This document shows, piece after piece, positions 1 through 64,000 of a stretch of DNA of 64,000 bases (position 1 is its first letter; every line of letters begins with the position of its first letter). This DNA comes from Haliotis rubra (Eukaryota). The stretch covers positions 434,001 through 498,000 of the forward strand of contig NW_025767141.1 of NCBI RefSeq assembly GCF_003918875.1. The letters run 5' to 3'. A program made the translations under genes and the position numbers. The notes beneath the pieces are model-generated. The model saw nothing but the letters and a program-made list of their open reading frames with translations, had not been told where the DNA came from and made no database searches.

Positions 1-48
1 TGGAATATTGCTGAGTGCGGCGTAAAACTAAACTAACTCACTCACTCA
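1..48 (+). mobile_element. SINE family 1, 3' tail
   Basis: TGGAATATTGCTGAGTGCGGCGTAAAAC followed by (ACTC)n. Confidence 0.85.
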
Positions 49-1005
49 ATCACAAGTTGTTCGTATGTTTTTGCCTTGGACTGAGTCCTGTCTCCAAAAG
101 TTATAGGATATTTGTACAGATCGCTCCAAGGGACATTACTCTATGGGGTTCGTTTAAAATAATGTTCAGCCGGTAGAGGGCGCGAGAGTCGATTTAATGC
201 AACGTTGCATTAATTCATTCGAACTTATTTAATTAATATTGTAATCTAAATACGTAATTTTATTTGGAATAAATGATATGGCAGCTTCAATGAGGGTTGA
301 TAGTTAGTATTATTGAGAGAAATGCTTTATTTATTTTTAGAGAAGTGTGGTGTGAAATAGAGCCTTTAAACTGAGACACAATCCACCTTATTTTCTCGAT
401 CGCATGGAAATAAAAATTGTTGTCCTTTTGTTAATTCTAAGCATATATTTCAATATGTACAGCTGCACATAGTAAGAATGTAATCTCTCAGTAGAAATAT
501 GTAATTACCAGTACTTTAACAGTGACCTAGTTTTTTGGTTTATGAGAACGTTTAATAAAACAATTACTTACATATATTGTAAGCTTGTCATGTCAATACA
601 TCCCAAACGACAAAGGTGATGGTGTAAATCTTGCAGATGTACCATACTGATAGTTGAGGTACCCAAAGTCCCAGTTGTCCTCAATAACGTAGCCTATCTT
701 TGGTTGCTACAGGGAGACTATATAAGGTTGTAGAGTATCCCTGGTTGCTAGGACTCAGCAGTCGGACTTTCGTTACCCGATCTTATTATTTCACTCACGT
801 TGAAAGTTGAAATCTATGGTAGGTTTTCCGTGCCCTTAGATGACGGGTCTTTAGGAAATATCAATGTACAACAATTTCTGGCTAAAATGCAGCCCACATG
901 ACGTAAACTTGTAAATATTTGTTGGTTAACGCAACATGCAGCAATATTCCAGCTGTGTGACGTCCGATGACTGACGTCATGAGCATCAGTCTACACCCAG
1001 GTGGA

Positions 1006-1229
1006 GTGAGTGAGTGAGTTTAGTTTTACGCCGCGCTCAGCAATATTCCAGCTATATGGCGGCGGTCTGTAAATAATCGAGCTTGGACCAGACACTCCAG
1101 GGATAAACAGCATGAACATCAATACGCGGAATTGGGATACCATGACATGTGACCACCCGATCTCGTTAGTCGCCTCTTAGTACAAGCATTGGTTACTGAA
1201 GATCAATTCTAACCTGGACCTTCACGGGT
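1006..1229 (-). mobile_element. SINE family 1 (V-domain, RUDI-like), full length
   Basis: About 225-bp unit repeated more than 10 times in the window. Its consensus contains the V-domain-like CATGCTTGTCGTAAGAGGCGACTAA and an (ACTC)n tail. 14-bp TSD TACACCCAGGTGGA. Confidence 0.9.
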
Positions 1230-1339
1230 TACACCCAGGTGGAACGATGATCGCCTTTTACGACAATCACCGGTTTCTAGGGATCGACCTATCACGACAT
1301 TGTCGCCATATGTCAGAAGGGTTTCTGTTGTATACATAC

Positions 1340-4300
1340 AGTCAGAGTCGTAGCCCTGGAATGAAAACTTGAGTTCCGCCAAGGAGAATTCTTTGTCCTT
1401 ATCAAGATCGTTGTTGTCGAAGAGGTTTTGTGCTGTTACATTATACGGCCGTAAGTTAACACTGCAACGAAAGAACGTATTGTAGTCACGTATGTAGTCA
1501 TCGAAATGGAAAGTTAATGTCCTATCTTGTGGTATAAATTATAAGTGTGTGCCATATTTCAGACGTTTTATTGGTCGATTTCTAAATGTCAAAGTTACAT
1601 TGTAAACCAAAAGTCACTGTATTCTTTAATCTGATTGGTTGAAAAGCATGATCGAATGGTATTCGATTCCCGGAAATTGCAAGACCATTTGCTGCGTATT
1701 TTAAAATACATACAAACATCGAAAACGCCATTGTATTGTTCCGTCGTCAGCAGTTGTGACGTCATTCAAATCATATTGTGACGTAAAGTCGGAATGACGT
1801 CACAGATGAGCAGTTCCAGATGCTAAGCTGGTTCCCGGCTCCCTTTGCGCGCGCTAACGTTCGACAAAACTAGGAGCCGGTATAGGCTGCCATTTAAAAC
1901 GCTCTGCTCGTTTATTTGACGTCACATCCGGATTGGTCAATCTGGATTCCGTCGCGATGAAAGATCTGGGAATCATAAGACTTGAAAAGTGAACGTTGTG
2001 CGAGAATTGCGCTTATGTGGTCCTGGATCTGCGTATGGCTATAAAATTACATAGAAATGTAGAATATTAAGTTTCCTATCCGTTGGTATAAATATAAGTG
2101 CACCTACCTCGGCGGTTTGAGAAATAGACACTGTTAAATGTTGTCCAAAGTTTTGTTATGCGTTAAAAAGCAGTAAATTTTTCCGCTTTTGATTGTGTAT
2201 TGATGAAAGCACTGTGCTACGAATTTTTAATTTGGCATCGTTACGGAAAGTGTGAGCGAAGAAAATACAGCCTGATATCTGAACGACATAGGTATATATG
2301 AAATGGGTTTATGTGCTTATGCATAACGTTTTACGCTCAATCTTAAAAATGACTCGCAAGAAATGTCGAAAAGGGATTTGGTTCTATGACGTCAAACGAC
2401 GACAGAGAGGCCATACACGTATAAAGATAAGGGGTCATAACTCCGACATGCTTAACACTAGGTCAATGTAACTCAGAATACTTGGAGAGAATTTGTTGTC
2501 GATATGGACGCTATATTTTCGTTATGGTTTGTCTCACCATGAACCAAGCTATACTAATACAAAGTTCCACAATGTGAGCGGATATGTTTTGGTAGTTGCA
2601 CAATTCATAAGAAAAGATGACAAAGCACTACATGAGAAAGCACGTAATAGCGATTTGGATGGCCCTATCTGATATGTAATTTAGTTCTTAGGTTCCCATA
2701 TTCTCATGTTAGTGTAGATGTATTTTGTCTAATTTTGCATCATTATTAATAGAGTACTAGCCATATTTTCAAATGTAAAGAAATTACTGAAAATAAAACC
2801 ACTGGATGCGGAAGTATTTTGTGACGCAGTTTCATAGGATCTGAAAAGTGAACGTTGCATTAGATCTACGGTCCTCCGACTATAACATTATGTTCAGATG
2901 TAGAATACATTTAGATCTGCTGACACTTGTCTAAAGGTACGAGATTTTGTATACAACAATAACATTGTCAATTTCCTATTAAAAGTATGTTCAAACCAAC
3001 TAATTATCAAACGTTCATACATCTATAAACTACACAGTGTAAGATCTGAATTGTGATGATTTGTTTACATTTTAAACAAGTAGAGTTTGCTCCGCCTTCG
3101 TTTTCACACCTTATCTATATTGCTCAATTTCATATAACCATTTTGTAATGATGACAAGACCATATTGCTTAAAAAGCCTACCCATGTTGATTTAATATTT
3201 GGTGAAAATTGATGAACAAAGAGTTTGCCGCGGTGTTGATGCATCGCCTCAAAAGTTTTCTTGTTGCTGTACTAAAGTGTCTTCAGGACACATTCAGCAT
3301 TTTCTAAGTGAATAATTCAATACTTATATATCCCCACAAAATATTATAAATTCATTTTTCGACTTACTACTGATTTTGTGCCAGTGTTGGGCCTGTTGGC
3401 ACACGTACCAACTCTAACACATGTATAACTTTCTAACGTCATCCGCGAGGAATGTTTGGAATATTTGCAATACGAGATTTAATTTGTATGCGTGGCTCGA
3501 CCGATGTCCACATGTATAAATTACCTGCATATTTGTCTTGTTCATACATCAGATATGATTTTATTCGCTCACAGTTGTCTGACAAGCTTTTAGTAAAAAT
3601 CTTTGTCGCATATGGAATTAGGGTATGTATTTGAAAAGCGACAATCCTTTCACGCAAAAAAAGCGAATATTTACGTTTACTATTATTTCTCGTGAATATT
3701 GATATCAAATATGTACAATAACAGAAAGTAAGAATTTTGAAAAAGAAGTTTCCAAAAAATAAGAACAATTTATATTTTCAAAGGTCTTTCAAGCGCCTGC
3801 ATGGCCGATTTTTGAAAACGATACAAAATGTGTTTTTGACGTCTTCCGAAAAAGGACAGCGCGGCCGTCTAAAAATAGCAACCAATGGAAAATGACATAA
3901 CATTGTCAGCCATCGTGTCTTTGGCCTGTACCGGCTCGTATGTTGCGATATGCGAGACTGGGCCCAGCTTATTCCAGATGCTACCATGGGAGACAGCCGA
4001 CACGGCCGACTGATGACATTTCACTGCTGTACCCGTACTCATGTCAATGAATGCAGACATAAAAACGTGTGTGGGCATTTTGGTTTACGTTTGTGTTTAC
4101 AATGTCGATAAACATCATGTGTTGGCCAATATCATGTGCTGGCTAATGCCGTCGGTTCCAAATGAATTCCCGGGCTTCACTAACTCAATACCACCAGGAA
4201 ATTGGCCAACACACGATGTTTATCTCCTTAAATGAAATCTAGTAAATCGGTTTACAAGATTAACCTTAAACCTACATGGAACACATTTTGTGTGACGTAT

Positions 4301-5025
4301 CTAACCCGTTTGGCATTTTATACGTATGAAATTGGCTTCGACCTCACAACGCATTTGCAACATGTCCAACTCAATATCACAGTCGTAAGGGCATTTTATT
4401 GAATTCATCGGATTTGCGCTGTACAGCGAATATCTCAGGTAAGTGGCCGCTATACCGAAATAAATTGCCATTGTCGTGGAATTGTAAGAACTAGTAGACC
4501 AAAAGAGTGTTGTATGAACAATTGTTTACAAACAGAATTTACTGTTTATTTACTTAACAGTATCTCCTATGGTCTTGTTAGAAGGATCCACAAGAACCAC
4601 TTAGGTTTTCTCGAAAACATTTACAAACAGACCAGTTGAGAGAAAACAAATATATATTTTAAACACACATCGTCAAATGTGGCTTCTTGAACATGCACTT
4701 GTAAATTTTGAGTAAATGCTAGCTCGTATGTAACTTACGCCCAAAATCAGCTTCGATTTTGGCCATCATTTATAACAGTGTATGAAATAAGGTCTGCCCG
4801 ACAGCCCGAGACGGGCTGGATTTCTGACGGACGGTCTAAAGTTACAGCTAACGTTTTGAAGTTACCAGCCCTGATGTCTGGCTGGGTTTTTGGCTTATTT
4901 CATACACTGGTTATGATCACAACAATTGTTTGTAAGTAGGACATGACAATGTTCATTGTTGTTTTTACTTACTCGGCAAGAGATAGAGAGACTCCAAGTA
5001 GAAGGAAAACAACCAAGGCGTACAT
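1340..5025 (-). CDS. Secreted EF-hand calcium-binding protein, paralogue C (first two exons; remainder presumably beyond the window start)
   Basis: Exon 1 5025-4973 (MYALVVFLLLGVSLSLA, signal-peptide-like, phase-2 GTAAGT donor). Exon 2 1461-1340 (D-VNLRPYNVTAQNLFDNNDLDKDKEFSLAELKFSFQGYDSD, AG/GT bounded). Same phases as, and clear similarity to, the paralogue at 10107-15028. Confidence 0.85.
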
Positions 5026-5699
5026 ATCGATGTAGAAAGTCTACAAAGAAACCAAAAACGCGAATACAACGTCACATACTCGACTGGAAAGGGGTGTCAA
5101 ATTTGAAAATTCTCCCTGAATAAAATTGGGATGTTTATTTGTGTGAAATATGGACCTTGATAGGAGAAGTCCCTTTAAGAATTAATAATCTAAAAACACA
5201 TTAATCTGAAGTATAGTGTCTGTCTTATGTAATTTCAGTACTTACCTAGCTTTTCCGATATTTGTCGTAGTCTGATATAACACAATGCCGTCCAAACTAT
5301 ATATCTTGACCTAGACGGAACAATCTTTAGATTAGGTTCCAAACCTTGTCTTTTTTAAATTTTAATTTCATATGCACGACCTTACCTTGTGTAGAAGATG
5401 TGCACCTAGACTTAGTATGGTTAATGTCATAATGCTTTGATAACTCCATTACTGAAATACAGAATTCTAAACCAGATTTCAAAAGCAACAATTCTGCATA
5501 CATGGATATGTTTCGGTGAGACAATGAAAGACATTACATATTTCTGGGACATTGGGCAGCTTATCATCAGATGACAGCTCTGTTCAAGTAATTGCAACGA
5601 GGTTCTGTGACCATTTTCTCGTCAGTTCAGAGGTTTGTTGTTATGTTTTAAAGCCACTGATTGGACAATTATCATCGATGGGACATTTTGATGGGGAAT

Positions 5700-6660
5700 C
5701 TGGGTCATTTGCTACACGGTTTAATCGGTCAGTCTGTGACGCAATAATACCAAGGAAGCTCCAGGTCGTGCCAGAAGGTCCAACAAATTGTCAGTGGGAT
5801 TGAATTCTGGAGGTATAGCTGTATAAATCAGAACAGGAATGTTTCCATTCCTAAAAGATTTTTATTATGTGTGGACTAGCATTATCATGTGGAAATTGAA
5901 GATACTGTAAAGGTTAACCCCGACTTACATCAAAACACTGTTGGAAGAGTGCATGAGAATGTTTGCACACAAAGTTATGGCTATCTGTTATCACAAGAAA
6001 GCAGCTTGATTTCGACACGAAACCCAGTTTTGTATCAGTGACGCAACTACCTTGCGCTCTGTCGCCATGTCCACTCCACCTTGAAGCGTTTGTCATCAGC
6101 AGTCGCCATTTTCAAAACTCCGATTCACTCACTCACTTTAAACAGATAATGTAATTCGTCTGGAATGCTGCCCAGATCATAACACATGATCTCTCTTCTG
6201 TACAAAACTTCAACATCCGGTCTGCAGTAAATTATGGTTACATGTTCTCAATTCTGAGACTTGGATATGCATATTTTCATTAAAATGTATCTCCTAAATC
6301 CAGTTAATCCTGAAAATGAGTGAATGAGTGTCACCCTCAGATGGTATCCTTGTCACTGGATAATATCTATCTGGGTGAGTGAGTTTAGTTTTACGCCATA
6401 CTCTGCAATATTCCAGCTATATGGCGGCGGTCAGTAAATAATCGAGTCTGGACCAGACAATCAGTGATCAACAGCATGAGCATCGATCTGCGCAATTGGG
6501 AACCGATGACATGTGTCAACCAAGTCAGCGAGTCTAACCACCCGATCCCGTTAGTCGCCTCTTACGACAAGCATGGGTTATCTGAAAATGAGCTCCAAAT
6601 GATGACCTCCTCGCACGAGCCAACTGAGAACAATATGCACTACATGCATTAGCGGTCGTT
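5700..6660 (-). mobile_element. Highly degraded Tc1-like transposase relic interrupted by a SINE
   Basis: Minus-strand fragments VMIWAAF (about 6165-6185), HDNASPH (about 5870-5890) and PAIPPEFNPTDNLLDLL (about 5770-5820) echo Tc1 DDE motifs. Boundaries approximate. Confidence 0.6.
6321..6581 (-). mobile_element. SINE family 1 with a 3' extension
   Basis: Family-1 body at 6375-6581 plus about 45 bp of extra tail; flanking direct repeat CTGAAAATGAG. Confidence 0.88.
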
Positions 6661-7250
6661 TTCCTGTTCGATGTTTTTCCCTATGTGTGTGTGTTATATT
6701 TATGTGGCTTACAATTGAAGTAAGGTTTTTAAAAGGTTTCATAACATATCGAAACATACAAACTTACTATCAATGGATTGAATAACTCTATAATTCCTTA
6801 TGCATCGTGCCTCGTCTGTTTAAAAATGACGTTCTTTCATGAAAGATCATAATATACATAAGGCATGAGTACTCAGTGAATAAAAGCTTTTCATGGCGAC
6901 TAGTATGGTGTCCTATGACCGGGGATAGCTAATGTACGTAGCACCGTGAGCAGGCAACGTGCCTGGATATGAGCGCCATATACGCGGACTATTATTACAA
7001 GTTAATCTCGCATAGGATTTAATTCAGCCACACAGTGACGGGATCAAGTTTGCAGATATATATAAGATCGTTATGCGAAGTTTCATTTGAAAGGAATTTC
7101 TTTACTATGCACATTTCAGCAATACAATAGTATATACAATGTATTACACCATATTTCAAAAACAAGCAAGTTGTTAAACATATTTGCAATTTATGATAGA
7201 TTCCAATAGGAAAAGGAATGGGTTGCCTTCATAACACTAAGGGCCTTAGA

Positions 7251-7834
7251 NNNNNNNNNNNNNNNNNNNNNNNNNNNNNNNNNNNNNNNNNNNNNNNNNN
7301 NNNNNNNNNNNNNNNNNNNNNNNNNNNNNNNNNNNNNNNNNNNNNNNNNNNNNNNNNNNNNNNNNNNNNNNNNNNNNNNNNNNNNNNNNNNNNNNNNNNN
7401 NNNNNNNNNNNNNNNNNNNNNNNNNNNNNNNNNNNNNNNNNNNNNNNNNNNNNNNNNNNNNNNNNNNNNNNNNNNNNNNNNNNNNNNNNNNNNNNNNNNN
7501 NNNNNNNNNNNNNNNNNNNNNNNNNNNNNNNNNNNNNNNNNNNNNNNNNNNNNNNNNNNNNNNNNNNNNNNNNNNNNNNNNNNNNNNNNNNNNNNNNNNN
7601 NNNNNNNNNNNNNNNNNNNNNNNNNNNNNNNNNNNNNNNNNNNNNNNNNNNNNNNNNNNNNNNNNNNNNNNNNNNNNNNNNNNNNNNNNNNNNNNNNNNN
7701 NNNNNNNNNNNNNNNNNNNNNNNNNNNNNNNNNNNNNNNNNNNNNNNNNNNNNNNNNNNNNNNNNNNNNNNNNNNNNNNNNNNNNNNNNNNNNNNNNNNN
7801 NNNNNNNNNNNNNNNNNNNNNNNNNNNNNNNNNN
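7251..7834. other. Assembly gap (584 N)
   Basis: Run of n characters. Confidence 1.
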
Positions 7835-9950
7835 TGACAAAGTCCCTTGGGACCTTTTCAGTATTGAGGAAATACTAATACTTCATGTTATGCAACATCC
7901 TTCTTGGTGTGTCAGTACAACCATGAACATTTTCTTCATGAGTGCAGTGGTAATATACGCCCACATACTCTATCTCAGTATCTGCACATACAATATTGCA
8001 GCAAAAGGATAGTTCATTTATGTAAATGATTTTATTTACATTTCCAAAGTTTACACAACAAAGAAAATATTGAAATGAACATGAAAATATAAATGTCATT
8101 CTGTTACGATTATAGTTCCTTTCCATAAGAAAAATCGAAAATGAGTTATCCAGTCGTACTCGAAGCATTCCTTTCATTACATATTAGGGTGATGGTGTCA
8201 GATGCAGAGATTAGTGATTGTGTAGTTGGTATGATTGAAGCTATGTATGTTTTCTTATCGTGACGAATTTTCAGTTCACTCAGTCATCTTTCAACTTGCT
8301 TTACTTGTCCAGATGTCTGCTGTCGCACGACGTTAGGAAAACCATACTTGTACCTCGACAATCAATTCTGTCAACGTGACCATGTGATAAGGCGGCAACA
8401 TGTCTAGTCTTATCTTACAGGTCAGGGTGAAAATAGAAACACAGCTGTTTGACATTAGTGACATGGACGTACTCCTACGGAATCCTAAAAAGGACACTGT
8501 CGCGTTTTCGCCCACTGGTAGAAATAACAAATACTATTTAAAGCGCGACAATGCGAGTATGCGCCAAATGGACACTATGACGCGTTGTCGCACGTTTGTT
8601 AATTCTGACACTTCTCAATTGCTTTTGTAAGGGCGACAGTGTTCCTTCAAGGGTTCCATATACTACCTCTCGGTTTTCATCATATCTTCTGCCATATCAG
8701 GCAAATATATACTGAGGGAAACAAATAAGGGACCACATGAAAGTACAAGTGTTCCCGTATTTTGTTCCCGGTTTCTTTCAAGTGTTATTGCTTATAGAAC
8801 CGTGTTGCAATTTATTACATTGCTTCTGTTATGGTTCAGTAGAGGACAGTGGTGTGTTTGTTGCTATATTTAGACTGAGAATCGGGACTGATTTTGACAG
8901 ATACAGACAGATTTCTGGTTAACGTATTGTTCCAACTTGGAAATAACATCAAACAGATATGGCATACTGTATGAAACCAAATCCTTGAGTGCATTTCTTG
9001 TATATGCGTGTCTCTTTTAACCGCAATACTAAATCATATCTAAATAATCCGAGCTTCATAATTCCCAATATTCAGATTCGGTAAACATGGTGTTATTTGC
9101 ACGGCTTCAATCTACAATCATATAGTTTAACCACCTCAAATCCTTGATGAAAAAATGTACAGTGATTCCCCATGGCCCGGGAATCAGTGTTACCGGGATC
9201 TTTCCTCACACAGTGTCCGGTCGATGTACGAACATACATTCAGATGAATTTCATTGATATTACTACATTTCTATTTGTCTGATACCATTCTCCTCACGAA
9301 GGTTTTTTTCAAAACGTATCAAACGAGCGAAACCCTATTGTTTGTGTGTGTTCCCATGATCATAGTGGCGCATTAATACAAAACACAACGGTCATTGGTG
9401 ACTTCATCCGGTCAACTGCTTACCTAGTTGGATCTTCTACACAAACGTTTCTTTCATTCTGTGACGAACGTGATAATGAAAACTAGATACCTTACCCAAC
9501 AACATATATACACACTCTCAGACTAAACAGTTAAAGTATAGAAGAAATGACTTCGAAGAATGACTCTCTTATCAATACACTGAAGTCAGGGAAATACAAA
9601 CAAACTTTATGGGTAACAACTTCTGCAATTCGTGAGTGTTTCTGTACAGGTTCTTGTAGCGTTGTCAAGAAACCCTTAAGTTGTTATCCATAACGTTTGT
9701 CTGTATTGCACTTCCCAGCTTCTAAAATGTCACTCAAAGAAGTCACGAAGTAGTCCGTTCTAATCTGACCTCAGGTCATCACCATGGAGTAGCCAATCGC
9801 TAACCTGGAATTCGATCTCACTCATATGATTAACACAGTTATCTCGCATGGCTTACTCGTCCACAGATGTGCAAGAAAATACTATCACAGATGACAACAC
9901 GGAATATAGAGGGTAACACGTTCAATTGTTAGTTAAATGTCGAAACAGCA

Positions 9951-10086
9951 TCTTCATGGAGATATACACTTGTTTATCTTCATGGAGATGTACACTTGTT
10001 TATCTTCATGGAGATATACACTTGTTTACAAAATTTGTAAACAAGTGTATATACACTTGTTTATCTTCATGGAGATATACACTTGC
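9951..10086. repeat. 26-bp tandem repeat with an embedded inverted copy
   Basis: TCTTCATGGAGATATACACTTGTTTA, about 4-5 units; 18-bp perfect hairpin at 10015-10051. Confidence 0.9.
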
Positions 10087-10106
10087 TCACAAATGGAATT
10101 TCATCA

Positions 10107-13100
10107 TCATGGATGGTGAAGATGATCCAGGGCTTCCAGTGTCTGAAAATTACAAAATCATCGAATTACAGTATATATTAATGACGGTAAATTGTCAATT
10201 GTATCATGCCTTTTATTGCAGTATAGCAACCCACTAAACGTAGGATCGGTTTGTCTGGCTTGGTGAGTCGTACGGCGATTAGGAAGATCGCTTCTTACTC
10301 TTCCAGAAATCAACTTTACGGGCGACCATGAATAGTAAGTTGGAATGAGACTGCTGTGGAGTCAAACACCATTCACTCGTTCACTCTGATAAATGTTATC
10401 TACATCATCGTGACATCGCTAATTAATTTAACACCGCTTGAGAAAATCGGCAGATTAGCAGTACTGACATAAATGACAACTACCGTGACAGTGGGGAAAC
10501 GCTGATAATTCATTGGCAAGTAACGCATAGTGCCAAACCTACTGTTAAACTCAGCTGTACTGCCCTTAAGAGACTCACATTCAGTGTTCGTGTTCTCGCA
10601 GAGGAGACTGTAACATGTGTACATTAACATGTGTCACACTTCTATTTCTGTAGAAGTCGCGGTGGCTGAGTGGGTTACGTCGCTGATTTGGTTCCCTGGA
10701 CCCCGATCCACAAAGCGTTCATAAAGTTACGACCATATTTTATCATAAACTTACGAATGTCGTACGGACGCATTGTGAATCAGGACCCTGGCTATTATGT
10801 GCCTTGCTCTTGGGTTGTGGGTTCGAATCCTGGATGGGACTCAGCCCTTCAAAGAGGGACAAGGTCTGCGCTTTACTGAAAATGTGAAGTCACAAATATA
10901 ACCCATTTTACAATTGTTTCGGGGGTTGATTATTTAAACAGTACTTCCTGAACTTCAACTTACCACTGTCCACCAATGTATATATTCTTTCTCGCTCACA
11001 CGCCCATTTTCTGCAACAAGAGAACACTTTGTTCGTTGGCATTCACTATTACTGTCAGAGACATTTTATACACTTGTTAAATCATTGTATTTCAACATAA
11101 GGAATGGCGAGGGTTACATAACTATGCTGTACATAACAAATCAGAACGCAATAAGATACAAAATTTGGTAATGGGAATTGGACTTGGTGATATTGTGCAT
11201 CACCAAGTGAGCTGTCTTCCATGCTGACTTCAGCATGATTTATTTATACGAGAGCGTTTCAGCCAAATATGGAGGAAGCCACGAGATACATGTCTTTGGC
11301 GAAACCATTCGTCACCCAGTTGTGTTATTCCGGGACAAGACGAATACCGAAGCCCACTCTGGAAGTATAGTATCATTTTGGCGTATAACCATTGGATCTA
11401 CTTCAAACAAAAACGACAACTCTATTTCTGTTTAATTATATCAGACAATCTAAAAAGATATTAACCTGTTTTAAACAATAATTTTGATAATGATGATGAT
11501 GATTTATTGAAAACATGTTTAACATAATTATTACCAGCTGTTCTTATATTCTAAATGTATACTTCAGAATACGTTTTAACAATTGCTAATATGATTTTTA
11601 TTCATGAATATGCAATTAAATAATATTGTATTTTATAAGTCCCGAAATATATGCTCAAAATAAGTTTAAAATAATCTCAAACCTGAGAATACCTACAGAG
11701 TCAAAACATTATTTAGTGTACTAGATGTCATAACGTGCATGTACATAACCCTGCTGCAATAAACCTGGTGAAATTCAAAATGAATACGCTGAAAAAAAGT
11801 ATGAAGGACCCTTAGGAACGTCCGACAAGCATAGCCCCAGTGAAGTGAAATGTAAGCACGGTGCAAGTGTTTAAGATTAAAGTTGATTTAGTTATAGATA
11901 CATATATTGTTTTGAAACTCGTACCTACATTTCCTAACAATGATTAGTTTTTCTGATTAGCGCATTCTGATTAGTTTGTTGTATTTTCGCACATAACATT
12001 CATCGATAGGGGGACGAGTCTTCTTGGAGGTTACGGAAAGGGCCCAGTGGTGACGAATGTGGCGAAACCCATGAATACGGGTATGGTTTCCATACAATGG
12101 CCACACGATCCTTGCACGCAAGGGACGCCACGTGCACTGTGCGGTGCTTTGACGATAAGGACACACAATGCTTTTATCAAATTTTAATTTTGAATTAGTT
12201 AAATCTTCCTTAACCGCCTTTTAAACTTAATTCCGAAATCAAAAGAGCAAGAGGGATATTATCGGAAATATTTGATAGTTACCGTTTCTGTTCATCTTCT
12301 TTCAACAAGGTAACTCTGTTGCTTTGACGAGAAGGCCACACAGTGAGAAATAAATACAGCAATGCTTTTAATAAATAATCGTTTAACATTCATTAAATCT
12401 TTGTTTAGCTAGTTTTAAATTTATTTTTAGTTTAAAACTAAGTGCAAGGGGTAAATTATTGAAATATTTAATAGTTACCGTTGGTGTCCATCAGTTTGTA
12501 CAAGGCATTGAAATCATAGAGGGTAAGTACATCATCCTTGTCTGAATCATAAATATCGTAGAGCGCATGCGTCAAGGCGAACATTTCCGGATTAAGGTGA
12601 GCTGTGAATGTGGTGTACTCCGTCCTCGACACAACACCATCATCTGAAACATAGGACGGAGTCAGTGACCTACACCTGACGCCGCTAACAGTTTTACCAA
12701 CGTGTAACTCCCAGGAAGAGTGAGAGAGATTAGTTTTACGCCGCACTGAGCAATATTCCAACTATATGTCGGATGTCTGTAAATAATGACGTCTGGACCA
12801 GGCAACCCAGTGATCAACATCATGAGCATCGTATAGGGTTGAGATTGAAGATGAATTTGATCGACTGTTGATTTGTTGATTTGAGTCTGGACCAGACAAT
12901 CTAGTGATAGACATCATGATAGACAGCATGAGCATCGATCTATTCTGATACGATGATATGTGTCAACCAAATCAGCGAGCCTGACCACCCGATCCCGTTA
13001 GTCGCCTCTTAAGACAAGCATGGGTTACTGAAGACCAATTCTAACCCGGATCTTACGGGTACAGGAAGAGAGACATGAGTACACATTTAACGCTGTTGAA

Positions 13101-15028
13101 GAACTGTGTTGAAAATCAGCGAGGCATGATCAGTGACAACCTTGGATTTAACGCCATGATCAGGTTGTTTGATGACTTGGGAGTAAAAATATCAGCATGA
13201 AACTCACCTGCTACTTTGACAGCATAGGATTATGAATGGATACCCACATAAATAAATATATAAATATTATATAATTATAAATGTGATACAAAACATTGGG
13301 AGAAAGCAAATAGATAATATACAGTATATATACCAGACATTTCGAGACAACAAAAACCTCATATACAGGGGATAACTCTGCACAAACTAATGAAAAAGGA
13401 TTAACGGAGTTGTCTCTCTTGGGTGAAACCAAGCACTTGATAGCTGGCCAGGGTTGTTTATACTAGAAATCCAATTAAACATATTCCTAAAATTCTCAAT
13501 AATTTCTGGTCATACTATATAAGTCATAACAGTACACGTGATGACGTGAATGGTGGTCGGATGGTACTTAGCCGACGTCTTAGAGTTGTCATGTGGCAGA
13601 GTTAGGCTTTAAACATGAAATATACCAACGGACTTCCTGAGCCAACTGACGTTAAACAACAAGCAAACAAACAAACGTGCTAAACGCCCGAGACCTGAAT
13701 CACTCAAAGCTTTCCACAGACAGACTGACATACAGACTTTAACTTGACTCAAGTCATATTTGACCTCTGGCCAAATACATATGATGTTGGGCTTAATGGA
13801 TATAATTATAAATACAGTATAGTGTTATTTGTACAGGACAGTATCCAGAACAGGAATGATTCTAAATATTTGACTCAATTGTTGTTTCCTACTTTTAAAG
13901 ATTCACAGACATATTTTGCTAATTTTCTCTGACAATCAATATCAAATAACTCAACCAATTGAAAACTGATCGTTTAACATAATATTTCTTAATAGACATA
14001 CATCTCAATTTTCTACAGAAAGGACAAATTATTACAAAATGAAACTTAAATGCCGTGTTATTACTTGAATAATGTTCAAATCGGCGTTAAAACCGACTGA
14101 CTGACTCACTCACTCACTCAGTAGAGGGAGACCCATGAAGATCCGGGTTAGAATTGATCTTCAGTATCCCATGCATGTCGTAAGAGGCGACTAACGGGAT
14201 TGGGTGGTCAGACTCGCAGACTTGGTTGACGCATGTCATCGTATCCCAATTGCGTAGATCGATGCTCAAGCTGATGATCACTGGATTGTCTGGCCCAGAC
14301 TCGATTATTTACAGACCGCCGCCATATAGCTGGAATATTGCTGAGTGCGGCGTAAAACTATACTCACTCACTCACTCAATAGAGGAACATCTACTTACTA
14401 TCAGCGTCGTAGGCATCGTACGAATACTGCAGTTCGCCGATGGTGAAAGTCAAGTCTTTGTCAAGGTCAGCGGACGCAAACATCACCTTGGCGGTTTCAT
14501 TGTAAGGCCGAAGGTCTATAGTCACCCTTAAATATATGTTATTGAATAGATTGTACGGAGTGCAAATACATCATAAATTGTCCCGTTAAAACCATACTGA
14601 GTCATGACAAGCAGGATTGTTTAAGTCATTATTCATAGTCACCTCGTATTTCAGCCGTATCGTGGCTGAAACAAGCTATCCATTACTAATACATATACTT
14701 AGACTATAAAACCTGGCGACAAAGAGCAATAAAAGAACCACAGTATCAGAGATACAGATTGAAAGCTTGTCTGTGGGCATATAACACCATCATCACACAA
14801 TGGGCCATGGGGACTTCTGCTTCCTGCATGGTGCCCAAATTGAATTTACCTGATTAACGGTTAAAATGTAATTAACTGTTTCACAACTGTTCTTGAATAA
14901 TACACCAAGAATGATCAATAAGACTGAGAAGTGACAATGAACAGTTATAGTAATACACATATGCTCACTCACTGACTGGCTCCCTGGGAGACACAAAGAG
15001 CCAACACAACGCTGACCAGAAAATACAT
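10107..15028 (-). CDS. Secreted four-EF-hand calcium-binding protein, paralogue A, 143 aa (molluscan EF-hand/shell-matrix-like family)
   Basis: Five GT-AG exons (15028-14973, 14526-14399, 12643-12479, 11010-10964, 10142-10107) total 432 nt and join in frame: MYFLVSVVLALCVSQGASQVTIDLRPYNETAKVMFASADLDKDLTFTIGELQYSYDAYDADNDGVVSRTEYTTFTAHLNPEMFALTHALYDIYDSDKDDVLTLYDFNALYKLMDTNENGRVSEKEYIHWWTVTLEALDHLHHP*. Loops: DLDKDLTFTIGE, DADNDGVVSRTE, DSDKDDVLTLYD, DTNENGRVSEKE. Confidence 0.92.
10632..10912 (+). mobile_element. Repeat with internal tRNA-like A/B boxes (second copy at 37996-38175, minus)
   Basis: GTCGCGGTGGCTGAGTGGGTTA and GGGTTCGAATCC boxes. Leader and trailer align with the reverse complement of 37996-38175. 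Confidence 0.65.
10699..10787. mobile_element. PIF/Harbinger-type MITE (same family), nested in a tRNA-like repeat
   Basis: Degenerate TIRs matching 15820-15926; TSD CTG (10696-10698, 10788-10790). Confidence 0.75.
12718..13060 (-). mobile_element. SINE family 1 (composite of two copies)
   Basis: Family consensus with an internally duplicated segment. Confidence 0.85.
14128..14378 (+). mobile_element. SINE family 1, full length
   Basis: Matches the family consensus; TSD TAGAGG; ends about 20 bp from the exon 2 donor of EF-hand paralogue A. Confidence 0.9.
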
Positions 15029-15218
15029 TTTCCCAAGACTACACAAGACAAGTGTTAACTCTCGACTATATCTTGGCCGCACCTGTCAGGAAGATGAATA
15101 AAAACTGAACCGAAAATATCCATATGTAAAGTAGCAATCGAAGATAAGGTTATGCTAGGCTATAGTTCGCTGACATGTTGCTGGACTATTTCCCAATGCG
15201 TCTATGTACAAGCACAAA

Positions 15219-15382
15219 CGGGCTGTGGGTAAGTCGTGTGGTTAAAGCGTTCGCTCGTCACACCGAAGACCCGGGATCGAATCCCCATATGGGTACATTG
15301 TCAGAAGCCCATTTCTGGTGTCCCCCGCCGTGATATTGCTGGAATATTGTTAAAAGCGGCGTAAAACCAAAGTCACTCACTC
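15219..15382 (+). mobile_element. tRNA-derived SINE family 2
   Basis: A box (TGGTTAAAGCG), B box (GGATCGAATCC), tail GCTGGAATATTG...GCGGCGTAAAA(ACTC)n, TSD ACAAGCACAAA. Degraded copies at about 17305-17410 and 18600-18738. Confidence 0.88.
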
Positions 15383-15594
15383 ACAAGCACAAAATATATC
15401 CAGAGACAAGAGTTGTATGGTTGTCTTACAGATGGGTACTGCACTTGTACACGATCAAGGCTTGAAGCCTGAACAAAACCATAGATCTCCTTTCTTAACG
15501 TATTTGGGGAATTTATCACTTCACAAATTACAAAAACTCAATGTCAATACACTATTTTTGTTGGCGATATATCTGGCCACAACGAGGTTACATA

Positions 15595-15790
15595 CCCTTG
15601 AAGATCCGGGTTAGAATTTGTCTTCAGCAACTTCTTGTTCTAAGAGGCGACTCAAAGGTTCTGGGGTCAGACTCGTTTAGTTGGTGGATGCATGTCATTG
15701 AATCCCAATTAATTAGATCGATGCCCATGATATCAGTCAATGGGTTGTGTTGTCCAGATTCGATTATTTACAAACCGCCCTCATATAGCG
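15595..15790 (+). mobile_element. SINE family 1, diverged
   Basis: Similarity to the family consensus. Confidence 0.8.
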
Positions 15791-15819
15791 GGAAAGAAGA
15801 CAAACAAGCAAATCATCAG

Positions 15820-15926
15820 GGTCCCGATCCACAAAGCGCTTGTAACGTTACGACCTGTCGTAACTCTATAGTTTAACATAGGCTCACGAATGTCGTAGCG
15901 CTATGAACGCTTTGTGGATCGGGACC
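15820..15926. mobile_element. PIF/Harbinger-type MITE
   Basis: 19-bp TIR GGTCCCGATCCACAAAGCG and 3-bp TSD CAG. Confidence 0.85.
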
Positions 15927-18466
15927 CAGGGCTATAAGTTGGGCGGTCAAAATGAGAAAGGGTCAGACATTAAATGTGATGACCAAATGACCAACCTTGG
16001 TGCAGGGGATTATATGTTTCTTGTTCCCTGTTAAAGCTATTGGTTTCTTCCCCCTAGTGCTCATCTTCACCTGTCTGTGCGCACGCACGCACGCACACAC
16101 ACACACACTAGTATATGTGTGCACAGACAGGGGAAGATGTTGTCACAGACTAAGGCCTGAACCCACGCCCGTGTGTGTATGTGTGAGAACGTGTGTATAG
16201 AACGGAGATCCTATTTGTGTGTGTGTGTGTTACCGAGGATCTCCGTTCTATTTTGTCTGCTTAGCACAAACTAAGGCATACGTTATGATTACAATTGAAT
16301 AATAGTGATTGTTTACATGATGACGTCACATATAGGTGATGCATCATATTATTTCTAAAAATATACACAGTTGGTGTTGATAATAAAAGGTTTATAAAAT
16401 AGGTTATAATTACACTTTCACACTGTCTGACGTTAGTTAGTGATACGCGATAGATATGTTTACTTTATGTGCGAGCAGTAATATGTTTACTAACTTAAGG
16501 TACTTAATTGATAATAATTAGATATTTAGCACTATGAAATAGAGAAGGAATATAGAGAGGGTTCTCAACTGTGAATGAGGAAAAATACAACAATAGGAAG
16601 ATATTGTGTCAGCCATGCATGTGTGATTGCTGACGGATGACAATCGAATGTGAATTTATATTGTCATACGTCACAGGTGTAGAAGCCCGTGAGCCAAATA
16701 CGGGTAGCACGTACAACTCCCTATATAAGACAGTGGAGAAGCAGCCTTCTGATGAAAAGATACAGAAATAAAAGACTGCCGGCGACATATATAAGAACTT
16801 ACCCAAGTAAAAATTGTTTCCCTTCTCCAATGTACAAGTACGCACAAAGACGCCTGTTCATTCAAGTTTACCGTTACAATAGAGGAACGTCTCTTTTAAA
16901 GAAAACCTATTTGCAGTTGCCATTTAAATGCAAACTAATTACACCAACACATGTTCAGGTGAACACGTATTAGTCCAATATTTAATCCAGTGTGATTCTT
17001 GTTCCTGTAGGTGTTGCATAAATTTCTTTGTGGAAAATCTCATCATAATGAGAGCATTTGATCAGATTCGTCTTACTTCTCAGGCTATACGTGTCGTTCT
17101 AGTTCGTTTCGAAGATACGGAAATCAGACATGGTTTAAATGTTTTGTGCTCTCATACAGGGAATTCAAAGCCCCACCGCTGAATGGCTAATTAATGAGTC
17201 TTTAGGGGTCTCCACTAGTCCTTGAATATATATATTGTCTTGAAATCATCGAAAAGCAAGACAATTCAGTGATTGACTTCATGCGCATCACGTATTCTTA
17301 CACAGGAGGTGGTGTAGTAGCCTGGTGGTTAAAGCGTTCGCTCTTCAAACCGAAGACCTGGTTCCCCACATGGAGACAATGTACTTTCCACACCATGATA
17401 GTGCTGGAATAGAGGGGAGGCACAGTATATGTAACTATATCTGTTGGTTGATTTTCCTAGTACATGATTCAAAACATTTGTTTCAGATTTTGTCTGTTGT
17501 AGAGCCCTCTTCAACATTGTCTTCATAATTTTGCACCGTTGCAAAAGATGCTTCAGCTATATTTTACGTGTTCCAAAATTCCTTACTTGTTTTGGGTCAG
17601 AATAAGTAATAGTGTAAACCATAATTTGTAGGACCTATAAAGAAACCGCAAGTAGGGTTTTCTTTTTTAAAGATATTATCTACGTACCTATTCATGCAGC
17701 GATTAAGAGTGACATTCTCTACTGCTACTAGGTCAAGGTCATATTGTCCGTTTCATGCAGGTGCGCCGTCTTTATAAAATGCTGATAAGATGGAACACTG
17801 TAAGAATACTTTCTGCTAGATATCTATGACTCGTGTGGACGCGGGGGCGTGTGTTCCTGGACTACGTAACCGGTTGCCTGGAGTTGCGTCCCCTGTCTGT
17901 CAATATAAATAAGTTACGCACATGATTGAGTCTGGACTATCCTTCGGTTTCCTTCGAGAGATTATCTAGCAAATCGCCTTATTATTATTATTATTATAGG
18001 ATATTTATATAGCGCACATATCCACGCAACTAGTGCATGGTCAAGCCGCTGGTATGTCCAGCTAAAACATGTACAGTGGCTCTAAGCACAAATTATGCGC
18101 AAAGCGCCAACCAGTCATATACTACCTATCAAAAGTTTGTAAATGTATACTTCAGTCAACTGTTCTGATCTAAACTTTGCAAAATATTCCATTATGTTTA
18201 AAGGTAATGTTTACACATGAATTGATGTATCGTAAAAAAAATACGTAACGTTGAAAAGATTGTTGTCACGAGTTCAATAAATGATGAAATTCAGTGAAAA
18301 TTGGCGAATTCTTATCAAACCTTTACACCAAAACTCAGCTGTTCACTTGCACGTTATTTCCACTAGCTTTTCAGATATTTGATGCATAATCCTCGTGCAA
18401 TTCATCTGCATAAGGTGTGCAGTTGGTTCCCCGAAGTTAGTGGAGAAATTCATCTTCGATGTAACC

Positions 18467-18482
18467 GTGTGTATATATATGT

Positions 18483-18515
<33 letters not shown>

Positions 18516-18527
18516 TATATAACATAT
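18467..18527. repeat. Compound (TA)/(CA) microsatellite
   Basis: (CA)13 flanked by TA runs. Confidence 0.9.
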
Positions 18528-18829
18528 AGTGAGTGCTTTAAGCGAGTCTAAACTTTGGATGGGTAGTATACAATTATTAGGTTTACATTAATAGAACAAG
18601 GGCATTGGGGTAGCTTAGTAGGTAAAGCGTTCGCCCATCAAGCTGAAAACCTGAGTTCTATTCCACACTTGGTGTACAATGTGTGATGACATGTGTAACC
18701 CTGTAATATTTCTTGAAGTATTGCTAAAATTTGCGTTTTAGAGGAAATATCACATGGGTGAGATCAAGCAATATTTCCTAAAAATATCAAACTGCATCAT
18801 GTCTGTTTGTTGTTTTATATGTTATCAAT

Positions 18830-18985
18830 GCGGTATGGACCAGACAATCCAGTGACTGACTTCATGTGCACCGATCTTTGAAATTTGGATACGATGACGT
18901 GCACCGACGTGCCTGACCACCCGATTCCGTTAGTCGCCTTTTACGACAAACGTGTTAAGATCAATTTTAACCGGGACCTTCACGC
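18830..18985 (-). mobile_element. SINE family 1, diverged
   Basis: Similarity to the family consensus. Confidence 0.8.
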
Positions 18986-19040
18986 CCCTGATTATTTCGA
19001 GACTGTCCTTATAAAACTTGAAAATTGCACAGTGCGCTAA

Positions 19041-19187
19041 GGGGCGGTGGGGTAGTCTAGTGGTTAAAGCGTTCGCTCGTCAGGCCGAAGACCCAGGTTC
19101 GATTCCCAATTCAACATTGGTGCATTGTGTGAAGCCCATTTCTGATATTTTTGAAATATTGCTAAAAATCAAACTCACTCACTCACT
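19041..19187 (+). mobile_element. tRNA-derived SINE family 2
   Basis: GGGGCGGTGGGGTAGTCTAGTGGTTAAAGCG...GGTTCGATTCCC head and (ACTC)n tail. Confidence 0.85.
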
Positions 19188-19276
19188 CTGAGTGCGGCAA
19201 ACAAACATGTAACGTTGTTGCTATATTTTATTGAATGATTCCGTTGAGCAGTTATTACTGCAAGTGATCACGTGAT

Positions 19277-22200
19277 CTAGTGATGGTGACCCAAGTGGAG
19301 GCCGTGGCCGTGAAGGTGAGCTGTCTTCGTCAAAATCTGAAAAGCAATATCAAAATACCTGATCATTTCTATATATATGTATGTCGGTGAACTCATCTGT
19401 CCATGTCTGGATTATAAATAATCGATTCTGGATTAGACAATCTAGTGATTGATGCAATGAGCAGCCATCTACACCTTCGGGGAGTCTTTCTGAGTCTTAT
19501 CTTATCGCAGTAATTTTGTTAGTTTTTTAAGTAGCTGAGAATCGTTGCTGTGACAACCATCACTAATCCTTCTCAAGGGGTTTACATAACAACGGGGAGG
19601 TGGTATTACACTGATGCGATCAATTTCTGGCGTGTTTGTAGTTTTGCAGGATGTTTGTTCTTAAACACAATGAACCCCATGATGATCCTGGTAAGAATTG
19701 GTTTTCAGGGACTCATGCAAGAGCGACTAACGGGATCGGGTCAGCCAGGCTTGCTTTTAACTTGGCTGACACGTCATCGTATCCCAAATTACGTAGATAG
19801 ATGCTCATTATGTTGATCACTGGATTGTCTGGTCAAGACTCGATTATTTACAGACCGCCGCCATATAGCTGAAATATTGCTGAGTGCGGCGTAAAACAAC
19901 AACCAAGCAAACTTAAACGTCACGAAATATGACATCAGCCTGCATGTACTGACCGGCCAACCAATGATGGATATTATCAGCAACGATTTTTTATTTTGGT
20001 TTAACATCGAACTCGGCAATGATCGGGATACAATAACACGCAAGGAAGGAAGCCACCCAGACTGACCACCCTCTTTAATCCGCATTGTTAGACATGCCTT
20101 GGTTGCTGGGGTCATATTCAAACTCATGATCTCTACGGGGGTTCTGGCAAGAAAACGGGAGCCTACGAAACAAAAAGATACATATTTCAGCTGGTTATAG
20201 ACACGCACTGTTACTAATCTAACAAGCTATGTACACTTACGTCCATCCAAAAGGCTGTAAATTCCGTCTTTGAGACTTCTTTGTTATCTAAAAAAATGTA
20301 AAACGAACATTGAAATGACATATTCTGGACGCTACAAACGGTTTCAGTTACTTTGGTTTGTGGGAATGTTCAGGTCGAGACTATGGGGCTTTTGACTCTA
20401 TATGTTTGTTACTCTATAAACCTAGTTTGTCCCATCACCTTGGGAAACCTAGACGACACAATCGCCTGTGACAAAATCAGGGCGAACAATCTCCGGCAAA
20501 AGATCTTGTTTCATCGGTTTGGGGGATCTGTAATCCAAAGCTGTATTCCGACTATATCTCAGTGGTCTGTTAATAATTCAATTTGAGCTGGACCAATTAG
20601 TGATTAATGTAATGACGGACGCCAGTATCAAATGGGGGAAATATTTTCTGCATGATATAAATAAATTAAACCATATTCATCATAGTCGACGTGTGTTCGC
20701 TCGTCACGCTGAAACCATTAACGTATTTCTTACCGTCGAGATCCATTTTTAAAAGAAAGACGATATCGATGTCCGTATTTCTTACCGTGGGTCCAGTATC
20801 GATGTCTGTTGTCGTCGTTAGCGTCGAACTCCTTGAAGACAGCATGGGTGTACTCCTTGAGAGGGGAGTGAGAGGGGACGGAGTCCATGTATTCGTGGTG
20901 GGTGATAATGTGATCACCTGGTGACAAATACTGAATATTACACTACGGACAGACCCATTAATGCTCTTGTGAGAAGGGGATATATTTTTCATATTTTTTG
21001 TTTGTCTAAAGGAACATTATCCTATGAAATACTGTATGTTGTTTTCTTAAACCTATCACAACCTATTTTTTCCAGTTATATTTTAAAAAAGACACATGTT
21101 GATTTTTTCCGCAGTCGGGACAGACTATCCAGTGATTGTCATTAAGAGCAAAGTACCACTAACTCAACAACATATCACATGCGCGGGCTGGTCACTTATT
21201 GGGGGCGGGGAAAGTTTGGTCTCAGTTAGTACTATCACATGAAGCGGAAAACACGCACACGCACACACACAAACACAAACACAAACACGCAAGCACGCAT
21301 ACACACACATTTACGTGAAATTGTTTCCTATTTCCCTGACATCCACTCTTAGACCAAAGACACACTGACACCCGCTCCCGTTCTTCCCAAGGACACCATG
21401 ACACCAACTAGCAGTCTTAGACCAAAGACACTCCAACTCTTAAACACAGACACCTATCCCAGTCTTACCATTGTCATCGTAGTGAGCAAAGACACCGGTC
21501 AACTCATATCTTTCAAAGATGCCGTCGCCATTAGCATCCGAGCTCAGCCAGACATCTCCAATTACGTTAGTGTAGATTTCATGGCTGTTGTGATTATGGT
21601 GTTGGCTGGATAATTAGAAATAACATCTCAGCAGCACAATATATAATACCAATCAACATGTCCGTCCCTGTCTTTGCTACGATCGAGCAAAACTCAAAAA
21701 CCTCTTAATATTTCTTGTTGAAACCTGTTATTTGTTGCATTATTCCAAAATGGATAAATATCCTGCTATTAAACTTGTTCAAACCGAAACATAAGTCTCA
21801 TTAACCTATTCAGACAATGACCTACTTTTCAGCCGATCCGAATTTTCTCGTGTGAAAGTGAAAGAGACACCACAAACAACTATGGTTACACTAAATTTAA
21901 ATTTTTTGTTTCATAAGAAAATGGTATTTATAAATAAATTTTAATTTTATTCTTTAATAAGATCGTATTTCTATATTTTATGGCGAGGTGTAGGCAGCAT
22001 GATCTTAACTAAGACGTCACAGACTGCCCCTGTTTGATGAGGTCGTAAAATGATTCACAATTCATCTGGCTCACTGGTTACACCTGTTATGTGTTTCTTG
22101 CGTTCATTTCATGTAGTTTTGTAACGCACAATGTGATTAATGAAATATCAAGTCCGTACCAGACCGCCAAACTTTTCTAGCGGTAGAGCCTCGTTTGAGA

Positions 22201-23546
22201 TTTCCACGATTTCCAAATTTCCGTTTGTCAGAGCACGCTGCACAACATGTTTGCAAGGATTAAAAGGAGCGTAGTGTTGCAATATACAAGTGCTTAGATG
22301 TATCAAATAATACTGATTAATATTTATGTATCCAGTTGAATGAATTTGTTTCAAAATTCTGGACTGGTTATTGTGCTAGCCTGCGCAATAGGACGGAACT
22401 CAGCCAGCAGGAAACGAGACTGTTGTGTAATCAATGTTTTGACTAGTACAGATCGGTCTAGAGATGAACTAGTACGTTTTGATGATCGTGGATTATTTTT
22501 CCTCTGGGTATGTTTTTAACGTAAATGCAGGCTCATTGTGAAAATAAGGTCACTGTTTGTTTTCAAAGCAAAACTTGGATTCGTTAAAAACTGAAAGGTA
22601 TTATTTTAGGCTAAACTGAGCTCACGTAGGCAATTAAGAGCCATTTCGGAAATGAACCACATCGGGATTTTAATGTCGCAAGCAAACAATGCGAAGTAGA
22701 CGGACATCTCAGCATACAAAGTTTTATGTTATGTAACCAGGTTTCGGAAGAACTAACTAAGGAATAAGGCTGAGATGTACATTCAAAGTGAGTCAGTGAC
22801 TTTAGTTTTTACGCCGCACTCAGCACTATTCCAGCTACATGGCGGCGGTCTGTAAATAATCGAGACAGGGCCAGACAATCCAGTGATCAACAGCATGAGC
22901 ATCGACCTACGCAATTTGGATACGATTCAAAGACATCAACGACTATGTCGCCGACGATGTTGGCATACCTGTCAAGCAATGACATGCATTCTTACCCCGA
23001 ATTCCCGAGGGTGGTGGTTGATGTTATGATCATCATTCAGTGTGGGAAGGGGAATGTGTTAGTCGTTTCATTATCAATAACTGCATAGGCACGTTTTATA
23101 TGCCTATAAATTGAAGATTGCAATATCCGGGCGTTTTCCAATAAATATTTTACACATTTACTAGATGTCCATGTCTACATTATGGCTAACTTGCAAGACC
23201 TGGTAACCGTATTGAGTGATTTGAATTTTAGCCATATTCCGAAAATTTCACGGCCGGGGACACCAAACGTGGGCTTCACACATTGTACCAATGTGGGGCA
23301 TCGAACCCGGGTCTTCGGCGTGAGGAGCGAACGCTTTAACCACTAGGCTACCTCACCGCTGGGGGCCCCCGGTAACCATATTGAAATGCCAGTTTTGTCT
23401 TATGGCTATATCTCGGGAGGAGGCTTTTCAAACATTTGCAGTTAGGAGCAAAAGATTTAAAACTCAAATATATAAACACGCAGGCATTTAATAACTTACC
23501 ATGAGACGCCAACAAGAAGGACTGTAACAATTAAAAAGGAAGACAT
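19277..23546 (-). CDS. Secreted His-rich four-EF-hand protein, paralogue B (exon 3 carries templated insertions; possibly a defective allele or an assembly error)
   Basis: Exons: 23546-23500 (MSSFLIVTVLLVGVSC), 21605-21469 (QHHNHNSHEIYTNVIGDVWLSSDANGDGIFERYELTGVFAHYDDN), 20917-20786 or 20917-20734 (GDHIITHHEYMDSVPSHSPLKEYTHAVFKEFDANDDNR...), 20287-20241 (NKEVSKTEFTAFWMD), 19336-19277 (ILTKTAHLHGHGLHLGHHH*). Intron phases 2,1,1,0 are identical to paralogue A. Confidence 0.85.
19675..19905 (+). mobile_element. SINE family 1
   Basis: Similarity to the family consensus, with an (AAC)n tail. Confidence 0.85.
22788..22925 (-). mobile_element. SINE family 1, 5'-truncated
   Basis: 3' half of the consensus. 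Confidence 0.8.
23215..23365 (-). mobile_element. tRNA-derived SINE family 2
   Basis: Reverse complement of the family 2 consensus. Confidence 0.82.
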
Positions 23547-23705
23547 TTTGAAAGCCTTCTCTATTCGGAATTCACGGCAAGGAGTAGGCCAGGGTAATCT
23601 TATCTCCTATGTCCTGTTGATTAACACCTGTTATGTTATACTTACCTGAATCATGACCGTTTACCTGACGCTGTTGTCTTGTCAAGCATGTAATTTTTAT
23701 AATTG

Positions 23706-24075
23706 AGGCTGCGCGAAATAGCCACTGGCCCGCTAACCCGTGGCTAGTAAAAATCCCGTCGGGCCAGTAAAAGCCCACAGTCACTGGCCCGACTGGCAAG
23801 TGAATTTTCATGGGGTCATTTTGAAAATATATCACTCTCTCCGACTTGTTAAGTTATAATTCACCTTTAGATCATCCAAGATTATGGACTGATAAATTTG
23901 TTCATTATGTTAGCAGCTTAATGATGAAACCCGTGTCATGCCAACACTATCTTATTCTCATCTATTTTTGTAATCGTTTGCTTTGTTTCTACATTCAAAT
24001 TTCGGGCTAGTGAATTAGTTTGTGGCATAGCTAGCCCAACTGACTAGCAAATTTAGGAAACTATTTCACACGCTG
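23706..24075. mobile_element. MITE directly upstream of EF-hand paralogue B
   Basis: Imperfect TIRs ...GCGCGAAATAG / CTATTTCACACGCTG and internal GGCCCG/GGCTAG subterminal repeats. TSD not resolved. Confidence 0.55.
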
Positions 24076-24304
24076 CCGTGATGATCAGGGATAGAACATC
24101 TTGTCATCGTATCACAATGGCGTAGATCGATGCTCAGGAGGTCAACTGACCGACGGAATATTGCCGAGTGAAATGAAAAATACAAATCATACCATATTTA
24201 ATATGAGTAAGTCAATGCAAGAACAAATTAAATTTCTCATTTCTGGAGTTAACTGACATTATTTTCATTCGGCAAAAACCTAGTAGGTAACCATAACACT
24301 GTGT

Positions 24305-24447
24305 GTGAGTGAGTGAGTAAGTGTGGTTTCACGCCGCTTTTGGCAATATTCCAGCAACATCACGGCGGGGGACACCAGAATGGGCTTTATACATTGTGCT
24401 CATGTGATGAACCGAACGCTTTAACCACTGGGCTACCCCGCCGCCCC
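24305..24447 (-). mobile_element. tRNA-derived SINE family 2, internally deleted
   Basis: Reverse complement of the consensus, lacking the B-box segment. Confidence 0.82.
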
Positions 24448-24688
24448 GGCATTCAGTGACGTATGGCAGAAGATTCTGATACTGAGTTCGACGCTTGATA
24501 GAGGAGGAGACTGTCAAATGTTAACCGTGCGAGGGGAGGCTACACCAGGTACTTTGCCTCTGTGACTGCAAAATATTCAGTTTGAGAAGAGTTGAGGAGG
24601 CAGATGACGAGTACTTCCGCTATTGGTTGCAACCATCCTAAAATCTGACGTACAATTGGGGGTATGGTCTCAATATAACCTAAATATA

Positions 24689-25976
24689 CTGAACATCATT
24701 GAAAACGCACTACTTATAAACGTTCAGATTATTAAAAGCACGTGTAAGGAATTGATATTTTTTGAGTGGATAATAACAGATGGACGACTGACAAAAACAA
24801 CAACACAGAAAAGACGCTCATTCATTGAAATGTTCCACAGTCAGAAAGGATCAAACACACGTGGGGTCAAATGGAAATGTCAATATCGCGTGTGACCGCC
24901 ATTTGCATTGACACATGCAGTTCAAAGTCTCCTCATTGAGTCAATAAGCGTCCGAATAGAGTTCTTGAGGATGGCATTCCACTTCTGCAGTAGTGCAGCC
25001 TCAAGTTCCCGGATGTTTCGCATCTGTTACCGCCGCGAAAGACTTTGACCAATTTCGTCCCACAAGTCCTCCATGGGGGGATACATCTGGCGACTGTGCT
25101 GGCCAATGAATAACCTGGATGTGTTGCTGGATCAGATACTGCATTGAAAGTCTTGTTGTGTGTTTAAGCCCGTGCGTTGTCCTCTGAAGTTGAAACGTAT
25201 CGACATCTTGGTGGTGATTTAAGACACACCTGTGCCATTTTTTCCAACCCAACCTTTACTGAAAACCCAAAGGCTTCTGAACCAGCCCATTGGCATACGC
25301 TTCATTACGGTATCTGTCAGTCAGAATTGGTCCAGCGCTGAAAATGACGAGCATGGAATTGGTCCTGTAAGGACGTTGTAGACGGCGTCGCATCGCGAGT
25401 CAGCGCTGATGACCCCCACGTCATCCTTGAACTAGTGCAGCAGTCCTGGCAATCGGCAGTGTTCAATCACTAATATGGACAAGGCCAATATTGGGATCCT
25501 GATGAAGCGTCGTAGCACGTTGTTGCCAAGGTCATTGCAGGTCACGGGTGCTGCCTGTCTACTGATGTCGTCTATGAAGCCTAACGATGGTGGAGTGGCC
25601 AAGTCCAAGTTTTTGAGCAATATCCTTGCTGCTGGTGCCAACCTGAATCATGCCTAGTGCACGTTCTCTTTCGTGAGGTGTTAACCTCGGCATCTCTGTC
25701 CTCGTTTCACAATCGGTTCTCATACACCTGCTTTTAATGTCAAAGTCAGTATGATTTCAGAATTAAATTCGCACTTTTTTCATGGAGTGGCTGCAGGTTG
25801 TGCATTTTAGAATTAAGAGTCATACTGTGGACAGGAATTTGTTTCTAAAGCATTTCTTCAACTGGACATGCCCTTCGACTTCATGTTAGTTATATTCATT
25901 GATCATTGTCATGCTGAAATCCATCTTGATGAAAATATGGACAATTTTAGACTGGTGCGCTTTCCATGATGTTCAG
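24689..25976 (-). mobile_element. Tc1/mariner element copy A, internally deleted/scrambled
   Basis: TIRs CTGAACATCATTGAAAACGCAC / GTGCGCTTTCCATGATGTTCAG with TA flanks. Transposase remnants MPRLTPHERERALGM and WPAQSPDVSP. Confidence 0.9.
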
Positions 25977-26781
25977 TACATAAGACATCAAATTCGTATC
26001 GGCAAGTTTAAAATTCATGTGTTTTTGTCTGCAGATGGAAAATTGCTGATTATGGCGTTAAACAACCAGCGATCAAAGCAGAAAGTGGTTGACATGCGCA
26101 TCGATTAACGCAATTTTGATTTACGCAAGTCAACGAGTCTGACCACCCAATGCCGTTTGTCCATTTCTGACCATTTCTGAGTTGGGTCTTCACGGATGGA
26201 CTCTTTTATTTACAAAGAGCTGGAAGTTTGCTGTGAGCAGCGCTATACAGCATGAAATTAAACCATAACTAACTTCCAAACTGAACAAACTCTTAAATAT
26301 CGGGCAAAAGTAATTATCCAACCACAAAAGTCCAAATAAAATAGCTTTAACATAACAATAATTACTTGTTAATTGAAGAGGAAAAATTGGTTAATTTTTG
26401 CAAACAGGTAGTCAATTAACGTGTTTTGATGATAAACCATGACTGATATGTTGTTTATACATGACTGCAAAATGCTGTTATTGATAAACGATGTTCTCAT
26501 TTCATCAAGTTCAATCATATGAACATATGTTACCTGTTTTATAGGCAGCCAACTGTCGACCATAGCGTCCTCTCGTCGTTTATTTGAGACTCCAGAGCTA
26601 AATGTTTGCAGTAGGACATGCAGGGCACTTCTTTTTCTCTAAATATACACATTCGTGCTGTCTATGTTTAACTACTTACATGTACGACTTGGTATACTAG
26701 CAAATATGAAATACCAACCAAAATACAGGGGAAATGAACAGATTACTGAGACAGCCGAATAGTTACCGATTGTCCGATTGG

Positions 26782-27017
26782 TTGGTTGATAGTGTAACGT
26801 CGCACTCAGCAATATTCCAACTATATTGCGGCGGTCAGTAAGTACTCAAGTCTGGACCACACAATCCAGTGATCAGCAACATGAGCATCTATCTACGCCA
26901 TTTGGGATATGATGACAATTGCCAACCAAGTCAGCGAGCCTGACCACCCGGTCCCGGTAGGCGCCTCTTTGGCAAGCATGGGTTGCTGAAGAACACTTTT
27001 AAAACGGATGTTCACGG
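26782..27017 (-). mobile_element. SINE family 1
   Basis: Similarity to the family consensus. Confidence 0.82.
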
Positions 27018-29601
27018 AGTATTTAACTTGTTTGGGCATTTTGGGCAACGTAACTATTGTCCTTCGTATATTTTCGACAAAAACGTGAAAAAGGATTGTC
27101 TTTGATGGTGGCTCAATCTAGAATGTCTCTATATGCAGCACAGACAGTGATTTCCCGTGGGAAATCCTGCATAACAAACATGTCAACTATTATGTCTGGA
27201 CCAGACGATCCATTGATTGTCACTTGGAATATCACATGCTTTCAAAATTGAATAGAAGCATTACTGTGTGGTTGGTTCTCCAAGTTACTGCCAATCCGAT
27301 TTTAATGGCCTCCTTCGACCAGCAGATTTTGCTGGGAACCCCGAATTACAATGGGTGATGTCTTTTTCAAAAGTGTCGGGAAACAATATACATGCATGTA
27401 GTAATGTCTGTTACAAAATATGGAACGGTGTCTGAGTTATGGTCCGGAAAAGATTACGGACCGACGGTCGGATGGATACACGAGGCGTTGACTATTACTT
27501 TCCCCAAATTATATGCCGGGGATAAGAAGTAATGGAACGGAAAAATGTAGAAACATATAATCAAAGTAACGAAAAAACTCAAAATTTGAACAGAAAAAGA
27601 GATATTATGCTACAAACGTGGTACAGTTAGATTTCGTAGTATCCTATTCTCTACAATAAAAGGTTCTGTGTCTGCCAAAATGCATCGACCTGTGATTAAT
27701 GACAAACAAGAACTCCATCATGGGCAGTTTTACAAATTTAACACCTGATCTGACAAGGGAACAGAGGTATTGGCTGTTTCTCTGCAGCTGTCGACTGGGG
27801 ATCAGTTAGACAGTGTTCATGGGCATCATAGCTAAAAATGTGTCAAACTGGCAATGTAAGTAAACATATTCTTCACAATTGTAATCTAACAGTGTGCCTC
27901 GGTCATTGGTTTGGTCGATATTTAATGATTGTTGTTAAATGTAGTTGGATTATTGTTGTGAATAGTGCGAATTCTCTAAATGATTGATTTCCAGTTACCT
28001 TATTGTTTCAAATTGGGAAATAACACGTAACAGGTTTTTTGATTAATTATATATCAATAAATGATAATATTGTCAAACATAGTTGGAAATTTGCAAAATC
28101 AGCATTCATGATTAATGAGTATTTTGGAATACCATAGTCAGGCAACGACGATTATTGATATTCTCTGTTCACCGCTAATGCTGAACATATGTTTCTGAAA
28201 CCTGTTTATATTGATAACATGCAACGTAATTGTGGTATGAAGGAGGGAGTTAAAATTTCTTATCAGCTACATTTCAGTCATATAGCCACAAGATCCTGTT
28301 CACACATATACACAAGTCCATTATAAACACTTAAATCCGAAAGCATTGTCTATATTTTCACACATTTTACAATATTATTTACAATTTTAAACAGTCCTAA
28401 AACTAGTAATTAGTTATACACGTTTTTATTTTGTAATACATCAGCTCACACAGGTAAAAAGATATTTCAGGTTTGTTGCTGGATAATGAATATCTTGCAA
28501 CCGTGAAGGCAACACAGTCAAGTGTGCTTGCCATTGAGCGTTTCATCAAGGGATGACTTAGGAAGTTCGTCATCATCTGATTTGAATAGATATTTGTCAG
28601 TAAACCGACTGAGGTCAGTACGACATCGTTGAAAAATGACCTCCTCGTGTCCTGACAGACGATCCATGCAAGTATTACCGATTTGTGTTTATAATTTTGA
28701 CGTTTATTAATTCCTGCATGGTGTTCGACCTTTTTGCATAAGATTTGATGGATGGCTTGAAATCATAGAAAGCAGAGGCGATAAAGGGGTTTTATGACTA
28801 AAATAAGTATGTCATGAAGAATTTTAAAAATAGGATAAAAAGATAAAATAATCCTGTCACTTTTCAGGTTATACTGGCATGAATTATGATGATCACTCAA
28901 ACAATTTCTGTTATTACTTTGCTGTAATTATCATTATAAAATCCGAAAACCCTCTTCGCGCTGTACCTATTGGTAGTAACGATGTTAAAAATATTCTCGA
29001 GTACTAAAACATCTGGTCCGGGCAGTATAAGAAATATACCTTAAGAAATGACCACAAGAATCTCTAGCAAATTGTTTGTATCATCACGAAAACATACCGC
29101 GTTTCTTATCATCAAGAAAGAAGCGGCAATCAACTTAGGTTATTGTACAATTCTATCGCAAAAGGATAAAGACATCTTTTGGGACATGAGTAGAGTATTT
29201 TAAGCACGTTTGACACAACATATTATTTCATACACTTGAGCGAGATAGCATCGACGGCAGTGTATTTGAATGGTTTCAAAGGTATGAAAACAACTGAACA
29301 CAAAAAGTGGAAAATCAAGGTATCAGCTCATCTGGGAAATCGGTTTTCGCTTGGGTGCGCCAGGGATGAGTGTTGGGTCCCTTATGTTTTATATTATACA
29401 TTAATGATATGTATCATGGATGGAAGTGATGCTAATCTCAAATTTCACTTTGGGCAAGAAAATAGCACTCTTTCAATCCAAATAAGACACTTTCAATATT
29501 ATGTACGCGAAAATTGAATGTTAATTTGCGTGCACCTTTGTCGAGGGACAATACGAAGTAGTAAACCATAGACACTGGGGGGATATTCTATTTAGCGATT
29601 G

Positions 29602-31820
29602 TGTTACGAGAGTGTGTTTTTGTAATTTGTATTATCATTGATAAAGGGATAGTTGTCATTGAGTCACAATGTATAGAGTTTTGAGTGTGGGTTGTAGGTC
29701 ACATCTTGCATCATGTACGTTCAATGGCAATAGTATTTTTTAGCGGTACGCCTTTTTGATAGCGCTCCAGAGTTGCCTCCCTTGGCTTTATTTTGTTTTG
29801 ACTCCCGGTCGAAGGTTCAACATGATTCGTGAATGTTGTCAGTGGATAAAGAATGTTCTAGACACTGTGTCAGTATATATACTGAACATCATTGAAAACG
29901 CACCACTTATAAACGTTCAGATTATTAAAAGCACGTGTAAGGAATTGATATTTTTTGAGTGGATAATAACAGATGGACGACTGACAAAACAACAACACAG
30001 AAAAGACGCTCATTCATTGAAATGTTCCACAGTCAGAAAGGATCAAACACACGTGGGGTCAAATCGAAATGTCAATATCGCGTGTGACCGCCATTTGCAT
30101 TGACACATGCAGTTCAAAGTCTCCTCATTGAGTCAAAAAAGCGTCCGAATAGAGTTCTTGAGGATGGCATTCCATTTCTGCAGTAGAGCAGCCTCAAGTT
30201 CCCGGATGTTTCGCATCTGTTGTCGCCGCGAAAGACTTTGACCAATTTCGTCCCACAAGTCCTCCATGGGGGATACATCTGGCGACTGTGCTGGCCAATG
30301 AATAACCTGGATGTGTTGCTGGGCCAGATACTGCATTGAAAGTATTAATGTGTGTGCCCGTGCGTTGTCCTGTTGAAACGTATTGACATCTTGGTGGTGA
30401 TTTAAGACAGATACGATGTGATTCTGAAGAATCTGCTCACGATAATAAAGGGCATTAACTCTCCCTTGACAGACGTGAAGGCAGTCCTGTGATTGTAACT
30501 TATTCCAACCCAGACCATGACACTCCCACCACCCAAAGGTCTATCTGAACCATACACTCATCAGCATAAGGTTCACCACGTCTACGCCAAACACGTAATC
30601 GGCCGTCAGTATTACGTAGATGATGACGTGATTCGTCAGTGACTACCGCACCATGCCATTGTTGTAACCTTTACTGAAAATGCTTGCTAGCCCTTTGTAT
30701 ACGCTCATTACGGTGTCTGTTAGTCAGAATTGGTCCAACGTAAGGACGTTGAGCATGGAGCCCTGTAGCTTGTAGACGGCGTCGCATGGAGTCAGCGCTG
30801 ATGACCCCCACGTCAACCTTGAACTAGTGCAGCAGTCCTGGCAATCGGCAGTGTTCAATCACTGATATGGACAAGGTCAATATTGGGATCCTGATGGAGC
30901 GTCGTAACACGTTGTTGCCAAGGTCATTGCAGGTCACGGGTGCTGCCTGTCTACTGATGTCGTCTATGAAGCCTAACGATGGTGGAGTGGCCAAGTCCAA
31001 GTTGTCGAGCAATATCCCAGCTGCTGGTGCCAACCTGAATCATGCCTAGTGCACGTTCTCTTTCGTGAGGTGTTAACCGCGGCATCTCTGTCCTCGTTTC
31101 ACAATCGTTAGTGAAGCAGTGAGAATCGGTTCTCATACACTTGCTTTTAATGTCACAGTCAGTATAATTTCAGAATTAAATTCGCACTTTTTTCATGGCG
31201 GGCTGCATGTTGATGCATTTTGGAATAAAGTGTCATACTGTGGACAGGAATTTGTTTCTAAAGCATTTTTTCAACTGGACATGCCCTTCGACTTCATGTT
31301 AGTTATATTCATTGATCATTGTCATGCTGAAATCCATCTTGATGAAAATATGGACAATTTTAGACTGGTGCGTTTTCAATGATGTTCAGTATATATAGGC
31401 TGGTTGTTGTGTTGACACACACACACACGGAATTACACGTCACTTTTCATATCACGGGAGTTGTGTACATCTTTCTGCCGTCACCTGCCTACCGTCGTCG
31501 TCTGTCTGTCAACATCGTCAAGACCGATTGTCTCGTCAAGACCGACTGTCTACTGACATTGTAAACTACCTTTAGTTTGTATATCTGCACTCACTGTAAA
31601 TGCCAAGGCTCGTGGTGAGTTGATACCTTATATTTGTGACCCATTACTTTAGATTTGTGACTCAATTGCATTGTACTAAATATCTGTATTGTCATCTATT
31701 GTAGCTTGCTCATTGTTTGCTCAATATATTATAGAATATTTTAGACTTGTGTGTTTTATATTTTGCTGGTTCAAAGGGGACTCTTAAACCTTTTTGTCAC
31801 GGCAATTATTAACCGTAACA
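29602..31820. mobile_element. Solo-LTR-like element (about 710 bp) with nested Tc1
   Basis: Termini TGTTACG...CGTAACA with 4-bp TSD ATTG (29598-29601, 31821-31824). The empty site GCGATTGCTCCTG is present in the paralogous flank at about 39757-39769. Confidence 0.85.
29882..31389 (-). mobile_element. Tc1/mariner element copy B, near full length, non-functional transposase
   Basis: Same TIRs, TA flanks. HTH start MPRLTPHERERALGMIQVG; DDE motifs VTDESR, QQDNAR and SPDVSPMEDLWDE, with stops and frameshifts. Confidence 0.93.
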
Positions 31821-33063
31821 ATTGCTCCTGCTTCGATCATATTGTCGGTATTGACTCTAAGGTTAACCATGTGCTCAACTGTCAAAGTTAGAAACAATAT
31901 TTAATGTACAAAAAAAAAAATATTTTACCTGTATTTGATTGTTGTGGCCATATCTGGGACAATTACACTAAACGGCAACATCGCCTCCTAGAAAAAATAG
32001 ATCTGGGTACTTTGACAACATGTGGAACAAGCCATTATGAAATATATGAAGAAACAACCTTTATTCTAAAAGAACTTTGCTTTGTCAAATTACAAACAAT
32101 TTAACGCCTGACTACTTTACCTACAGTACCGGTCGTAATCGACCTACAGTGGTCGAAGTGATCGAATCTAATCTGTTTAACCTTAGAAACCAATCCAAAC
32201 TATACATTGCAAACAAACTATTATGAAAAAATGTTATGAAATTTTGACATGATGGTATCAAACTATGGAACGAACTTCTCAACGAATATACTAGCCCCTA
32301 CTCGTTATCTCAAAAGAACAATCAAGATGAAAACCAAACCTGTCAATTATTTCAATTTGAATTATGGATGTTGCTTCTGCCAAATTTCAGATTCCCGACT
32401 ACGATTCGGATGTAGTGATCTAAACGCCCATATGTTTGAAAGATATGTCTCTGAGTATCCATACTGCTCCTGACATTATCGCTGTGAAAATTGCTTTCAT
32501 TTTTTCTTCATTTGTCCAAATTTTACTGAATTCAGAAATAATTTGTACATATTCTATGAAGTTTTTACAGTGTTCTTTTTGTCAACGTATTTACATATCC
32601 AACATTCTTCCCACTGTTTCACCTCATTAACGGGCAGTAAAAAGACACATCCTATGTATAATCAGTATTCATCCAATGAATAAAACATATGTTTAAATCA
32701 AGTTTAACCTTAGCTGTAGCATCGGTTTTTGCGTTACCTACTGTGTTGCTTAACGTGCAACGCTGACTAGATGACAGTTTTTCTGCTCATAGGTTGTTTA
32801 ACAGGTGAGCGAATGTGCCGTTAGATTGTTGTAACATGTGCAATTGTTTATGTTTTAAGGCTCTTGCGAAATTGCTGCGAACATTTTAACTCTCATTTGT
32901 CTGAATAATTATTGGATTATTAGTTCTTTTGTGAAATTAGGTTTCATTATCGTCATCAATGCGTGTGAGATGATATTTGTCATAGTTTTCTTTTTGTCAA
33001 CATACATTTAGAATAATAAGGTATAATTGTATTGGTCACGTGTTCTTGTCCAAATATGTCGTG

Positions 33064-33141
33064 TATAAAAGGAACATGTCCCATCATAATTCATCAGCTG
33101 AACGACCAGTTGTAATCCAGCTTTCTGCACCGACCGAGAAG
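33064..33141 (+). promoter_or_regulatory. TATA box and non-coding first exon of GS-like copy 1
   Basis: TATAAAA at 33064-33070 is followed by a block ending GAAG|GTAC. The block is conserved in copy 2 (donor after 40712) and copy 3 (donor after 51536). Each coding exon has an AG acceptor 4 nt before the ATG, so an upstream exon is required. Confidence 0.65.
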
Positions 33142-33429
33142 GTACGCCGTTCACTATCTGTTACTGATACAAGTCGACACCAGCATAACCAAGGTACAGA
33201 ATACTGAAGGGTTCGTAGTAACCATTATTTTTTAACTCACTCACTCAATTGTTTGTTGTTGAAGCTACACTCTTCAATATAGTAAGTACACATATGAAGG
33301 CGTTCTGTGAGTCCGTATCAGATTATCCGGTGATTAACATCTTCAGCATCTTAGGTTGATACTTGTTGTTTGATGAGATTCGCATTTCAGCCTGCCTGAT
33401 TCCGTCTCAGACTTTGTAATCACAAAATT

Positions 33430-33711
33430 GTCACCCTCAGATGGTATCCTTGTCACTGGATAATATTTATCCGGGTGAGCGAGTTTAGTTTTACGCCGCA
33501 CTCAGCAATGTCCCAGCTATATGGCGGCGGTCTGTAAATAATTGACCAGACAATCCAGTGACCAACAGCACGAGCATCGATATACGCAATTGGGAACCGA
33601 TGACATGTGTCTTCCAAGTCAGCGAACCTGACCACCCTATCAATTTAGTCGCCTTTTACGACAAGCATGGGTTTATTACTGAAGATCAATTATAACCCGG
33701 ATCTTCACGGG
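33430..33711 (-). mobile_element. SINE family 1 with a 3' extension, in intron 1 of GS-like copy 1
   Basis: Full body plus the same 45-bp extension as at 6328-6375. Confidence 0.88.
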
Positions 33712-34750
33712 TTACGTGGTTTAGTGTGTCAGATATGGTCGGATGTAAAACTTGAACGTTTAAGCACCCAAAAACGGGAAAGAGAGGTAATGGAGATGAT
33801 AACTACGTATGTTTATTCTTGGTGCTCAATGCATTCTTAGGCTGTTTCTAGCAACTTACCTTTTGACTTTCCTTAAAGAAATCCAATGAAAGTAGCCCTT
33901 AAAACCTTGGCACCAGCAGCTTGTGATCTGTCCGTATGAACTGTACGATGAGTGGTGAAAACATACAAAGATTCCATGTTGGGTTGTTAGGAAAAAGAGA
34001 TTGACACTGCATACTGTTTACTGCACGATCAACGAAGGGTTCAAAGCGTACGAAATCAAAGCTTAAATTGTTTACTCATTATTTGTTTGCGAGTATATGC
34101 AGGATGGTCCGGGGTTTTTTTCTTCTTAGAAACAAACACTGACTGGTAGCTTTAAAAGTATTTGTTCCATGCTCTTGTAAACACTACAGGACAATGAAAT
34201 TGCTCGATAATGTGAAGGACCAGTGTGACCTCGTCCCGGTTTATGTACTGGAAAAAAAATAGAATCACGCCATTAACCTAAAATATGTTCCAGACTAGTG
34301 CTAGGCCACTGTGACCCTACGCATGTGTTCAACATAGATATTCAATTCAGATAAATCATACATTTTTCTCTCTGCTCTCTGATTGCTGTCAGTCATCGCC
34401 AGGCAGATTTACTCAATAAGAAAGACGATTCTTTTCTCACGTATATATGATTAAATCGGCCCGAGAGAGGCAGTTGTACATACACGTATATGATTAAATC
34501 GGCCCGAAATTCATACACGTATAGATTAAATCGGCAGTTGTACATACACGTATATGATTAAATCGGCCCGAGATTCGTCTCCATAGCTCCACAGGAACCG
34601 ATGGAGATGTATGAGATCTTTTATTCGGCGAATTATATTATCTGACAGTGTTCAAGCCAGGATTGAAAAATTGCAATGTTTCCCGGGTTAATTGTTCAGA
34701 AATAATCAAAGAGTCCAAATAATGGTCAATTTTATTTTTTTTGCAGACCC

Positions 34751-36351
34751 ATGTCTCAAATGAAAGTCTCCTTCGACTATTTACGACTAACTATCTGTGA
34801 TATATCTGGAAAGTCCAGAGGAAGAGTTGTTCCTTGCCGCCATGCCGAACACACCTGTAGAACTGGAGTCACAGTAGGAGTAGGTATGTGTTGTCATCTG
34901 TAACGTTACCCTTTCTGTGTTGAAATTGTAAGAACCGATGGAGGTTGAACCAGTGGGATTGGTGGCTGAGACTCGTTAGTAAGATCAGTGGTATCAGTCT
35001 TGTGACTGGATGCCCGTTCCAGACATAGTACCACACCTCCATCATATAGCTATTACGTTAACAAAAGAAAATACATTTCTTAGTAAAGATGCTCATCGCA
35101 CTTAAGTATAATTGTCGAGGTTGGAATATTTAGGGTTCCATGGTATTCTGTAGTGGTAAACAACAAACAATAACAATAATAACCATGAATGTTTGAAAAG
35201 GCTGTATTGAAATAAACATACTCATAAGTAGAACATCCTTGTCTGGAAATATTGCAGGCGTTCCAAGGGCACTGCGAAGGGATTATGGATTTGTAATCGT
35301 TCCCGACCTCAGCACAATGAAGACTATTTCCTGGGATGGAGGTGAACAGTACAAGGTGGCCGAGGTCATATGTGATGCGTATTGGTTGAAAGACAAGACA
35401 CCTCTTACATTCTTTCCGAGGCATGCTGCTCAACAACAGCTTCAACGATTGGCAGATAATGGGTATGCAATGTTATCAGGATTTGAGATGGAATACATGT
35501 TGTATTATAAAAGCCTACCTGCGTCGGGGAAACACCGAATGTATCACTTGGACCATACTCAACACAGCGAATTTCTCTATGCCTTAGACAAAGGTATGCG
35601 TAATGCAGGTGTTGATGTAGAGAACTTCCATACAGAGTGGGACGCTGGGCTCTACGAAAGCGTTTTAAAGGCATCCAAAGGCATCACTGCTGCTGACCAG
35701 GCTTTTACCTTTCGAAATGGAGCCCTTCAAGTTGCAAGTAAGCATGCAGATTATGGAGTAAGCTTTAAAGCAAGACAAAAATCGGGTGAAGTCGGAATGC
35801 ATTATAATCATTCAGTGTTGTCGATGGAAAGTGGCGAAAATATTTTCAGTGATTCAAGCAAGCCCGATGGTATATCAGATTTGGGAAGATGTTGGCTCGC
35901 AGGTCTGCTGAAACATTCAAGGGCCCTTTCAGCCTTCTGGTGTCCGACTGTAAATTGTTATGATCGACTCCATCGTCCAAGGAGACCAGGGAATATCAAC
36001 TGGGCGTGTGAAAATCGTCTTTCATGTTTCCGCGTTAAAGCAGATACTGATAAAATAGGGGTCTACTTTGAGAACCGGATTCCAAGCGGCAGCAGCAATC
36101 CATATCTGACTATGGCTGCCACGATAGCAGCAGGTTTAGACGGGGTATTCAATAACTTGGATTGTCCTCCTGAATGCCCAGACCCAGATGATCCATCTTC
36201 TAACTCCACAGCAGCTAATACTCTACCAACCTCTCTCCCCGAGGCTCTGTCTGCTCTCCAGGCAGATACTGACATGGTGAATATTCTCGGGAAGGAGCTG
36301 GTGGACTGGTTTGTTGCAGTTGCAAAAAAAGACATTGAAATAAGCAGCTGA
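34751..36351 (+). CDS. Lengsin-like / type I glutamine synthetase-fold protein, copy 1, 408 aa
   Basis: Coding exons 34751-34883 (MSQMKVSFDYLRLTICDISGKSRGRVV..., GS N-terminal beta-grasp motif) and 35258-36351, joined by a phase-1 GT-AG intron. GS catalytic motifs: GFEMEY, HTE..GLYE, GMHYNHS, YDRL, ENR..FRV, FENR.P....NPYL. Confidence 0.93.
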
Positions 36352-38284
36352 TACATTACTTCCAGCGAATGTATTCCAAGCCACTAATTCTCTACTCTCG
36401 TAAAAGGTATAATGGAAAACTGTTTTAGTAACTGATAATATCGATTGAGTTAAGATAATTTATTACAGTCTGGTTGGTTCATTCGATTAAGTCCACAGTC
36501 AGGAGAGCCTTTCCTATGTACATCCTATATGTGGTGTGTAACCTATCTTGTACATTCGTATGCTACCATCGGACCCCATATGACGTATCTGTTTCCAAAT
36601 AGCCTGATGACATCACTAACAACAACACTGCAATATAATTAGAAAGCTGTCGACACGAATATATACAATTTCACACAAACAATATATTGCTTACTTGTCT
36701 AAAGACAATAGTCATATAATTCCGTCATAGTTTCCATATGTAGACTATCCATAAACCATTTTGTATAAGCAAACGACAATACCATCATAGCATACAGGCT
36801 TAGAACTGATCATACCATATATGTATCTGAATCCCATTCTATAGCATCCTCTCTGTTGGACTAAATTGGCCATTCTGACAAAGGAGTACTGAAGCCTCAT
36901 CCAGATTCATATCCGGTCAAAGAACTCACAAATCTACAGTTCCACAATATTTCTCACATGGAGTCAGAAAATCAACATTAAATGAAAAATAAAGACATGG
37001 TGACAGTGAATTAAAACATGATTTATTCCAAAAAGTATAAACAAGGATTCAAATGCCGATGTGACGCACTATGTGTGTATTCCTATCATTTATTTATTGA
37101 ATGTCAATTTTTTAAATCAGCTAGAAACGAATTAATGTACACTCTATTGTTAATTACGAAAATAGCTTGTGCTGCTGTTTGGCAACGCAGACATGTGGAC
37201 AAGAATGTTAGGAGTGTACATGTATATAATGAAAACAACACGGTTTGAGTGAGCAGTGTTAATGTGAATACGTTACCTTTCTATCGTTAGATATATTTAT
37301 TGAAAATAAACATTGATGTGAAACTACTGGAAAGGGAGTTATTTTTAAATTATGATTAAATGTGTTCAAATATAAGCTAAAGACAAAGACACCCAATTAT
37401 GTTTTCATTGTGTCATTAACGATTTCACTTCACAACAGATTTTGCATTCGATGTTACTTTCGTCATTTTCACACTTCAGTGATTCGTTGTGAGCCAATAT
37501 TTCTATTGTTTTTCAATATTCTAGTAGCAGTGTGATTGCTCTTATGCAATCAGACTGAGAATGTGTCGTCCACAGCGTAAAGTTTTAACGACATACCTCA
37601 AATAATTGAACTCGGACAGAGATACCCATGACATTCATAGTCTGTGATTTGCGGACTTCTGAAACTTGTTTCTGCAGGCATATACTGTTAATGATTGTCC
37701 CCGCACAAGGCGCCTTAGATCAAGAACACACGTCCTGGTTCCAGTTTCAGAAATATTCAATATGGTTTTAGAAGCTTGGGCTACAATTGGTAACGAGCAA
37801 CTCGTCCGAAGAGGCCAATATTTCGTGTCACCTGGCTCATGGCATTTGAATGTAACCCGAATCTGCAAACATGGTTACTGGATGGTTTGCTTTAGACTCC
37901 GTTACTTACAGGCTGAAGTCATATCGCTTAGATATTGGATTCAAAATACACGTTTTTCTGTATAATATTCTCTGCCGCTTTAGACGCCAATGGGATGTAA
38001 CACATGTTATATTGCGGACAGATATAGTTCAGTACAGATTCTAGTACTTTTGTTGGGTTGAGTCCTATCCGGGATACGAACCCACACCCTCAGAGTCAGG
38101 CACGGAATCGCCAGCACACAAAGTGAGGCTAACTCAGTCAGCCGCCGCGGCTTCCACAAAAATAGAAGTCGGACAACTGGTAGTCTTGACCACGGACTTT
38201 GTGTACCCCTCTAATACGTGCAAATTAGCACGGTTCCCATTTGGTATCTTCCCATAAGACAGACCTCCCAAAAGACAGAGTGCA

Positions 38285-38575
38285 TAAAAACAACATATTT
38301 TATGGGTGGTTGCATAAGGCTTAATTAAGCTGTACCCTTGATAATAATGGTATGTGCCCATATAAAAAAGACAACATTATGTATTAACTATAGTTTTATT
38401 AATTCATATGTAATGAACTATGATTATTAAACTGCTTAAAACAACATATTTTATGGGTGGTTGCATAAGGCTTAATTAAGCTGTACCCTTGATAATAATG
38501 GTATGTGCCCATATAAAAAACAAACATTATGTATTAACTATAGTTTTATTAATTCATGTAATGAACTATGATTAT
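38285..38575. repeat. About 150-bp near-perfect tandem duplication
   Basis: AAAACAACATATTTTATGGG...GAACTATGATTATT occurs at about 38286-38428 and 38438-38576. Confidence 0.92.
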
Positions 38576-39049
38576 TCACAAGACGCATTGCATCAACATA
38601 TACATGTACATCAACATATATTTTCACATTTACTTGTGAATATTATCAAAAATAATCATTTATATACATCTACCTATCAAGCATATGAGACCAGGCACCA
38701 TATTATTTTACATCACATGTTTGTCAGTTCACAGAGAACACTTATTAGAAAGTCACTTCAACATCATCAGTGGCACTGGTAGGAAACTTGGTTACAGTGA
38801 GGGTGGAGTCTTTGTGATTTTGCGACAGAAACTTTATGATTTGTGACAGAGTCTTTGTGATTTGTCACAGAGTCTTTGCATTGATATGTGTTATGATAAG
38901 CTAAATGGTAATTATAGCTTTAGTTTGTGGAACTAAAGACTATAATATTCACAATGTATTCACTTGTGAACTAGGAGAGATAGGAATGTGTTGTTAGTGA
39001 CTCTGTGTGAGCTCATTAATTACATAGGGGTGGACAGCATGGCTCAGCT

Positions 39050-39640
39050 AATTAGTGTACTCATTGAGTCTGTTTTTGGGAGGTCTGTCTTTTGGGAGTG
39101 AACCTCCCATTTTTGTGGAAGCCAATAGTCAGCAATAATCAGCACAAGCCAATAATCAGCACTGAAATCAGCAGAAGAATTGACTGAAAAGCATCGCTCT
39201 GAGGTAAGTGGTGAATACCTGACCATTTTGAACACCGAAACATACATGGTAGTACTAGCACAATGAGATCAGCACACAAGAACCTTCCATTCCAGACAAA
39301 GTATAGCTGAATGTGCTGTCCAGAAGCATTACCACATCCAAGAATTGTAGTGGTGGAGGATGTGGGACTTGTTACCCCCAACCAAAATATTGAAGAACGT
39401 GATTTTTCTACAATGCCCTTCTCATTCACCTCCCAGATTAATTCCACTTTGCCAGACAAAACACACATATCGACATTACAGAACTCTTGAAAGAACGTCT
39501 CAGTGAACTATCGCACCAGTGTAATGATGATGGGTGAGATGTTTCCTGTTTGCCAAGATTGGTTAGAAAGTGGTACACACTGTGACTACACCTCTCTTGT
39601 ACCTGAATCCTATTCAACAAGTGCTCTTTCTTTACAGACC
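39050..39640 (-). mobile_element. pogo/Tigger-like (DDE_1) transposase relic
   Basis: VTSPTSSTTTILGCGNASGQHIQLYFVWNG resembles the DDE_1 motif TxxxCxNAxGxxxPPxxIxKG; reading frames are broken. Confidence 0.6.
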
Positions 39641-41789
39641 TGTGAAAATCCGGGTTTCAGTCTGTCTTCCCCATCACATGCCTGTCGTGAGACGCAACTA
39701 GGGTTAGTTTGCGTGCACCTTTGTTGATGGACAATACGAAGGGGATATTCTATTTAGCGATTGCTCCTGCGGCGTTCATATTGCCAATATAAACTCTAAG
39801 GTTAACTGTTATCGTAATTTTAATATCGTCTAAACACCGTACAAAGTTAGAAACAATGTACGAAAAATATATTTTACCAGCTTTTGATTATTGTGGCCAT
39901 ATCTGGGACAACTGTATAAAATAACAATGCCACCTGCGAGAAAACTTCAATCTTGACACTTTGACATGTGGAGCAGTCCGTGTAATAAACACACTTTTTT
40001 ATATAAAACGACCAAATTAACACCGGACGACATTACTGATCTTAATCCACCTACAGTGTTCGAATCCAATTTGTATAACCTATAACTAGATACCAATCCA
40101 CCGTACAAACTATACATTGCAAACAAACTATCATTAAAAGTCTCAGGAAATCTTGAAATGATAGTGTCAAGCTATGGATCGAACATGCCAACGAATATAC
40201 CAGCTGTCCTTTGTTGATGGGTTTGATATAATGTAAATGTATATGGCGTTGTATTGTCGTTATATGGCTGAAATAGTGCCTATGAACCATTTCATTTTAA
40301 ATCACATATTGTTAAATACTCGATAACACCAGAAAGCCTCAATTTTTGCATCAAGATGTCACTTATTCAGCTACTAGTGTTTGACAGATGAGCGATTGTG
40401 CTGATTGTTGTAACATGTGCAACTTGTTTATGTAGTAAAGTCCTCGCAAAATTTAACCCTCATTTGTATGAATAGTTATTTGGTTAATAGTTGTTTTGTG
40501 ACATGATTAGGTTTCATTATCGTCATCAATTCGTGTAACATAATATTTGTCATAATTTTCCTTTTTTTCAATATACATTTAGAATATTAAGCTATAATTA
40601 TTTTGGTCACGTGTTCTTGTCTAAATAGGTTTTGTATTAAAGGAACATGTGCCGTCATAATTCATCAGCTGAGCGACCAGTTGTAATCCAGCTTTCTGCA
40701 CCGACCGAGAAGGTAGGCTGTCCACTATCTGTTCCTGATACAAATCGACACCACCATAACTGAAGGGTTCGTAGTAACCTTTATTTTTCAACTCACCATT
40801 GTTTGTTTTTAAGCCACACTCTACAATACGTCGTTCCCATATGACGGTGCTCTGAACATAATGGACATCAGCATCTACTACGTGACTGGGGTACATGACA
40901 TGTATCATCAAAGCTGACGCGCAAACCCTGGCCTGTCAGTCGCCCCAAAGCCACATAAAAAGACGAAACCGTCCCGCAAACGAAATAACTACGGGAGCGG
41001 TTCCCCTAGCATGGAATCCAATGACAGTAGCGCTTACAACCTTGCCATCACCATGTAATACTGTTTACTTGACTAACGAAGGGTTCTAAACGTACGAAAT
41101 CATCAAAAGCAAAAATCAACTATAATGATAATTTGTTTGTGAGTAGGATGATGGTGGGGGTTAGGGTGGTGGGGGGAAGAGGCGATATCCTGATATCCAC
41201 TGTACTTACAAACATACACAGAGACTGGTACCTTTTAAATTAGGCTTTCCGTGCTCTTGTGAACACTACAGGACGATGAAATTGCTCCGTAATGTTACTT
41301 AGGACCAATGTGACCTCGTCCAGCTTTATGTACAGGCAAAAATGTAGAATCATGCCAATAAGTTCAAATATCTTCCTGATTAGGTTTTATTGTGCTAAGC
41401 AGCTGTGACTGCACGCGTCCGTTCAACATAGATATGCAATTCAGACACATTGTTCTGACTCAATGCCATCTTTTTCAGTCATCGCCAGGCATGTTTACAT
41501 AAACACCTTATTTTCGGTAGGACTCGGACAGCTGAACGAACCAACGACCTTTTCCATTAATACCCAGTTCACAGAGGCAGTTGTATACATAGGATTTTAA
41601 TCTGCCAGAGATTTGTCTCCATAACTCCATAGGAATCGATGGAGAAGTATAAGATCAACTGCCCGGCGAATTATATTATCTGACTGTGTTCAAACCCACG
41701 ATTGACAACAAGCAATCGCAATGTTTCATGGGTAAATTGTTCAGAAATAATCAATGAGTACAAATAATAGTTAATTTATTTGCAGAATT

Positions 41790-44059
41790 ATGTCGCAGAT
41801 GAAAGTCTCCTTCGACTATTTACGACTAACTGTCTGTGATATGTATGGTAAGTCAAAAGGAAGAATTGTTCCTAGCCACCATGCCGAACACACCTGTAGA
41901 ACTGGAGTCACAGTAGGAATAGGTATGTGTTGTCATCTGTAATGTTTCCCTTTCTGTGTTGAAATTGTAAGAATGTGGGCACTCGGCATAGCGCAGCTAA
42001 ACTAATTGGATTGGGAGGTGAGGTTGCTAGTTGACGTGTTGCCAGTTCCAGACCTATCTATACACCTCCATCATATAGCTAGAATATTACGTTAAAGAGA
42101 AGAAAAATACATTGTTAGTGAAGTTGTTTATCTTACTTAAGTTCATTTGTATATATGTGGTTATATTTTTCTTTCGTTGTTTTATGTTGTTTTCTTCCTT
42201 GTTCTCTTTGTTTTGTTTTCGTTTGAGCAGAAGAGATGGGTTGTTTGATTTCTGTTGTTTTTCATCTCGGCTGAATTTGACATTAATGCAATGGTTTTGT
42301 TTATTTTCCTGTATTTGCGCAAGTCCTTTTTCCAACTTTTATACTGTTAACCCCACGAATGAAAGCTCCCTTGTAAAATATAACTGTGTTATCCACACGA
42401 AAGCAAAACATCCCTTTTTGCTTTGTTAAAATGACAGGAATACAGTTTTAAGTTGCAGAATAACTGATCGTCGAGCCTGGACTTTTTACAGTGATATTCT
42501 GTGGTGGTAAACAACAAACACTAAGAATCATAATCATGAAAACCGCCTCCGTTGTGTAGTGGTTAGAGCGTTCGCCCGGAGAGCGGAAGTTCGTGGGTTC
42601 GATCCCCGGCCGCATCATACCAAAAGACGTTAAAATAGGGTACTTGTTGGTCCCTGCCTGGCGCTCGGCATTAATGGGTACATCAAGGACTGGCCGGCTC
42701 AGAATCAGTATAATGTGTCTGAGTGGGGTATTCATGTTTAACTGCGGCATGGTATCTCAGTGAGCTAACACTATAAAACCAGCTTAAGTCTGGGCTAGTA
42801 CAAGCAGCAAAACATACATACGCATGCACGTTGTCATATGAGCTAAATGTTCTTAAGTGCTATGTTAAACCCCATTTCACCTCACCATAACATGAATGTT
42901 TGAAAAAGCTGTATTAAAACAAACATAATCATCAGTAAAATCATCAATGTCTATAAATATTGCAGGCGTTCCAAGGGCACTTCAAAAGGGCTATGGCTTT
43001 GTAATAATTCCCGACCTCAGCACAATGAAGACTATTTCCTGGGATGGAGGTGAACAGTACAAGGTGGCCGAGGTCATATGTGATGCGTATTGGTTGAAAG
43101 ACAAGACACCTGTTACCTTTTTCCCGAGGTATGCTGCTCAACAACAGCTTCAACGATTGGCAGACAATGGGTATGCAATGTTATCAGGATTTGAGATGGA
43201 ATACATGTTGTATTATAAAGGCCTACCTGCGTCGGGGAAATCCCGAATGCATCACATGGACCATTTTACACACAGCGATTTTCTCTATGCCTTAGACAAA
43301 GGTATGCGTAATACAGGTGTTGATGTAGAGAACTTCCATACAGAGTGGGACGCTGGGCTCTACGAAAGCGTTTTGAAGGCATCCAAAGGCATCACTGCTG
43401 CTGACCAGGCTTTTACTTTTCGAAGTGGAGCCCTTCAAGTTGCAAGTAAGCATGCAGATTATGAAGTAAGCTTTAACTCAAGACAAGAAACGGGTGAAGT
43501 CGGAATGCATTACAATCATTCAGTGTTGTCGATGGAAAGTGGTGAAAATATATTCAGTGATTCAAGCAAGCCTGAAGGTATATCAGACTTGGGAAGATGT
43601 TGGCTCGCTGGACTTCTGAAACACTCGAGGGCTCTTTCAGCCTTCTGGTGTCCGACTGTATATTGTTATGATCGACTCCACCGCCCAAGGAGACCAGGGA
43701 ATATCAACTGGGCGTGTGAAAATCGTCTTTCATGTTTCCGCGTTAAAGCAGATACTGATACAATAGGGGTCTACTTTGAGAACCGGATTCCAAGTGGCAA
43801 CAGCAATCCATATCTGACTATGGCTGCCACGATAGCAGCAGGTTTAGACGGGGTATTCAATAACTTGGATTGTCCACCTGAATGCCCAGACACAGAAGAT
43901 CCATCTTCTTACTCCACAGCAGCTAATACTCTACCCACGTGTCTCCTCGAATCTCTGTCTGCTCTCCAGGCAGATACTGACATGGTGAATATTCTCGGGA
44001 AGGAGCTGGTGGAATGGTTTGTTGCAGCTGCAAATAGGCACATTGAATTAAACAGCTGA
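41790..44059 (+). CDS. Lengsin-like / GS-fold protein, copy 2, 408 aa
   Basis: Coding exons 41790-41922 and 42966-44059. Same exon lengths (133 + 1094 nt) and motifs as copy 1; open throughout. Confidence 0.93.
42541..42885 (+). mobile_element. tRNA-derived SINE family 3 (Meta/MESC-domain-like) in intron 2 of GS-like copy 2
   Basis: tRNA head (TGTAGTGGTTAGAGCG, GGTTCGATCCCC), body CATACCAAAAGACGTTAAAA...CCTGCCTGGCGCTCGGCATT, TSD CATAA(T)CATGAA. Absent from copies 1 and 3. Confidence 0.88.
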
Positions 44060-45760
44060 TACATTACTTCCAGCGAATGTATTCCAAGCCACCTATTCCC
44101 TAATATAATAGATAACTGTTTTAGTGGCAGACAATATTAGTTGAGTTACGATAATTTGTTAGGGTCTGCTTGGTTTATTCTGTAAAGTCCACAGTAAGGA
44201 GAGCCTTTCCTATGTACATCCTATATGTTGTGTGTAACCTGTGTTGTACATTCGCATGCTAAACATCGGACCCCCATTTGACGTATCTGTTTCCAAATAG
44301 CCTGATGACATCACTAACAACAACACTGCAGTATAATTAGAAAGCTGTCGACACGAATATATACAATTCCACACAAACAAAGTATGGCTTACCTGGATAA
44401 AGACAATAGTCATATAATTCCGTCATAGTTTCCATATGTAGACTATCCATAAACCATTTTGTATAAGCAAACGACAATACCATCATAGCATACAGACTTA
44501 GAACTGATCATACCATATATGTATCTGAATCCCATTCTATAGCATCCTCTCTGTTGGACTAAATTGGCCATTCTGACAAAGGAGTACTGAAGCCTCATCC
44601 AGATTCATATCCGGTCAAAGAACTCACAAATCTACAGTTCCACAATATTTCTCACATAGAGTCAGAAAATCAACATTAAATGAAAAATAAAGACATGGTG
44701 ACAGTGAATTAAAACATGATTTATTCCAAAAAGTATAAACAAGGATTCAAATGCCGATGTGACGCACTATGTGAAAATTCGTATCATTTATTTATTGAAT
44801 ATCCATTTTTAAATCAGCTAGAAAGAATTAATGTACACTCTGCTTAAGAATTAATGTACACTCTGCTTGTAATTCCGAAAATGGGTTGTGCTGCTATATG
44901 GCAACGCAGACATGTGGACAAGAATGTTAGGAGTGTACATGCATATATAATGAAAACAACACGTGAGTGAGCAGTGTTAATGTGTATACGTTTCCTTTCT
45001 ATCGTTAGATATATTTATTGAAAATAAACTTTGATGTGAAACTACTGGAAAGGGAGTTATTTTTAAAATTATGGTTAAATGTGTTCAGATATAAACTAAA
45101 GACAAAGACACCCAATTATGTTTTCATTATGTCATTAACGATTTCACTTCACAACAGATTTTGCATTCGGTGTTACTTTCGTCGTTTTCTCACTTCAGTG
45201 ATTCGTTGTAAGTCAATATGTCTATTGATTTTCAATATTCTAGCAGCGGTGGCAACAGTAGACATAAAGAATTTAAGTACATGCATTTATAAGGGGAAAA
45301 CACGGTTTGAGTCAGCAATGTTAATGTGTATACGTTTCCTTTCTGTCACTAGATATATTTATTGAAAATAAACATTCATCTGAAACTATTGAAAAGGGAT
45401 TTCTAAGTTATGATTAAATGGGTTCATTCCTTTTCATGAGAATAAAATATATCTAAATACAAACAAAAGAGCTATGGTAGTAACTATGGAAAGAGCCACC
45501 ATTTTTCTTTTTTCCAAGTAAAAACACAGATTTATGCAGGAAAATTGTTCCGATCATTTCGAGTCGGGCACATATCACAGAGCAGGGAGAATAGATTATC
45601 CCTGGACAGAGACATGCATACGTTGGGTATGAAAATCCGAAAGCTAGGCTGAAAAAGAAGTAGAACCCACGAGATTCATTTATACTGCATCTTTACATGT
45701 TGAAACTTACTGTCAGTGGTATTTTTAACATAGATTAAAACAAGTCCGATGTGATAAATA

Positions 45761-46149
45761 GGGTACCAGTCGAATTGCCCAAACTACAAAATGCCACAGC
45801 AAATTTTGTCAAATTGCCCCGGATTTTTAGTCAAATTGCCCCAGGGAGGTAGTCAAAATGCCAAAATTAATTTAAATTGATTAAATATATGCCATAAATG
45901 CATGGTTTTGTCAACTTTGATATTACGTTCTTCATGTATAAGTTATATGTACAATTATGGGTTTACTAATGGAACATTTATCAGAAATATTACTTCCTAA
46001 TAACTTTATATGAAGTAAATAATATCAATTTTGACCAAAACTATGCATTTATGGTATATATTGAATATATTTAAATACATTTGACCAAATTAAGATCAAT
46101 GACCAAATTTGCTGGGTCATTTTGTACCTGGGGCAGTTCGACTGGTATC
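45761..46149. mobile_element. Foldback MITE
   Basis: About 45-bp imperfect TIRs (GGTACCAGTCGAATTGCCC... / ...GGGCAGTTCGACTGGTATC), plus an inner inverted pair (about 45865-45925 versus 46020-46078). TA flanks. Confidence 0.8.
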
Positions 46150-46789
46150 TATGATTTCACATGAACTTGAAAATGTTTCGCTATAACTTTCGTTCCGGTT
46201 TGGAGGTCTCAATGCTGCAGTCTATCTGAAAAATTGCAGAATACAACGGTAAATCATGAAGTACATGTTACATTCATTGTTTTCCATTTTGTTCAATTAC
46301 ACATGTCGGCATCAACCTCGCTATTTGTCAAGATAGGGTGTGTCTTGAAAGTTCTGTATTTTCATTGGCTGACAGGATGTCATCCTAAGCTTATGACCGA
46401 GCACCATAACTATTTACATAAGCAAAAACTAGGGAAATATACACTGTCCTATAATTCGGGGAATAACCTATCTGCGTCGCTTATATGATCTCCACCAGGC
46501 TAGGATCTTGCATGGAGACTTCATACGTTATTAATGAGTACAAGGATCCTAATTTGTTTTTCAACCAAATAATTCCAGTGTAATTTTTATTGCAGATAAT
46601 ATCTATTTTCCCTCGTCTGAAGCATAATCATTTTTTTAAAATTGCAGGCACCCTGCAGTCAGCCATTTTACACAAAATGAACTGCAATCACAATCACAAA
46701 ATGTGGGATTGGTCATATATTTATAGGGGTGGGTGTGCTGGTTGGACTGTATCACATTTTACTGACAAATAATATTCCTGATAAATTAT

Positions 46790-47171
46790 TAGGGCTGCGC
46801 AATATAACCGGTTTACCGGTATTTACCGGTTCAGACATTAAAACGATGCGTATTGCGATACGCTGATCGAAAATCGGTATTTTGACATGCATTCGGAAAA
46901 CTTCGTAACACTCGGAAATCTTCGGATATTTCCGTTTTTTTCTTTTTCTTTTCCCTGTTTCATTAGTGCCAAATGTTACTTACATTTTTATTTTGTCATG
47001 ATTAAAAGTTTTTATAAAAGGTTAATCAATCATAGTGATTTTGTTGTGTTTTTGCTATATAATCAAGCGTTAACTCGATTATAAGTAGTTTTTGTTAAAA
47101 AATTATCGCAATATATGCTTCCGCATCGCAATATATCACAATATAAAAATTATCTGCGATACCCATCCCTA
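46790..47171. mobile_element. hAT-type MITE
   Basis: TIRs TAGGGCTG / CATCCCTA with a perfect 8-bp TSD TAAATTAT (46782-46789, 47172-47179). Confidence 0.88.
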
Positions 47172-48109
47172 TAAATTATCTGGTCTATTTTTAAAATTAT
47201 GTTGACATCAAGCGGTGCCTCCGGCTCCGTTTCACTTGATTCTTCTTATTTATCTTTACGGGAATATTGTCAAGCAAGATGGCGTCATGTCACGTGATAC
47301 CCACTGTGCTCATTAACTGTCGGATGTTTCCGTAATAGGTGAAAGAAATTGGAGTACGTTTTTTGTGCATTTAATTTTTTTTTGTGAAATGTTAGGAACG
47401 AAAGGTGACATTTAGGATGTTTTTTCCAAATATCAAAAACAATTACGTTAGTATTCTCCTTCAACTCCATTTCTTTCAAAGAATATGTAATTTCCCACAA
47501 TCCTCCTCATTTTCATTCTGGCTAAAATTGCAATGTATCCAGCTGGAGTACGTACCATGCATTAAGTGCAGCTACCGTTGTTATGTTCCTAGTATGTCGG
47601 AACAATTTCGGTTGCTCTGTAACAGGGATGAATCAAGGGATTGTATATTGTGTACATACATTTATAACTAATCATTTTCAGTTTATTCTTATTTCAGGTG
47701 ATCCGACAGACGACTTCTCTATACATTATATAGATGTTGCAATTAGTTGTCAGTCCAGCTGCATCTTGTCTTGGCCTTAATTGTTCAGTTCTGTGTCACA
47801 GGGCTGCTTTATTTTGTATTTAAGGATATCTGGATCGATCTACTTTTATGTCATTGTCTTTAGTTGTTTTAACAGTAGCCCAGGCTCAGCTTCTCAGTTG
47901 ATTGGTCTAATTTCAAATATACTTCTCACCGCCATGTTACTACTAATCAGTTGCACAACACTGTCTGTCAAGAGGACTGTTTAGAAGGTTGAATTTTGGT
48001 TAATGGTAAGTAATTATACATGTGTAATTGTGTTATACATAGCAAATTAAACTCTAATATAAATAATTTTATAAGATAGACATAAATATGTAAATCAAAT
48101 GTAAATATA

Positions 48110-49440
48110 CTGAACATCATTGAAAACGCACCACTTACAAAAGTTCAGATTACTAAAAGCACGTGTAAGGAATTGATATTAAGGTGGATAATAACAGATT
48201 GACGACTGACAAAAACAACAACACAGAAAGACGCTCATTTATTGAAATGTTCCACAGTCAGAAAGGATCAAACACATGTGGGGTCAAATCGAAAAGTCAA
48301 TATCGCGTGTAACCGCCATTTCCATTGACACACTGAAGTGCAACGTCTCCTCAATGAGTCAATAAGCGTCCGAATAGAGTTCTTGAGGATGGCATTCCAC
48401 TTCTGCAGTAGTGCAGCCTCAAGTTCCCGGATATTTCGCATCTGTCTTCCCCGAAAGACTTTGACCAATTTCGTCCCACGAGTGCCCCATGGGGGATACA
48501 TCTGGCGACTGTGCTGGCCAATGAATACCCTGGATGTGTTGCTGGGCCAGATACTGCATGGGAAGCCTAGCTGTGTGTGCCCGTGCGTTGTCCTGTTGAA
48601 AAGTATGGGTATCTTGGTGGTGATTGAAGAATGATACGATGTGATTCTGAAGAATCTGCTCACGGTAGCAAAGATATTAACTCTCCCTTGACAGACATTA
48701 GGGTCAGTTCTTTGATTATATCTTATTGCACCCAAGACCATGACACTCTCACCACCCAACGGTCTGTCTGAACCACACACTCATCAGCATAACGTTTACC
48801 ACGTCTACGCCAAACACGTAATCGGACGTCAGCATTACGTAGGTGAAGAAGTGACTCGTCAGTGACTACCACACCATGCCATTGTTGTAAACTTTACTGA
48901 AAATGCCCCTTAGCCCATTGTATACGGTCATTATGGTGTCTGTCAGTCAGAATTAGTCCAACGTAAGGACGTCGAGCATGGAGCCCTGTAGCGTGTAGAC
49001 AGCGTCGCATGGTGTCAGCGCTGATGACCCCACGTCGACCTTGAACTAGTGCAGCGTCCTGGCAGTCGGCAGTGTTTGATCACGGATATGGTCAAGGTCA
49101 ATATGGCGATCCTGACGGGAGGTCGTGACACGTTGCCAAGGTCGTTAAAGGTCACTGGTGCTACCTGTCTACTGATGTCGTCTATGAAGCCCAACGATGG
49201 TGGAGTGGCCAAGTCCAAGTTGTGGAGCAATATCCCTGCTGCTGGTGCCACCCTGAATCATGCCTAGTGCACGTCCTCTTCCGCGAGATGTTAACCTCGA
49301 CATCTCTGTCCTCGTTTCACAATCGTTAGTGAAGCAATGAGAATCGGATCTCATGCACTTCATTGATCATTGTCATGCTGAAATCCATCTTGATGAAAAT
49401 ATGGACAATTTTAGACTGGTGCGTTTTCAATGATGTTCAG
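48110..49440 (-). mobile_element. Tc1/mariner element copy C
   Basis: Same TIRs, TA flanks, degraded transposase. About 170 bp deleted upstream of the ORF relative to copy B. Confidence 0.92.
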
Positions 49441-49849
49441 TAGATTTGCACTGTATGCTATTTTACCTGTATGAATGTGTGTATGGTTGGTTTCCCTATA
49501 TGTTTAATCAATATGCTGCCTTGTAGTTCTTGTTTACGAATGCTCTGAAATCCTGAAGTGTAGCCTGGGCCTATGGCCTCCACTACAAAGCAAAAAAAAT
49601 AAATAAATAAAGATTCGTTTACGAATGCTCTGTATGATGTAAGATTGGTCTATTTCTTCAATTCTATATCTTGTTTGTAACTCCATAGTGGTAGTTTCAA
49701 GTATGTATATATGTGTATATAATTGTATATATGTGTATATTGGTATAATTGTATTATTTTATGTATTGTCTCTAATCTGTGTGTCATATTAATGTAGGGT
49801 TTTTGCACGTGTTGGCTGCTCGGCTGCTGGGTGCTTGCACACACTCCCG

Positions 49850-50227
49850 TGTCACCCACAGGGTAGGTTTCATTGCTGTTCCTATAGTCTGTTTCATGAT
49901 ATGCGACATGAAATGCCACTTGTAATTAATAGTATATGTGCTATTTTTGCTCATTACCTGCGTGAGATTATATGAGACAGGTACATTGTTTACTTCAGTC
50001 TTTATGAAGACATATGTTATTCAGACGTGTACATATGAAGACATGCGTTCATCAGATATTTATACCTTTATATATGAAGGCATGTGTTCATCACCTATGC
50101 TTTTAGCGTATACACATACATTGTGTAATTATTGCTGTTACAGAGTGTCTTCTTCTTCTTCATCCACTACGGAATAAAGATATAAACATCACAACCCGGA
50201 GCCTGTGGTTAATTACGGAGGGTAACA
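49850..50227. mobile_element. Solo-LTR-like element
   Basis: Termini TGTCACCC...GGGTAACA, with an internal TATA-like motif and AATAAA. No clean TSD. Confidence 0.5.
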
Positions 50228-50833
50228 CCACTATATCACAGTTGCACCCCTCCGGATCTGGTTCATATTCTTTTTAAAAATATATTTGTGACCATTTAGT
50301 TATCTTACTGTCCTTTGTTGATGGGTTTGGTACAATGTAAATGTATATGGCGTTATATTGTCATGATATCACTCAAAAAGTGTTCATGAAACATTAAATT
50401 TCAAATTACATCTTGTTGAATACCCGATGACAACAGTCCATGCAGGTAGCAAAGGTACTGTATATGTCCCCATGGTCCCTAGCATGATGATCTACCTTCA
50501 GTTGTTGGCGATCTATAGCCTGTTTATATATCGTATTCTCCAAATAGTGCTATCAGTTTTAACTTTCCACACTAAGTTTTTTTTGTAAATGTGATATTCT
50601 AGTTGTTTTACTGTCCTTCGTCGACAGGATTTTATGATATACATATATTCCATTGCAATGTCACTTATGTTCTCGTCACGATATGGCTGAAATATTGCCG
50701 ATGTGACGTTAAATAATAACTTTCAGCTCATAGATTGTTTAACAGATGAGCGATTGTGCCGTTAGATTGTTGTAACGTGTGCAACTTGTTTATGTTGTAA
50801 AGTGCTCGCAAAATTGATGCGAACATTTTAACT

Positions 50834-51330
50834 GAGTGAGTGTCTTTAATTCCTCCTTGATAGAAGATATAATAAAGGATAATAAAATCGTGGACATGAA
50901 GCAGGTTGGAAAATTATTCAGGTGAAGTAAGGAGGTGAAAGGAAGAGTTAATAACTGATGACTCTAAGAAAATGCCCAACGATGATGACAAATGACTTGT
51001 TGTCAAGGTCAATTTCATGTCCGCCAAAGAGAGCTAGAGTTTGACTCTCAGGGTCCATTGCGTCCAGCGTCACATATGTCAAGTACGGATTACCACATGT
51101 TCCCTCTGCTCGAGAGCACTCGGGTCCCGCTGCAGGACTTTAACAGATGTAGGGCCAGGTTGTCCAGAGTTACAATGAGGACACCTCCTTGCCTTTATGG
51201 GTGTGGTAATCAGGCGAAGCAAGCTGTAGTTCAGTTCTGTGTTTTTGGTCGTACTTGCTGAGGACCCTCAGATAGTGGGGAGAGTAGCAGCTGTGTAGCT
51301 GCAAGAACACACTCAGTTCAGGGTCGTCGT
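50834..51330 (-). mobile_element. LINE-like 3' fragment inserted upstream of GS-like copy 3
   Basis: Interrupts a block that is contiguous in copies 1 and 2; ends ATTAAAGA(CACT)n on the minus strand. Confidence 0.55.
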
Positions 51331-51904
51331 TAATTGGTTTTCATTACCGTCATCAATGGATGTGAGATAATATTTGTCATAGTTTTCCTTTTTGTTATGA
51401 TACATTTAGAATAATAAGCTATAATTGATTTGGTCACATGTTCTTATCTAAATAGGTTGTATATTAACGGAACATGTCCTACATAATTCATCAGCTGAAC
51501 GACAAGTGTAAGCCATCTTCGGCACCGTTCTAGAAGGTACGTTGTTCACTCTCTGTTCCTGATATAAGTCGACACCACCATAACCACGGTACAGAATACT
51601 GAAGGGTTCGTAGTAACCATTACTTTTTTAACTCACAATTGATTGCTGGTTAAGCCACACTCTACACAGCCTGGTTTCCGGGGTCTGATATGCTAACGCT
51701 TCGACGCTGACAACGGCAATGACTGCCGAATGGCGGCGATCACATCACTCAACAGGAACCAATGGACAGTATAATATCTTTTTTCCCTGCGAATTATCCG
51801 ACTGTGTTCAAACCCAGGATGGAAATATAACAAAGTTCTCTGGGTAAATTGTTTAGAAATAATCGAAAAATCCAAATAATGGTCAATTGTTTTTTTGCAG
51901 AACT

Positions 51905-54027
51905 ATGTCTCAGGTGAATGTCTCCTTCGACTATTTACGACTAAGTATCTGTGATATATCTGGAAAGTCCAGAGGAAGAGTTGTTCATTCCCGTCATGCC
52001 GAGCACACCTGTAGAACTGGAGTCACAGTAGGAATAGGTATGTCTTGTCATCTGTAATGTTTCCCTTTCTGTGTTGAAATTGTAAGAATGTGGGTACTCG
52101 GCAGGATTGGTAGGTGAGACTCGTTGGTTAGGTCAGTAATATCATTCTTCCATGGATCGATGTTTGTGACCTGTTGCCAGTTCCAGACATATTTATACAC
52201 CTCCATCATATAGCTGGCATACAGTGTTTGCCCTTAAACCTGAAAATCTGCAAGCCCTAAGAACCCAGAACCATAAAAAGTCATGGGTCCTGATCAAAAT
52301 ATGTAGGCCCTATATTTTAGCTACAATATAATTTCCAGCAAACAAAAAATATAACTAACAAGCTGAGTTTAAGAGTTTAATTTAGAAATTTAAACTAGAA
52401 ATTACTGAATGCTATTTTCTCAAAAATATTACTTTAAGGTTATTGGGGATGAAAAAGTTGTCGGCCATTAGGACCGGCAAAGCTGTGGGTCCGAATTGTT
52501 TTCAGTCGGCTTCTGGTCTAAGAACTGATTTCAAACGTTGCTAGCATAATACGATAAACAGAATAAAATACATTGCCTAGTTAAGTTGTTTATCGCCCTT
52601 TATCTCCTTCTTATGTGTGTAGTTATTTTTGTTTAGTTGTTTTCTTTCCTGTTCTTTTGTCTTGTTGTTTGTGTGAGTTGGAGGTGGGCTGTTTGATTTC
52701 TGTTGTGTTTAATTTCGACTGAATTTGACATAGTTTGACTTAATGCAATGATGTTGTTAAGTAGCAGTATAACTTATCGTCGAGCCCAGATAACTGATTG
52801 TCTTGTCGAGGATGGAATATTGAGGGGCCCATGGTATTCTGTAGCGGTAAACAACAAACAATAACAATCATAACCATGAATGTTTTGAAAAGCTTTATTG
52901 AAGTAGAACATCATTGTCTGGAAATATTGCAGGCGTTCCTGTGGCACTGCGAAGGGATTATGGATTTGTAATAATTCCCGACCTCAGCACAATGAAGACT
53001 ATTTCCTGGGATGGAGGTGAACAGTACAAGGTGGCTGAGGTGATCTGTGATGCGTATTGGTTGAAAGACAAGACACCTCTTACCCTTTTTCCGAGGTATG
53101 CTGCTCAAAAACAGCTTCAACGATTGGCAGATAATGGGTATGCAATGTTATCAGGATTTGAGATGGAATACATGTTGTATTATAAAGGCCTACCTGCGTC
53201 GGGGAAATATAAAATGTATCACTTGGACCATTTTCAACACAGCGAATTTCTCTTTGCCTTAGATAAAGGCATGCGCGATGCAGATGTTGATGTTGAGAAC
53301 TTCCATTCAGATTTGGATGCAGGGCTCTACGAAAGCGTTTTAAAGGCATCCAAAGGCATCACTGCTGCTGACCAGGCTTTTACCTTTCGAAGTGGAGCCC
53401 TTCAAGTTGCAAGTAAGCATGCAGATTATGAAGTAAGCTTTTACTCAAGACAAGACACGGGTGAAGTCGGAATGCATTATAATCATTCAGTGTTGTCGGT
53501 GGAAAGTGGTGAAAATATTTTCAGTGATTCAAGCAAGCCCGATGGTATATCAGATTTGGGAAGATGTTGGCTTGCTGGACTTCTAAAACACTCAAAGGCT
53601 CTTTCAGCCTTCTGGTGTCCGACTGTAAATTGTTATGATCGACTCCACCGTCCAAGGAGACCAGGGAATATCAACTGGGCGTGTGAAAATCGTCTTTCAT
53701 GTTTCCGCGTTAAAGCAGATACTGATAAAATAGGCGTCTACTTCGAGAACCGGATTCCAAGCGGCAGCAGTAATCCATATCTGACTATGGCTGCCACGAT
53801 AGCAGCAGGTTTAGACGGGGTATTCAATAACTTGGATTGTCCTCCTGAATGCCTAGACACAAATGATCCATCTTCTAACTACCACAGCAGCTAATACTCT
53901 ACCAACCTCTCTCCCCGAGGCTCTGTCTGCTCTCCAGGCAGATACTGACATGGTGAATATTCTCGGGAAGGAGCTGGTGGAATGGTTTGTTGCAGCTGCA
54001 AATAGAGACATTAAAATAAACAGCTGA
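51905..54027 (+). pseudogene. Lengsin-like / GS-fold protein, copy 3, with a +1 frameshift near the C-terminus (truncated allele or sequencing error)
   Basis: Exons 51905-52037 and 52933-54027. An extra A at about 53881 (TCTAACTACCACA versus TCTAACTCCACA in copy 1) gives a stop at 53892-53894. The homologous tail AANTLPTSLPEAL...RDIKINS* is intact in the shifted frame up to TGA 54025-54027. Confidence 0.75.
52222..52540. mobile_element. hAT-type MITE in intron 2 of GS-like copy 3
   Basis: TIR-like CAGTGTTTG / CAAACGTTG, 8-bp TSD CTGGCATA / CTAGCATA. Absent from copies 1 and 2. Confidence 0.8.
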
Positions 54028-54469
54028 TACATTAATTCCAGCAATTGTATTCAAAGCCACTTATTCTCTATCCTCGAAAAAGGTTTAATAGATAACTCTT
54101 TTAGTGGCTGATAATACTGGTTGAGTTAGTAGAATTTGTTAGGGTCTGCTTGGTCCATTCGAAAACGCCCGCAGTGAGCAGAACCTTTCCTAGGTACATC
54201 CTATATGTGGTGTGTAACTTATTTTGTATGCTACCATCGGACACCCATATAGCGGTGATTGTTTCCAAATAACCCGATGACATCACTTATAACCACACTG
54301 TCGACACGAATATATGCAATTTCACATACACAATGTATTGCTTCCGTGTATAACGACAATATAATAATATAATCCTGATGTTTATGTTCAGTAATGGTTT
54401 CATGTCAAGACTCTGTGTATGAACACATTCCAATACCACCATAACGTAGAGTCTTAGCTCATAACATAT

Positions 54470-55200
54470 ACTACTGGAATAAAGTAACTGTGCATTATTT
54501 AATGTTATGCCATTTTAATGCAAAGAGATGGTAACATGATTTGTGGTGTTTTCATTGATCACTGTTTAACTGGTGACTGGATAATATGTAGATTTGACAC
54601 TAGACATTGTAACACACCCTTAAAGAGATGTGGTGTAAAAGTTACAAATTCAGTATCGTGTGTATCCACCATTGGCGTTGATACAGGCTTAACAAAGACG
54701 ACGCATAGTCGACACGATTAAAGAAAGGTTGGGGAATGTTGTTCCATGTCTGAACCAACGCTTGTCTCAATTCAGCTAACGTAAATGGCTGATTCTGGGC
54801 TTGGCTCCATTTCCTCCCAAGAGGACGGGTCCGGTAAAAACAGCTGGCCAGGGGAGTACAGGAATAGTCTGCTTTCTTAGGAAATCTGTAACAACACGAG
54901 CGACATGTGGACGGTCATTATCTTGCTGATTCTCTGTCCTTGAATGAACGGCTGCACATGTGGCTCGGTGGTCTAATCCCTGTATCACAGACCTGTCAGA
55001 TTGCCATTGACAAGGACAAATTGTGTCTGAACATGAGTTGTGATTATTCCCCATACCATAACGCGGTCGCCACCAAACTGTCGACGTTGAACAACGCACG
55101 CGTCAGCATACCGTTCACCTCGCCGTCTGTACATCCTAGCCCTGCTGTCTGAGCTGTCAAGATGAAACCTCGACTCATCAGTGAACAAAACACCATGCTT
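54470..55200 (-). mobile_element. Second Tc1-family relic (3' half of transposase)
   Basis: FTDESRF...GGDRVMVWG and QQDNDRPHVARVVTDFL...LPWPA in broken frames. Boundaries approximate. Confidence 0.85.
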
Positions 55201-56865
55201 GTTCTGCTAGTTGGCAGTAGTCTCCCTTTCTCTTCTTTCCTCTCTGGCATTAGATGTATTAATTGTAAATTAGCATTTATTTGAAACTATGGGAGAGGGA
55301 GTTCTAAGTTATGATTAAATGTGCTCAATCGTTTTCAGGAGAATAAAAGCTAAAAAGCCCCCAATTATGTTTTCATTGTGTCATTAACGTCTTCAACACA
55401 TTTTGCATTCGGTGTTACTTTCGTGATTTTCACACTTCTGCGATTCGTTATAAGTCAGTATTTCTATTGGTTTTCAATATTCCAGTAGCAGGTAAGTCAG
55501 CTCTGATTGCTTTAATGTACTGTGTTTGTGTAATCAGACTGACAATGTGTCGTCCACAACGTATAGGGTAAATGATATACTTCATATAATTGAACTATAA
55601 GGTGATAAACTTGATATTCATAGTCTGTGATTTGCGGACTTCTGACACTTTGCTTCCGCAGACATAAAATGTTAATCATTGTCCCCGCACAGGGCGCCTT
55701 AGACCAAGAACATACGTCCTGGCTCCCGTTTCAGAAACAATAAATACAGTTTTAGAAGCTTTGATCAGAATTGGTCCCGCGCAACTTACGCTCGTCCGAA
55801 GGGGACACTTTCGTGTGGTCAGGAGCGGTCACCTGGCTCAAGGCATTTCAAAGCACCCTGTATTTTCAAACATGGTTTCTGGAGTGTTTGGTTTAGGCTG
55901 ACTGTTGACTGTTTGACTGTAGACTGCACACAAGCATTTTACCCTTTTATAGAAATTACACGGGAAGACGTGGTGAAAGCATCCATACATTTATTCGCCG
56001 TATATAAGTCTGCAATACAATCGACAGACTCAACTGACAATAGCGCGCATGCACGCATGCACACATGCACGCACGCACACGCACACACAATCGGTACAGC
56101 CCTCTGTAACACGCCAGTCTCTCTTATCCGTTACCCTAATCCAGCTGCCGCACAACATCACCCAATAAACTCAAATCAAATCTATGTACATATTACTAAA
56201 TACAGAATTCCCGAATCTAAGGATACAAACAAACCTCGAGCGTCGAACGAAACCGGATGTGATATTGTGTGAAATGCAAAGGGAAATAATACCAACGTGG
56301 GATAACATACAAACCAGTAGAAAATGTGGCCAGAATATAACTTTACACTGGGCGTCCATAAACTTGGTTTCGTCGAAATATGCCTGAAATATTGTCGATG
56401 CCAATATAAATTTTAACTCACCAACTTCTAGATGTTACATCACCATTTATTAATGACCTGGATAGCTGATGGTGAAATCCTTCTTACTTAGGCTGAATAT
56501 GGTTGAGGAGCATCACGAACATTACTTCAAACTTTACCCTGTAATAGCCTAGTACTTCAGGAGGGACCATGCGATGTGCATGAGGGCTGACAACAGATTT
56601 CAATATCCTGTCGATCCGTGCTCTCCGTCCATTATCCTTCTGTATGGTGTGGAGATGAAATTCTTTCACAGGCGTTATCCATTTACGAACTTGAAAGATT
56701 CGTTAGCCGCCTGAAAAAAGTCCAATATATCCACTTCTGCAAATGATGCTCCTTAGAAACCCGGAATGTTTATTGTCTTGCAGCCTTTGAAGTAATTTCC
56801 AGTGGCTGCAACAATATGTTTGCGCCAAGAATCTGATTCATGACAAGGTCCTACTTTGAATAATA

Positions 56866-57155
56866 CAACCTGCCTTTCCCGCTGCCAATATTATTCTGCC
56901 AACATTAAAACATATAGCTCACACTGAGTTTGCATCTCCCCCCTGAAGGTTGATACAACAAGAACCACTGTCGTTGGATCCAGACCCTTATCAAGATTAC
57001 CCCATGTTTGCTCCAAGATTCTGATTTATGACAACCTGCCTTTCCTGCTGCCTATATTATTCTCCAAAATATAGTCCCCACTCAGTTTGCATCTCCTTCT
57101 CCCTGGCAGTTGGTACAACCAGAGGATCCAGACCCATATCAAGATTACCTCATGA
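56866..57155. repeat. Diverged direct repeat pair
   Basis: ACAACCTGCCTTTCC...GGATCCAGACCC.TATCAAGATTACC occurs twice (about 56866-57005 and 57031-57155). Confidence 0.8.
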
Positions 57156-57627
57156 CAGTACCACCTTTACAGCAGAATCAACACGACGTTGTTTTCTGTT
57201 GGTTACCCAGCCATGTTAGGACACAGCGGCTGGTGATGCAGCTGACGTAGCCCTCAACTAATCTGTAACACCACACTTGATATTCTTCGCTGATTATAAA
57301 CCCACCGTTTTTATGTTAAGATGAATTGTATATTTCTGGTAAACAGATGCACGGATTGAAGATTGTTGACAGCTGTTGAAAGACCAATGTAGACGAGTAG
57401 TAGGTCAGATCAATGTAGACAATGCATCGAGGGGTTTTGAAACGTCGATGTCAGCAGACAGACGAACGTACATCCAATGTAGTAATCCGCCCGTACATCT
57501 CAACAGCCACCGCTTATATACCTGCCATACAGTTCTGGAAAAATCCAGCCAAATCTATTCCACAACACAATGATCGAATCGCTTCTCGATTTTGATTAAC
57601 AAAAACACATCCTCATAACAGAAAGAA

Positions 57628-58290
57628 TTAATGAATGAATGAATGAATGAACACTCCTTATTTCCCCTATGATTTGGAGAATATGTGCCATGTCGTTATA
57701 TTACATTACTTGTCAGTGGCAATGACAATAGATACATATGTATGACAGGGAAACAGGGTTTTCAGAAACGAAGAGAAACATGAAACACTGTATTTACATG
57801 GTGTACGACATATTTTCACAAATATCATATTCACCTTAAGTTTCATGGGCTGACATTTTTAACCACGATATTCATGAATGTTGCCCAGCTGCCACGTGTC
57901 ACATCATGAACCACATCTATAATGGCATCGAGATATGTCAGAACCTTACCTTCATCACTAGCAGTGGCCTCGAGCCTGAGATAGGTGTCAAGGCTAAGAC
58001 TATCAAATAAAGACTTGCTAAGTACCTTTCTGTGTTCAATGAGGCTTTCACAGTAAAGGAATTGATGCTTAACAATGTCCTCACACTCGTGGTCACATGG
58101 CAGATACTGCCCCGATGTTACAGGTAATATGCCGAGCTTTACCTGCGCATATACAGGAGGACATGCAATCACATACCATACACACAGATCCCAGAGACGA
58201 TGTGGAGCAAGTTGGGTGTGAATATCACTAAACCTATGCATATCTTGATGTTGTTGCAAAGTGTATTTCCACTTCATATTTTCATTTCTT
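57628..58290 (-). mobile_element. LINE 3' fragment (C-terminal Cys/His region of ORF2 plus tail)
   Basis: The ORF segment HTQLAPHRLW...PCDHECEDIVKHQFLYC...R resembles the C-terminal CCHC-like region of LINE RTs. It is followed by a short UTR, AATAAG and a (TTCA)n tail. Confidence 0.6.
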
Positions 58291-59467
58291 TCAGGTTGTC
58301 GTATTGTGTGTGTTTGTGATTGTTTCGGTGCTTGTTTACCCATGACAGGTCTCAGGTGAGATAAAGGCAACTAATTCGCTTAAAAGGATACCCCTCTAAG
58401 TAGAATCAATACAGGTAGTTCCCCCGGATATTACCGTACATTTGGCTTGTATGTTCATGTTGTCACAGCTCGTCATCGTCATGGTATTCTGTTTAATGTA
58501 ACGTGAGATTTGCCTAGTTAACTGCCCATTTATCGGGCTGAGATATAGTTCATACGTACATGACATCAGTCAAATACTTTAAATGTGGGTTATGGAACAT
58601 CAGTGATCAGTATCAGTATTCATAACATTCATAGTTCTTGCCATTTGACTTGGATATGGCGTTAAAGGTCAGTTAGATCAATATCTGTTTCACATTTCCT
58701 CGATATATATACATAGAGGGGAACATCTATGTAGACTTTTGAATGAAACCAGCCGTATAATTGATGCATCCGTTCCGTCATTAATATTAATTAATGATGT
58801 TATCGCACCTAATGTTCCATTGCACGCCTCCAGGAAATAAATATAGAGTTCTGTTTTTGTGTACAGAGTGGTATGTTCGGGGCTATGATTATGGGTTCTC
58901 TACTTCATGACATATTATATATTTTAATTACGTGGTTTTTTTATCAAATTAGAGTCTGATACACCTAAACGACAGACATTGCATGTATTTTATGGCATCA
59001 AGTGTTTTGAATGCGAGCACCAACATGTAACACGCAAATAGACGCATTTTCTTCTTCTTTTACGTGTCGTGCCATTCGAACCTGGGCCTTAAACTGTACG
59101 AACATCTGTGGAGTACAGTGTATTTATCATAATAAAATGAAAGTAAAATACGCCTGATAGGTTAGGATATTATTTATGCTTCGTGTATATGGATGCATGC
59201 TTTTCGGTTCATATTTCCCTTGGCCTTTCCAATTATTTCCGTGTTGCTTATCAGTGAGAGAGTGTGGGATGTTGTCTATTATACGATGCTTTCAGGTACA
59301 ACGTTAACTTTGGAATAACCCTGCGTGTTGGCGTCCGGCCGCACAATAATCTGTTTAATATTACAGTACAATGAACATAGATGAACATTTATTTAGGCTA
59401 CACATAGCGTGTATACATTATAGGTTGATGTATCAAATGTACAGATGAAATTATTTGTGATAATTAT

Positions 59468-59620
59468 GTGAGTTTAAGTTTACGCCGCACTCAGCAATAT
59501 TCCAGCTATATGGCGACGGTCTGTAAATAATCGAGTTTGGACCAGACAATCCAGTGATCAACAGCATGAGCATCTATCTGCGCAATTGGGTTACGATGAC
59601 ATGTGTCAATCAAGCCAGCG
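59468..59620 (-). mobile_element. SINE family 1, 5'-truncated
   Basis: 3' two thirds of the consensus. Confidence 0.82.
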
Positions 59621-60327
59621 ATTTGTGACATGTACACATGGATTGATGTATATGTGATATCCTCTACACATTGCTTAATAAATATAGTATATTCTGACGT
59701 GCATAAGAAAGTACACACTTGGTGTTTTGGGACTATTCCGAAAAAAAAAAACATAAATATTTTGCAAGCAATGTTGTAATTGGGTACAATATCTGTGGTG
59801 TTTTGGAAACACTTGTACAATGTTTGTGACAAGGCAGAAACAAAACACTTGTTCAGTATAATTGCCGTTTTAAGAAAATATTTTACAAAGAATCAGGTGT
59901 GTACTTTCTTTTGAACGTCAGTACATTAAGATAGAATCAGGGTGTATCAACATATACACATAATATGTATATATACACAATGTTCAGTAACATCAGCTTA
60001 TATTGGGAATGACACACTAAACGTGACACATTAAGGATCTACATTCATATTGCATTGTAGCCTAAACCAGCGGAACATACAATCATCTATTATATTGGTA
60101 TCACAGTCCAGTCATTGAGGTTGCAGTTGCAGATATTTAGGAACGCATCATTTCCATTCTTCAAGACGTTTACAACTATGATGGTCAAACCCACAAATTC
60201 ATTCGTTTCATCCCAGCACATCTCAGCACTTTTGGAGCGTCTTAAAGACCTGTTCCGCCCTGGTCCCCACCAGTCAAAGATTTATAGCAGGCTTCGTCAA
60301 TGCCAACTGCCTGTCACAACATGACAC

Positions 60328-62433
60328 TCAGAAACACTTCTTGTGAACAATGCTTGGTCCACATTCATCATACTCCTGCTTGGAGATCCACATTTGTTGA
60401 AAGGTTGAAAGCGAGGCCAAGATGGAGGCGCCGATCCACACCGAGTACTTCCGTTCAGGTGGAGATATAACCTTGACCTTGATTGAAGATGGCACGATGG
60501 AGCTCAGTTCCTTCACCATTCGGTCTGCCAGACCTGTAAAGACGCAAAAGGGCGTTATTTACTTGCCATACAGTACAAAATGGGACATACATAAATCGAC
60601 TGCAAACTACAGTCATGCACTTTTACATTTGCCCATACAGAACAGCTGAAAGAGGAGTCAGTAAGAAGCGTTTAATTCGTCATTGGGGTTATGCTACATT
60701 GTGTTTCAATGAGCCCAGACTCAATATGCAATCAATCAAAATGGAGTGAGTAAGTATGTGTATATGCCAATGCCGTATACGGCCACTGATAATGTGACTG
60801 ATACCGGGAACGTAAGCTCACCTGGATACATTGTTGATCCCCCTGACAGAACCACGTTGCTGTACAGATCCTTCCTGATGTCAATGTCACAGTTTACCAC
60901 CGAGCTGTTGACCATCTCGTGGATGCCTGTACTCTCCATACCTGGAGGGAGAACACATGTATGAGCGAAGGAGTTGTGATTATATACTACAGATTGTTAT
61001 ATGTATCAAGGACCAGCATCAAGTATACATGTTTATTAATGAACAATATCGGTCATCGTCTGTGCTGATGACGATAAATGTTTAAAAAACACAAGTTCCG
61101 TTAGAACTGGATTATTTACCATCCTGTAACACTTACCCATGAAGCTTGGCTGGAACAGACACTCTGGAGCTCGGAACCTCTCATTGCCGATAGTTATCAC
61201 AGACCCGTCCGGCAGCTCGTATCCTTTTTCAATGGTGCTGGACTGTGCAGCTGACACCATCTCTGACTCGAAGTCCATGGCAACATAGCAGAGCTTCTCC
61301 TTGATGTCTCTCCATCTCAGCTGCAAACACAACATTTCAAGTTGTCACAAACACGATACACGAAAAAATGACTGTAATCATATAATATTTATTGACAACT
61401 AACAATATAGAATATCTGTGATGATAAGGGATCTTATGACCTTACTTATAAATCAATATATGCCCCAAATAAATCTCTTATCAAGGCTGACCAAGCATTT
61501 TTAGGTGTTATGCGGCCTTCATAGGTATGCTAAAAAGGCGGCCAAAGACTGTTGGTGAGGTCAAGAAAATCTGTGACAAATATACGTTTAAATGGTTAAG
61601 AGGTGATGGCAGACACGTGTGGACCATTACAAGATATGAATGACCACTCACATGATGTAGTAAAGTTGTATCCTCTCTCGTGCAGAATCCGGCTGAGGTA
61701 GGAGGTCAGGTGGCGGCCAGCCAGGTCCATTCTCCGGACAGCATGGGGCAGGGCGTACCCTGAGATTAACACAAATCAAGTTATACAATAAGTGTCGTGT
61801 CACTGACAGAAATACATGTCGAGTACGACGCCAGTGGTTCTCCCCGAAGCGTATAACGACAGCACCGCCTGGATACCCACATAGAAGGCTGGAGTGTTGA
61901 ATGTTTCATACATGATCTGTAATAAGGAAACAATAATATCAGTGACACGATTGAGATATGTTAAATGTCAATTGTTACATAAAAAGGTGCGATTATTGCA
62001 TCCTTAAGAAAACAGGTTACGTCATGAAAACAGCCTCATTGTCTTACCGACAACCATTTTCACAATCCCCAATTGTAATTGAATTTTCAAGCTGCATCAA
62101 GGAGAAATGTGATTTATCTGGACCTGACAAACTAGTGGGTGACATCATGAACACCACTTCATGCAGCCGATGTGCGGTAACTGCTGTTTTGTAAGGACGT
62201 GAACATCATGAATAGTGTCTATTAATCTTAGAGTATTTGACTTAGAAGTTAGAAGTATACCCTGAAATCTCAATAAAGTGAACCTGCGGTTGATGACATT
62301 ATATGTTTAACAGTGAGACCTCCCCATAGTCTGGTCATTGTAACAACGTGCCCCCTACCTGCACCATCTTCTCTCTGTTAGACTTGGGGTTGAGTGGTGC
62401 CTCTGTCAGAAGTACTGGGTGCTCCTCGGGTGA
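60328..62433 (-). pseudogene. Divergent actin, multi-exon, disrupted (covers about residues 97-375)
   Basis: Exons: 62433-62359 ([25 protein letters not shown]), 61916-61818 (IMYETFNTP...GRTTGVVLD, truncated), 61759-61652 (GYALPHA...), 61320-61137 (about 8-nt deletion before RDIKEKL), 60941-60822, 60533-60328 (...[20 protein letters not shown]). No N-terminal exons recognised in 62434-64000. Confidence 0.85.
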
Positions 62434-64000
62434 GAAAATCGCCGCCGAGTGATAAAAGCTTTTGCTACAAATATTCCTAGTCCATTAATCCTAATTGCAG
62501 TGTATAAGAAATAACGTTACATGTCACCTACCTGTAGTAACTTGACTGTTTCCAGTTCTCAATGTCTTTGATTCCTCCACTATTAACTGCTGGGTATTTA
62601 TGCCCGGGTACTGACCTATTTCCTGGAATTCTCATATCGATTATTCATATTTCTCTCCTTGTATGGAAGGAAATCCCCGATAAATATAGAAGTCGCCCAA
62701 CTTCCAAGAAAACAGGTGAACCCTGAGCTAAAAATAGATATGATTTGTCCCAGGTAGCAGGGCGTCGCATATCGCCTACAGTGTGTAGACAGTGAGAAAC
62801 TATATATGTAGGTAAACATCACCCTGACCTATATTGTCACAACAACAACAACGTTAGTCACACAAACCGATGATAGATCTTGTACAGGGTTTACATGTAG
62901 ACATGGAATATTCAGAAAATCGTCTGTATATTATCAATTCTTTGTTATAATTTGTCAATATTTCCATGAATCAATAAATGAGCATCACCTCGTATAAACT
63001 GGAATTCATTTAGACATCATTATAAATATTTTGTTAGTGATATGAATGGGAAATACATTAGATTCACTTCGATATTGGCAAAAATAACTTGAGGAACACT
63101 TCATTTAAATGTAAAATCTGTTTGCATGTTTCTTATAAATTGATATTGTTGTAAATGATTATGTTGCATCACATAACTGGTATAAAACAACGCCCGTTTT
63201 CTTTGTTCGTATTTGGAAACATGTATCCCAGACACGATATATATGTTCAAATATAATATTGTATGAAGGGACAATTGATTGGATGTGTAAGTGATCGTTT
63301 AATCGCATTCCTAGTGGAGTGCCCTGATTGATAGAACTTTAAAAATCAGATTTTGTAGAGTGGATGCATTAATAGTAAAGTTCAATATAATGCTCTGCGC
63401 TGACTGTAATGGTGGAAGGCTGTGACACAAACCCCTATAAATAGCAACTGACACAGCGTGGTTGTGGTTGGTTGGTTGGTTTTATTGTTTTAGGGCTACG
63501 TGGACCAGTAAGAGGCCTATTTGCGCCCACACGTGGTTGTGAAACGATGTCAGGGTTACTTCCCTTGGTACTTGGCAATCGATAAATGCAGCTACTCCCT
63601 CAAATGTGATTTTGTTTTCGATAAAGTAAGGCATTTCCAAGTATCGCCTTTCTATGTCGATAAAGTACGTTATTGATTACACAGGTAGTTTTTGTTTTAA
63701 AATAAATAGTTTCAGAAACATTAAGAAGCTGCAAGGTTTTGAAAATACAACTTTGAGTATAACGGTAAATAAAGTCTACTTTAGTTGATATACGACCCCT
63801 CATATTGTTGTTGACTGTATAAGGAGCGTGACTGCCACAGCTTGATATGGAAGTAAGCAAGCTGTATGTCGGTAATCAATACAGCTTCGCAAAACTACCA
63901 TGTATGGACGAAAACAGTATGCTACGTAAAATCCATGTGATATTCGTGTTATTATTGTTATCGTGTTCCAAACATATCACAGATTGGGATAAGTGGTCTT

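Follow-up and report, generated by a model that had tools for sequence, protein, structure and literature searches.

Tandem lengsin-like genes of the blacklip abalone as candidate gamma-glutamyl-amine ligases

What do animal genes of the glutamine synthetase type I (GS-I) fold encode? They are usually written off as 'lengsin', a dead lens protein, and the literature searched contains no characterised enzyme from this GS-I-like ('lengsin-like') family. Monoamine transmitters of gastropods and annelids are largely inactivated by gamma-glutamylation, a reaction whose enzyme has, since 1982, been described solely by its activity. A locus of the blacklip abalone, Haliotis rubra, raises the question of whether the two are connected, since an original prediction, made by eye, had proposed that it encodes gamma-glutamyl-amine ligases rather than glutamine synthetases. 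The window analysed here, a stretch of 64,000 nucleotides, is part of H. rubra scaffold QXJH01000455.1. As that prediction claimed, self-BLAST and tblastn recovered three tandem copies of a GS-I-fold gene, all on the forward strand and with two coding exons each. The features are:

33064-33071, forward strand: TATAAAAG box upstream of copy 1 (sequence; three-way alignment of upstream blocks)
33095-33193, forward strand: non-coding first exon (5'UTR) of copy 1 (RNA contig end, GT donor)
34747-34883, forward strand: coding exon 1 of copy 1, ATG at 34751 (tblastn with P0001, splice sites, spliced RNA contigs)
35258-36351, forward strand: coding exon 2 of copy 1, residues 45-408 and stop, RPRRP flap at 35974-35988 (ORF, Pfam)
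36352-36862, forward strand: 3'UTR of copy 1, at least (RNA contig X1 record 7 at 36606-36862)
41790-41922, forward strand: coding exon 1 of copy 2 (tblastn, splice sites, translation)
42966-44059, forward strand: coding exon 2 of copy 2, flap at 43682-43696 (ORF, Pfam, translation)
51905-52037, forward strand: coding exon 1 of copy 3 (tblastn, splice sites, translation)
52933-53894, forward strand: coding exon 2 of copy 3 up to a premature stop, flap at 53649-53663 (ORF, translation)
53881, forward strand: frameshifting A in copy 3 (AACTACCAC versus AACTCCAC in copy 1)
53882-54027, forward strand: remaining C-terminal coding sequence of copy 3, in the shifted frame only (tblastn frame 1 at 53881-54024, translation)

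The products of copies 1 and 2, 408 aa each, are 100% identical to the RefSeq 'lengsin-like' proteins XP_046582663.1 (P0339) and XP_046582689.1 (P0338), respectively. In copy 1, exon 1 encodes residues 1-44 plus one base, including the opening strands of the beta-grasp domain at the N-terminus, and exon 2 contains the catalytic domain together with the flap. This copy is transcribed and spliced as predicted: RNA contigs in both runs, X1 and X2, join 34881 to 35256, and a 15-nt loose end preceding 34745 in X2 record 10 matches 33177-33191 exactly, with a chance expectation of 0. The 3' end of the 5'UTR exon is set by the GT donor at 33194 and its 5' end was placed from the TATA box; the 3'UTR has a gap in RNA contigs at 36387-36567. 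In the three-way alignment, the block upstream of copy 1 is conserved before copy 2 (TATTAAAG) and copy 3 (TATTAACG), and the TATAAAAG box would act as a promoter element (TATA box). At least five members of the GS-like family lie on this scaffold and more than 10 in the H. rubra genome, and the triplet consists of young tandem paralogues of the spiralian GS-I-like family.

Pfam Gln-synt_C (PF00120) places the three copies in the GS superfamily, with E-values of 1.5e-62, 2.1e-57 and 3.7e-52 (212, 195 and 178 bits versus a cut-off of 24). An AF2 model (pLDDT 94, pTM 0.94) of P0001, an H. asinina protein with 90% identity, has the expected beta-grasp N-domain and catalytic C-domain, and matches GS-I structures and amine-specific GS-like ones alike (TM-scores of 0.88-0.90). 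By sequence, the best matches among solved structures are to a true archaeal GS (8oow, 1.1e-37), and the match to lengsin (2j9i, 7.5e-16) is weak. Neither of two more specific NCBIfam equivalog profiles fits: scores are 168 and 156 bits with true GlnA (TIGR00653), whose cut-off is 429 and whose ammonium site is missing here, and 163 and 150 bits with the PuuA-type glutamate-putrescine ligase (NF045547, GGputSyn), whose cut-off is 650. Phylogenetically, the window genes fall within a spiralian clade (support 100) and a 62-row GS-like clade (support 96), from which true GS-I is excluded; PuuA, on a long branch of 1.8, also lies outside the latter in this quick-search tree with no AU test. The same tree does not support orthology with vertebrate LGSN, which clusters with sequences from echinoderms and Chloroflexi/Actinomycetota (support 95) and not with the spiralian clade.

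The catalytic core of copies 1 and 2 is complete. Alignments recover E129, E131, E212, E220, H269, S273, R321, R339, R344, E357 and R359, which include the metal ligands E129, E131, E212, E220, H269 and E357, the arginines 321, 339, 344 and 359, and the residues that hold glutamate (R321, E131 and R359). The GS-I motifs quoted in the original prediction are all found, namely GFEMEY (E129/E131), HTEWDAGLYE (E212/E220), GMH (H269), YDRL (R321), ENR (R339), FRV (R344) and a second ENR (E357/R359), with the qualification that copy 3 reads FHSDLDAG at 53301-53324 (HSDLDAG), so that its E212 ligand is D. By contrast, nothing of the ammonium site survives: all alignments show D50', S53', the Y179 loop, N264 and E327 replaced or deleted. 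The RPRRP flap reported in place of E327 occurs in all three copies, and the N264 loop, noted as GEVG, runs GEVGMH and lacks two residues relative to GlnA. The Asp50 loop had been described as short and devoid of its Asp; its difference in length from GlnA amounts to just 1-2 missing residues, although no acid aligns with D50, whose equivalent is V/I, G or a gap depending on the alignment. The proposed search by alignment for intact D50 and E327 equivalents thus found neither in the window proteins. H271, an ATP contact, is N in all three copies, and the N264/G265 loop that contacts glutamate is shortened; these changes might affect how glutamate or ATP is bound.

Retention of the core alongside loss of the ammonium site is also seen among homologues. 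In a set of 339 of them, D50 and E327 go together, present or absent, with almost no exception, D50 being present in 64 of the 69 homologues with E327 versus one of the 270 without it, and 236 of those 270 retain the full core. It is also the pattern of the GS-like amine ligases (PuuA, GMAS, NpaA1, GlnA3/4), as had been proposed from a likeness to PuuA and Streptomyces GlnA3/GlnA4. When aligned, E. coli PuuA (b1297) indeed shows the GS-I fold, the full metal/ATP/glutamate core, D50 replaced by A/P, N264 by A and E327 by Y, a deleted Y179 loop and no adenylylation Tyr, although its flap is aromatic (PGMYVP) and the abalone genes lack a surrounding puu-type operon. Gamma-glutamylmethylamide synthetase (GMAS; 9qur, 7cql) aligns over its full length (1.3e-32, TM 0.88), likewise lacks E327 and places an Arg at the first arginine of RRP in the abalone flap, but it is bacterial, ~28% identical, and has a flap one residue longer and other pocket loops. 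One of the top structural neighbours (TM 0.88-0.90) is NpaA1, a 1-naphthylamine GS-like enzyme that glutamylates bulky amines (8wwu/8wwv/8x6z); its flap also lacks E327, but it is only 24% identical, has a longer N-terminal part and aligns well in sequence only in the catalytic domain. The abalone flap itself is atypical of the family. An R flap occurs in just 15 of the 270 GS-like proteins, where F, W, L and Y predominate (PuuA, Aplysia and most relatives have an aromatic F/W/Y), whereas HRPRRP and GEVGMH are invariant in nine sequences from four Haliotis species.

With the core kept and the ammonium site lost, a non-ammonium gamma-glutamyl ligase is well supported. We consider it probable, with some reserve, that copies 1 and 2 encode active gamma-glutamyl-amine ligases diverged in their acceptors, and that copy 3 is a young pseudogene or an assembly error. 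Copies 1 and 2 would be cytosolic enzymes assembling into GS-I-type oligomers that bind two divalent metals, ATP and L-glutamate to form gamma-glutamyl phosphate, as in glutamine synthetase. Because all residues that bind or deprotonate ammonium are replaced or deleted, the nucleophile for the acyl phosphate would be a larger amine or a different one, and the products a gamma-glutamyl amide, ADP and Pi. Differences in the pocket loops would then diversify substrates among copies. Purifying selection is strong outside these loops: dN/dS is 0.34-0.40 overall, 0.19-0.25 outside the three loops and 0.8-1.5 within them (44-59, 130-152 and 211-220). Variable sites amount to 20 of 49 in the loops versus 43 of 357 elsewhere (Fisher p = 3.5e-6, for loops picked post hoc). 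The differences in these three acceptor-pocket loops suggest isozymes with shifted acceptor preference, although the raised loop values, measured in loops chosen after the differences were seen, may reflect plain relaxation.

Which amine would be the acceptor? A special case of this explanation is that the triplet encodes gamma-glutamyl-biogenic-amine synthases (histamine, dopamine, serotonin, octopamine; EC 6.3.2.18-type) for transmitter inactivation or amine detoxification. The orphan activity could also reside in other enzyme classes, such as ATP-grasp ligases or GCL-like enzymes, which argues against this assignment. In its favour, gamma-glutamyl conjugation replaces MAO as the main route of monoamine catabolism in gastropods (PMC6454038), and gamma-glutamylserotonin is recorded in annelids and Aplysia (PMC8155685), that is, in phyla that also hold the GS-like clade of the window genes. 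According to PMC9547800, which cites Stein and Weinreich 1982, EC 6.3.2.18 requires ATP and L-glutamate; the activity is known from Aplysia extracts only, and the literature searched names no gene for it, the 1982 paper being the sole citation found. The gastropod link made in the original prediction is borne out insofar as Aplysia californica has a family member, XP_005110298.2 (annotated 'glutamine synthetase', UniRef 'Lengsin'), with a complete core and D50 and E327 lost. The triplet, however, is outside its clade: this protein has 473 aa and an aromatic GFFAP flap, and belongs to a caenogastropod and heterobranch clade (support 98) apart from the Haliotis(+Gigantopelta)-only expansion (support 94) that contains the triplet, so that orthology was rejected. 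The triplet thus cannot be the conserved gastropod enzyme. The rarity of its R flap also speaks against the biogenic-amine reading. The biogenic-amine assignment is partly supported and, for the triplet, unlikely; XP_005110298.2 would be the better candidate for EC 6.3.2.18, and the link of the triplet to neurotransmitter inactivation is a testable idea.

It is improbable that the gamma-glutamyl phosphate, or another acyl phosphate, serves an anionic or zwitterionic acceptor (taurine, an amino acid) or that the acid is not glutamate. Three arginines in the flap are unexpected beside a cationic amine, yet GMAS, a methylamine enzyme, aligns an Arg there as well. A hydrophobic D50 equivalent and the pairing of E222 (in GEVG) with 12 of the 15 R flaps point the same way, although this covariation is phylogenetically non-independent; the remodelled N264/G265 contact with the alpha-amino group of glutamate is countered by the retained R321, E131 and R359.

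A non-catalytic structural or binding role in the style of vertebrate lengsin has an equally small probability. It would accord with the RefSeq and UniRef names ('lengsin-like', 'Lengsin'), with N at H271 and with the shortened N264 loop. LGSN, from which these names derive, is a GS-I relic of metazoans within the same wider GS-like clade. However, its long N-terminal extension is absent from the abalone proteins, its core sites read I, D, S, I, N, N and K, and E129, E212, H269, R339, R344 and R359, lost in LGSN, are retained in the window, as foreseen when the triplet was set apart from the catalytically dead lengsin. All eleven core residues, mostly lost in lengsin, are thus present; strong purifying selection outside the loops, the weak match to 2j9i and the position of LGSN in a sister clade also oppose this role. 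Animals already possess a GS-II enzyme that serves ammonia assimilation. Genuine glutamine synthetases with a remodelled ammonium site, for ammonia assimilation or detoxification, are similarly improbable given also the absence of D50, S53, the Y179 loop, N264 and E327, the low GlnA score and the position outside true GS-I, despite the top match to 8oow and the nitrogen-detoxification role suggested for expanded annelid lengsins (PMC8789280).

Similar lineage-specific, partly clustered GS-I-like expansions occur in other spiralians, the vestimentiferan tubeworms Riftia and Lamellibrachia, as 'lengsin' clusters. The Riftia genome paper held that the prokaryote-like GS-I genes have disappeared from other lophotrochozoans, and proposed ammonia/urea detoxification (PMC8789280); contrary to this, gastropods keep and expand the family, and its residues argue against ammonium as substrate. 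We tentatively suggest, as a possibility on the doubtful side, that the spiralian GS-I-like family comprises the missing genes for the ATP-dependent gamma-glutamyl amine conjugation of gastropods and annelids, including EC 6.3.2.18, and that abalone carry a battery of acceptor-specialised isozymes, the RPRRP triplet being the most derived. The complete core, the loss of the ammonium site, expression and selection, together with the Aplysia member, provide the orphan activity with a short list of clonable candidates. For abalone, they point to a rapidly diversifying, unstudied family of probable amine-conjugating enzymes that may matter for the metabolism of nitrogen, polyamines, dietary amines or xenobiotics.

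Copy 3 departs from the other two. A 1-bp insertion, the extra A at 53881, causes a +1 frameshift and a stop at 53892-53894, so that the product ends at residue 364 and loses its last ~45 residues; the end of the triplet given in the original prediction, 54027, is exactly the end of this C-terminus in the other frame. Since the frameshift removes C-terminal helices and a metal ligand is changed from E to D, copy 3 appears to be a pseudogene of very recent origin, unless the assembly is in error. It is probably transcribed: a fraction of 0.32-0.41 of its words is present in RNA runs from the study that gave the copy 1 contigs.

Our analyses suggest, on balance, that the three tandem lengsin-like genes (copies 1, 2 and 3) of Haliotis rubra encode glutamine synthetase (GS)-fold amine ligases and not glutamine synthetases. 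This reading, already advanced in the original prediction, is the one best supported by the logic of the active-site residues, the separation of two classes among homologues, selection and expression. The genes had been annotated before, and their superfamily and the bacterial class of amine ligases were known; a reasoned functional prediction for this animal family and an unusual Arg-rich flap variant are new.

The window matches assembly GCA_003918875.1, scaffold QXJH01000455.1, at about 434,001-498,000. Self-BLAST and tblastn recovered one gene in three copies on the + strand with 90-92% DNA identity, so that the proposed tandem triplet of GS-fold genes stands, with two corrections for copy 3.

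Gene features of the array (a slash marks the splice site)
33064, + strand: TATAAAAG box, in a block conserved upstream of all three copies
34751, + strand: ATG of the short coding exon 1 of copy 1, donor G/GTATGT
41790, + strand: ATG of the short coding exon 1 of copy 2, donor G/GTATGT
51905, + strand: ATG of the short coding exon 1 of copy 3, donor G/GTATGT
all three copies, + strand: long coding exon 2, acceptor TTGCAG/GC

After splicing, copies 1 and 2 each give a product of 408 amino acids, 100% identical to the RefSeq proteins XP_046582663.1 (P0339) and XP_046582689.1 (P0338), respectively, both named 'lengsin-like'; these models thus coincide with the public annotation. Copy 3 carries an additional A at 53881 (AACTACCAC vs. 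AACTCCAC) that shifts the frame and leads to a stop at 53892-53894, its final ~45 residues being legible in another frame as far as 54027. It also reads FHSDLDAG where copies 1 and 2 read FHTEWDAG, which makes its equivalent of the metal ligand E212 an Asp. Further downstream on the scaffold, outside the window (529-544 kb), lie two members of the family on the same strand, a 253-aa fragment at 529 kb (P0012) and a 385-aa protein at 541 kb (P0009), such that the GS-like array spans at least 75 kb; both belong to a sister subclade with LPRKP-type flap sequences. The 3' flanks of copies 1 (36352-37500) and 2 (44060-45220) are 94% identical, compared with 93% for the coding sequence, and this flank identity exceeds that of synonymous sites (dS 0.13). 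Together with the clustering of paralogues by species in the tree, it hints at gene conversion inside the array.

Two small sequencing runs from one study and two larger ones were compared with window positions 31500-36900. Contigs of runs X1 and X2 link 34881 straight to 35256, the predicted exon-exon junction, which identifies these runs as RNA, while X5 and X6, covering the introns, behave as DNA. Transcription and splicing as modelled are thus shown for copy 1, or for an allele sharing about 97-98% identity with it. One X2 contig has 15 extra bases 5' of 34745 that match 33177-33191 exactly and are followed in the genome by GT, placing the end of a non-coding first exon of copy 1 at 33193. 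For the copy 3 exon, a fraction of 0.32-0.41 of sampled words was present in runs of the same study, above that expected from cross-matching of copy 1 at 94% identity, and on this word content copy 3 is probably transcribed too. In copy 2, the upstream exon region (40740-40790) lacks 14 nt found in copy 1 (CAAGGTACAGAATA), among them the GT donor of the copy 1 5'UTR exon, so copy 2 must use a different donor or a different first exon.

We aligned E. coli GlnA and PuuA (from NC_000913) with the abalone proteins and their relatives.

Active-site residues of copies 1 and 2
E129 and E131: kept (GFEMEY)
E212 and E220: kept (HTEWDAGLYE)
H269 and S273: kept (GMHYNHS)
R321: kept (YDRL)
R339: kept (ENR)
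R344: kept (FRV)
E357 and R359: kept (ENR)
D50 and S53: changed, with no acidic or hydroxyl equivalent; the precise aligned residue varies by alignment
Y179 loop: missing, 13 residues
N264/G265 loop: changed to GEVGMH, shorter by two residues
H271: changed to N
E327: changed, pairing with the first R of RRP in HRPRRPG (MAFFT; HMMER pairwise to archaeal GS)

These alignments bear out in substance a residue mapping that had been made by eye, and neither MAFFT nor HMMER places an intact equivalent of D50 or E327 in the abalone proteins, which also lack the adenylylation Tyr in the alignments with GlnA, PuuA and relatives.

Among 339 retrieved homologues of at least 300 aa, aligned by hmmalign to a curated profile, the flap residue is most often F (109), followed by E (69), W (68), L (33), R (15), M (10), N (7) and K (7), the seven with K being the vertebrate lengsins. 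D50 occurs in 64 of the 69 homologues with E327 vs. one of the 270 without it, and 236 of these 270 retain the complete nine-residue core. The joint D50/E327 counts and this core retention define two sharply separated classes, true GS and GS-like proteins whose phosphoryl-transfer site is intact and whose ammonium site is missing. The window genes belong to the GS-like class, as do E. coli PuuA (flap PGMYVP), GMAS (solved structure 9qur; VVGRSLSG) and the naphthylamine enzyme NpaA1 (8wwu; PYSLAP). The abalone proteins score under every NCBIfam equivalog cut-off (GlnA 168 vs. 429, GS-III 165 vs. 470, GGputSyn 163 vs. 650). An AF2 model of a 90% identical H. asinina protein, built from an 85-sequence alignment (pLDDT 94, pTM 0.94), confirmed the GS-I architecture; its Foldseek TM of 0.88-0.90 to archaeal and Gram-positive GS-I was equalled by NpaA1 and GMAS, and hence fold comparison does not discriminate between ammonium-using and amine-using enzymes. 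At the sequence level, the abalone proteins match archaeal GS (1.1e-37) and GMAS (1.3e-32), and much more weakly lengsin 2j9i (7.5e-16).

An R flap is found in only 15 of the 270 proteins without E327, of which 12 are assigned to vetigastropods or neomphalines. The HRPRRP flap and GEVGMH are invariant in nine of nine sequences from four species; among Haliotis subclades the flap residue varies (R, N, D, W, F, A, L), and some Haliotis paralogues have lost R321. Our initial idea that the Arg-rich flap accommodates an anionic acceptor was downgraded because GMAS aligns an Arg at the same position. A conceivable E222-R286 pairing is likewise a weak idea, since the N264 loop frequently contains an acidic residue whatever the flap class. 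Pairwise dN/dS is 0.34-0.40. Inter-copy differences cluster in residues 44-59, 130-152 and 211-220, which correspond, in the known GS structure, to the D50' latch and to the loops of Y179 and N264. Variable sites make up 20 of 49 positions inside these loops and 43 of 357 in the rest of the protein (Fisher p = 3.5e-6, with loops delimited after the differences were seen). Omega is 0.19-0.25 outside the loops and 0.8-1.5 inside them, the latter resting on 49 codons, too few to tell positive selection from relaxation.

Word-indexed and profile searches found numerous Haliotis paralogues, among them at least 10 distinct H. asinina proteins, other gastropod members in Batillaria, Littorina, Babylonia, Nucella, Gigantopelta and Elysia, and further matches in annelids, flatworms, echinoderms and vertebrate lengsins. 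Bivalves and cephalopods were not among the named matches, suggesting that the family may be absent from them. The statement in the Riftia genome paper that non-annelid lophotrochozoans lost these GS-I-like genes (PMC8789280) does not hold for gastropods. In a quick ML tree with true GS-I as outgroups, the spiralian sequences form one clade (support 100), sister to a clade (95) of vertebrate LGSN, echinoderm and Chloroflexi/Actinomycetota sequences. In it the window triplet joins two H. asinina proteins (98/97), adjoining H. rufescens and H. cracherodii pairs; within each species the paralogues cluster together, implying either independent duplication or gene conversion. The Chloroflexi/Actinomycetota clade, of proteins named 'glutamine synthetase family protein' with an F flap, joins echinoderm and vertebrate lengsins (SH-aLRT 95) and is not placed outside all animals. 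A non-monophyletic origin of the metazoan GS-I-like genes, or a transfer, may explain this placement. The searches also retrieved a 4424-aa protein of a Candidatus Auribacterota MAG (P0346/P0481), annotated with a GS beta-grasp domain and matched by the query in 12 separate stretches, which appears to be a giant polypeptide with multiple GS domains.

Gastropods catabolize monoamines largely by gamma-glutamyl conjugation in place of MAO (PMC6454038), and gamma-glutamylserotonin has been reported from annelids and Aplysia (PMC8155685). Gamma-glutamylhistamine synthase (EC 6.3.2.18) requires ATP and L-glutamate, its sole citation in a 2022 review being Stein and Weinreich 1982 (PMC9547800). Our literature search found no gene linked to this activity and no occurrence of the phrase 'lengsin-like'; an abalone 'lengsin' was mentioned only among differentially expressed genes associated with growth (PMC11758661). 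When the Elysia protein served as query, an exhaustive HMMER search recovered an Aplysia member that three word-indexed searches had missed: Aplysia californica XP_005110298.2 (473 aa) belongs to the family, as do Elysia crispata and land snail Candidula proteins, and has a complete core, no D50 or E327, and an aromatic flap (GFFAP). The amine hypothesis thus survives at the family level a test that it could have failed. That the triplet itself inactivates transmitters is nevertheless unlikely: Aplysia falls in a caenogastropod and heterobranch clade (98), all Haliotis paralogues and Gigantopelta form a separate expansion (94) of which the triplet is the most derived tip, not one-to-one with the Aplysia gene, and only a minority of the class shares its R flap. 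Genes of the Aplysia clade and Haliotis paralogues with an aromatic flap make better first candidates.

Pfam found no domain above cut-offs in eight flanking ORFs, leaving no functional neighbor to lean on, and Rfam and ARAGORN detected no RNA genes across the window. Two broken ORFs, the first lying between copies 2 and 3 and the second past copy 3, weakly resemble DDE_3 (E 0.007) and HTH (E 0.001), under Pfam cut-offs, and probably represent decayed transposons of the Tc1/mariner type. A ~240-bp repeat (inter-copy identity 82-88%) recurs in the window, including intron 1 of copy 1.

Repeats, broken ORFs and gap
33475-33715: ~240-bp repeat in intron 1 of copy 1
1010-1151: ~240-bp repeat
6329-6579: ~240-bp repeat
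12951-13060: ~240-bp repeat
14131-14371, - strand: ~240-bp repeat
19760-19897, - strand: ~240-bp repeat
22792-22920: ~240-bp repeat
26790-27017: ~240-bp repeat
59470-59621: ~240-bp repeat
48268-49363, - strand: broken ORF
54776-55250, - strand: broken ORF
7251-7834: assembly gap, 584 N

Rfam and ARAGORN found no tRNA or known RNA in this repeat. With a summed contig depth of 10^5-10^6 in DNA runs, vs. tens in its flanks, and numerous rearranged joints, it would appear to be SINE-like and of very high copy number.

Follow-up and report, generated by a model that had tools for sequence, protein, structure and literature searches.

The locus studied here raises the question of whether three neighbouring copies of a class I glutamine synthetase (GS)-fold gene in the abalone Haliotis rubra have diverged preferentially in the loops around a predicted acceptor pocket, and, if so, whether selection, relaxed constraint or gene conversion is responsible. 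A first-pass annotation, made from the DNA letters alone, had proposed that the differences among the copies are concentrated in three short stretches, and that these reflect selection for different amine substrates. We examined this proposal using gene models, family and fold assignment, loop mapping onto solved homologues and codon-based rates across Haliotis.

Gene models and the state of copy 3

The window (the whole stretch of 64,000 nucleotides that was analysed) has a G+C content of ~39% and is eukaryotic in character, with introns and transposon debris. It contains three tandem two-exon genes of the class I GS fold ("lengsin-like"), all on the forward strand, each with an exon 1 of 133 bases and an exon 2 of 1094 bases that are joined by GT/AG splicing into a 408-residue product. 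The introns of copies 1, 2 and 3 are 374, 1043 and 895 bases long, respectively. The exons, and the three variable stretches (spots 1 to 3) as located in copy 1, are as follows.

34751-34883, + strand: copy 1 exon 1, codons 1-44 and the first base of codon 45, with the GT donor next
35258-36351, + strand: copy 1 exon 2, codons 45-408 and stop, Gln-synt_C catalytic domain, AG acceptor at 35256-35257
35260-35283, + strand: spot 1, codons 46-53 (VPRALRRD), Asp50'-loop hairpin in the N-terminal domain
35533-35562, + strand: spot 2, codons 137-146 (HRMYHLDHTQ), Tyr179 position and adjoining segment
35767-35784, + strand: spot 3, codons 215-220 (KARQKS), Asn264 loop
41790-41922, + strand: copy 2 exon 1, supported by the match of the spliced product and by the exon 1 tree (both below)
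42966-44059, + strand: copy 2 exon 2, spots at 42968-42991, 43241-43270 and 43475-43492
51905-52037, + strand: copy 3 exon 1, located by tblastn
52933-54027, + strand: copy 3 exon 2, spots at 52935-52958, 53208-53237 and 53442-53459

When spliced and translated, copies 1 and 2 give exactly XP_046582663 and XP_046582689, respectively, both named "lengsin-like [Haliotis rubra]", and an RNA contig of a sister copy shows splicing of the same kind as in copy 1. In copy 3, an additional base at 53881 causes a frameshift 47 codons before the end, and the open frame stops at 53894. It also carries E171D and W172L (53310-53315) at the metal-binding glutamate site, where E171 is kept in 108/110 family members. 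The extra base was present in no public-run contig crossing the site, these contigs being copy 1-like, copy 2-like or from another organism. Copy 3 is probably a young, decaying pseudogene, with a frameshift that is seen in the assembly only. In public run X7, an RNA contig passes from the last bases of exon 1 directly into exon 2. Up to and including spot 2 it agrees with copy 3 except at three neighbouring bases (52940-52942, codons 47-48), where the contig encodes PR, as do copies 1 and 2, and copy 3 encodes PV. A copy 3-type gene, at least, is therefore transcribed and spliced in the organism from which the run derives.

The lengsin-like family comprises ~25-30 loci in the H. rubra genome. 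Two of these, with ~60% identity, lie further along the same contig on the + strand, 31-46 kb past the end of the window (528939-529985 and 542677-543724 in contig coordinates), so that the cluster extends beyond the three copies. Further clusters of the family are found on four other contigs.

Family, fold and catalytic core

Copy 1 matches a single Pfam domain, PF00120 (Gln-synt_C; E=1.5e-62, 212 bits against a cut-off of 24), to which copy 2 is also matched (E=2.1e-57). An alignment-based AF2 model of copy 1 reached a pLDDT of 93.7, with values of 95-97 in loops 2 and 3, and the best Foldseek matches of this model were GS I-alpha (archaeal, Bacillus-type) and the Pseudomonas 1-naphthylamine ligase NpaA1 (TM 0.87-0.91). 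The PF00120 score and the GS-like fold of the model place the protein within the class I GS fold. A family-profile search of the PDB returned NpaA1 as the top match (1.5e-93), with lengsin 2J9I at 1.8e-45, and pairwise matches were likewise stronger to GS 8OOW (2e-40) than to lengsin 2J9I (2.8e-14).

The residues that bind metal, ATP and glutamate are kept in the abalone proteins (E121, E123, E171, E178, H226, R281, R298, R303, E316 and R318; reference ligands St E129, E131, E212, E220, H269 and E357 with Arg321/339/344/359). These ten ligands were checked in all eight intact proteins of the triplet clade, with copy 3 carrying the E171D change described above. By comparison with GS, Asp50' (MsGS D52) lies opposite a gap or Gly43, the equivalent of Ser53' is Val46, and the flap residue Glu327 (MsGS E302) is replaced by Arg286, with glutamate present at this position in no family member compared. 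The Asn264 loop is two residues shorter than in GS, and its Asn-Gly pair lies opposite a gap. The proteins also fall below the TIGR00653 GlnA equivalog cut-off (170 bits vs 429) and the NCBIfam cut-offs for PuuA (168 vs 650) and type III glutamate--ammonia ligase (178 vs 470). None of the marks of a bona fide GS, namely Asp50'/Ser53', the Glu327 flap and a TIGR00653 score above cut-off, was found.

What was found is the residue pattern described for bacterial gamma-glutamyl-organic-amine ligases (GoaS; PMC11335346), in which the ATP, glutamate and metal sites are kept and Asp50' and the flap Glu are gone. Organic-amine ligases have lost the latter two residues while keeping the other sites, and none of them uses ammonium (PMC11335346); Streptomyces GlnA2 and GlnA3 differ from GS at Ser53, Tyr179, Asn264 and Glu327 (PMC8998196). 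Since the abalone proteins combine a retained core with the loss of Asp50' and the flap Glu, as these ligases do (PMC11335346, PMC8998196), it is reasonable to predict from their residues that they ligate glutamate to an acceptor other than ammonia. The suggestion in the first-pass annotation of an amine rather than ammonia as substrate fits this combination of an absent Asp50', a flap arginine and an intact core (the pattern of PMC11335346).

The closest parallel is with the GoaS compared here (NpaA1 8WWU, AtdA1, PuuA, PA5508 and Streptomyces GlnA2/GlnA3), which share with the abalone proteins the GS I fold, the kept sites, the two losses and substituted ammonium-site residues. However, the abalone gene is an animal gene with an intron, and has an arginine rather than a hydrophobic residue at the flap. 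Class I-alpha GS (8OOW and B. subtilis 4LNI; TM 0.89, 28% identity) has the same domain order and catalytic core, whereas the abalone proteins lack its Asp50', Ser53', Asn-Gly pair of the Asn264 loop and Glu327 flap. Vertebrate lengsin (LGSN, 2J9I) is regarded as non-enzymatic. The abalone proteins resemble it by NCBI name, as eukaryotic class I GS relics and by a weak match, but differ in keeping all catalytic ligands and match 2J9I much more weakly than they match GS 8OOW. To our knowledge, no animal lengsin-like class I GS member has a known reaction or enzymatic data. A literature search found no study of these abalone loops. Expansions of lengsin-like genes to 7 and 13 copies have been described in tubeworms (PMC8789280), and a lengsin gene is listed in a study of abalone growth (PMC11758661).

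Position and divergence of the three loops

To place the spots in solved structures, we combined pairwise and profile alignments with the published loop ranges of 8OOW (M. shengliensis GS), which are 51-65 for the Asp50' loop, 146-156 for the Tyr179 loop, 229-240 for the Asn loop and 299-304 for the Glu flap (PMC10799026). Within the Asp50' loop, spot 1 corresponds to MsGS 55/56-63 in the alignment, and its R51 lies opposite the feedback arginine (MsGS R61, BsGS R62'), which in MsGS locks the flap in glutamine feedback (PMC10799026). The aligned counterpart of codons 42-49 in NpaA1 is V68'-F75', part of the loop that lines the amine tunnel; unlike NpaA1, the triplet clade has lost the ~12 residues that follow in this N-terminal loop (V68'-M81'), which are present in other abalone paralogues. 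In spot 2, the Tyr179 position (MsGS Y154, NpaA1 V201) corresponds to residue 138 in the profile alignment and to residue 141 in the phmmer pairwise alignment. Spot 3 aligns to MsGS 230-235, inside the Asn loop. The assignment of the spots to the Asp50', Tyr179 and Asn264 loops, which the first-pass annotation had proposed, is thus supported by sequence homology to 8OOW. In solved homologues these loops wall the acceptor (ammonium/amine) side of the bifunnel, one of them being contributed by the neighbouring subunit. NpaA1 chooses its substrate by means of an N-terminal loop supplied by the neighbouring subunit and of the Tyr179 position, where V201 sets the preference for aniline vs naphthylamine (PMC11335346), and spots 1 and 2 of the abalone proteins would correspond to these two elements.

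The motifs quoted in the first-pass annotation were recovered at their positions in copy 1, with the variants reported for the other copies. In copies 1, 2 and 3, the RALRRD segment of spot 1 (35266-35283, codons 48-53) reads RALRRD/RALQKG/VALRRD, with R/R/V at site 48. Spot 2 reads HRMYHLDHTQ/SRMHHMDHFT/YKMYHLDHFQ, with H/S/Y at site 137, and spot 3 reads KARQKS/NSRQET/YSRQDT. The long stretches described as identical among the copies (PDLSTMK...KDKTP and LQRL...LYYK) are invariant in all three, at residues 60-93 and 105-129.

Of the 24 spot codons, 14 vary non-synonymously among the H. rubra copies and 2 only synonymously, compared with 49 and 44 codons, respectively, outside the spots (Fisher one-sided p=0.0075). 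The density of non-synonymous change is 0.58 per codon in the spots vs 0.13 elsewhere. Over the whole gene, 63 codons vary non-synonymously and 46 only synonymously. The proposed clustering therefore holds as a local excess of replacements, but the spots contain 14/63 of the variable codons, and other replacement clusters occur at codons 14-30 of exon 1, 160-172 (copy 3 only), 352-374 and in the C-terminal tail (394-407). When copy 1 is compared with copy 2, 17 of the 72 spot bases are changed, while divergence is 5.6% in the adjacent 3' flank and 5.1% in the rest of exon 2; the spots exceed both the flank rate (p=3e-7) and the synonymous rate of exon 2 (p=0.012).

Evolutionary rates were estimated from nine genes (three from H. 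rubra and two each from H. asinina, H. rufescens and H. cracherodii) in a gap-free alignment of 408 codons, from which the additional base in copy 3 had been left out. Pairwise dN/dS was 0.17-0.25 between species and 0.3-0.6 between paralogues. Under a codon-likelihood model with one synonymous rate and omega estimated by partition, omega was 1.26 in the spots vs 0.26 elsewhere (2dlnL 60.5, p=7e-15), the former not being significantly above 1 (p=0.18). The difference persisted in the six genes from species other than H. rubra, for which the windows were set a priori (0.84 vs 0.25, p=1.5e-5). In H. rubra only, spot omega rose to 2.6 (p=0.0012 vs 1), a value obtained with windows chosen on those same data. 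By spot, omega was 1.07, 1.12 and 1.58 for spots 1, 2 and 3, respectively. Loops in general do not evolve fast here, coil outside the spots having an omega of 0.25; of 15 coil segments, those bearing the spots had the three highest values (0.98, 0.80 and 0.65). The spot loops thus evolve at about the neutral rate, with the remainder of the protein under purifying selection, and this fast evolution is replicated in sequences independent of H. rubra. The original proposal of selection is partly supported: the spots evolve ~5x faster than the rest, but their omega of ~1 falls short of establishing selection for different amine substrates.

Site models, which the first-pass annotation had recommended as a check for dN/dS above 1, gave a nominal signal. 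In our own approximation of an M1a/M2a-type test, with relative branch lengths fixed, 2dlnL was 7.5-8.0 (p ~0.02, varying from 0.001 to 0.13 with branch scale), with 1-2% of sites at an omega of 4-5; the single-tree assumption of this test is violated by gene conversion. Site 137 was the sole site with a posterior above 0.95 (0.96-0.97), and sites 406, 48 (0.62-0.83) and 215 ranked next. Three of these top four sites lie within the spots (p=0.005 among variable codons). Positive selection on the spots is only weakly shown.

Explanations for the loop divergence

We are evenly divided on whether the loops of the acceptor pocket diverged after duplication, by being driven or allowed to do so, towards different acceptor preferences or kinetics. 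Under this explanation, the triplet proteins would be ATP-dependent gamma-glutamyl ligases with an acceptor other than ammonia; they retain the complete apparatus for binding two metals, ATP and glutamate and for forming gamma-glutamyl phosphate. After duplication, the pocket positions 137, 48, 215 and 219 may have been driven or permitted to diverge, while the loop scaffolds would be held by the invariant residues M139, H141, D143, H144, Q218 and L50 between the variable sites. The copies could then differ in acceptor preference or kinetics. The two H. asinina paralogues, which show no difference in spots 2 and 3, speak against it. Adaptive diversification of the loops, as the driven form of this process, is plausible rather than demonstrated, and we would put it at an even chance.

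Relaxed constraint alone is a lesser but serious possibility, which we consider somewhat unlikely. It would hold that loops of the ammonium site were left without much function once ammonia had been abandoned, and have since drifted neutrally. A spot omega indistinguishable from 1, both in the nine genes and in the six independent ones, is what such drift predicts, and the C-terminal tail (394-407), which contains no pocket element and holds site 406, evolves as fast as the spots (omega ~1.0). Some of the changes, moreover, come from copy 3, which appears to be decaying. However, 8/24 spot residues never change and are interleaved with hypervariable ones, and loops 2 and 3 are modelled with the high confidence noted above. 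At site 137, five different residues occur among the nine genes, close relatives of one another (H, S, Y, H, H, C, W, W, C), with the high posterior given above. Charge-changing replacements in the Asn loop are recurrent, with positive charge gained in one paralogue of each of three lineages at codons 211 and 219 (35755-35757 and 35779-35781 in copy 1), namely as E211G/E219K in H. rubra copy 1, E211K/E219K in H. rufescens b and E219K in H. cracherodii a. Finally, the divergence of the spots between copies 1 and 2 is four times that of the flank.

Gene conversion is active at this locus, and much of exon 2 has been homogenised. In the exon 1 tree, H. rubra copy 2 groups with H. asinina copy b across species (bootstrap 99), whereas in the exon 2 tree the two copies of H. 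asinina form a group of their own (100%). In the H. rufescens/H. cracherodii quartet, synonymous sites with the paralogue pattern lie in codons 66-134 and those with the species pattern in codons 188-382; E219K retains a paralogue-specific pattern in this tract, where the silent sites follow species. From copy 1 to copy 2, divergence is ~22% around exon 1 and in the DNA upstream (34533-35115 vs 41576-42150) but ~8% over exon 2 together with more than 1 kb of its downstream flank (35179-37500 vs 42887-45219). In a further comparison, exon 2 and the 3' flank formed a block of ~5-6% divergence, with 13-22% in upstream DNA. This sharp change fits a conversion or unequal-crossover tract that starts in the intron. 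Donor-templated micro-conversion was considered as a source of the spots and rejected, the loop motifs being found in 0/27 other paralogue loci of the genome.

These observations allow the spots to be read as a mosaic, in which exon 2 was recently homogenised while the spots either predate this and were spared or were imported from other paralogues, so that they would record age rather than selection. The conflicting trees, the switch of signal within the quartet and the step from 18-22% divergence upstream of exon 2 to 5-6% in exon 2 and its flank all favour such a history. Old patches should, however, hold synonymous differences as well, and the H. rubra copies show 9 non-synonymous and 0 synonymous differences in codons 112-154 and 6 and 0 in codons 196-226. 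With 15 replacement and 0 silent differences around spots 2 and 3, the evidence speaks against the spots simply having escaped conversion. A length of 18-30 bases is also short for a skipped conversion tract, and the lack of the motifs at the other paralogue loci argues against import, leaving this explanation improbable.

It is also very unlikely that the triplet encodes non-catalytic proteins of the lengsin type, with a fold kept for assembly or ligand binding and loops that serve as subunit or partner interfaces: the NCBI name, the flap arginine, the missing Asp50' and Asn-Gly pair and the alignment of part of spot 2 to a loop placed at the subunit interface (PMC10799026) are in keeping with such a role, but the ten residues that bind metal, ATP and glutamate all persist under an omega of 0.26, and the proteins are closer to active bacterial and archaeal enzymes (8OOW, NpaA1) than to lengsin in both the pairwise and the profile searches.

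Divergence of the acceptor-pocket loops after duplication, whether driven or allowed, would in itself be an ordinary pattern within a known enzyme superfamily. What the locus offers is a set of recent duplicates that differ almost only around the predicted acceptor pocket, with the core intact and the ammonia-specific residues gone. Copies 1 and 2, and sites 48, 137, 215 and 219, could serve as natural variants for testing what the predicted enzymes ligate to glutamate, and could help to explain the repeated lophotrochozoan expansion of the family. A broader and more doubtful proposal is that abalone possess ~25-30 gamma-glutamyl-amine ligases derived from class I GS, of which recent tandem duplicates are diversifying their acceptor pockets under selection. 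If so, these genes may represent a metazoan system for the conjugation of dietary, microbial or xenobiotic amines, analogous to bacterial GoaS.

The remainder of the window includes broken remnants of Tc1/mariner-type transposases between gene copies, at 30133-31136 and 48268-48780 (both - strand), recognised by matches to HTH_38 and, weakly, to DDE_3. At 7251-7834, 584 consecutive N represent an assembly gap or masked sequence. A repeat of ~200 bases with 70-85% identity occurs on both strands, at 33501-33712 and at least 10 other sites in the window (for example 1036-1232, 6401-6579, 14131-14345 and 26805-27017), and this scattered repeat looks like a SINE-type element.
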